DNA from: Candidatus Saccharimonadota bacterium
GTDB taxonomy: Bacteria; Patescibacteriota; Saccharimonadia; Saccharimonadales; UBA4665
Direction of reading: 5' to 3'
Assembly: GCA_963716945.1 (NCBI GenBank)
Contig: OY970322.1
Location: 360,001 to 392,000 of the forward strand
Length of the DNA stretch: 32,000 nucleotides
How positions within the stretch are numbered: position 1 is the first letter of the stretch; every line of letters begins with the position of its first letter. The translations under genes were made by a program, and so were the position numbers. The notes beneath the pieces are model-generated. The model was not told the DNA's origin and ran no database searches. It saw only the letters and a program-made list of their open reading frames with translations. This document shows, in pieces, positions 1 through 32,000 of this stretch.

Positions 1-481
1 GTTGCCGGCCGGCTAATTGCGGCGGCTGGTCTACCACAATTGTATCACCGAAATCGTCAATTACCTTCTGGGCTATCTTAAAACCGATCTCCTTGTGGGC
101 CTGTTCGCGCCCCCTGTAAACCAGCGTAATCTTGACCTTGTGTCCGGCTTCCAGGAACTTTGCCACCTTGCCCATCTTAATCGATAAGTCGTGGGCCCCG
201 ATCTTGAGTCCGAAACGCATCTGCTTCATGTCGAGCGTCTTGGTCGTCTTGCGGTTTTTCTGCTGCTGCTTGGTCCGCTGGTAATTAAACTTGCCCCAAT
301 CGACAATTTTGCATACCGGCGGATCGGCGTCAGGTGAAATTTCCACCAGGTCGAGGTCGCGCTCTTGCGCGAGTTGCAGGGCCTCCTGCTTGCTCAAGAT
401 GCCTAACTGCTTGCCGTCTTCGTCGATGACGCGCAGCCGAGGCGCCCGAATCTGATCATTCAGGCGGGTGTATTTGGCGAT
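1..481 (-). CDS. infC: Translation initiation factor IF-3, 3' end cut by window edge, apparent non-canonical AUC start
   Basis: Minus-strand translation 481->1 reads IAKYTRLNDQIRAPRLRVIDEDGKQLGILSKQEALQLAQERDLDLVEISPDADPPVCKIVDWGKFNYQRTKQQQKNRK...KITLVYRGREQAHKEIG, collinear with bacterial IF-3 (N domain, Lys-rich linker, C domain). An in-frame TAA (494-496) leaves no ATG/GTG/TTG upstream of the conserved N-terminus. AAGGAG (490-495) lies 8 nt upstream of ATC (479-481). Absent from the ORF track. Confidence 0.9.
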   Translation of the reverse strand, partial: MAKYTRLNDQIRAPRLRVIDEDGKQLGILSKQEALQLAQERDLDLVEISPDADPPVCKIVDWGKFNYQRTKQQQKNRKTTKTLDMKQMRFGLKIGAHDLSIKMGKVAKFLEAGHKVKITLVYRGREQAHKEIGFKIAQKVIDDFGDTIVVDQPPQLAGRQ

Positions 482-519
482 AGGTCCGTCTCCTTACTTG
501 TTGATTTCAAGGTATCAGC

Positions 520-548
520 ATTCTAACAGATAGAATTCCAGAGGTCAA
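520..548 (-). promoter_or_regulatory. Candidate sigma70-type promoter for infC (TTGACC-17 nt-TAGAAT)
   Basis: Minus strand reads TTGACC (548-543), a 17-nt spacer, then TAGAAT (525-520), about 40 nt upstream of the infC start. Confidence 0.5.
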
Positions 549-556
549 CAAATTGC

Positions 557-2095
557 TTAATCTTTTCGGCCTTGGGAGCGGTAGGCCAAAGCCTCGCCGA
601 TATGGGCCGCCGTTATCGAATCCGAAAGCTCAAGGTCGGCGATCGTGCGGGCGACCTTGATGGTCCGCATGTAAGCCCTGGCCGAGAGCTTGAGCTGGCC
701 GGCCGCGGCGTTCAGCAGCGACCCGGCTTCGGTATCGAGACAGGCGAAAGCCTTGATGTCGCGGTTGGCCATCCCGGCGTTGAGCCGGTGTCCGCCGTAG
801 CGTTTGGCTTGCTGCCGCCGGGCCCGCCAAATGCGCTGCCGGACCGTCAGGTCGGCCGCCGGCCTGGCCTTTTGCGCCAGCAGCCGCTCATGCTGAACCT
901 CGTGGACGCTGCAACAGAGGTCAATCCGGTCCAGGATCGGTCCGGAAAGCTTCTGTCGGTAGCGGACCAGTTCGTATGGCCGGCAGCCGCAAACGCTGCC
1001 GCTGGTGCCAGCCGGCACGCCATAGTAGCCGCAAGGGCAGGGGTTGGCTGTGGCTACCAAAATGAAATCGGCCGGGTAGTCGGCCGTCTCCTTGGCCCGG
1101 GCGACGCTGATAATACGGTCTTCAAGCGGTTGGCGCAGGGCCTCCAGCGTTTCACGCTGGAACTCCGGCAGCTCATCGAAGAAGAGCACGCCGCGGTGGG
1201 CCAGGCTGATCTCGCCGGGCCGCAGCCTGGCGCCGCCGCCGACGATGGCCGCGTGGCTGGCGCTATGGTGCGGCGTCCGGAAAGGCCGCTCGGTTACCAG
1301 CTGCTCGTAATCATGGCCGGCCAGGCTGTGCAGGTGGGTGACCTCCAGTATCTCTTCTCTGTTAAGGGGCGGCAGCAGGCCTTTCAGCGCCTTGGCCAGC
1401 ATGCTTTTGCCGGTGCCCGGCGGCCCGCTTAACAGGACGTTATGGCCGCCGGCAGCGGCGATTTCCAACGCCCGCTTGGCTTGGGCCTGACCGATGACTT
1501 CGCTTAATTGGACGCCGTTTTGGCCGGGTTTTGGCCGGGCCGGCCGGTATTTGCCCGAACCTGTCACGACCGGTTCTATAACCTGGCCGCCGTTTAGGTG
1601 GCCGTAAAGCTGTTGCAGGCTCCGGACCGGTATCAAATTAACCTTCGGCACCAGCTGGGCCTGTCCCAGGTTGGCCTCGGGTATATAGAAGGTGGTGACG
1701 GCCTTGGCCCGGCCGGACAGGACTTTGCCGATTATGCCCCTGACCGCCCGGGTCGAACCGTCCAGGCCCAGCTCGCCGATAAAGGCCTGGTGCTTGCCGG
1801 TTTCGCCGCTAAGTTGGCCGTCGGCCAGCAGGATGGCGACGGCTATGGCCAGGTCGAAGCCGCTATCTGCCTTGGGAATGTCGGCCGGCGCCAGATTAAC
1901 AGTGATGCGCTTACGAGGTAGCATTATATGGCTAGTCGCGAACGCACCCCTGATACGCTCCCGTGATTCGTCGACCGCCTTGTTGGCGAAGCCGACAATT
2001 ACGATATTAGGCAGGTTATTGGACAGGTGGCATTCTATATCGACGATTGTTCCGGCCGATCCGGCAGCGATAATGCTTTGTACGGCGGCACCCAT
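557..2095 (-). CDS. comM: YifB/ComM-family Mg-chelatase-like AAA+ ATPase
   Basis: Track ORF 557..2170. Has Walker A GPPGTGKS, Walker B VLFFDELPEF, an N-terminal Lon/ChlI-like region (VDIECHLSNNLPNIVIVGFANKAVDESRERIRGAF) and a C-terminal SARAYMRTIKVARTIADL motif, all typical of ComM/YifB. I prefer the ATG at 2095 (MGAAVQSII...). The TTG-2170 extension has no family-like sequence and contains a terminator-like hairpin. Confidence 0.9.
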   Translation of the reverse strand: MGAAVQSIIAAGSAGTIVDIECHLSNNLPNIVIVGFANKAVDESRERIRGAFATSHIMLPRKRITVNLAPADIPKADSGFDLAIAVAILLADGQLSGETGKHQAFIGELGLDGSTRAVRGIIGKVLSGRAKAVTTFYIPEANLGQAQLVPKVNLIPVRSLQQLYGHLNGGQVIEPVVTGSGKYRPARPKPGQNGVQLSEVIGQAQAKRALEIAAAGGHNVLLSGPPGTGKSMLAKALKGLLPPLNREEILEVTHLHSLAGHDYEQLVTERPFRTPHHSASHAAIVGGGARLRPGEISLAHRGVLFFDELPEFQRETLEALRQPLEDRIISVARAKETADYPADFILVATANPCPCGYYGVPAGTSGSVCGCRPYELVRYRQKLSGPILDRIDLCCSVHEVQHERLLAQKARPAADLTVRQRIWRARRQQAKRYGGHRLNAGMANRDIKAFACLDTEAGSLLNAAAGQLKLSARAYMRTIKVARTIADLELSDSITAAHIGEALAYRSQGRKD

Positions 2096-2144
2096 GGCCT
2101 CAAAACCTTTCCGGTGCCCGCCCCGCACGTTAATGGGACAAAGT

Positions 2145-2178
2145 AAAACACCTTGTCCTGGTGGGGACAAGGTGTTTT
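2145..2178. terminator. Perfect 14-bp inverted repeat, intrinsic-terminator-like on both strands, 50 nt upstream of comM ATG
   Basis: aaaacaccttgtcc (2145-2158), loop tggtgg, ggacaaggtgtttt (2165-2178). The stem is flanked by an A-run and a T-run, so either strand gives a hairpin followed by U-rich sequence. Confidence 0.5.
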
Positions 2179-2318
2179 AACAATGATTTAAGATTTTTTG
2201 TTTGGTCTTTGGTGTTAAGGTTTTGATTTGTACTTGGTGGGACAACGACTTGCGAGAAATCGTCGTCCCAATAGGTCTTTTTGTTTTTGAGCACTTAATT
2301 TGTTCAAGTGCTATACGT

Positions 2319-2347
2319 ATCTTATAGAATAGATAAATCGGCGTCAA
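2319..2347 (-). promoter_or_regulatory. Candidate minus-strand promoter (TTGACG-17-TAAGAT) driving the comM leader or a small RNA
   Basis: Minus strand reads TTGACG (2347-2342), 17 nt, TAAGAT (2324-2319), inside the AT-rich region 2171-2393. Confidence 0.4.
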
Positions 2348-2453
2348 TAACAATTATGGTTAATATTTAACAAACCTGTGCATAACTTTTTGCGGGGCTC
2401 GCCGGCGCGGCCGCGGCCGGCCGGATCCGGGACCGGCTTTAAGCATAAGGACA

Positions 2454-2482
2454 TTGACATTTTGTGCCCGCCGTGCTAGGAT
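2454..2482 (+). promoter_or_regulatory. Near-consensus promoter TTGACA-17-TAGGAT
   Basis: TTGACA 2454-2459, a 17-nt spacer, TAGGAT 2477-2482. The next plus-strand CDS starts at 2817, leaving about 330 nt untranslated. Confidence 0.55.
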
Positions 2483-2816
2483 AGTTAGCGTAAGTCACCA
2501 AAACAAAAACGTTCGTACAACCCAAAAACGAAAGCCCTCGCGGGGGCGGCCGGCTTACAACAACAACGCTCTGTTTGGCCCTCAAGGCCGATAGAGCGGT
2601 CAGTCAAAGTCCTGCGCGAACTTGTTCGCCAGGCATCCCTAGCTGTGGGCGGTAAGCGCTACAATAGTCTATTTATATGAGCGGATTTATCGCCCCGGCA
2701 CTAAGCTTCACCTAATTAAGCTGCTGCCGGACGCCTCTGCGCCGGCAGCGCTTTACACAAGAAGCCAAGCCGAAACCTTTAATATAGAAAATACCGGAAA
2801 GCACCTTATAACCACA

Positions 2817-3185
2817 ATGAAGCCTCTCGCCCGTAAACATTTCTGGAAATTCGCCGGCCTGGCAGCCGTCGACGCCGTCATGTTCGGCTTCACTAACGCC
2901 GCTAACGTGCCGTCTTTCGTGCTGATGGCCGGTTTCTTGCTCTTGTCGGTAACCTTTTATTACCTGATACGCGGCTTGCTGGCGGCATCCGCTCTGTACG
3001 GGCTGACGGTCAGGCGTAAACGGCGCCTGGCGGCGGTTATGACCGGTTCGCTGAGCGCTATGGTAGCGCTGCAATCGATCGGCGAGCTAAACGCCCGCGA
3101 TGTCCTGGTGCTGATACCGCTGATGCTTATCGGCTACGTTTACATGTCTTACGGTAAAAGTACCCGCACCCTGGCTGAAGCTTAG
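2817..3185 (+). CDS. Small polytopic membrane protein, hypothetical
   Basis: 122-aa ORF with several hydrophobic segments (FAGLAAVDAVMFGF, FVLMAGFLLLSVTFYYLI, AAVMTGSLSAMVAL, VLVLIPLMLIGYVYM). The antisense ORF 2712..3074 is Arg/Gln-rich and implausible. No family recognised. Confidence 0.6.
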   Translation: MKPLARKHFWKFAGLAAVDAVMFGFTNAANVPSFVLMAGFLLLSVTFYYLIRGLLAASALYGLTVRRKRRLAAVMTGSLSAMVALQSIGELNARDVLVLIPLMLIGYVYMSYGKSTRTLAEA

Positions 3186-3249
3186 CCCGGGCCGTTCCGA
3201 CCCGGCCAGCCGCTATCATCAAGCTTACGCAACCTGTATAATAAGTACT

Positions 3250-3678
3250 ATGGATCCGTCTAGTAAGCCACCTTCGGGAATTGAATCCTCACCGGCGGAG
3301 TTGAGTCTGCCGCCGGCGGCTGCCAACTCCGGTGAAATTCCGCTTGGGCCGCTTGAGCAAGCGCCGGCTAACGCCGAGAAGGCGCCGGCCCCGCGGCAGC
3401 CCGGTACGGCCACGCCTTCGATATCAACCATACCTTTGCCCGTCCCGCAGCCGGCCCCGGTCGTGCCGGCGCCTGCCGCCGGGGTGTCTGCCGTGCCGCC
3501 GGCCGCGCCGGTTATCGAAGACGACGGTGACCTGATCGAAAAGGCCTGGGTCGACAAAGCCAAGCAGATCGTCGAACGTACCCGCGACGACCCTCATAAG
3601 CAGAGCGAAGAACTAACCGTTTTCAAGGCTGACTATATGAAGAAGCGCTATGGCAAGACTATAAAAATAAGTCAGTAG
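3250..3678 (+). CDS. Hypothetical protein with Pro/Ala-rich N-terminal half and charged helical C-terminal half
   Basis: 142-aa ORF ending 5 nt before the ATPase gene. The C-terminus DLIEKAWVDKAKQIVERTRDDPHKQSEELTVFKADYMKKRYGKTIK looks protein-like. TATAAT at 3237-3242 lies 7 nt before the ATG. Confidence 0.6.
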   Translation: MDPSSKPPSGIESSPAELSLPPAAANSGEIPLGPLEQAPANAEKAPAPRQPGTATPSISTIPLPVPQPAPVVPAPAAGVSAVPPAAPVIEDDGDLIEKAWVDKAKQIVERTRDDPHKQSEELTVFKADYMKKRYGKTIKISQ

Positions 3679-3683
3679 CAATA

Positions 3684-6600
3684 ATGACAGTGTTTCTCTT
3701 CATCCTGGCAATCATCCTTGCGATGGTTCTAATTGCCGTACCGATCGTCTTCCTGCAGACCAGGAAGGTTTTCCGCGAGCAGAAGAACTATGAGCGCGGC
3801 CTCAAGATCGTGCCCTTGCTGATCCACTTGCCGCCGCCGAGCGATGATACCGAGGTCGGCAACCGCGACGTCCGCGACGTGACCGATGAGACCATTAGCA
3901 AAGCCCAGGTCATCTACAACATTATCGCCAGCACGGCCAAGAAGGATTTCAAGACTAATTTCTATGGCCAGCGCCATTTCGCCTTTGAAATCGTCGGCAG
4001 CCAGGGGTTCGTGTATTTTTACGCGGCCGTGCCGATAGCGCTTTTGGAAATCGTTAAACAGGCTATCAACAGCGCCTATCCGACCGCCCGGCTGGAAGAG
4101 GTAGCCGAGCATAACATTTTCAGCCCGGTCGGCCGGGTCAGCGGCACGGTTGGCGGGGAACTTACCCTCAAAGAACCCTTCGCTTACCCGATCGCTACCT
4201 ACCAGGACCTCAAACGCGACAGCCTGCAGGCGCTCCTGAACGCTTTGTCGACCCTCGGCAAAGAAGACGGTGCGGGCGTCCAGATACTGATCAGGCCGGC
4301 TAATGACTCATGGCGCAAGACAGCTTCGACCCTGGCCAGCAACAAACGCAAGGGCCACAAGCCGCTCGGTTTCGACCTCGGCAATATCGGCCCTCTGATA
4401 CATGACATAGCCTTAGCCGTGGTTAAACCGCCCGAAGGCGGCAAAGACGGCGAGTCCAAGAGTCCGGAGCTATCCAATATGGAACAGGCCACGCTGGACG
4501 CCATTGACGAGAAAACCCGGCATCCGGGCTTCGAGGTCGTGATCAGGGTCGTCGCCTCTTCGAATATCAGCCAGCGGGCCCAAGCCGTGCTGAATAACGT
4601 GGTGGCCAGCTTCGCCCTCTACGACGCGCCCGGCAAGAACGGGTTCAAATACACGCCGGCCAAGGATATCGACGCTTTGATAACGGCTTATATAATGCGG
4701 TTTTTCGACCAGAACCATAATAAGAACATCCTTAATTCGGTCGAACTGGCGACGCTGTTCCATTTCCCGGACGAGAATAATATTCCGACTTCGCAGCTGA
4801 CGCGCCAGGCGTCCAAACAAGTCGACGGGCCGCGCAACATGCCCGACGAGGGCTTGCTGCTGGGCTACAACCTCTTCCGCGGCATCAAAAAACCGATTAG
4901 GCTGAGCGTCGGTGACCGGCAGCGCCATATGTACGTCGTCGGCCAGACCGGTACCGGTAAGTCGACCTTCCTGGAGAACCTGGCGCTGCAGGATATGCTG
5001 AGCGGCAACGGTTTCGCATTCGTCGACCCACACGGCGACACGGCCGAGAAGCTGCTGTCGATGGTGCCGAAAGAGCGGACCGAGGACGTGATTTACTTTT
5101 CGCCGGCCGACATGGACCATCCGATGGGCCTTAATTTGTTCGAATACAGCAGCCCCGACCAGAAAGATTTCCTGATCCAAGAAGCCCTTAACATGCTTTA
5201 CAAGTTGTACGATCCGCAACATCAAGGCATCATGGGGCCGCGTTACGAGCACCTTTTCCGAAACGCGGCCTTGACGATTATGGCCGATCCCGAAGGTGGT
5301 ACGTTCGTCGATATACCTAAATTATTCCGCGACCAGAAATTCGTACAGCAGAAGTTACAACACGTTAAGGACATGAACGTGCTGGAATTCTGGAATAAAG
5401 AAATGCCGGCCAGCCAGCGCTCCAATGATTTCGGCGAAGTCACCAGCTGGTTCGTCAGCAAGTTCGGCGCCTTCCTGAGCAATGAAATGATGCGTAACAT
5501 TATCGGCCAGACTAAGAGCGCTTTCGACCTGCGCGACATCATGGATAATAAGAAAATCCTGCTGGTCAACCTCAGCAAGGGCCGGACCGGCGAGCTTAAC
5601 TCCAAGCTGCTGGGTATGGTTTTCGTGATGAAATTCCAGGCGGCGGCTATGAGCCGGTCCGACATACCGGAGGAGGACCGGATTGACTTCAGCCTGTATG
5701 TCGACGAGTTCCAAAACTTCTCGACCGACAGTTTCGCGACCATCATGTCCGAGGCCCGGAAATACCACCTGAACCTGATCGTGGCCAACCAGTTCACGAC
5801 CCAGCTGACCCAGGAAATCCGCGACGCCGTCTTCGGTAACATGGGTACGATCGTCAGTTTCCGGATCGGCCAGAACGATGTCGAGTCAATCGTGCAGTAC
5901 TTCCAGCCGACATTCGACGGCGACGACATATTAAGGGTGCCGAACTACAACGCCATCGTGCGGACGCTGATTGGCGGCGTACCGACCCAGCCGTTCAGTA
6001 TGGCTACGCTGCCGCCCCTGGGTACGCCCAATCCTCGTCTGTCGATAGCTCTTAAACAATTGTCGGCAGCTAAGTATGGCCGGCCTAAAGCCGTGGTCGA
6101 GCGCGAGATCAACGAACGTATGGTAACTAAGGGCGAAGCTTTGCCCGGCGGCGGCCGGCCGTCATCATTGGGTGGCGGTGCCGGCTCCACGGCTTCAGCA
6201 TTTAACCGGCCGTCCGGCCCGGCCACTGGTGCCGGTTTGCCGGCCGCCTCCGCCGGCCGTCCCGCTCCGCCGCCGTCCGGCGGCGGGTCATTCCTGGATG
6301 AATGGCTGAATAAACGCCGTCGGGGCACGGCTCCGCCAAGCGTGGCGCCGGTGGCGCCTGCATCCGCCGCGGCTCCGGCTGCCGCGCCTGCCCCCGTCGC
6401 ACCGCCGCCTGCCGCGACTGCAGCTCCGGCGGCCCCGGTAAGTCCGGCCCCGGCCGGCTTCACGCCGCCGCAGCCGGCAGCGGCAGCTTCAGCTCAAGCT
6501 ATGCCGTCTCCCGCCGCGGCCGCGCCGACCCAAAACATCTCCAGCAACGAACTGGCCAAGAGCGAAGTCAGCGAAATAGCCGCCGAGCTCAAACAGGAAC

Positions 6601-6773
6601 TCGGGGCTTCAAAACTCACCGCCAGTACTTTCCCGCCTCCTAGCCCCGACCCCGAACCCGAACCGGCCAAGCCGACCGAACATTCGGTTGACCTGGGCGT
6701 AGAAGAGGGCGATACCATCTTCATAGACCGTGACGGGACCTTCCGCCCGGCCCAGCCCAAAAGCGCTAACTAA
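3684..6773 (+). CDS. Membrane-anchored VirD4/TraG/TraD-like (type IV secretion coupling-protein-like) P-loop ATPase with long Pro/Ala-rich C-terminal tail
   Basis: 1029 aa. N-terminal TM FLFILAIILAMVLIAVPIVFL. Walker A VVGQTGTGKST (about 4930-4970), FVDPHGD, Walker B LYVDEFQNF (about 5693-5719), then RKYHLNLIVANQFTTQL, matching the coupling-protein/TraD-type NTPase pattern. Roughly the last 230 residues are low-complexity P/A/G/S. Confidence 0.75.
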   Translation: MTVFLFILAIILAMVLIAVPIVFLQTRKVFREQKNYERGLKIVPLLIHLPPPSDDTEVGNRDVRDVTDETISKAQVIYNIIASTAKKDFKTNFYGQRHFAFEIVGSQGFVYFYAAVPIALLEIVKQAINSAYPTARLEEVAEHNIFSPVGRVSGTVGGELTLKEPFAYPIATYQDLKRDSLQALLNALSTLGKEDGAGVQILIRPANDSWRKTASTLASNKRKGHKPLGFDLGNIGPLIHDIALAVVKPPEGGKDGESKSPELSNMEQATLDAIDEKTRHPGFEVVIRVVASSNISQRAQAVLNNVVASFALYDAPGKNGFKYTPAKDIDALITAYIMRFFDQNHNKNILNSVELATLFHFPDENNIPTSQLTRQASKQVDGPRNMPDEGLLLGYNLFRGIKKPIRLSVGDRQRHMYVVGQTGTGKSTFLENLALQDMLSGNGFAFVDPHGDTAEKLLSMVPKERTEDVIYFSPADMDHPMGLNLFEYSSPDQKDFLIQEALNMLYKLYDPQHQGIMGPRYEHLFRNAALTIMADPEGGTFVDIPKLFRDQKFVQQKLQHVKDMNVLEFWNKEMPASQRSNDFGEVTSWFVSKFGAFLSNEMMRNIIGQTKSAFDLRDIMDNKKILLVNLSKGRTGELNSKLLGMVFVMKFQAAAMSRSDIPEEDRIDFSLYVDEFQNFSTDSFATIMSEARKYHLNLIVANQFTTQLTQEIRDAVFGNMGTIVSFRIGQNDVESIVQYFQPTFDGDDILRVPNYNAIVRTLIGGVPTQPFSMATLPPLGTPNPRLSIALKQLSAAKYGRPKAVVEREINERMVTKGEALPGGGRPSSLGGGAGSTASAFNRPSGPATGAGLPAASAGRPAPPPSGGGSFLDEWLNKRRRGTAPPSVAPVAPASAAAPAAAPAPVAPPPAATAAPAAPVSPAPAGFTPPQPAAAASAQAMPSPAAAAPTQNISSNELAKSEVSEIAAELKQELGASKLTASTFPPPSPDPEPEPAKPTEHSVDLGVEEGDTIFIDRDGTFRPAQPKSAN

Positions 6774-7339
6774 TCATGCCGGCGGCGCGAAGCCGTAGCC
6801 AGGTATACCATGAATTCCAAAGCCAGTCCGACGGCGAAGCCGCCGACGAGCAGCAAGAAGAAAACGAAGTAGTTATAGGTGAAGCCGATATGCTTGGCGA
6901 GGTATAGGTAGCCGCTGGTGCCGAAAAAGGCGACCAAGCCGCCGCCCAACAGCCCTGACGGCCGGCTGACAGTGTTGCCGGCGGCCTCGCTGACGACCCT
7001 GACGGCCGGCTGGTGGATAACCCGGCTAAGGGTCCGTTGCGGAGCGCTCAGCTGGCGTCTTATGCTTTGCAGCTCGCGCCTTAGGGTTATTTGTTTCAGC
7101 TCGCGGTTGATTTGGCGCGGTGTGGCCGGGTCTGAGGCTTTCTCGGCGGCGGCCAGGGCTTCCAGCGGGTTGGGCCCGGTTTCGACCCGAACCGTTTCGG
7201 CTACCGTTTCACGGGCTTCGTGCAGGGCTAGGCGGGGGTCTTTTTCGCCGGGCCGGAGCTTCTCGGCCTGTTCGGGCGCCGGCAGGGCGGGCAAGGCTTC
7301 GACTCTTTGCTCAGGACTGGTTTTAAGCTTTTCCGACAT
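6770..7339 (-). CDS. Hypothetical C-terminally membrane-anchored protein
   Basis: 189-aa ORF. AAGGAG lies 8 nt upstream of the ATG, and the start is 16 nt downstream of the preceding minus-strand gene, suggesting an operon. Two C-terminal hydrophobic segments (LLGGGLVAFFGTSGYLYL, FVFFLLLVGGFAVGLALEFMVYL). Confidence 0.65.
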   Translation of the reverse strand: MSEKLKTSPEQRVEALPALPAPEQAEKLRPGEKDPRLALHEARETVAETVRVETGPNPLEALAAAEKASDPATPRQINRELKQITLRRELQSIRRQLSAPQRTLSRVIHQPAVRVVSEAAGNTVSRPSGLLGGGLVAFFGTSGYLYLAKHIGFTYNYFVFFLLLVGGFAVGLALEFMVYLATASRRRHD

Positions 7340-7355
7340 TCCAAATACTCCTTAG

Positions 7356-8777
7356 TTAAACGTAGGCGGCTTCCTTGATAGCCAGTTCGCTTTCACGGGC
7401 CAGCAGGCGGGCGCGGGCATAGAAGTAGCCGGCCACCATGACTGCGGCGGCGGCCAGGAAGAGCCCGGTGCCGGGGCCGGTGTTGGGCAGGGCGGCGGCG
7501 GTCGTTTGGATGGCCTTGGCCGGCGGGGCCGGAACCTTGATGTTGACGGTATCGCCATAAACGTTGGTCATCGTCAGGTCGAACTGGTTGGGGTTGCTGG
7601 GGTTAACGGGAGTAGACGGAATCGGGTTCTTGACCTTGACGGTGATCTGGTGCGAAACGGTGTCCCCGGCGTCAATCCGGTCGGCCGGCCAGGTAACATT
7701 ACCGTAGTTATCGATGTTGCCGCCATACAAATTAACCACGTCGGCATAATCCAATACGTCGCTTAGGTTCTCCTGGAAAGTGAAGGCCTTGACGGCCGCC
7801 TGGCCGCCATTGGTAGCCGACAGCGTGTAAGTTATGACGTCGCCCGGCTGGGCGGTCGTATTGTTGGCGTCGCCGATGCCGGCCGTGACGTTGCTGGCTT
7901 TTTTGTGTACGGTGACGCAGGATAAGGTATCCTGGCTGCTGAGACTTTTATCACAAGGTTTGCAATTGATATCGTCGGCTTGCAGCAGCGGGTTGTACTT
8001 GCACGGCTTGTAGCATTGGGGGCTGTCGGCAGGGATCTGGGGATTGAATTTGCAGGTCGGTGTTGCGGGTGTCACGGGCGTTACTGGAGCCACCGTCGTT
8101 ACGGTTGCTGGGGGTGCCGTTGTCACCGTTGCTGGCGGCGTCGAAGACACAGTCGTATTCGTCTGCACCTTAGGTTTTGGAGGTACGAAAGGCACCGGTA
8201 TGCCCACCGAAACCAGGTTGCCACAACCCGCCAATATGTAATAAACGTTACCTGCACCGTTAGTTACTTTCAGCGTATTGGGATAAGCCGAACCGTGCTT
8301 GCTAGTGGCGTCGCTGCCGGTGTCGAAACTGGACAGTTTGCGGAAGTACAAGGTCCCGGCCCCGGGAACGTTAACCGGCGTTTCATTGCTGCCGGCCCGG
8401 TGGTAAGGTATCCAGCCCATCGAGTAATAATCCTGGCCTTTGGAGTGGATGGTCAGGGTAGTGGCGTCGCCGATGTTGTCACAGGTAATGTTGTAGTTGG
8501 CCATGATCTCCTTATAGCTTCTGACGTCGTCTTTGCATTTCTCCTTGGCGTCGGCCGCCGAGCTGACGCCGCCGCTGATGAGGTCGTTATTATCATCGGC
8601 CGAGGTAACTTGCGGCGGGCTGAGGACGGCGAAAAACTGGACCATGAAAGTCAGGGCCAGGAAGATCAGGCCGGTGCGCCTGATGATGGCCTCTTCGCGC
8701 ATCCGGCGGCCGTAAAAACTTACCTGGTGCGCCAGACCGGGGTTATAGGGCAGGACGGAGAGTAGTTTTTCGAACAT
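7356..8777 (-). CDS. LPXTG (LPNTG) cell-wall-anchored surface protein with DUF11-like repeat domain
   Basis: 473 aa. N-terminal TM/signal GLIFLALTFMVQFFAVL. Thr/Pro/Val linker (PPATVTT x2). Cys-rich CK[FY]NP pair. GDVITYTLSATNGGQAAVKAFTFQENLSDVLDYADV resembles the DUF11 'conserved repeat domain'. C-terminal sorting signal LPNTG, then hydrophobic GLFLAAAAVMVAGYFY, then ARARLLAR. Confidence 0.8.
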   Translation of the reverse strand: MFEKLLSVLPYNPGLAHQVSFYGRRMREEAIIRRTGLIFLALTFMVQFFAVLSPPQVTSADDNNDLISGGVSSAADAKEKCKDDVRSYKEIMANYNITCDNIGDATTLTIHSKGQDYYSMGWIPYHRAGSNETPVNVPGAGTLYFRKLSSFDTGSDATSKHGSAYPNTLKVTNGAGNVYYILAGCGNLVSVGIPVPFVPPKPKVQTNTTVSSTPPATVTTAPPATVTTVAPVTPVTPATPTCKFNPQIPADSPQCYKPCKYNPLLQADDINCKPCDKSLSSQDTLSCVTVHKKASNVTAGIGDANNTTAQPGDVITYTLSATNGGQAAVKAFTFQENLSDVLDYADVVNLYGGNIDNYGNVTWPADRIDAGDTVSHQITVKVKNPIPSTPVNPSNPNQFDLTMTNVYGDTVNIKVPAPPAKAIQTTAAALPNTGPGTGLFLAAAAVMVAGYFYARARLLARESELAIKEAAYV

Positions 8778-8876
8778 GTTTTAGTCTTTGATTGATACAG
8801 CTGTATTTAAGCATAAACGCCGTTCATAACCAAATATAAAGCCGCCCCGCCCGCCCGGCGCCATAAGATATAAGAG

Positions 8877-8905
8877 TTGTCCTGGACCGGGGAATCGTCT
8901 ATAAT
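8877..8905 (+). promoter_or_regulatory. Candidate gyrBA promoter TTGTCC-17-TATAAT
   Basis: TTGTCC 8877-8882, a 17-nt spacer, TATAAT 8900-8905, 61 nt upstream of the gyrB GTG. Confidence 0.5.
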
Positions 8906-8960
8906 AAGGGGCAGTGGGAACAAAATAATAACCTATGATCTTATTTTTGATGGGGTGTAA

Positions 8961-10943
<1,983 letters not shown>

Positions 10944-13565
10944 ATGGACGATGACCAGAGCGAAGAGCTTGTTAACCAGCCGGCGCCTGACGAACGGCCC
11001 AATAACGACGTGATTGCGGAGGAGACGATGGAGGAGCGCCGCCGCGGTGTCGAGCACGCTGCCGACGACCTCGATTCCGGCCATTCCCGTACGGTCGAAC
11101 GCCGCACCGTCGAAAACGTCATGGAAGATAGCTATTTGCGTTATAGCATGAGCGTTATCATCGATCGAGCGCTTCCTGACGTCAGAGATGGTCTTAAGCC
11201 TGTCCATCGCCGCATTTTGTACAGCATGAACGAGGACGGCCTGCGCAGCGGCGCCCGCCATCGTAAAAGCGCCAACGTCGTCGGCGCCGTCATGGGCAAA
11301 TACCACCCGCACGGCGACTCGTCAATTTATGACGCCATGGTCCGTATGGCCCAGCCTTGGGCGATGCGCTACATGCTGGTCAACGGGCAGGGTAACTTCG
11401 GTTCAATGGACGGCGACCCGCCGGCCGCCATGCGCTATACGGAAGCCAAGATGGCCCGCCTGGCCGATGAGACCCTGGCCGATATCGACAAAGAAACCGT
11501 CGATTTCCGCGAGAACTACGACGGTACCACGACCGAACCCACCGTCCTGCCGGCCAAGCTGCCCAATCTCTTACTGAACGGACAGCTGGGTATCGCCGTC
11601 GGCATGGCCACCAATATCCCGCCGCACAACTTGGGCGAGCTGGTCGACGCCGAAGTCGCCATGATCGACAACCCCGAAGCCACGCTTGACGACCTGCTGG
11701 AGCACGTCAAGGGTCCGGATTTCCCGACCGGCGGCATTATCTACGGCAAAGAATCCATCCGCACCGCCTACGCCACCGGCCGCGGCGGCGTCGTTACCCG
11801 CGGCGTGGCCGAAATCGTCGAAACCAAAAAGGGCCGCCACCAGATTGTTATCACCGAGATTCCGTACGCTTTGAACAAAGAAAGCCTGGTCATCAAGATC
11901 GCCGACCTGGTCCGCGACAAGAAGCTGGCCGGCATCAGCGACCTGCGCGACGAGACCGCCCGCGGCGCCGTCCGGATCGTCATCGAGCTCAAGAAGGATG
12001 CTTACCCCAAGAAACTGCTCAACCAGCTATACAAACTGACGCCTTTGCAGACCAGCTTCCACTTCAACATGATGGCCCTGATCGATGGCATCCAGCCGCG
12101 CGTCCTAGGCCTCCAGGACATCCTCCAGGAGCACATCGGACACCGTAAGTCGGTCATTCGCCGCCGGACCGAGTTTGAGCTTAGGAAGGCCAGGGAGCGC
12201 GCCCATGTCCTCGAAGGCCTCAAGATCGCCCTCGACCACATCGACGAAGTTATAGCTACTATCCGGGCCTCCGAGACTACCGACGACGCCCAAGCCAACC
12301 TAATCAAGAAATTCAAACTGACCGAGATCCAGGCCAAGGCCATCCTGGCCATGCAGCTGCGGACCTTGGCCGGCCTGGAGCGCCAGAAGATCGAAGACGA
12401 GCTGGCCGAATTGCTCAAACTTATCGCCAGCCTGGAAGCCATTCTGGCCGACGAGAAAAAAGTCCTTAAAATCATCAGGGACGAACTGCTGGCCCTCAAG
12501 AAGCAGTATGGCGACGAGCGCCGTACAAAGGTGATTGCCGGCGAGCTGGGCAAAATGAGCGATGAGGACCTGATTGCAGACGAGCAGGTCGCGGTTACGC
12601 TGACGGCCGCCAACTACATCAAACGCAGCCCGCTGGCCGAGTACAAGCGCCAGGGCCGCGGCGGCAAAGGCCGGCGCGGCATGTCGACCCGCGAGGAAGA
12701 CGTCATCGAACACGTCGTCAACGCCTCGACGCACGACTTCCTGCTGTTCTTCACCAATAAGGGCCGTGTCTTCCGGATTAAGACCTACGAGGTACCGGCC
12801 GTCGGCCTGAATGCCAAGGGCGTAGCCATCGTTAACCTGCTGCAATTACAGCCGGAAGAGACCGTCAGCAGCGTAATTAACGTCAGCAAGACCGACAAAG
12901 CCGCCAACCTGATCATGTGCACCGTCCGTGGTGTAGTCAAGAAAACACCATTTGAGCAGTACCAGAATGTTCGCAGCAGCGGCCTGATCGCCATCAACCT
13001 TGACGCCGGCGACGAGCTGAAATGGATCCGCATGACCACCGGCGAGAATGAAGTTGTTATCTCTACATCACAGGGCCAGGCTATCCGTTTCCACGAGAAA
13101 GGCGCCCGGCCGATGGGCCGCGTTTCGCGCGGTGTCCGCGGCATCCGCTTGCGTCCCGGCGACCACGTTATCGGCATGGACATCGTCGAAGAAGGTTCCG
13201 ACATTTTCGTCATCAGCAAGTACGGCTACGGCAAGCGCACCAAAGTCGCCCAGTTTACGCCCCACGCCCGCGGCGGCGTCGGTATCCGTTCGGCTGTCGT
13301 CAACGACAAGACCGGCGAATTGGTCGGCGTGAAAACGCTTGTCAGCAACGAACAAGAAGTTATCATTATCAGCCAGCAGGGTCAGACCATCCGGCTGGGC
13401 CTGGACGACATCCCGGCCCTCGGCCGCGCTACCCAGGGTGTCCGCATCATGCGCCTCAACGAGGGCGACCAGGTCGTCTCCTTGGCTCTCGTCGACAAGG
13501 CCGAGGATACTGATAGCGACGAGACTTCCACCGAAACCGCCAAGCCCGGGCCGTCCGAAGACTAG
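10944..13565 (+). CDS. gyrA: DNA gyrase subunit A
   Basis: 873 aa. The ATG directly follows the gyrB TAG. Motifs: [51 protein letters not shown], catalytic Tyr context [11 protein letters not shown]-terminal beta-pinwheel repeats. About 45 acidic residues precede the conserved N-terminus, so the start is less certain than the identity. Confidence 0.96.
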
Positions 13566-13584
13566 AGCCCCAGGACCACCCCTA

Positions 13585-13613
13585 TTGACATAGCAGCAAT
13601 TATAATGTATTAT
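13585..13613 (+). promoter_or_regulatory. Candidate promoter TTGACA-17-TATTAT
   Basis: TTGACA 13585-13590 and TATTAT 13608-13613, in the AT-rich gap between gyrA and the next CDS. Confidence 0.4.
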
Positions 13614-13657
13614 ACATTTAATTAAATTGTTGACGCCTACTTAACTTAACCTAAATT

Positions 13658-14452
13658 ATGGCTACTAATACTGCTGGTTCCCCCGACGCCCCGAACCGGT
13701 CCCGCCCCTGGCCTCCAAGACCGAGGCCGTGGCTAACCCGGCTCATTGGCGTAGCCCTTATAGTCGCCACCTTGCCCGGTCTTGAAATGGGGCGTGAAGA
13801 GATCGATTATCGTTTACTCGGCCGGGAAAGCGCGGTTAGGGCTAAAGTCAACCGGGTTAAGGCCGACAGCCGGGTTATGGAGCGTCTGGCCGGCGACGCG
13901 GCCCATACGCTGCCGCAGCGCTACGGCCAGCTGCCGGTTACCATGGCCCAGCTTCGGCAGGTTCGTGAGGGCAAGGCCGGGGCCCAGAAGTTAATACCGC
14001 CAGTCACCGAAAGCACGCCTAACGTTAAAGCCGCTAACTTCTCCAGCACGCTTGGCCGGGCGGCCGTGGTTGAGGCCGTTACGCAAACGGCCCTGGATAC
14101 GGCCCGTCACTCGTTACGGGGAAGCGCCTTGCAAGCCGATTACCGCCGGCACCTGTCGGTTAACGTTTCGCGCGCTGCCGCCGAGGAAGAGGCCACTATA
14201 AAAGTCGACCTGGCGGCTATGAACGACGCCATGGCGCACCGTGGCGACGGCCTGCCCTTAATGCGCAAGCTCAGTGAGTTCGACGCTGAGGGTCCCGAAC
14301 TTGGCGTTATATACGACACCGGCACCGGGTCCTACATTCCCGCCGACTGGAGCAATCCTGAGGGAGTGCTGGAAGTTACCAAAGTCTACCCGCTGACCTT
14401 TGACGCCGCTATTCAAGAGCAACGGGTACCCGGCCTTAGCCCGATTGAGTAG
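13658..14452 (+). CDS. Hypothetical protein with N-terminal TM segment
   Basis: 264-aa ORF. An N-terminal Pro/Arg-rich stretch precedes LIGVALIVATLPG. No family recognised. The overlapping small ORFs are less plausible. Confidence 0.55.
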   Translation: MATNTAGSPDAPNRSRPWPPRPRPWLTRLIGVALIVATLPGLEMGREEIDYRLLGRESAVRAKVNRVKADSRVMERLAGDAAHTLPQRYGQLPVTMAQLRQVREGKAGAQKLIPPVTESTPNVKAANFSSTLGRAAVVEAVTQTALDTARHSLRGSALQADYRRHLSVNVSRAAAEEEATIKVDLAAMNDAMAHRGDGLPLMRKLSEFDAEGPELGVIYDTGTGSYIPADWSNPEGVLEVTKVYPLTFDAAIQEQRVPGLSPIE

Positions 14453-14521
14453 CCGCCGGGCGTTTTAAAGCTTTCCGTTTATGCTTGCAAATCCGGCCGC
14501 ACTCGTCATACACTGTCATCC

Positions 14522-14956
14522 ATGATTGGAGCCGCCAGAAGGGCCGAGAAACGCGCCGAACGGGAAGAAACCTACAAGGGTAACTTCGTCTCGGCTTTCC
14601 AGGAATTGCATGACCAGGGCAAGCCCTGGGTGTCGGTGGATGAGGTCAGGCAGGTGGCGGCCAGCCGGGACAGTGGGTTTATGGCGGAGCGCAGCTTCAT
14701 GAGGCTAATGCTGGGAGCCAGACCCGACCCCAAGCTCAAGGAAGGGGTAGTTGAGTACCCGCCGAAAATCGGCGCCCGTCATATCCTCGACCTGCTTGTA
14801 GAAGACGGCAGGGTAGAGCGGATTTTGCCGGAAGCCGTCGCCGAGAACCTGGTTACCCACCTCCATGGATCGGTTGACCGCGACGGCCGTCTTTATCGCC
14901 TGGCACCGGAGCCGGAGCCGGCAGAACCGGTACTTGATGTACTAACTACAGCATAG
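14522..14956 (+). CDS. Hypothetical cytoplasmic protein
   Basis: 144-aa ORF with balanced composition. No motif recognised. Confidence 0.55.
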   Translation: MIGAARRAEKRAEREETYKGNFVSAFQELHDQGKPWVSVDEVRQVAASRDSGFMAERSFMRLMLGARPDPKLKEGVVEYPPKIGARHILDLLVEDGRVERILPEAVAENLVTHLHGSVDRDGRLYRLAPEPEPAEPVLDVLTTA

Positions 14957-14972
14957 ACCGTTCGTTTACCCC

Positions 14973-15002
14973 TTGACCAAACCGCTTGGGTTGCTGTATG
15001 AT
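14973..15002 (+). promoter_or_regulatory. Candidate 16S rRNA promoter TTGACC-18-TATGAT
   Basis: TTGACC 14973-14978 and TATGAT 14997-15002, about 170 nt upstream of mature 16S and upstream of the processing-stem 5' arm. Confidence 0.45.
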
Positions 15003-15060
15003 CGTATGAATGGCTTGACGGTGGCTCTCTACGAGTCTCTCTGAAAAAGCCATTTAGATC

Positions 15061-15092
15061 GTTAAAAATTGAGTAGTGCAAATCAACGTCAG
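15061..15092 (+). other. 5' arm of pre-16S processing helix (RNase III-type stem)
   Basis: gttaaaaattgagtagtgcaaatcaacgtcag pairs with 16802-16834 over about 31 bp, with one mismatch and one bulge. Confidence 0.7.
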
Positions 15093-15172
15093 TTCAATTG
15101 AACTGTTTTAAGTAAGTCAGTTTAATCCGTAAAAAGATTAAATGTTCGACTGAAGTCAACGAGCAGATTCTT

Positions 15173-16671
<1,499 letters not shown>

Positions 16672-16801
16672 CTAGGGAGAAAACTAGCAGCTTGCGGAGC
16701 AATCCCTTGCGAGCTAGGTCGATCTTGGTAGATTGTTAAATCAGTACTGACAATCTACATTTCCACTCCGGTGGACAAGATTTCAGTTTCTGTAACACGA
16801 C

Positions 16802-16834
16802 CTGACGTTTGATTTGCACTATCCAATTTTTAAC
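16802..16834 (+). other. 3' arm of pre-16S processing helix
   Basis: ctgacgtttgatttgcactatccaatttttaac is the near-perfect reverse complement of 15061-15092. Confidence 0.7.
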
Positions 16835-16863
16835 TTTTAACGAAACTCCGGTTTCGCCAAAAG

Positions 16864-16892
16864 AAAAGAGCGCCCGGCGAGAGCGCTCTTTT
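16864..16892. terminator. Bidirectional intrinsic terminator between 16S (+) and the 133-aa gene (-)
   Basis: aaaagagcgc / ccggcgaga / gcgctctttt: a 10-bp stem including the A/T flanks. It is followed by a T-run on the plus strand (ttttaattt) and on the minus strand (ttttcttttgg). Confidence 0.75.
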
Positions 16893-16911
16893 AATTTGCG
16901 GGTACAGGCGG

Positions 16912-17313
16912 TTAAGCGACCGTCTCGCCGCCCAGACCTATGGCCGTGACGCCGGAATTTTCGAAGCCGGCCACGAAGAGCATTGAACTTTGGATCAAGC
17001 CGGTGATGCGATTAACCGTTAAATCCTGAGGCTGGGTAGCCATTCCGGCCCGCATTGCGTCCAGGGCCTCTTGTTGGACTTCGGGGTTAGTAGTCATGGG
17101 CAGCAAATCCCCGAAGGCTTCCATGACTTCCTGCATGTCTTCGTCCCTGATCCTGGTTCGGCGCCGGCCTATAAGGCCGGTATAATGGCCCTTTACTCCT
17201 TCGATGCGTTCGTTTAGCCCAGTCAGATGGGCGTTGATCTCTTCGAGCGACAAGCCCCTGAAGTATTCATACTTATCCTGAGTTCTTTGCCGGTCGGCTT
17301 CCGCGTCTCCCAT
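16912..17313 (-). CDS. Hypothetical protein
   Basis: 133-aa ORF, stop 20 nt from the bidirectional terminator. No motif recognised. Confidence 0.55.
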   Translation of the reverse strand: MGDAEADRQRTQDKYEYFRGLSLEEINAHLTGLNERIEGVKGHYTGLIGRRRTRIRDEDMQEVMEAFGDLLPMTTNPEVQQEALDAMRAGMATQPQDLTVNRITGLIQSSMLFVAGFENSGVTAIGLGGETVA

Positions 17314-17420
17314 AAGGCTCTCCTAAATAATCTGCTACTAAATTTACAATAACATTGGCCATAAGTCAAATAATCTAATCCGGTTGCTCGGTACTATGGG
17401 CATGGGTCATACTTGCGTTG

Positions 17421-18320
17421 ATGGATCTTTATCCGACGGTATTGGTGTTTGCCATGGGCGTCAGCTTCAAGGGCTACGTGCTCACCGAGAGGTATTTGCA
17501 GGAGAGGGGAGTGGCGCCGATAAGGACATTCGGGCTGCAGCGGTATGCCATTATTCCCGGCCTCATCTGGGGCGCGGTTTTTATCCGCGGCCATGACCTA
17601 AGCCGAATAATCCATACGCCTCATCTGTTAATTTACGTAATCGCTTTAGCGGCGGGCTGGAACATCCAGCAGTTTTTATCGAGCTACACAGTTAATACGG
17701 TCAGTTCGATGTCGGCCTTTTCGACGCTGCAAATGATACTGCTGTTACCGCTGTCACTGCTGGTCGGCACTTTCTTTAACCATGACGTGCCGAGCGTCTA
17801 TAGCTTCCTAGCCATCGTGGTTTTGCTTATAGCGTTCGTGGTGCATCCCGCGCAGCATGTCGATAATGCCCGGGAACGGTTCGCGATACCTTTAAGGCTT
17901 ATCATAGGACTGATTCTCGTGCAGACGATGGTGGATGCGGCTGACCAGGGCTTGTACCGGCAATTATTGAAAGAATTGGGGCCGGCGGTGGTTCTGGGAG
18001 TTTTCAGCGTGGTAACCCTGGGCCTGGCCATCTTATGGACTTCTTTCGTGCCGAAGCGGCAGCAGGAAACCGAGATCCTGCGCAAGCAGTGGCGCCGGTC
18101 GGCGGCTTTGCCGGGGTTCTGGTTCCTGGGCTCGATTCCGGGGGCCTATGCCATAGCAATCCTGCCGATTTACACCAGCCTGGCCATCAGTACCGTGACT
18201 TTTTTGATGGACGGCTGCTCCGACCTGATCCACCGCCGCATAGGCTTAAGCCCCCGGACGGTGGTTTTTCTGCTACTGGTCATAAGCGGGATAGGGCTGG
18301 CAGTTTACTCTATAAGGTAA
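17421..18320 (+). CDS. Polytopic integral membrane protein (possibly DMT/EamA-like transporter)
   Basis: About 299 aa with about 9-10 hydrophobic segments across the whole length. I prefer the ATG at 17421 over the adjacent TTG at 17418. The family call is tentative. Confidence 0.65.
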   Translation: MDLYPTVLVFAMGVSFKGYVLTERYLQERGVAPIRTFGLQRYAIIPGLIWGAVFIRGHDLSRIIHTPHLLIYVIALAAGWNIQQFLSSYTVNTVSSMSAFSTLQMILLLPLSLLVGTFFNHDVPSVYSFLAIVVLLIAFVVHPAQHVDNARERFAIPLRLIIGLILVQTMVDAADQGLYRQLLKELGPAVVLGVFSVVTLGLAILWTSFVPKRQQETEILRKQWRRSAALPGFWFLGSIPGAYAIAILPIYTSLAISTVTFLMDGCSDLIHRRIGLSPRTVVFLLLVISGIGLAVYSIR

Positions 18321-18326
18321 TCAAAT

Positions 18327-18403
18327 TGGTGGGCGATGAGGGACTCGAACCTCCGACCTCGTCATTATCAGTGACGCGCTCTAACCAGCTGAGCTAATCG
18401 CCC
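18327..18403 (-). tRNA. tRNA-Ile (anticodon GAU), CCA encoded
   Basis: Reverse complement gggcgattagctcagctggttagagcgcgtcactgataatgacgaggtcggaggttcgagtccctcatcgcccacca folds as a cloverleaf. Anticodon loop cuGAUaa, T-loop GGTTCGAGTCC. Confidence 0.95.
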
Positions 18404-18422
18404 GAATTGTCGTAACTTGCCT

Positions 18423-18499
18423 TGGTGGAGCATATCGGATTCGAACCGATGACCCCCTGCTTGCAAAGCAGGTGCTCTAGCCAACTGAGCTAATGCCCC
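18423..18499 (-). tRNA. tRNA-Ala (anticodon UGC), CCA encoded
   Basis: Reverse complement ggggcattagctcagttggctagagcacctgctttgcaagcagggggtcatcggttcgaatccgatatgctccacca. Has the G3:U70 Ala identity pair, anticodon loop uuUGCaa, T-loop GGTTCGAATCC. Confidence 0.95.
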
Positions 18500-18558
18500 T
18501 CGTTTCCGGCCCGTTGGCTGGATTGGCAAGGCCTGGAGCCTTAAGCAAGTACCGGAGT

Positions 18559-18587
18559 ATTTTACCCAAAAAACACTTTAAAGACAA
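18559..18587 (-). promoter_or_regulatory. Candidate promoter for the tRNA-Ala/tRNA-Ile unit (TTGTCT-17-TAAAAT)
   Basis: Minus strand reads TTGTCT (18587-18582), 17 nt, TAAAAT (18564-18559), about 60 nt upstream of tRNA-Ala. Confidence 0.45.
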
Positions 18588-18701
18588 GCGTTGGCTTGAA
18601 TACAAAGATAAGCCGTATCGGCGGCCGCCGCGGCCGGCCGCTTTGCTGAATGGCTGATTTAACCTGTAAAATTAAAAACGTTACTCAACAGCCTAAAAAT
18701 A

Positions 18702-18731
18702 TTGACAGCTATGCATAAGCGGAGTTAAGAT
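18702..18731 (+). promoter_or_regulatory. Candidate promoter TTGACA-18-TAAGAT for the surface-protein/sortase operon
   Basis: TTGACA 18702-18707 and TAAGAT 18726-18731, about 55 nt upstream of the ATG at 18788. Confidence 0.5.
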
Positions 18732-18787
18732 GTAGTCAATCAATGTAAGGCGGAATACACAAAAACTAAACTTATAAAGGCTTGAAA

Positions 18788-20140
18788 ATGAAAATCAAAA
18801 AACTATTAAATGTTGGTTCGGCTTTGTTGCTGAGCCTGTCGGCACTGTTAACGGTATCGATACCGATGGCCCACGCCGCGACTTACACCTGTACCTGGAC
18901 CGATGCCAGCGGCACCGACAACAACTTCAGTACCGCCACCAACTGGTCCAACTGTAACAACGTTGCCCCCGGTACCGGCGGCGACACCTACAACCTGGAT
19001 TTTCCGGCGACCGCGCTCGGTTTTCAACCGGTAGACGACATCGCGTCGCTAACGGTTGGGACCATAAGCTTTGACGGGACGTTCAGCAACCCCAGTAACG
19101 GCGGTTACGACATAACGTCTTCCAGCTCCAGCAACGTTATCACCGTCGGCGGCGGCATTACCGACACCACCGACGGTCCGGGCAACACTTTCGGCACCGG
19201 CAACGAAATCGACGTTAACCTGACGCTGTCCGGCAGCCAGACCTTCAACGCCGGTGTCAACAGCGTGCTAATCCTCGGCGACGGCACCCTTAGCCTGAAT
19301 ACCGGCGCCAACAACCTGACCCTGGGCAACGTCCTGGTCATCAACCCGATCACCGGCAGCGGTTCGTTGATAGTCGACGACTCCAACTACCCGGCCGACG
19401 AAAGCGGCGTTGATTTGCTGGCTTCCAGCCCGAGCTTCACGGGCAGCGTAGCGGTTAACACCGGCGCCCTGTTCGTAGACGATACGGGCTCGCTGTCCAA
19501 TGCCTCCCAGGTAACGGTGGCCAGCGGGGCTTTGCTGAAGGGCGGTGACAACGCTACTGACGGTGGTGTCTCCAACCTGACAGTCCAGTCCGGCGGAACG
19601 GTTGCTCCCGGCCACAGCCCGGGCTGTATAACCGCCTCCAACGCTACGATTAACGGTACTTACCTGGCCCAGATCGGCGGTACCAACGCTTGCGCCGACT
19701 ATGACCAGCTGCAGGTATCGGGCACTGTCGACCTGACCGGCGGCACGCTCCAGACATCCGTAATAAATGGTTTCACGCCGACTGCCGGCCAGACCTTCGA
19801 AATCATTGATAACACCGGCGGCAGCGCCGTAACCGGTACCTTCGCCGGCCTGCCCGAAGGCGCTACCTTCACTTCCGGCGGCGCGACGTTCAAGATTTCA
19901 TATGTCGGCGGCGACGGCAATGACGTTACGCTGACGGTTGTCGGTGCCTCCGGTTCTTCCGGTTCGGGCTCCGGCAGCGGCGCTTCCGGCTCCGGCAGTT
20001 CATCGGCTGCCGCCCCCAAGACGCCTAACACCGGTCTTCGCGCCGTGCTGGCCAACCCGGCCGCTACCTTTGCCGCTTCATCGATTGCCGCCCTGACTCT
20101 CGTTCTAACGGCCCGCCGTTTGAAGCCCGGTGTCCGCTAG
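18788..20140 (+). CDS. Secreted beta-helix/autotransporter-passenger-like repeat protein with C-terminal TPNTG sortase sorting signal
   Basis: Signal peptide MKIKKLLNVGSALLLSLSALLTVSIPMAHA. G/T/N/S-rich beta-strand repeats. SGGTVAPGHSPGCITASNATINGTYLAQIGG...DYDQLQVSGTVDLTGGTLQ...FKISYVGGDGNDVTLTVV resembles the conserved end of autotransporter-associated beta-strand repeat proteins. Then a Ser/Gly linker, PKTPNTG, hydrophobic AASSIAALTLVLTA, and RRLK. ATG 18788 has better RBS spacing (aaagg) than TTG 18782. Confidence 0.8.
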   Translation: MKIKKLLNVGSALLLSLSALLTVSIPMAHAATYTCTWTDASGTDNNFSTATNWSNCNNVAPGTGGDTYNLDFPATALGFQPVDDIASLTVGTISFDGTFSNPSNGGYDITSSSSSNVITVGGGITDTTDGPGNTFGTGNEIDVNLTLSGSQTFNAGVNSVLILGDGTLSLNTGANNLTLGNVLVINPITGSGSLIVDDSNYPADESGVDLLASSPSFTGSVAVNTGALFVDDTGSLSNASQVTVASGALLKGGDNATDGGVSNLTVQSGGTVAPGHSPGCITASNATINGTYLAQIGGTNACADYDQLQVSGTVDLTGGTLQTSVINGFTPTAGQTFEIIDNTGGSAVTGTFAGLPEGATFTSGGATFKISYVGGDGNDVTLTVVGASGSSGSGSGSGASGSGSSSAAAPKTPNTGLRAVLANPAATFAASSIAALTLVLTARRLKPGVR

Positions 20141-20181
20141 TCTCTCGCCCGAGAAATTAAGTACCCAGAGGAGGAAGCCTC

Positions 20182-21261
20182 ATGTCAGAGCGCCAGCGCA
20201 TCGGTCTTGATAATCCGGTGTTTAACGGCCGGCTGCGCCAGCGCACTCCTCAGTTTACCCGGACGCCGCCCCGAGGCGCCGCCTCAGCCGGCCACACCCG
20301 CGGAGCAGGCTATCCGGCCCGCCCCCGGATAGCCGCCGCGCCGGTTCGAAGGCCGGCCCGCGTGCCGGTGGCCGCCGCCCGCCAGGCCAAGCCCGCGCTA
20401 AGGCCCGCCGCAGCGCCAACAGCACTGTCCCGGCCGCCGGTTTTTGCCGTACCGCAAACCCAGCCGGCCCGGCCGGTGCCGGCGCCGCGCCAACAGCACT
20501 CAGAGGTCCTCAAACGCCAGTTTGTCCGCGCGCCCGGTTCGGCTTCGGGTCTTGAACGAAACGGCGGTCCAAGGCGCTGGTGGCGCTATTCCAAGCCGCA
20601 GCAGATGATCATAGGCATGGCCTGCCTGGTATTCGCGCTTGGTCTCGGCGTCAGCTTGCAGGCGCTGCTGACCAACCACAACGCCTCGGCTCAGGTGGCG
20701 GCCTTGTCCAAACAGGTAGACAACCAATCCGGCGGCTCCAATGGCGGCAGTTCGAGTTCGCTGCCCAGCACCACTAAACCGAGCAGCCAGGCCATCAGCA
20801 ACTACGCGGTGGCGCCCGACTTACCGCGTTATCTCGATATTCCCAAACTTAATGTTCACGCCAGGGTGATGCAGGTCGGTGTCACGACTTCCGGCGCTCT
20901 CGGCACCCCCAATAATGTTTTCGATACGGCCTGGTACACCGGCAGCGCCAAACCGGGCCAGCCCGGCGCTACGCTTATCGACGGGCACGTTTCCAGCTGG
21001 ACAACTCATGGAGTTTTTTACAACATTAAGCACCTGGTTAAAGGTGATAATATCCGAATCGTGCGCGGCGACGGCACGATTATCAATTACCAGGTAGTCA
21101 AGACCCAGGTCTACAATGCCGACAACGTTGACATGCAGGCGGCCATAACGCCGGTGACTCCTGGAAAGTCCGGCCTCAACCTGATTACGTGCACCGGCCA
21201 GGTCAAAAAAGGGACCAGCGAGTTTAATGAGCGGGTAATCGTGTTTGCCCAGCAGGTCTAG
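20182..21261 (+). CDS. Sortase (class F-like transpeptidase) with long Arg/Pro/Ala-rich N-terminal extension
   Basis: 359 aa. GAGGAGGA RBS precedes the ATG. TM MIIGMACLVFALGLGVSLQALL. Catalytic-domain pattern LDIPKLNVHARVMQVG...PGATLIDGHVSS...VFYNIKHLVKGDNIRIV...LNLITCTG...ERVIVFA supplies the His, Cys (TC motif) and Arg of sortases. Confidence 0.85.
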   Translation: MSERQRIGLDNPVFNGRLRQRTPQFTRTPPRGAASAGHTRGAGYPARPRIAAAPVRRPARVPVAAARQAKPALRPAAAPTALSRPPVFAVPQTQPARPVPAPRQQHSEVLKRQFVRAPGSASGLERNGGPRRWWRYSKPQQMIIGMACLVFALGLGVSLQALLTNHNASAQVAALSKQVDNQSGGSNGGSSSSLPSTTKPSSQAISNYAVAPDLPRYLDIPKLNVHARVMQVGVTTSGALGTPNNVFDTAWYTGSAKPGQPGATLIDGHVSSWTTHGVFYNIKHLVKGDNIRIVRGDGTIINYQVVKTQVYNADNVDMQAAITPVTPGKSGLNLITCTGQVKKGTSEFNERVIVFAQQV

Positions 21262-21377
21262 CGGCGCCAAACGGCCACCAACTATCTCATCTGTGAAACC
21301 GGCAAATCCGGCCACTCGGCCTTAAAGAGTTTTTAATAATCTGTGCATAAGTCGACCCATAATTGTGTTCAATTTTA

Positions 21378-21406
21378 TTGCACTCCTATGCAACAGGGGC
21401 TACAAT
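21378..21406 (+). promoter_or_regulatory. Candidate promoter TTGCAC-17-TACAAT for the giant gene
   Basis: TTGCAC 21378-21383, 17 nt, TACAAT 21401-21406, 65 nt upstream of ATG 21472. Confidence 0.5.
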
Positions 21407-21471
21407 ATAATCACGTCTTGTAGCACCTGCTTTTAGGCAGGGCATAAAAACAACACGCAAAACAAATCAAA

Positions 21472-24400
21472 ATGGCAATCGAAAACAACGGCTTAGACGG
21501 GGTTAACCAGGGACTGGATTATGATTCCAGCCTGGAAACCGGCACCGGCTTGACGCCGCCGCCCCAAGATACGCCGCCGCAACCGCAAGGCCATGCCTTC
21601 CGGCGGTTCTTTAGCGTGCCTTACCACCGGGCTTTGCTGCTGACTAATGCCATCATCATCGCCATCATCCTGCTGATTGGCGGAACTTTCTTCCTGCTGT
21701 CGGCTCACTCCAAACAACCCTCGAACGATTCGACGGGCAACAAGCCGACCAGCTATGCCACCTCGTCTTTGCCCGTCCAAAACGTCCAGACCAACGAGCA
21801 GCTCCAGATCAGCGAAGCCAACCAACTGTCCATCAACGGCCAGGTGACTATCGGTGACACGCTGGTTTTGTCGCCGACCGCTACGCCGGCCAGCCCGGTC
21901 ACCGGCCAGATATACTACAACCAGTCCAACAACACGCCGTACTACTACAACGGCAGCCAGTTCGTCAGCTTGGCACCGAACGCCGTGCCGCAACAGTACG
22001 TTTCTTCTCTGGGCGGCAGTGCCGGCGGCATAGGGGTCGGCAGCAGTTTAACGCTGTCAGGCAACCAGCTGAACGTGTCACCGGGTTTGCTGCAGACAAT
22101 TTCGTCGCTGTCTTCGACTACCGGCAGCCTAAGCGGTCCGCGGGTTACCAGTCTGCAGGGTTTGACCGGCGCGGTCACCTTGTCGGCCGGTCCCGGCATC
22201 AGCCTAAACGGTACGACCATTGCCAGCAGCGGGGTGTTAAGCCTGGTTTCGGGTTCGGCCAGCATTGCCGTTAGCAACAACGGCAACGGCAATTACACCG
22301 TCAGCGAGACGCCAAACGCCGGCGTAACCTTGCTGAACGGTTTGGGCGGTGTCCTGGTCCTGGCCAACTCGGCCGGTTCCGGCAGTACCATAACCATCGA
22401 CAACGCCGCAGCCGACGGGTCCACCAAAGGTATCGCTACTTTCAATTCGACTAACTTTACGGCCGCCGGCGGCGTGGTTAACACTATCCAGGACGTTGAC
22501 ATAGCGGCTACCCCGACGTTCGCCGGACTGACCGTCCAGGGGGCCGGCGGGCTGACAATCGGCCTTCCGGGTACGAATAACGGCCAGCTTAAACTGGCCA
22601 ATTCGACCGGCAGCCAAGAGGTCGTCTTGCAAGGCCTGAACCCCAGCGGCATCGGCGGCAACGCGACTATCGACTTCCCGAGCATTGCCGGCGGCACCAC
22701 CGATACGGTTTGTCTCTTCAGCCTGGGCAACTGTTCGGCGGCCGGCAACGGCGTGACCAGCCCTGGCGGCACCACCAACCAGGTCGCTAAGTTCACCGGC
22801 TCGAGGGTCGTCGGCGACTCCGGCATAACCGATGACGGCACCAACGTGACGATTGGCGGCGGAGAAGGACTGGTCGCCGGTACGATAACGGCTTCGACTT
22901 TGCAGAGTGCCGGTACGCTTAGCATTACCCCGGGCGCCAACCTAACCCTCGGTGCCTCCAACCACCAGTTCCTGCTGCAGGGCAACGGCGGTTCGACGCT
23001 GAGCGTCAGTTCCAGCGGCAATACGACGACGGTCGGGTTTGTCTTGCCGACCGCTAACCGGACAATTAACTTCCCGGATGAGTCAGGTACCGTCTGTTTG
23101 CAGAACTCGCCGAACTGCGGTTTCGCGGCCGGTGGCAGCGGCGTGACCTCCCTGAACGGCCTGACCGGCGTCCTGAGCATTGCCGATGCCACCGGTGCCG
23201 GTTCGACGGTCACCATCCAGGACGCTTCGACCAGCCAACTGGGCCTGGCCCAGTTTAACGCTTCCGACTTCACTGTCAGTTCCGGCGTAGTCGATACTAT
23301 ACAGGGGATTACGACCGGATCGAGCGTTCAATTCGGCAGCTTGACACTGGGCACTGGCGGCAATTTGAACGTATCCCCGACCGGCACGCTGTTCGTCGAC
23401 ACGATCAAGACCACGCTGACCGGCTCCGGCAATATCTCGATTTACTCCGATGGCGCCGGCAGCAATATAAACTTTTATACCGATGGCGGCGCTAACAGCT
23501 TCATGTTCCCGACCACCGGCGGTACCGGCCAAACTATCTGTACCAGCGGCATAACGTGTGCGTCGGGTGGCGGCCAGGCGGTCATTCTGGAGCCGGGCAC
23601 CGGCAGCGGTACGGTCCAGACGGCCAGCTCCAACCGCACGGCCATCTGGGTCAACAAGGCTTCCGGCAGCGGCAACCTGATCGAGCTGCAGGATGGCGGC
23701 AATGACGCTTTCGTGATCGATAACGCCGGCAACACCACGATTACGACCGGATCCGTAACGAATAACTTCTCGGTCGGCGGTACGCTTGGCGTTAACACGA
23801 TTACGCCGACCGGTTCGCTGACCATCGGCGCCACCAACCAGGCCTTCACGCTGCAGGGTAACAGCGGTTCGGTTATCACGGCTACCGGCGGCGGCGCGCT
23901 GACTTCGGTCGGCTTCGCTATCGGCAGCGGTCCGACGGCGCCGAATGGCAACGTCACCTACCAGTTCGAGAATGACAACAACGTTTCGCCCGGTACTTAC
24001 ACGGTTTGTACCACGGCCGGCAACTGCGCCGGTGTCGGCGGCAGTATTACCGGGACAGGTACGGCCGGCAAGCTGGCGGTCTTTACCGCGCCGGGTGCCA
24101 TCGGCAGCTCGATCATAAGCGATAACGGCAGCGGTACGGTGACGGTCGGCGGCAATCTGGCCGTCGGTACGAGCGGCGCCAGCCAGTTATCGCTGGGCGT
24201 GGCCTCCGGCGCTGACGGCACGCTGGTGTTCAATAACTCCACCAACAATAACCTGGTGACAATCCAGGAGGCGGCTGCGCCGGCGGGCAACGTCACTATC
24301 AAACTGCCGAACCAGAGCGGTACGGTGGCCGTGTCGGCCACCGGGCCCCTGTCGCTTGACGCGACCACCGGGCAGCTGTCGTGCGCCACCTGTTTGACGA

Positions 24401-27400
24401 GTGGCGGCGGCGGGGCCGGCGGCGTCACCTCCCTGAACGGCCTGACCGGCGTCCTGAGCATTGCCGATGCCACCGGTGCCGGTTCGACGGTCACCATCCA
24501 GGACGCTTCGACCAGCCAACTGGGCCTGGCCCAGTTTAACGCTTCCGACTTCACTGTCAGTTCCGGCGTAGTCGATACTATACAGGGGATTACGACGACT
24601 TCCAGCCCGACGTTTAATAATCTGACGCTGCAGGGTGCCACCGGTTTGACTATCGGTAGCGCGACCAACCTGGGCCAGCTGATGTTCAAAGACGGCACGG
24701 CCGACGGCTTCACGTCCAAGTTCAGTCCGGCTACCCTTACCGGCAACCAAACGATTACCGTACCGAACGCCTCCGGCACGCTGGCGGTGTCGGCTTCCGG
24801 CAACCTAAGCCTGTCGGCGCTGGGGGCTTTGACGATTACCAACAGCCCGACCTTCAGTGGCAACTTGACTGTCCAGGGCTCCGGCGGCATAACCGTCGGT
24901 ACCAACTCACAGCCCGGCAACTTGGTGCTTGAGGACGGCAACGGCGCCAGCAACCACACGGCCACGCTGCAGCCTTTCGCGACGCTCGGACAGGACACTG
25001 TCTACACCTTGCCGGACCCGGGCACGGGCACGGTTAACATCTGTCTTAGCACCGGTAACTGTGCCGGCGCCGGGGCAGGGGTCACGGCCAGCAGCCCGAC
25101 CCAGAATTACGTACCTAAGTTCGGGGTCGGCAATGTTATCGCCAACTCCGAGCTATACGATAACGGCTTCGTCGGGGTAAACACCGTTACTAATAAGGGC
25201 CAGCTGTCGGTAGTCAGCGGCGGTGCGGGCGAGAGCAGCCTCTACGTCCAGCAGAGCGCGGCCAGCGCCACCGTTCCCGTCGCTATTATCCAGGGCGGTG
25301 CCACGCCCGGCGCCGGCGCCGACTTATTGGATTTGAAGACCAGCAGCTCGGTAGTCGCCAAGTTCGACAATGCCGGCAACCTGAGCAACACCGGTACTAT
25401 TAGCGCCGGCACCGGTTTCCAGGTCAATGGCGCGGCGCCTTCGGGCGACTACCTGAGAGGCAACGGCACCAGTTATGTCGCCAGCGCGCTGCTGGCCGGC
25501 GACTTGAGCGGCACATTATTCAGTTTGCAAGCTAGCGGCGGCGCCAGCCAGGCGGTTGTTAGCGGCGGCACGGTTTCGATTCTGGCCGGCAGCAGCGGCA
25601 ATTTGACGACAACCGCCAGTGCCACCGATACGGTGACTGTCGATATAGTTAATAATCCGACTTTCACAGGTGATGTTACGCTCAGCGGGTCGGGTACCGG
25701 GTTAAGTGTCACTAACTCAGCTACGATCGGTAACGGCCTGACCGTTTCGGCCGGCGGCGCCGCCATAACCGGCAACTCGACAATTAACGGTACGCTTGGT
25801 TCGCTGACCGGCCTGAGTTCGTCCGGCACGATTACGTTTAGCGGCCTGGGCACCGGTGTTCTACAGGCCACGTCGGGCGTGCTTAGTGCTTACGGCGGGG
25901 GCCTGGTCACCGGTATAGTCGATGGCGTGGGCACCAGCCACAGCGGCGCCATAACGATTAGCAACTCTACCTATACCGGCCCCAGCACGATTACGATTAA
26001 CAATGCCAAAGCCGACGGCTCGACCAAGGGCATAGCGACCTTTAACGCGACCAACTTCCAGGATAACGGCTCCGGCGTCATCAATACCATCCAGGATATA
26101 TCGAGCAGTTCGTCGCCGACCTTCAGCAACCTTAATGTTCAGGGCTCCACCGGTTTGACCGTCGGCGTGGCCGGCAGCACGGTCGGCAACCTCATCCTGG
26201 CCAATGCTACCAGCGGCCGTGAAGTTATCCTGCAGGGCGCCAACCCGACCCTCGGTACCGGCGGCAACGCCACGATTACCATACCGTCCATAGCCGGCGG
26301 CGGCAGCGATACGGTCTGTTTGCTGACACTGGGCAACTGTACGGGGGGAACGGTTAGCGTTTCCGGCAGCGCTACCGCCAACTACGTAACCAAATTCACC
26401 GGTACGGGTAACGCCATTTCTACTTCGCAGATTTTTGACAACGGTTCGTTTGTCGGTATTAACACAACAACCAACAGCGGCCAGCTATCGGTAGTCAGCG
26501 GCAGTACCGGCGAAAGCGGACTGTACGTCCAGGAAAGCGCGGCCAGCGCCACCGTACCGGTAGCCGTTATCCAGGGCGGTGCCATGCCCGGCGCCGGCGC
26601 CGACTTATTGGATTTGAAGACCAGCAGCGCCCTGGTCGCCAAGTTCGACAATGGCGGCAACCTGCAGTTCCAGCAGGCCAGCACGGTGAACATAGCTTCG
26701 GCCGCCACCGGCACCCAGCTGACCGTTAAAGGCGGGTCCGCCACAGCCAGTACCAACGCCGGCGGCAATCTATTGCTGGAGGGCGGTGCCGGTGCCAGTA
26801 CCGGTGCCAGCGGCTCGGTTATCGTCCAGTCTAACGGTAATAACTCGACTACCGCTTTTGAAGTCCAAAACGCCGGCAGCCAAAACCTGCTCCAGGTCGA
26901 TACCGTTAATAACGGCATCACCTTGAACGGCGGCAACAGCGGCGCTACCAACAGCTGGTCTACCAACGCCAACGCCTTGCCGACCGCCTTGGCTTGCTCG
27001 ACTTCGGTCACCGCCAACGGCTACGTCTATCTCATCGGCGGCAACACCGCCGGTTGTGGCAGCGTCAGTGCCGTTTCCACCGTCTACTACGCCAAACTCA
27101 ACGCCGACGGCAGCACCGGTACCTGGACAACTAACGCCAACGCTTTGCCGGCCGCCCGCAACTGTGCCACTTCGGTCACCGCCAACGGCTACGTTTACGT
27201 TATGGGCGGTGCCAGCGGTTCCAGCAGCTGTAACGGCACCGTCCAGTCGACCGTCTACTACGCCAAACTTAACAGTGACGGCAGCACCGGTGCCTGGACC
27301 ACCGGTTCCAACCCGCTGCCGACGGCTCTAGCCTGTGCCACTTCGGTCACCGCCAACGGCTATGTCTACGTCATCGGCGGCGGCAGCGGCGCCAGTGGTT

Positions 27401-30400
27401 GTAACGGCACGGCCGTTTCTACCGTCTACTACGCCAAACTCAACGCCGACGGCAGCACCGGTGCCTGGACCACCAGCGCCAACCCGTTAACGGCCGCCCG
27501 CGCCTGTGCCACTTCGGTCACCGCCAACGGCTACGTTTACGTTATGGGCGGTGCCAGCGGCGCCTGCGGCGGCAGCGGCACCGTCCAGTCGACCGTCTAC
27601 TACGCCCAGCTTAACAGCGACGGCAGTACCAGCGGCTGGACGACCAACGCCAACGCCTTGCCGGCCGCCCGCGCCTGCGGCAGTTCGGTTGCGGCCAACG
27701 GCTATGTCTACTTCCTGGGCGGCAGCAGCGGCACCGGCGGAGCCTGTAACCTCGGTACCGCCCAGGCCACCGTCTACTACGCCCAACTAAGCAACAACGG
27801 CAGTACTGGTACCTGGACGACCAACGCCAACGCCTTGCCGACTGCCGAAGCCTGCACCAGTTCCATCACGGTCAACGGCTACATTTATGTCATCGGCGGC
27901 AGCACTGGCAGCAACGTGTGTGGCAGTGGTACTGCCGCTTCCACCGTTTACTACGCGTCGTTGGCCCGGATTACGGTCAATGCTTCGCTTGACCTGGTCG
28001 GTCTGCAGGGCGGTAACCTGTCTAACCCCGGCGATCAAAGCACGGGCTCGGCCGGCGGTTCATTGACGGCCGGCAACGGCCTGTTCGTTGGCAGCTTGCA
28101 GGTACAGGGGCAAACCAGCCTGGCCCAGGGCTTAGCTGTCAACGGCAATGTGACGGCTAACGGCTCGGCTCTCTTCCAGGATAATACCAACTCGACGACT
28201 GCCTTCCAGATCCAGGGGTCGGCCGGGTCGGCCGCCGCCGTCCTAACGGCTGACACGGTTAACAGCCGCATCGGCGTGGATGTTACTTACGCGGCCATGG
28301 GCGCACCCACCCAAAACAACACCAGTACTGCGACTACCGGCGGCACCTTGGCCGCCACGACTTATTACTATAAGGTTACCGCCCTAGATGCCGCCGGCGG
28401 CGAGAGCCTGCCTTCGAACGAGAAAAGCCAAGTTACCACCGGTTCCACAAGTACGGTTACCCTTACCTGGACCTCGGTAACCGGCGCCGTCGCTTATAAG
28501 ATTTACCGTGGTACCACGGCTCTGGGAGGTTCCGGCTCCGAGGTCTACCTGACCACGACTACCGGGACGGCCAGTGCAGGCAATCTTACGTATGTTGACA
28601 CGGGTTCGGTTACTGCCGGCGCTGCCACGCCGCCAACTTCGAACACGGCTTATGTCGCCACTAACACTTCCAGTAGCAACCTGCAATTGAGCGTCGGCGG
28701 CATCGGTACCCCGACCGGCCAGCTATACGTAGCCGGCCTGCTGCCGGCCTCTACTATCGGTAGCGTGAGCACCGGCACTGCCGTACAGGGGGTATACGTC
28801 CAAGGCCGCTACGCCTACACTGTTAGCAGCGGCACCAACACCTTGCAAGTCATTGACGTATCCAGTCCCAATACTCCGGTCAGCGTCGGCAGTGCCGCTG
28901 TCGGCACGTCTCCCGGTGGCGTCTATGTCCAAGGCCGCTACGCTTACGTTACCGGTACGGGTACCAACCTCTTCTTGGTCTACGATGTTTCCAATCCGGC
29001 CAGTCCGGCCAAAGTCGCCAGCCTTTCCACGGGCGCCAGTTCGACGCCGGGTCCGCTCTACGTCTCCGGCCGCTACGCTTACGTGGCCGACACCGGTACC
29101 GATAATATTCAAATATTCGACATTTCCAACCCTCTGACTCCGGTCAGTGTTGCTACCATCTCTACAGGTGCCTCGACCGTTCCAAAATCAATTTACGTCC
29201 AAGGCCGCTACGCTTACGTAGTCGCCACCACCTCGACTTTTGAAGTCTTTGATGTTTCCAACCCGGCCAGCCCAGTTATGGTCAGCGATGTTTCGACCGG
29301 CAGCCAAAGTCCCGCCGCCGTCTACGTCCAAGGCCGCTACGCTTACGTATCCGGTTCTGCCAGCAGCGGCAACTTCCAGGTCTTTGATGTTTCCAACCCG
29401 GCCAGCCCGGTCATAGTAGGTAGTACCTTAATCGCCAGTAACTCCTTTACCGGAGCGGGGATTTACGTCCAAGGCCGCTACGCTTACGTAACCAGCGGTT
29501 ACCCCGGCGTCAGCACGCCGGCTTTCTCCGCTGTCGACATCTCCGACCCGGTTGCGCCGCACGTAATCGGCACGACTATGACCACCAGTAGCACCTTTGC
29601 CCTAAAGACCGTCTATGTCCAAGGCCGTTACGCTTACGTAGGCGATAACGACGGGGGCACGCTGCAGATATTCGACTTGGGCGGCACCTACACGCAGGAG
29701 CTGCAGGCCGGCGGCATCGAGGCTAGCACCCTGCAGGTTGACTCTAACGCCTCGGTCGCCGGCGACGAGTCCATACAAGGCGGCTTGAGTCTGGGGGCTA
29801 ACCTCCAGGTAGCCGGCAACGCCGGTATCAACGGCAACCTTAACCTGACTGCCAGCACTATCAGTACGCCTACCGCGCCGACGCTTACTTCCAGCGGCAG
29901 CGGCGGTACTCTGGCCGCCGCGACATATTACTATCAGCTGGCCGCCGTTGGCGCCGACGGTACTACCGCCGCCGTGGCTTCCAGTCCGGCCAGCGTTACG
30001 GATAGCGGCTCCACCAGTAAGAACACCTTGACCTGGTCGGCGGTGACGGGCGCCACGGCTTACATAGTTTACGAGTCGACCAACGGCACGACCTGGTTTT
30101 ATAACGAAGTCACTTCCGGCACGACCTCGATAGTTGATAACGGCACTAACTTTACCTGGACAAACTCGGGCACGCCGCCGAGTACCTCGACGACCGGCGG
30201 TAACCTGACGGTTGGCGGTACGGTTCTGTTCCAAACCAAAGCCAACTCTACTACCGCTTTCCAAGTCCAAAACGCCGCCGGCAACAACTTCATCCAGGTA
30301 GATACCAACGGTGCCAACCTTTATCTTGGTAACACCGGCATCGCCAGCACGATCCAGGTCGGCAACACCACCGGGGCCGTTGCCCAGACTATCGATATCG

Positions 30401-32000
30401 GCAACAACGCCACCGCCAGCTCTTCGACAACCTTAGTCATCGGTTCGACTGTCGGTACCAGTCCGGTGACTGTCCAGTCCGGTACTTCCGGCACCACTTT
30501 CACGCCGGCCGGTGGCAGCTCCAACACCGGCGTGCTGGTAAAACCGGTGTCTAACACCACTGCCGCCTTCCAAGTCCAAAACACCAGTAACGCCGCCGTC
30601 CTGAACGTCGACGCGACTAACGGCACCACCACCCTGCAGGTGGCCACCGGCAACGACACGGCCACCCTTGGCGCCAACCTGGCCCCGACCAACTTCAGCA
30701 CCGGCTGGACCGGCACCAACTGGACGCTCGCCAGCACCACTGCCGCCCACAACGCCCTGTCCGGCCACACCCAGGCCTTGTCGCCGACCACGCCCTTGGC
30801 CACCACCTCCGGCCAGGTCTACCAGATCAGCTACACCATCACCAACCCGACTACCGCCGGCACCAGCCTGACGGTGGCCCTGGGCAGCACTACCATAGCC
30901 TTCTACAACTTCGACGCTAACACGGCCGGCACCTACAGCTTCACCGACACCGTCATGGCGACCGCCCCCAGCAATAATGCCAACCTGACCTTCACGCCTG
31001 ATGCCTCCGGCCTGTTCACCGGCACCATATCGGCCGTTTCGGTCCAACTGGTGACCCAAAGCACCCACCCGGCTCTGGTAGTCGACAACGCTTCCGGCAA
31101 CCCCAACGTCCAGCTGCGGGCCAGTTCCGACACCCACAGCCTGCTCTTAGGCTTTGACGCCGGCGAATCCAACAGCAGCGGCACCAACAACACCGCCGTC
31201 GGTACCTATAGCTTGCAGGACAACGGCAGCGGTTCCTCCAACGTCGCCGTCGGTACCTTCGCTCTCCAGAATAACGCTTCCGGCAACGACAACAGCGCCT
31301 TGGGCTACGAGGCTCTCCAGTTCAACACTTCCGGCGGCCAGAACACGGCTATCGGCTACAATACTCTCAGCAGCAACACCACCGGCAGTTACAACGTGGC
31401 TGTCGGCAGCAACGGCCTGGCGTCCAACACCTTAGGCTACTCCAACACCGCCGTCGGCATAGCCACCTTGCAGAACAACACCACCGGCTCCGGCAACATA
31501 GCCCTGGGCAACAACACCTTGGAGAACAACACCACCGGCAACGGCAACATCGGCATCGGCGGCCTGGGCGATAACACTACCGGCAGTAACAACGTCGCTA
31601 TCGGCGGCCTGGGCAGCAACAATGGTTACTCCAACGTCGCTGTTGGTACCTTCAGCCTATACAACAGCACCGGCGTCAGCAACGACACAGCCATCGGTTA
31701 CCAGGCTTTGCAAAACGACGTCGGCGGCAGCTACAACGTCGGCCTGGGCTACGGCGCCAACGTGCTCAACGGCAGCCTGAACCTTAGCGGCGCCGACGCC
31801 ATCGGGGCCGGCACTCAAGTCGGTGCCAGCAATACCACTATCCTGGGCTACGGCCTTGCCAACGGCGCCAACCAGGCCGTCGGCATCGGCACGTCCTTCG
31901 CCCCCAACGAACTGACGGTCAGCCCGCAGACTTACGGCACCAACGGCACCGTAGGCAGCGGCACGACCATCACCCAGGGCAGCGGCTCCGGTACGGTTAC
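21472..32000 (+). CDS. Giant membrane-anchored mosaic surface protein (more than 3,509 codons, 3' end beyond window): fibre-like modules, Kelch-like propeller, FN3-like, LVIVD-like propeller, Asn/Gly/Thr repeat
   Basis: I translated frame 1 (aligned to the line starts) by hand from ATG 21472 to 32000 and found no stop codon. N-terminus MAIENNGLDGVNQGLDYDSS...FRRFFSVPYHRALLLTNAIIIAIILLIGGTFFLLSAH gives a TM anchor. No frame-1 plus-strand ORF is listed in the track for this span, as expected if open-ended ORFs were omitted (infC at the other edge is also missing). Confidence 0.88.
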   Translation, partial: MAIENNGLDGVNQGLDYDSSLETGTGLTPPPQDTPPQPQGHAFRRFFSVPYHRALLLTNAIIIAIILLIGGTFFLLSAHSKQPSNDSTGNKPTSYATSSLPVQNVQTNEQLQISEANQLSINGQVTIGDTLVLSPTATPASPVTGQIYYNQSNNTPYYYNGSQFVSLAPNAVPQQYVSSLGGSAGGIGVGSSLTLSGNQLNVSPGLLQTISSLSSTTGSLSGPRVTSLQGLTGAVTLSAGPGISLNGTTIASSGVLSLVSGSASIAVSNNGNGNYTVSETPNAGVTLLNGLGGVLVLANSAGSGSTITIDNAAADGSTKGIATFNSTNFTAAGGVVNTIQDVDIAATPTFAGLTVQGAGGLTIGLPGTNNGQLKLANSTGSQEVVLQGLNPSGIGGNATIDFPSIAGGTTDTVCLFSLGNCSAAGNGVTSPGGTTNQVAKFTGSRVVGDSGITDDGTNVTIGGGEGLVAGTITASTLQSAGTLSITPGANLTLGASNHQFLLQGNGGSTLSVSSSGNTTTVGFVLPTANRTINFPDESGTVCLQNSPNCGFAAGGSGVTSLNGLTGVLSIADATGAGSTVTIQDASTSQLGLAQFNASDFTVSSGVVDTIQGITTGSSVQFGSLTLGTGGNLNVSPTGTLFVDTIKTTLTGSGNISIYSDGAGSNINFYTDGGANSFMFPTTGGTGQTICTSGITCASGGGQAVILEPGTGSGTVQTASSNRTAIWVNKASGSGNLIELQDGGNDAFVIDNAGNTTITTGSVTNNFSVGGTLGVNTITPTGSLTIGATNQAFTLQGNSGSVITATGGGALTSVGFAIGSGPTAPNGNVTYQFENDNNVSPGTYTVCTTAGNCAGVGGSITGTGTAGKLAVFTAPGAIGSSIISDNGSGTVTVGGNLAVGTSGASQLSLGVASGADGTLVFNNSTNNNLVTIQEAAAPAGNVTIKLPNQSGTVAVSATGPLSLDATTGQLSCATCLTSGGGGAGGVTSLNGLTGVLSIADATGAGSTVTIQDASTSQLGLAQFNASDFTVSSGVVDTIQGITTTSSPTFNNLTLQGATGLTIGSATNLGQLMFKDGTADGFTSKFSPATLTGNQTITVPNASGTLAVSASGNLSLSALGALTITNSPTFSGNLTVQGSGGITVGTNSQPGNLVLEDGNGASNHTATLQPFATLGQDTVYTLPDPGTGTVNICLSTGNCAGAGAGVTASSPTQNYVPKFGVGNVIANSELYDNGFVGVNTVTNKGQLSVVSGGAGESSLYVQQSAASATVPVAIIQGGATPGAGADLLDLKTSSSVVAKFDNAGNLSNTGTISAGTGFQVNGAAPSGDYLRGNGTSYVASALLAGDLSGTLFSLQASGGASQAVVSGGTVSILAGSSGNLTTTASATDTVTVDIVNNPTFTGDVTLSGSGTGLSVTNSATIGNGLTVSAGGAAITGNSTINGTLGSLTGLSSSGTITFSGLGTGVLQATSGVLSAYGGGLVTGIVDGVGTSHSGAITISNSTYTGPSTITINNAKADGSTKGIATFNATNFQDNGSGVINTIQDISSSSSPTFSNLNVQGSTGLTVGVAGSTVGNLILANATSGREVILQGANPTLGTGGNATITIPSIAGGGSDTVCLLTLGNCTGGTVSVSGSATANYVTKFTGTGNAISTSQIFDNGSFVGINTTTNSGQLSVVSGSTGESGLYVQESAASATVPVAVIQGGAMPGAGADLLDLKTSSALVAKFDNGGNLQFQQASTVNIASAATGTQLTVKGGSATASTNAGGNLLLEGGAGASTGASGSVIVQSNGNNSTTAFEVQNAGSQNLLQVDTVNNGITLNGGNSGATNSWSTNANALPTALACSTSVTANGYVYLIGGNTAGCGSVSAVSTVYYAKLNADGSTGTWTTNANALPAARNCATSVTANGYVYVMGGASGSSSCNGTVQSTVYYAKLNSDGSTGAWTTGSNPLPTALACATSVTANGYVYVIGGGSGASGCNGTAVSTVYYAKLNADGSTGAWTTSANPLTAARACATSVTANGYVYVMGGASGACGGSGTVQSTVYYAQLNSDGSTSGWTTNANALPAARACGSSVAANGYVYFLGGSSGTGGACNLGTAQATVYYAQLSNNGSTGTWTTNANALPTAEACTSSITVNGYIYVIGGSTGSNVCGSGTAASTVYYASLARITVNASLDLVGLQGGNLSNPGDQSTGSAGGSLTAGNGLFVGSLQVQGQTSLAQGLAVNGNVTANGSALFQDNTNSTTAFQIQGSAGSAAAVLTADTVNSRIGVDVTYAAMGAPTQNNTSTATTGGTLAATTYYYKVTALDAAGGESLPSNEKSQVTTGSTSTVTLTWTSVTGAVAYKIYRGTTALGGSGSEVYLTTTTGTASAGNLTYVDTGSVTAGAATPPTSNTAYVATNTSSSNLQLSVGGIGTPTGQLYVAGLLPASTIGSVSTGTAVQGVYVQGRYAYTVSSGTNTLQVIDVSSPNTPVSVGSAAVGTSPGGVYVQGRYAYVTGTGTNLFLVYDVSNPASPAKVASLSTGASSTPGPLYVSGRYAYVADTGTDNIQIFDISNPLTPVSVATISTGASTVPKSIYVQGRYAYVVATTSTFEVFDVSNPASPVMVSDVSTGSQSPAAVYVQGRYAYVSGSASSGNFQVFDVSNPASPVIVGSTLIASNSFTGAGIYVQGRYAYVTSGYPGVSTPAFSAVDISDPVAPHVIGTTMTTSSTFALKTVYVQGRYAYVGDNDGGTLQIFDLGGTYTQELQAGGIEASTLQVDSNASVAGDESIQGGLSLGANLQVAGNAGINGNLNLTASTISTPTAPTLTSSGSGGTLAAATYYYQLAAVGADGTTAAVASSPASVTDSGSTSKNTLTWSAVTGATAYIVYESTNGTTWFYNEVTSGTTSIVDNGTNFTWTNSGTPPSTSTTGGNLTVGGTVLFQTKANSTTAFQVQNAAGNNFIQVDTNGANLYLGNTGIASTIQVGNTTGAVAQTIDIGNNATASSSTTLVIGSTVGTSPVTVQSGTSGTTFTPAGGSSNTGVLVKPVSNTTAAFQVQNTSNAAVLNVDATNGTTTLQVATGNDTATLGANLAPTNFSTGWTGTNWTLASTTAAHNALSGHTQALSPTTPLATTSGQVYQISYTITNPTTAGTSLTVALGSTTIAFYNFDANTAGTYSFTDTVMATAPSNNANLTFTPDASGLFTGTISAVSVQLVTQSTHPALVVDNASGNPNVQLRASSDTHSLLLGFDAGESNSSGTNNTAVGTYSLQDNGSGSSNVAVGTFALQNNASGNDNSALGYEALQFNTSGGQNTAIGYNTLSSNTTGSYNVAVGSNGLASNTLGYSNTAVGIATLQNNTTGSGNIALGNNTLENNTTGNGNIGIGGLGDNTTGSNNVAIGGLGSNNGYSNVAVGTFSLYNSTGVSNDTAIGYQALQNDVGGSYNVGLGYGANVLNGSLNLSGADAIGAGTQVGASNTTILGYGLANGANQAVGIGTSFAPNELTVSPQTYGTNGTVGSGTTITQGSGSGTV
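23146..23315 (+). repeat. Copy 1 of a perfect 170-bp in-frame intragenic duplication
   Basis: acctccctgaacggcctgaccggc...atacaggggattacgac is identical base for base to 24427-24596. It encodes TSLNGLTGVLSIADATGAGSTVTIQDASTSQLGLAQFNASDFTVSSGVVDTIQGITT. Confidence 0.95.
24427..24596 (+). repeat. Copy 2 of the perfect 170-bp duplication (offset 1281 nt = 427 codons)
   Basis: Compared base by base with 23146-23315. Identity breaks immediately outside both ends (g/c at -2, c/g at +1). Confidence 0.95.
26950..27965 (+). repeat. Six tandem Kelch-like blades (168-177 nt each) inside the giant CDS
   Basis: The unit W(T/S)T..N.LP.A(R/L).C..SVTANGYVYV(I/M)GG....C.....STVYYAKLN.DGSTG starts at 27001, 27169, 27340, 27511, 27682 and 27859. 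Confidence 0.8.
28780..29690 (+). repeat. Seven tandem LVIVD-like repeats (129-150 nt each) inside the giant CDS
   Basis: The core (V/I)YVQGRYAYV...(F/I)(Q/E)V(F/I)DVSNPASPV occurs at 28792, 28921, 29056, 29191, 29320, 29461 and 29611. The DNA core tacgtccaaggccgctacgcttacgta is identical in copies 4-6. Confidence 0.8.
31189..31764 (+). repeat. About 12 tandem 17-residue (51-nt) Asn/Gly/Thr-rich repeats, N(T/V)A(V/I)G..(A/S)L..N(T/A)(T/S)G..
   Basis: The N-x-A-x-G motif starts at 31189, 31240, 31291, 31342, 31393, 31444, 31495 and 31546 (exact 51-nt period), then 31591, 31633, 31684 and 31735. Confidence 0.8.

Follow-up and report, generated by a model that had tools for sequence, protein, structure and literature searches.

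The pairing of a sortase gene with the adjoining gene of its substrate is well known. The class E housekeeping sortases (Thermobifida fusca SrtE and Actinomyces oris SrtA) recognise LAXTG, and D. Haft's TIGRFAMs descriptions reportedly cover a class GN "marine" sortase with a single target as well as the exosortase/PEP-CTERM systems. The class F sortases of Actinobacteria (NCBIfam NF033748) include the housekeeping SrtF of Cutibacterium/Propionibacterium acnes (PMC8225981). In Southlakia epibionticum ML1, which belongs to the same phylum as the source of the DNA described here, Tn-seq showed the sortase SEML1_0327 to be essential, and disruption of a second sortase, SEML1_0711, whose gene adjoins RNase Y and TsaB, gave a growth advantage (Wang et al. 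2023, PMC10633639, Table S1).

The stretch of DNA analysed here (32,000 nucleotides, "the window") is part of a 1.1-Mb contig of a Saccharibacterium (Saccharimonadales), as a first-pass annotation had supposed. That annotation described a tRNA pair followed by three co-oriented genes, for a secreted beta-helix protein with a sorting signal, a sortase and a giant protein, and joined the three in one functional module that it placed outside described systems. On reading the sequence we found all of its features where it had put them, with small corrections, and its beta-helix/sortase pair stands; its three-gene module does not, and a sortase gene next to a substrate gene is the familiar arrangement just mentioned. 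The tRNAs and the three genes are present, but both tRNAs lie on the minus strand and are thus divergent from the genes. The features, in window coordinates, are:

7356..8777, minus strand: 473-aa DUF11/DUF7927 protein (Pfam matches), a second predicted sortase substrate that passes the sorting-signal filter
18327-18403, minus strand: tRNA-Ile(GAT), context only
18423-18499, minus strand: tRNA-Ala(TGC), context only
18702..18731, plus strand: promoter-like TTGACA-18-TAAGAT upstream of gene A (10/12 consensus positions)
18788..20140, plus strand: gene A, a 450-aa secreted beta-helix protein (translation; ATG conserved), with signal peptide aa 1-30, beta-solenoid aa ~32-386 and Gly/Ser linker aa 386-409 (translation and AlphaFold2)
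20015..20137, plus strand: predicted cell-wall sorting signal of gene A (motif, hydrophobic helix and basic tail, next three lines)
20015-20035, plus strand: PKTPNTG, aa 410-416
20036-20113, plus strand: Ala-rich hydrophobic helix of 26 residues
20114-20137, plus strand: basic tail RRLKPGVR
20168..20175, plus strand: Shine-Dalgarno-like GAGGAGGA, read from the sequence, 6 nt before the sortase ATG
20182..21261, plus strand: 359-aa sortase (Pfam PF04203, 76.4 bits; Sortase domain cutoff 26.6 bits), with Arg/Pro/Ala-rich cytoplasmic extension aa 1-138, transmembrane segment aa 139-165 and catalytic domain aa ~218-358
20200..20241, plus strand: motif IGLDNPVFNGRLRQ in the cytoplasmic extension, conserved in relatives
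Within 20503-20523, plus strand: second extension motif VLKRQF, conserved in relatives
21378-21383 and 21401-21406, plus strand: TTGCAC and TACAAT of the promoter-like TTGCAC-17-TACAAT upstream of the giant ORF
21472..32000, plus strand: giant ORF, >3,509 codons from ATG 21472, no stop, open to the window end, with a single transmembrane segment (aa 49-81), Kelch-type repeats (~aa 1830-2150) and LVIVD repeats (~aa 2440-2760)

The gene A frame is open from TTG 18782 or ATG 18788 to 20140. L007 and L008, relatives with 89% identity, lack the TTG but keep the ATG, so the product is 450 aa long rather than the 452 aa first proposed; gene callers also yield 450 aa. As first described, the protein is secreted, forms a beta-helix and carries a sorting signal of the sortase type: a hydrophobic N-terminal signal sequence ending AHA-A precedes an all-beta body, which AlphaFold2 models as a solenoid (pLDDT 81), and Cys 35, 56, 280 and 302 are conserved in the homologue alignment. 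Profile searches gave no Pfam or NCBIfam family match for the protein. The best Foldseek matches of the model are autotransporter passenger beta-helices (Hap, pertactin, Ag43, EspC and IcsA), all of them weak (best E-value 0.018, TM-scores ≤0.36). The promoter-like element upstream, which we infer to act as the gene A promoter, is kept in L007 and L008, where a neighbouring 56-nt stretch is missing.

A sorting signal was defined as xPxTG followed by a hydrophobic segment and then a basic tail. Residues P410, P413, T415 and G416 of gene A are invariant in 16 homologues, giving the pattern P-x-x-P-x-T-G, and in these proteins a hydrophobic helix and then an ARRLKP-type tail follow the motif. Residues 416-444 are helical in the AlphaFold2 model; the C-terminal hydrophobic stretch is weakly hydrophobic, falling under the Kyte-Doolittle threshold of 1.6. 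The C-terminus of the DUF11 protein is built likewise: ALPNTG, then a hydrophobic segment, then a basic tail.

The second gene is a genuine sortase, as had been claimed, and starts exactly 41 nt after gene A, behind GAGGAGGA. Its active-site residues are His269, Cys337 (in LITC) and Arg351, and none of the three varies among 19 homologues. By sequence it is closest to class F, the best-scoring NCBIfam model (114.6 bits), although its curated cutoff is higher, at 166; the other classes score ≤34.9 bits (class E 34.9, class GN 32.9, class C 25), and homologues 63-83% identical to its catalytic domain are named "class F sortase" by NCBI. Its AlphaFold2 model (pLDDT 84.5) has 111 Foldseek matches in the PDB at E ≤ 1e-3, and all 50 of those listed are sortases; the lowest rmsd among them is that of Thermobifida fusca SrtE (9iok_A; 2.9 Å over 161 columns, 24% identity). 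The cytoplasmic extension is conserved at its two motifs: IGLDNPVFNGRLRQ and VLKRQF recur in the sortase ORFs of L001, L004, L007, L010, L015 and L018, which supports the long 359-aa form, and the remainder of the extension is not conserved.

The pair of gene A and sortase is a strongly conserved two-gene cassette, widespread across Saccharimonadia. The sortase lies directly downstream of a gene A homologue in 17 of 19 CPR loci (identities 31–89% for A and 30–91% for the sortase), and 59 of 70 evaluable sortase-centred metagenome loci have a sorting-signal gene immediately upstream on the same strand, 48 of these 59 matching the A-family HMM. The sortase start has a strong ribosome-binding site, no terminator is predicted between gene A and the sortase, and in relatives the two genes abut or overlap. 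The exceptions are L012 and L016, which hold A-like genes without a sortase, and 10 sortase loci without an upstream substrate.

We consider it likely that gene A and the sortase are a two-gene operon for covalent surface display. Protein A would be exported by the Sec route, lose its signal peptide after AHA and, once outside the membrane, take up the right-handed beta-helix fold typical of autotransporter passengers, to which two disulfides (C35-C56 and C280-C302) probably lend stability, while its C-terminal hydrophobic helix and RRLKPGVR tail would hold it in the membrane. The sortase, with its N-terminus predicted inside and its catalytic domain outside, would be anchored in the same membrane; its Cys337, helped by His269 and Arg351, would cleave K-T-P-N-T|G and pass the Thr carboxyl to an amine of a peptidoglycan precursor, so that a 24-residue Gly/Ser spacer would link the beta-helix to the wall. 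FemA/FemB-type bridge-forming enzymes are annotated for S. epibionticum as essential core enzymes enriched in Patescibacteria (Wang 2023, PMC10633639, Table S1), so a nucleophile for the sortase is plausibly available. It is plausible, by likeness to beta-helix adhesins, that protein A binds the host cell.

Does the sortase serve only this one protein? A strictly dedicated pair, in which the sortase processes just the product of the gene upstream and a second, housekeeping sortase handles all others, would fit the very consistent pairing and the unusually well conserved ARRLKP-type tail. It would also fit the two most divergent sortases (L045 and L067, 30–35% identity), whose upstream substrates end in PNTA or PDTA and not PxTG, so that the motif Gly changes to Ala together with sortase divergence, and the contig that carries two cassettes (L127 and L133), each sortase with its own upstream substrate gene. 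Sorting-signal proteins are rare, moreover (44 in ~1.1 Mb of flanking DNA, with more than one only in the window and L016), and a second sortase is indeed present in related genomes (L090; SEML1_0327 + SEML1_0711). The first-pass remark that there is only one sortase is true within the 32-kb window, from which the number in the 1.1-Mb genome cannot be deduced. Nevertheless, the sortase tree has about seven separate points, L095 (sister to the window clade) among them, at which a sortase has no adjoining substrate; A-like paralogues and the DUF11 protein carry the same type of signal away from any sortase; and in L001, L002, L004, L010 and L014 the sortase catalytic domain shows higher identity (73–81%) than A does (40–63%), which fits a broader sortase role. 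We therefore hold strict dedication to be doubtful. Under the operon reading, the sortase probably also handles the few other xPxTG proteins of the genome, such as the DUF11 protein at 7356-8777; protein A would then be its main substrate and the one co-transcribed with it.

The giant gene was the third member of the attachment apparatus proposed in the first-pass annotation, in which it acts together with the beta-helix protein and the sortase. The three genes are indeed adjacent and co-oriented, and the closest relatives (L007-L009, L091) share their order; so do L002/L003 and L098, which have an additional 274-aa gene and in which aa 1-279 at the N-terminus of the giant protein show 45–46% identity. 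The octamer TGCATAAG has just two occurrences in the window, one in the gene A promoter region and one in that of the giant gene; it was spotted only post hoc, and is missing from L002 and L098. Against a single apparatus, only one of the 33 evaluable sortase-centred loci whose downstream sequence extends for 5 kb or more has an ORF of at least 1,000 aa after the sortase, and in other lineages the downstream gene is an opposite-strand beta-lactamase-like gene or RNase Y. Gene order across Saccharibacteria, the check first suggested, is thus conserved for the A/sortase pair, but sortase-then-giant order is confined to one subclade (the window, L007-L009/L091, L002/L003 and L098), within which the window's tRNA flank also falls (among the loci compared it recurs only in L002/L003, inverted, and in L007, L008 and L012). 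Relatives of the giant protein have no sorting signal, their termini being of the "...TYxYxYxxxQ" type. The giant gene also has its own promoter-like TTGCAC-17-TACAAT, present as first described; its -35 hexamer has only 3/6 consensus positions, and the element is accordingly not called by a consensus scan, but it is kept in L007 inside a variable spacer whose sequence just upstream is deleted. The single apparatus is for these reasons improbable. The giant protein is an N-terminally membrane-anchored (as had been proposed) multi-domain surface protein, with likeness to tail-fibre-domain proteins from ~aa 3200 onward, and is a lineage-specific neighbour outside the conserved cassette; it would be transcribed separately and would simply happen to lie downstream in this subclade.

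Two further readings fare worse. That A subunits are joined to one another into a fibre, as by a class C pilus sortase, is very improbable, since the single adjoining substrate gene and the class C structures that come first by E-value among the Foldseek matches listed are outweighed by a beta-helix protein without pilin motif, E-box, CnaB or Ig-type domain, by the lack of a second pilin gene, by 25 bits for class C against 115 for class F, and by rmsds of 7–14 Å for class C against 2.9–4.4 Å for class E structures among the same listed matches; the earlier view that this is not a pilus system is thus upheld. That the adjacency is functionally meaningless, or that protein A is not a sortase substrate, is hardly credible: the motif is non-canonical (Thr, Ala or Ser at the canonical Leu position) and searches of Pfam and NCBIfam gave no Gram_pos_anchor or LPXTG match for gene A, but the motif P, T and G are invariant and the pairing is kept in most of ~90 loci over sortase identities of 30% to 91%.

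How, then, does the cassette compare with the systems named at the outset? The window sortase shares with class F its best class score, a single N-terminal membrane anchor and the His-Cys-Arg triad, and differs in falling under the class F cutoff, in its CPR host, in its 138-aa conserved cytoplasmic extension and in a substrate motif of [A/T/S]-P-x-T-G rather than LPXTG. Class E structures (9iok_A, 5utt_A) are the closest to it by rmsd and identity among the matches listed, and their substrates likewise have a small residue in place of Leu near the motif start; however, its NCBIfam class E score is low (above), and the small residue precedes the Pro in the window xPxTG whereas it replaces the Pro in LAXTG. 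Protein A resembles the type Va autotransporter passengers (Hap, pertactin, Ag43 and IcsA) in its predicted right-handed beta-helix and its top structural matches, but has no beta-barrel translocator, a sortase signal being its predicted anchor. Longer A paralogues carry the PATR repeat (PF12951), which is unmatched in A and its 15 close homologues. The C-terminal "APGxSPGC ... Y-x-GG-x-GND-V-x-L" of A is common to many proteins of Planctomycetota, Acidobacteriota, Verrucomicrobiota and Proteobacteria, and these diderm relatives have PEP-CTERM-like, VPTLS-type or other tags at the position of the sorting signal.

As in the class GN and exosortase/PEP-CTERM pairs, a sorting enzyme is encoded beside a protein that bears its cognate tag at the C-terminus, and many genomes retain the pairing; unlike in those pairs, sortases of the window type persist without a neighbouring target and other tagged proteins exist, and the class GN model gives the window sortase just 32.9 bits. 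The two S. epibionticum sortases each share one feature with the locus. In SEML1_0327, as in the window sortase, a long region precedes the catalytic domain, and SEML1_0711 lies in the RNase Y/TsaB neighbourhood that also houses the A-sortase cassettes of L089, L015, L018, L081 and ~15 metagenome loci, but has no annotated surface-protein or sortase-substrate gene beside it, enolase and RNase Y being its listed neighbours (PMC10633639, Tn-seq table). If SEML1_0711 is the orthologue of the window sortase, the cassette would be dispensable for epibiotic growth in S. epibionticum. The A/sortase cassette is a new variant of the known arrangement of a sortase with an adjacent substrate.

The window carries, in one orientation, a gene for a predicted secreted beta-helix protein with a C-terminal sortase sorting signal (gene A, encoding protein A), a sortase gene directly downstream of it (the two are called the cassette here) and a very long open reading frame downstream of the sortase (the giant gene); the first-pass annotation had proposed the three as one attachment module. 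The features to which the analysis refers are:

3684-6773, plus strand: 1,029-aa ATPase with a hydrophobic N-terminus and weak AAA_22 and HerA/DUF87 matches that lie below Pfam cutoffs
6770-7339, minus strand: 189-aa protein with a C-terminal TM segment
7356-8777, minus strand: DUF11/DUF7927 surface protein with an ALPNTG sorting signal
15173-16671, plus strand: 16S rRNA gene
16912-17313, minus strand: ORF between the 16S gene and the tRNA genes
17418-18320, plus strand: second ORF between the 16S gene and the tRNA genes
18327-18403, minus strand: tRNA-Ile(GAT)
18423-18499, minus strand: tRNA-Ala(TGC)
18702-18731: promoter-like TTGACA-18-TAAGAT, upstream of gene A
18788-20140, plus strand: gene A, 450 aa, ATG start
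20182-21261, plus strand: sortase gene, starting 41 nt after the gene A stop behind GAGGAGGA
21378-21406: promoter-like TTGCAC-17-TACAAT, upstream of the giant gene
ATG 21472 to >32000, plus strand: giant ORF, 3,509 codons, still open at base 32000

As an observation this arrangement is confirmed as a whole, with three corrections. It had been described as a set of tRNA-flanked, co-oriented genes, and the tRNAs and three plus-strand genes are indeed present, but the tRNAs lie on the opposite strand. The secreted protein with a sorting signal had been given as 452 aa, and its gene is present but encodes 450 aa: the TTG at 18782 is not kept in 89%-identical relatives and gene callers report 450 aa, so the ATG at 18788 is taken as the real start. 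The giant gene had been assigned its own promoter, TTGCAC-17-TACAAT, which is present and conserved but has a weak −35 box. The sortase start 41 nt after gene A behind a strong ribosome-binding site stands as described, both the distance and GAGGAGGA being present. The CPR/Saccharibacteria origin of the window (G+C ~60%, from a contig of 1,099,440 bp) also holds, since GyrB of its source genome falls in the same 90%-identity cluster as a Candidatus Saccharimonadales MAG, and where relatives of the studied proteins are named they come from Saccharimonadales, Saccharibacteria or Patescibacteria.

The order of gene A and sortase is strongly kept. A sortase gene lies immediately downstream of an A-like gene in 17 of 19 CPR loci (about 13 of these loci are non-redundant), the exceptions being L012 and L016, the latter with two tandem A-like paralogues; no sortase was present in any diderm locus examined. 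In a sortase-centred metagenome scan that gave 80 loci, 70 had enough upstream sequence to evaluate, and 59 of these have, directly upstream on the same strand, a gene whose product has at its C-terminus xPxTG, then a hydrophobic segment, then a basic tail; of these 59 genes, 48 match an HMM built from the gene A alignment. The motif reads PNTG at 27 loci and PDTG at another 26, with mostly Ala or Thr before the Pro, and the substrates of the two most divergent sortases end in PNTA or PDTA. One contig has two sortases, each behind its own substrate gene (L127, L133).

The giant gene does not share this conservation. Co-occurrence of the three genes in related genomes was the test that the first-pass annotation had itself suggested for its module, and the module fails it: among 33 sortase loci whose downstream sequence extends for 5 kb or more, a same-strand ORF of at least 1,000 aa starting within 3 kb of the sortase follows in one (L098). 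A giant gene after the cassette was found only in the window clade (the window, L007–L009 and L091), L002/L003, L098 and L012, and in L002/L003 an extra 274-aa gene separates the two; elsewhere the sortase is followed by RNase Y or by a beta-lactamase-like gene of opposite orientation. The giant protein has a single, N-terminal TM segment (aa 49–81) preceded by about 48 cytoplasmic residues. Its detected domains are a Kelch-type propeller (about aa 1830–2150), LVIVD repeats (about aa 2440–2760) and long repeat modules rich in Gly, Thr and Ser, among them 1,281-nt repeats. Its visible C-terminal part (aa ~3200–3509, window ~31000–32000) consists of N-T-A-x-G-type repeats and shares 40–50% identity with “tail fiber domain-containing” proteins of Bacteroidota. 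Such proteins usually have a Peptidase_S74 intramolecular chaperone domain; because of this resemblance the giant protein, past the end of the window, may terminate in a comparable trimeric fibre module. A search with its last 509 residues did not find the parent protein, and repetitive Bacteroidota tail-fibre-domain proteins dominated the matches. Complete giant relatives end without a sorting signal, and the visible part of the giant protein has no LPxTG-like site other than SPVTG at aa 141, which lacks anchor context. The giant protein is predicted to be a membrane-anchored surface fibre, with nothing that links it to the sortase.

The surroundings of the cassette vary. In L089, L015, L018, L081 and ~15 loci among L091–L170 the gene immediately after it is that of RNase Y (rny), and L089 has TsaE and TsaD-domain (TsaB-type) genes just before gene A; the rny-adjoining site is probably the ancestral location. 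In the window clade the cassette instead adjoins tRNA-Ala/Ile and the giant gene. This tRNA flank is confined to one subclade, the same as the giant gene, and in L002/L003 the two tRNA genes have the reverse orientation with respect to gene A. The usual site of tRNA-Ala and tRNA-Ile genes is the 16S–23S spacer. In the window no 23S gene follows the 16S gene, and the tRNAs lie 1.7 kb downstream of it, on the other strand and with Ala before Ile (region 15173–18499), which looks like a dissolved rRNA operon. We rejected the tRNA flank as the mark of a mobile island, as integrase and composition shift are both absent, and such an island is also disfavoured by the origin of the tRNAs in a dissolved rRNA operon and by their link to the cassette in one subclade only.

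Protein A has the features of a Sec signal peptide at its predicted N-terminus: MKIKK as a basic start, a hydrophobic core spanning aa 5–31 and an AHA-A site, all conserved in homologues. At the C-terminus the KTPNTG sorting signal lies within PKTPNTG, after which come 26 residues, most of them hydrophobic, and then RRLKPGVR, so that the tripartite layout of motif, hydrophobic segment and positive tail is present; the C-terminal hydrophobicity is modest (below 1.6 on the Kyte-Doolittle scale), and AlphaFold2 places a helix at aa 416–444. Position 1 of the motif is Thr in the window protein, not the canonical Leu, and across the A family it is Ala in 20, Thr in 16, Val in 3, Ser in 2 and Leu, Gly or Met in 1 each. 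Pfam and NCBIfam scans gave no match to the anchor-domain HMMs (PF00746, TIGR01167) in protein A, and assigned no family to it or to any of 15 aligned homologues. The alignment of 16 full-length homologues (44–91% identity) has as invariant features the signal peptide region, Cys35, Cys280, Cys302, an APGxSPGC motif, a Y-x-GG-x-GND-V-x-L cap and a C-terminal P-x-x-P-x-T-G, which precedes a hydrophobic stretch and a tail of ARRLKP type; Cys56 is present in at least 90% of the homologues. With the homologue alignment as input, AlphaFold2 (pLDDT 81, pTM 0.75) modelled an all-beta solenoid at aa 32–386, a disordered Gly/Ser linker and the C-terminal helix, and the best Foldseek matches in the PDB were the passengers of Hap (probability 0.99), pertactin, Ag43, EspC, IcsA and IgA1 protease. 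Protein A is thus likely, from its model, to be of the beta-helix class; because no Foldseek match reached E ≤ 1e-3 and TM-scores were at most 0.36, we treat the more specific tie to autotransporter passengers as a resemblance.

When one genome per GTDB species was scanned, full-length relatives at 40% identity or more occurred in Saccharibacteria only. The helix itself, chiefly its C-terminal half, is common in Planctomycetota, Acidobacteriota, Verrucomicrobiota and Proteobacteria, where a few relatives span nearly all of protein A at 31–38% identity, and the cap is followed there by PEP-CTERM-like, VPTLS-type or “IPTTGGGG...RRY” tags or by further domains of giant proteins. Since these diderm phyla have relatives with the same cap, protein A appears to be a widespread passenger-type module that bears a sortase signal in this lineage. 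Acidobacterial beta-helix homologues (L048, L060, L066, L075) end in “...NIPTTGGGGAIAF..LLVRRY”, a tag that resembles a sortase signal, yet the phylum is diderm.

The enzyme downstream matches the Pfam Sortase domain (PF04203) at aa 218–358 with 76.4 bits, well over the gathering score of 26.6. Its catalytic triad, His269 (LIDGH), Cys337 (LITC, a TLxTC-type Cys motif) and Arg351 (NERV), is invariant in a 19-sequence alignment and in 12 locus-derived ORFs. A sequence-only PDB search found nothing with the full-length protein and, given just the catalytic domain, reached an E-value no better than 0.006, so a fold search was used: the AlphaFold2 model (pLDDT 84.5) matched 111 PDB chains at E ≤ 1e-3, all 50 of the 50 listed are sortases, and the lowest rmsd among the matches listed was that of the class E SrtE of Thermobifida fusca (2.9 Å, 24% identity). 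The modelled protein has the sortase beta-barrel fold. The best NCBIfam class is class F (NF033748) at 114.6 bits, under its curated cutoff of 166, with class E at 34.9 bits and class C at 25.2 bits (cutoff 160); homologues 63–83% identical to the catalytic domain are named “class F sortase” by NCBI. A single TM segment (aa 139–165) is preceded by an Arg/Pro/Ala-rich extension of 138 aa with a net charge of +23 (about 20182–20604), on whose translation gene callers disagree. Its frame is open in every relative, and two motifs, IGLDNPxFxGRLR and VLKRQF, recur in relatives that are otherwise unalignable across it, which argues that the extension is translated and upholds the start codon chosen in the first-pass annotation. 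A conserved Arg/Pro/Ala-rich cytoplasmic extension is unusual for sortases.

Both promoter-like elements are conserved in the closest relative within otherwise variable spacers. There is no predicted terminator between gene A and the sortase gene, and no convincing one between the sortase and giant genes (spacer folding z-score 0.40), so the case for separate transcription of the giant gene comes down to its conserved promoter-like box. The octamer TGCATAAG occurs twice in the 32 kb, both times on the plus strand, once in the promoter region of gene A (18712–18719) and once in that of the giant gene (21344–21351); it is conserved in the 89%-identical L007 and L008 and absent from L002 and L098, and at least two matches arose in 10 of 100 shuffles. 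It could mark a local regulatory site or reflect chance, and we did not use it as evidence because it is kept in 89%-identical relatives only.

The best-supported reading of these sequences is that gene A and the sortase gene form an operon for covalent wall display. Protein A would be exported through Sec and retained by its C-terminal helix and basic tail, Cys337 of the sortase would cleave it between Thr and Gly, and the enzyme would then transfer it to a peptidoglycan precursor; a cross-bridge nucleophile is plausible, because the annotation of a cultured Saccharibacterium lists FemA/FemB-type bridge enzymes among its core, essential genes (PMC10633639, Table S1). Whether the enzyme is reserved for its neighbour is a separate matter. 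The tight pairing of the two genes, the change of substrate motif along with sortase divergence, the occurrence of duplicated cassettes and the scarcity of further tagged proteins in flanking DNA favour a sortase dedicated to the adjacent protein A, a reading that we consider rather unlikely. The sortase may also serve non-adjacent substrates: sortases of this family lack an adjoining substrate at about seven separate positions of the tree, one of which is the sister of the window clade, and the window encodes a second tagged protein, the DUF11 protein with ALPNTG at 7356–8777. The genes at 3684–8777 may be another envelope-associated group.

A role for protein A as an adhesin in host attachment is a possibility suggested by analogy of fold. 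In its fullest form the proposal would make the cassette a display system that occurs across Saccharimonadia and is essentially dedicated to a beta-helix adhesin for host contact, with its own grammar of [A/T/S]-P-[N/D]-T-G plus an ARRLKP-type tail and with an LDNPxFxGRLR/VLKRQF cytoplasmic tail that couples display to an intracellular partner or the cell pole; we consider this unlikely as a whole. If true, a diderm autotransporter/PEP-CTERM passenger module would have been re-plugged into monoderm-type anchoring in an episymbiont lineage.

A sortase gene beside its substrate gene is a familiar arrangement. To our knowledge, little is known of how ultrasmall CPR episymbionts hold their hosts apart from type IV pili and, more recently, Pam pili. 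Sortases are common in CPR genomes (Meheust 2019, PMC6744442). Full-text searches on sortases in Saccharibacteria or Patescibacteria turned up no account of this cassette, nor of a CPR beta-helix of autotransporter type anchored by a sortase, an [A/T/S]PxTG grammar or a conserved sortase cytoplasmic tail. The value of the cassette lies in its lineage and variant features rather than in a new principle, and should be of moderate interest to CPR and cell-envelope specialists: it is a concrete, widely conserved candidate for host attachment, a surface protein with its predicted wall-fixing enzyme, whose sorting motif, catalytic residues and operon structure are now defined for testing. Taking the giant gene out of the attachment hypothesis spares experimental effort, and one passenger-type beta-helix module with different C-terminal tags across envelope types helps to annotate dark-matter surface proteins.

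Among known systems, kinship to the Pam pili of CPR was rejected, as these use donor-strand exchange and no sortase (preprint 10.64898/2026.03.03.709456). A class C pilus sortase system was likewise rejected: the class C score is far under its cutoff, and whereas such systems have a pilin motif and Ig/CnaB domains, protein A is a predicted beta-helix with no pilin domain or YPKN-type motif. Autotransporter passengers, whose right-handed parallel beta-helix protein A may share, head its Foldseek matches, none of them at E ≤ 1e-3, but the PATR repeat (PF12951, TIGR02601) has no HMM match in any of 16 A-family members (PF12951 occurs only in longer A paralogues of about 550 aa), and where autotransporters have a C-terminal outer-membrane beta-barrel translocator, protein A ends 68 residues past its beta-helix cap with linker and sorting signal only. 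LPXTG substrate specificity has been reported for the class F SrtF of P. acnes (PMC8225981). Substrates adjoining window-type sortases carry [A/T/S/V]-P-[N/D]-T-G; LPNTG occurs in one non-adjacent candidate substrate within the window. The cultured Saccharibacterium Southlakia epibionticum has two sortases, SEML1_0327, which is essential, and SEML1_0711, whose disruption gives a growth advantage and which adjoins RNase Y and TsaB (PMC10633639, Table S1). The RNase Y/TsaB neighbourhood of SEML1_0711 is that of many A–sortase cassettes, and SEML1_0327 has about 266 residues before its catalytic domain, much as the window sortase also has a long extension.

Follow-up and report, generated by a model that had tools for sequence, protein, structure and literature searches.

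The window analysed here, a stretch of 32,000 nt in its full length, contains the first 3,509 of the 3,724 codons (94%) of a giant gene (21472..32000, +). It is confirmed as a real, intact chromosomal gene of a Saccharibacterium. Its product is best explained as a membrane-anchored modular extracellular fibre acting as a glycan-binding host-contact adhesin, a reading to which we assign a probability of roughly 0.6. The polypeptide begins with a tail, a transmembrane helix (TM) and a proximal domain, continues with a stalk of about 1,500 amino acids and a cassette of binding-type modules joined by linkers, and ends with 17-residue repeats and a free tip. Giant fibrillar adhesins are a known kind of protein, and the present one would be a variant of them.

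The gene and its chromosomal context

Frame 1 is open from ATG 21472 to position 32000, with 3,509 codons and no stop; the other five frames contain 36–230 stops over the same region. The base composition predicts about 98 chance stops, and the probability of finding none is about 5e-44. The original prediction had described an uninterrupted frame of more than 3,500 codons from this ATG to the window end, and this is confirmed. The absence of the gene from the list of open reading frames, which had also been pointed out, is explained by the rules of the list, in which frames cut by the end of the source are left out. GC3 lies between 0.70 and 0.85 in each 1.5-kb slice of the frame and at 0.78–0.81 in gyrA and gyrB. 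Since the level of these genes is kept throughout, frame 1 reads as native coding sequence over its whole length. ATG 21472 is the earliest possible start because an in-frame TAA is located at 21445, and the same ATG was chosen by an independent gene call on the Logan short-read contig L007. This independent assembly agrees with the window over the 5' 1.7 kb of the gene. A scan for sigma-70 promoters upstream of the gene gave no match, but such a scan is uninformative for this lineage.

The full length is established by a database protein (P0187, 3,724 amino acids) that matches each of the 3,509 residues encoded in the window without a difference and originates from a 1,099,440-bp (1.10-Mb) contig shared with the other genes of the window. 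Consequently, the full product has 3,724 amino acids and only 215 of them lie past the window end. The search for the stop and the C-terminus, proposed as a check of the original prediction, thus led to a gene that ends soon after the window, with the stop codon at about 32644–32646 as deduced from the length of P0187. The last 215 residues discussed below were taken from this protein and not from DNA past position 32000.

The cell had been taken for a Saccharibacterium, and 16S, GyrB and the relatives of the protein all agree with this assignment. Six TM7 16S primer and probe targets are all present in the 16S gene of the window with 0 mismatches. GyrB falls into one 90% cluster with a Candidatus Saccharimonadales MAG, and the closest named relatives of the giant protein are from Saccharimonadales. 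The neighbourhood of the gene contains gyrB, gyrA, 16S and tRNA genes.

Internal repeats speak for an artefact or a dead gene, either a chimeric assembly of shorter repeat genes or a tail-fibre gene of a prophage or tailocin. They include an exact repeat of 170 nt with copies at 23146..23315 and 24427..24596 (both +) and unrelated flanks, where the short-read assembly breaks: contig L007 stops 30 nt into the first copy. In addition, the resemblance of C-terminal parts to phage proteins would fit a phage origin. However, 3,724 codons without a stop, the even GC3 and the agreement of the Logan assembly argue against a chimera, as do hundreds of comparably long relatives with the same N-to-C order. 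All DNA repeats in the gene are less than 90% identical except for the 170-nt pair. A prophage is at odds with the N-terminal TM, with the gyrB/gyrA/16S/tRNA neighbourhood and with the lack of phage genes in the 21 kb upstream. Hence, both variants of this explanation are very improbable. The near-identical pair was also considered as the target of a diversity-generating retroelement. This was rejected: over their 170 nt the two copies do not differ at all, and each is part of the coding sequence. No ORF resembling a reverse transcriptase was found in the list for the 21 kb upstream, in which ten ORFs were scanned with Pfam.

Membrane anchor, topology and stalk

The cytoplasmic N-terminal tail comprises residues 1–50 (21472..21621, +) according to an alignment of 18 family N-termini. 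It contains the motif YDSSLE (residues 17–22, nt 21520–21537), which is conserved in the family, and a basic stretch, FRRFF..YHR, immediately N-terminal of the TM. The sole TM or signal anchor, identified by hydropathy, spans residues 51–78 (21622..21705, +), where the only 19-residue window with a hydropathy above 1.9 in 3,509 amino acids is located. The short cytoplasmic tail and single TM had been placed at about 21620–21700, in good agreement with these positions. Of 141 family representatives, 118 have a hydrophobic N-terminal segment, whose median starting position is residue 56. In the 121 representatives with a detectable TM, the 15 residues ahead of it have a net charge of +2.5 on average, compared with +0.6 behind it. 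With these topology signals established, the positive-inside charge bias and the lack of a C-terminal anchor make a single-pass protein with N-in/C-out orientation the best reading of the sequence. The N-terminal hydrophobic segment may be a retained anchor or a long signal peptide that is cleaved. Residues 79–282 (21706..22317, +) form a membrane-proximal domain, including 'SPTATPASPVTGQIYYNQSNNTPYYYNGSQFVSL', that is predicted to be extracellular and occurs in 112 of the 141 representatives. Its residues 104–178 match PHROG families of unknown function weakly (E=7e-6).

At a distance of 210 nt upstream of the giant gene lies the end of a sortase gene (PF04203, 76 bits), which is preceded by a gene for a 450-amino-acid protein with TPNTG, a TM and a basic tail. 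This arrangement would fit a wall-anchored adhesin or pilus component of the LPXTG type that depends on the neighbouring sortase for its processing. A look for a [LT]PNTG sorting signal at the C-terminus had been proposed as a check. Like the LPXTG adhesins of the MSCRAMM, Ebh and SasG type, the giant protein is a large repetitive surface protein of monoderm type with an adjoining sortase gene. In contrast to them, it is N-anchored with a free C-terminus, so that the polarity is reversed, and a long conserved cytoplasmic N-terminus replaces the standard signal peptide. The full 3,724 amino acids contain neither [LT]PxTG nor a C-terminal hydrophobic segment, and such a sorting motif is present in only 1 of 141 family members. 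The protein ends with ...HTYVWNYFNAQ, and a canonical sortase mechanism is refuted. The adjacency of sortase and giant gene is not conserved: homologues of the sortase or the 450-amino-acid protein are absent near the genes at three related loci (L021, L022 and L025). The obvious substrate of the sortase is the 450-amino-acid TPNTG protein, and processing of the giant protein by this enzyme is barely conceivable.

The stalk (residues 283–1820; 22318..26931, +) was delimited by self-similarity with 32–65% identity. The fibre-like modules that had been noticed at about 22330–26345 are repeated units of this stalk. Each is about 270–430 amino acids long, opens with 'GVTSLNGLTG' and contains paired cysteines (C-x5-6-C); in total, seven close Cys pairs are found. 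Of the 141 family representatives, 140 carry the module, and one protein may contain as many as 20 copies. No match was detected to Pfam and NCBIfam families, to PHROG families with residues 283–1825 as query, or to 50,697 phage records with residues 283–990. AF2 gave a poor model of the monomer (pLDDT 66, pTM 0.39). For this reason no fold was assigned, the model being unsuitable for a fold search, and any values for the length and oligomeric state of the stalk are guesses.

Distal modules and C-terminal tip

The distal cassette is arranged in the order Kelch, FN3-like, LVIVD, second FN3-like and putative lectin-like sandwich. Its parts are joined by a conserved linker unit. Copy 1 ('NSTTAFEVQN...LLQVDT') is located at 26842..26904 and further 'NSTTAFQVQN' copies at 28189–28251, 30244–30306 and 30553–30615 (all +), where four such units had already been spotted. 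A fifth copy at residue 3580 lies past the window end, and the unit flanks modules in relatives too.

Residues 1827–2165 (26950..27966, +) form a six-blade Kelch beta-propeller, as indicated by Pfam, PDB and DNA repeats. Pfam scores exceed the cut-offs over six stretches (PF24681 59.5 bits, cut-off 50; Kelch_6 47.9, cut-off 25.3; Kelch_1 42.3, cut-off 20.1), Kelch chains in the PDB match with E=2e-8, and the blades appear as six DNA copies at distances of 168–177 nt. The second propeller (residues 2430–2745; 28759..29706, +) has seven blades of the LVIVD type, with 120.1 bits for PF08309 (cut-off 20.2) over seven stretches and seven copies of the motif 'GRYAY'. Both propellers had been proposed with the same numbers of blades, at 26950–27965 and 28780–29690. 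Their combination in one fibre is less unusual than had been thought: at least 5 of the 141 representatives contain both Kelch and LVIVD, and dozens contain one or the other.

Kelch and LVIVD propellers may also be enzymes or scaffolds. The protein could thus be a platform that displays enzymes of the mutarotase, lyase or hydrolase type and modifies or degrades polysaccharides of the host wall. The Kelch region indeed resembles NanM/YjhT (Pfam NANM 52.5 bits, cut-off 45), and some relatives have CBM_4_9, LamG or hyaluronidase-type Pfam matches elsewhere in the protein. With the NCBIfam mutarotase models NF010730 and TIGR03547, however, the region stays far below the cut-offs (67.6 against 416 bits and 58.5 against 256 bits), so that the resemblance to NanM/YjhT is at the fold level only. 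Among the NCBIfam models, none for a catalytic family attained its curated cut-off, and glycoside hydrolase or lyase domains were not found. Moreover, Kelch segments of one to three blades are 60–71% identical to each other. Such similarity would be more readily explained by recent repeat amplification in a scaffold used for binding than by an active site, which is asymmetric. An enzymatic platform is improbable.

The two FN3-like modules span residues 2272–2400 (28285..28671, +) and 2791–2922 (29842..30237, +). A profile of five sequences (A3) that includes module 2 matched solved FN3 domains in the PDB, with 3mpc at E=4.9e-5 and weaker matches to 5g56, 5j7k and 1k85; Pfam fn3 gave no match in either module. 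Module 2 is a paralogue of module 1 and shares 32% identity with residues 2221–2392 (E=3e-13). The FN3-like segments anticipated at 28345–28615 and 29905–30175 are therefore mutual paralogues with profile-level similarity to this fold. In module 1 the strand order is apparently permuted, since the F-G-like hairpin 'YYYKVTA' precedes the A–E part 'LTW..GA.AYKIYR'.

Residues 3055–3220 (30634..31131, +) form a conserved module of about 165 amino acids ('NFSTGWTGTNWTL...'), which is present in 6 family representatives and 49–61% identical in P0001 and P0172. A conserved module therefore exists where a possible beta-sandwich had been suspected (30660–31080). The sandwich itself is unconfirmed, since the profile search of the PDB yielded a weak match to legume lectins (E=0.019) and nothing else. 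The module may adopt a beta-sandwich of the lectin or jelly-roll type, with the fold putative. Except for this sandwich, the domain map and coordinates of the original prediction of a TM-anchored mosaic surface protein are essentially right, and the predicted single TM and domain identities are established together with the reading frame, the FN3-like modules at profile level.

The cassette is followed by 17-residue repeats of tail-fibre type, 'NTAVG..AL.NNTTG.' (residues 3225–3470; 31144..31881, +), identified with PHROG and tblastn. TRF recovered a 51/45-nt periodic repeat in this block, in line with the 51-nt period originally reported for 31189–31764. The repeats match PHROG families of virion structural and tail spike proteins (E=3e-26 to 5e-24), 98 phage records at their tail-fibre or tailspike genes (34–45% identity, tblastn) and thousands of bacterial 'tail fiber domain-containing' proteins. 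With tail fibre proteins of the Peptidase_S74 class, the identity is 39–46%. The last 254 residues start in the window (31882..32000, +; sequence of P0187). Past its end P0187 contains a small 'WTTGMVGGTIYY' module, the fifth linker and a C-terminal tip of about 110 amino acids.

The AF2 model of the tip is a confident beta-sandwich of eight strands (pLDDT 81). Foldseek against BFVD gave significant matches to two uncultured-phage proteins (E=7e-8 and 2.4e-7, 28–34% identity); weaker structural matches are mostly to tail fibre, gp53-like, H-type lectin and receptor-binding entries. Nothing significant was found for the tip in the PDB with Foldseek, with a tip profile against PDB sequences, in 50,697 GenBank phage records with tblastn or in a close search of IMG/VR. 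Judged from alignments and the predicted model, repeats and tip are similar to phage proteins. Since ultrasmall CPR cells pass the filters used in virome preparation, the virome 'phage' proteins similar to the tip could in fact be cellular and carry a wrong label.

As in phage tail fibres and tailspikes, the N-terminus is attached, the 17-residue repeats are homologous, and a tip with a fold like the C-termini of uncultured-phage proteins lies in the C-terminal position of a receptor-binding tip. The order of propeller and fibre repeats recalls endosialidase tailspikes. In contrast to phage fibres, the giant gene is cellular, and its product is TM-anchored, several times longer at 3,724 amino acids and equipped with a stalk that matches no PHROG family and, in its residues 283–990, none of 50,697 phage records. 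It also lacks the intramolecular chaperone Peptidase_S74 (PF13884), for which Pfam gave no match in the last 215 or the first 3,509 amino acids, although PF13884 is present in relatives that share the 17-residue repeats. Trimeric autotransporter adhesins (YadA/Hep_Hag) are likewise fibrous and contain short Asn/Gly/Thr-rich 'NTA.G..A' repeats, but the giant protein is N-terminally anchored in an organism without an outer membrane. YadA_anchor and Hep_Hag are absent from Pfam scans of the whole protein and of its pieces, and the YadA-head family that had been put forward for checking found no Pfam match. The automatic annotation of JGI names some relatives of the C-terminal repeats trimeric autotransporter adhesin.

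A conserved N-terminus combined with several classes of C-terminal ends superficially resembles CDI, Rhs and MafB. The anchor and stalk would then deliver a variable C-terminal domain of a polymorphic toxin or contact-dependent effector into neighbouring cells. However, the tip is a beta-sandwich like those of fibre tips and lectins, unlike known toxin folds. Pfam gave no toxin matches, no pre-toxin or cleavage motifs were seen, and a small immunity-like gene directly after the giant gene is absent in L021, L022 and L025. Consequently, we consider toxin delivery highly improbable.

Module shuffling in the family and proposed host contact

Family membership is established by marks that are common to 112–140 of the best 141 representatives and all present here: the YDSSLE-type tail, the single TM, the proximal domain 'GQIYYN...YYYNGSQF' and the stalk motif 'GVTSLNG...C-x5-6-C'. 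At least 743 cluster representatives with lengths of 1–6.7 kaa match at E<=1e-3, and the domain counts refer to the best 141 of these 743. Many long relatives are encoded on contigs of about 1.1 Mb in the same N-to-C order. Named relatives are nearly all from Saccharimonadales/Saccharibacteria; their search returned proteins of up to about 1,250 amino acids and hence fragments of the family alone. With the uncut protein, PHROG and NCBIfam gave nothing; with pieces, PHROG matches were significant and NCBIfam matches sub-threshold. No description of the family was found in a full-text search of a limited literature collection. Stalk and tip are without a Pfam, NCBIfam or literature description that we could find, and the family appears to be unnamed.

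Among the best 141 representatives, Kelch propellers occur in 24, LVIVD in 15, FN3-like modules in 17, the repeats in 16 and the sandwich module in 6, with at least five classes of C-terminal ends. A relative with 86% identical 16S encodes a version of about 2,000 amino acids after the same gyrB-gyrA-16S-tRNA genes, in which anchor and tip are as here and the propellers are absent. In another genome, two paralogues that differ in their tips are separated by 8 kb. Such comparisons reveal module shuffling across the family: anchor and stalk are shared, and propeller, lectin-like and tip modules occur in varying combinations.

A close likeness in architecture is found in the giant RTX or 'LapA-like' fibrillar adhesins of Gram-negatives, such as MpIBP, LapA and FrhA. 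They also have an N-terminus held at the cell, a stalk of repeated modules and a binding mosaic near the free C-terminus, belong to the megadalton-class size range and vary in module content between strains. The giant protein differs in the absence of RTX repeats, a T1SS signal and Ig-like extenders, with no HemolysinCabind or Big-type Pfam matches. Furthermore, its anchor is a TM in the cytoplasmic membrane of a monoderm-type cell rather than an outer-membrane plug, and its stalk modules belong to no known family.

In free-living bacteria, the surfaces to which giant modular RTX adhesins attach are often abiotic or diverse. By analogy, the protein could be a general-purpose surface fibre whose target is not a host and which serves attachment to biofilms or particles, cohesion of epibionts, a glycocalyx-like coat or as a phage decoy. 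Several paralogues of the family per genome and a sequence that gives no clue to the ligand are compatible with this. However, to our knowledge all cultivated Saccharibacteria are obligate epibionts, and the fast turnover of modules and tips at a conserved locus is what one would expect from a specificity determinant. Published models also require extra close-range adhesins (PMC11623550). We regard a general-purpose fibre as unlikely.

The adhesin reading is in line with what has been proposed for Saccharibacteria, namely close-range surface adhesins that act after type IV pili, the receptors being glycans of the host cell wall (PMC11623550). For epibiotic growth, several surface proteins resembling adhesins are reported to be essential (PMC10633639). 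Pilus-tip adhesins of the PilX2/PilY1 type in the T4P-2 of the same lineage likewise contain beta-propellers proposed to bind host glycans or glycoproteins (PMC11623550). Unlike them, the giant protein is not a pilin; it is membrane-anchored directly, has two propeller families and is far larger. We propose that it is exposed on the surface and that its stalk projects the distal modules tens of nm past the cell wall. Propellers, lectin-like module and tip would then bind glycans or proteins on the surface of a second cell, for which the host bacterium is the most plausible candidate, in a close-range adhesion step after a first contact mediated by pili. Specificity would evolve through the exchange of distal modules and tips in the fashion of phage receptor-binding proteins, and the protein is possibly a determinant of host range.

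A broader hypothesis, which is tentative and on balance doubtful, is that Saccharibacteria and perhaps other CPR epibionts recognise hosts with cell-anchored, tail-fibre-like fibres. On a conserved anchor and stalk, these would bear propeller or lectin cassettes and tips that are swapped through recombination at the 'NSTTAFQVQN' linkers, both among paralogues and among strains, and possibly also with phages that infect the same hosts. YDSSLE would mark a dedicated route of export or positioning. If this is true, the repertoire of giant genes would set the host range as tail fibres do for phages.

Type IV pili are so far the sole well-supported factor in how CPR epibionts choose and hold their hosts. 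The giant gene is a concrete candidate for the additional close-range adhesins posited for Saccharibacteria (PMC11623550), and an anchor that is kept while distal modules and tips are shuffled is the evolutionary signature of a specificity determinant. In short-read MAGs and in searches with a length limit, members of the family are systematically fragmented or overlooked. Their recognition would help to annotate Saccharibacteria genomes better and would offer geneticists with tractable strains specific genes and domains.

The giant open reading frame and its full-length product

Frame 1 of the window is open from ATG 21472 to 32000 (+), giving 3,509 codons without a stop, where about 98 stops are expected from the base composition (probability of none ~5e-44) and the remaining five frames carry 36–230 stops each. 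A frame-1 stop within this stretch was looked for explicitly and none was found, hence the uninterrupted ORF of the original prediction stands. GC3 is 0.70–0.85 in all 1.5-kb slices of the ORF, like that of gyrA and gyrB of the window (0.78–0.81). With this uniformity the entire stretch reads as native coding sequence in one frame. ATG 21472 is the earliest possible start, an in-frame TAA is located at 21445, and gene calling done independently on a Logan short-read contig (L007, run ERR11523672, equivalent to window 18471–23175) yielded the identical start. The gene is missing from the ORF list because that list omits ORFs running off the end of the source. The antisense 'ORFs' over it are shadows of the kind commonly seen in GC-rich coding DNA.

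Residues 1–1200 were used as a query in a full scan of 1.84 billion representative proteins. P0187, a database protein of 3,724 aa, is identical to the window translation over residues 1–3,509. It is encoded on a single 1,099,440-bp contig, and the sortase, gyrB and other proteins of the window map to a contig of precisely this length. Consequently, just 215 residues are encoded past the window end and, judged by length, the gene would end near 32646. The same query retrieved 743 cluster representatives at E≤1e-3 and 297 at E≤1e-30, with lengths of ~1 to 6.7 kaa. Feature counts for this family refer to 141 new representatives within the best 150 matches.

Most internal repeats of the gene are 63–86% identical at the DNA level. 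One pair of 170 nt (23146–23315 and 24427–24596) is exact and has unrelated flanks. Its spacing of 1,281 nt equals that of a second pair at 25168/26449 (85% identical), which suggests recent gene conversion between stalk modules. De Bruijn assemblies stop at true repeats, and the L007 contig terminates 30 nt into the first 170-nt copy. Such breaks in short-read assemblies also account for relatives in MAG databases being nearly all 'partial'. The 170-nt pair is the sole place where a mis-join is conceivable. The open frame, the uniform codon signal and an order of parts typical of the family argue against a chimera.

Architecture from the membrane anchor to the C-terminal tip

The N-terminal tail (residues 1–50, nt 21472–21621; all parts are on the + strand) contains YDSSLE at residues 17–22 (nt 21520–21537) and a basic stretch. 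It is followed by a transmembrane (TM)/signal anchor at residues 51–78, the only strongly hydrophobic segment of the giant protein, in agreement with the single TM predicted near the N-terminus. Across the family this segment starts at a median residue of 56, and mean net charge is +2.5 in the 15 residues preceding it and +0.6 in those following. The (Y/N)(D/N)SSLE motif is conserved in 18/18 aligned family N-termini, where an F(R/K)(F/Y)N(K/R)-type basic stretch lies between motif and TM. These sequence features favour either a signal anchor of N-in/C-out topology or a signal peptide that is extended and under functional constraint. The YDSSLE extension resembles in concept the ESPR and YSIRK extended signal regions of other giant adhesins and could be the label of a dedicated route for export or localisation.

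The proximal domain (residues 79–282), which contains 'GQIYYN...YYYNGSQFVSL', weakly matches PHROG families that have no assigned function. The subsequent stalk (residues 283–1820) consists of repeated modules starting with 'GVTSLNGLTG', with paired cysteines (C-x5-6-C) and mutual identities of 32–65%. No match to these modules was found in Pfam, NCBIfam, PHROGs or PDB sequences, nor to residues 283–990 in 50,697 phage genomes. An AF2 monomer model based on a 31-sequence alignment was poor (pLDDT 66, pTM 0.39, mostly coil). An oligomeric fibre, elongated or intertwined, could yield such a model, which does not prove one.

Both propellers of the original prediction were recovered. The six-blade Kelch propeller exceeds the Pfam cut-offs and aligns with Kelch chains of the PDB (E=2e-8), its segments of one to three blades being 60–71% identical to each other; the seven-blade LVIVD propeller scores 120 bits over seven stretches in Pfam. 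The predicted FN3 likeness is seen at the profile level in two paralogous modules (E=5e-5 to solved FN3 domains), whose strand order is apparently permuted. Where a possible beta-sandwich had been suggested, there is a conserved ~165-aa module, a putative sandwich whose sole match is a weak one to legume lectins (E=0.019). The modules are separated by the expected 'NSTTAFQVQN...VDT' units, with four copies in the window and a fifth beyond its end, and the unit also flanks modules in relatives.

The 51-nt periodicity seen in the DNA corresponds to 17-residue repeats of tail-fibre type (residues 3225–3470). The repeats show homology to the PHROG families 'tail spike protein' and 'virion structural protein' (E ~1e-24 to 1e-26), and tail-fibre genes from 98 phage records align with them at 34–45% identity. 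Bacterial proteins named 'tail fiber domain-containing' match in their thousands as well and usually end in a Peptidase_S74 chaperone. These phage matches could point to a prophage gene, and the exact repeat pair to an artefact; beside the gyrase-like GC3, the N-terminal TM and the neighbouring gyrB, gyrA, 16S and tRNA genes, there is only a very slight chance of either. Three tandem genes (955, 893 and 1,271 aa) of a 1.2-Mb chromosome (MFD01633.bin.c.3) lie at L002 359–9908, the first two encoding the same 17-residue repeats followed by Peptidase_S74. These two would be short, S74-terminated cousins of the window repeat block in a small genome.

The protein ends in ...HTYVWNYFNAQ (P0187). The last 215 aa match neither Peptidase_S74 nor any other Pfam family. 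The final ~110 aa form a tip domain, present at the extreme C-terminus of 52/186 family proteins (the 141 representatives, family fragments from homology searches and the relative P0001), with the consensus ...NGHIITGG...SG.DT.G.IT...F...Y..AP.V.LTP...TY.F.Y.V.Q. AF2 predicts a confident 8-strand beta-sandwich (mean pLDDT 81; core 87–97 except for one loop at 75). Foldseek found nothing significant for it in the PDB, the top weak matches being CBM2, an R-type pyocin fibre, an H-type lectin and a tailspike C-terminus. Among predicted viral structures two matches were strong, both to uncultured Caudovirales proteins, of 604 aa (E=2.4e-7, 34% identity, TM 0.62) and 884 aa (E=7e-8, 28% identity, TM 0.61). 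The accessions of the pair are A0A6J5N1S0 and A0A6J5T5J5. Many lower-ranked matches are tail fibre, gp53-like, H-type lectin or receptor-binding entries. Ultrasmall CPR cells can contaminate viromes, and the matching viral proteins are virome-derived, so CPR contamination is possible. No sequence relatives of the tip were found in GenBank phages and IMG/VR.

Family and chromosomal setting

The stalk module is found in 140 of the 141 representatives, with up to 20 copies per protein, an N-terminal hydrophobic segment in 118 and the proximal domain in 112. The other parts are rarer: Kelch in 24, FN3-like modules in 17, 17-residue repeats in 16, LVIVD in 15, the sandwich module in 6 and an LPXTG-type motif in one. 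Distal content is thus mosaic. Kelch and LVIVD co-occur in at least 5/141, so that two propellers in one fibre, initially thought unusual, appear to belong to an architecture common within the lineage. Several members lie on contigs of ~1.07–1.15 Mb, and named relatives are nearly all Saccharimonadales or Saccharibacteria MAG fragments. Source-assigned names are uninformative ('fibronectin-binding autotransporter adhesin', 'parallel beta-helix repeat protein', 'beta strand repeat-containing protein'), and no description of the family was found in the full-text literature searched. A word-indexed homology search returned no proteins above ~1,250 aa, and hmmscan of the whole 3.5-kaa sequence missed PHROG and NCBIfam matches that were seen after cutting it into pieces. 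Hence, giant proteins of this kind are easily under-annotated.

A complete 16S gene (15173–16671, +) contains 6/6 TM7-specific primer or probe targets without mismatch, and at 90% identity GyrB clusters with a protein from a 'Candidatus Saccharimonadales bacterium'. The assignment to Saccharibacteria is thereby supported, and a genome size of 1.10 Mb agrees with it. No 23S follows the 16S. Instead of its usual place in the rRNA spacer, the tRNA-Ile(GAT)/tRNA-Ala(TGC) pair occupies a site 1.7 kb downstream, on the other strand (18327–18499, −), with two ORFs between. At 3684–6773 (+) a 1,029-aa protein with an N-terminal TM and a long Pro/Ala-rich C-terminal tail gives sub-threshold matches to AAA_22, DUF87/HerA and TraG-D_C; it might be a coupling ATPase of the VirD4/TraG type, belonging to the patescibacterial type IV secretion system.

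L021, a 1.07-Mb nanopore contig, shows gyrB-gyrA-16S-tRNAs in the window's order (GyrA 75–88% and 16S 86% identical). A frameshift-split giant homologue of ~2,000 aa directly follows the tRNAs. Its anchor region is 44% and its tip 55% identical to those of the window protein, and stalk and repeats are also shared; propellers are absent. A second contig, L025 (1.09 Mb), carries the tRNA pair of the window, then 23S-5S, three small genes and P0188 (3,383 aa, 10001–20152), which has several Kelch domains and a C-terminal class unlike that of the window protein. About 8 kb upstream of P0188, a 2,885-aa protein with CBM_4_9 (1–2213) ends in the window's tip class ('...QHTYIWNYFNAQ', 54% identity). 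One genome can therefore hold family paralogues with different tips. At least five C-terminal end classes recur among the 141 representatives. Such exchangeable ends might recall a polymorphic toxin, which is highly improbable beside a tip modelled as a beta-sandwich. A surface-displayed enzyme, to which the CBM_4_9 domain might point, is improbable, as the mutual similarity of the Kelch blades would better suit a binding scaffold. The 16S/tRNA layout of the window recurs at L021 3916–6291, the tRNA pair is just upstream of 23S-5S at L025 2218–7095, and in 3/3 genomes (window, L021, L025) no more than a few kb separate these rRNA/tRNA genes from a giant fibre gene.

A sortase (PF04203, 20182–21261, +) is encoded downstream of a 450-aa secreted protein (18788–20140, +) that ends in TPNTG, a TM and a basic tail. 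A DUF11/DUF7927 protein (7356–8777, −) ends in LPNTG and a TM; the organism thus employs an [LT]PNTG sorting motif. Nevertheless, the sorting-signal check on the giant protein was negative, with neither an [LT]PxTG motif in its 3,724 aa nor a C-terminal hydrophobic segment. Homologues of the sortase and the 450-aa gene were not found at the L021 locus or at other related fibre loci, including L022–L024, where P0147, a full-length 1,205-aa member with the window tip class, is followed by a Laminin_G_3 protein and no sortase was found nearby. At L021 the giant gene again follows gyrB-gyrA-16S-tRNAs. Sortase adjacency is a non-conserved feature of the window. The natural substrate of the sortase is the neighbouring TPNTG protein, and for the giant protein to be one is extremely unlikely. 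It follows from these loci that the giant gene has long resided on the chromosome, that its distal parts change quickly and that genomes hold several paralogues.

Proposed function

With high confidence, the gene is real and intact and encodes a modular extracellular fibre anchored by its N-terminus. The data establish the topology signals, the free C-terminus and the shuffling of modules on a conserved anchor and stalk, together with modules of binding type, namely both propellers, the FN3-like modules, and the repeat block and tip of tail-fibre type. In the proposed mechanism, the TM helix would hold the N-terminus in the cytoplasmic membrane, and the proximal domain and stalk would traverse the wall, so that the distal cassette extends away from the cell. 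Glycans or proteins of another cell could then be bound by the propellers, the tip and the putative lectin-like module. Given an obligately epibiotic lifestyle, the host envelope is the most plausible target. We regard the giant fibre as a candidate adhesin acting in host contact, with a probability of roughly 0.6. The same binding modules could serve a general adhesin or surface coat not directed at the host, which is rather unlikely in an epibiont. A reading of the gene as a DGR target was rejected, with no RT-like ORF listed in the 21 kb upstream and with the 170-nt pair being exact and coding in both copies. Epibiotic growth requires several adhesin-like surface proteins (PMC10633639), and unidentified close-range adhesins have been proposed to act after type IV pili, with host wall glycans as receptors (PMC11623550).

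With its N-terminus attached and its C-terminus free, the giant fibre has the polarity of RTX adhesins and phage tail fibres and the reverse of that of sortase-anchored adhesins. Giant modular fibrillar adhesins are already known. In contrast to these, the present fibre has as its anchor a TM helix accompanied by a conserved motif on the cytoplasmic side, its stalk is an undescribed lineage-specific module, its distal end combines two propeller families with phage-tail-fibre-type repeats and the tip, and its very large family is unrecognised by current annotation resources. For host recognition by CPR epibionts, the giant fibre gene is a concrete candidate that can be tested.
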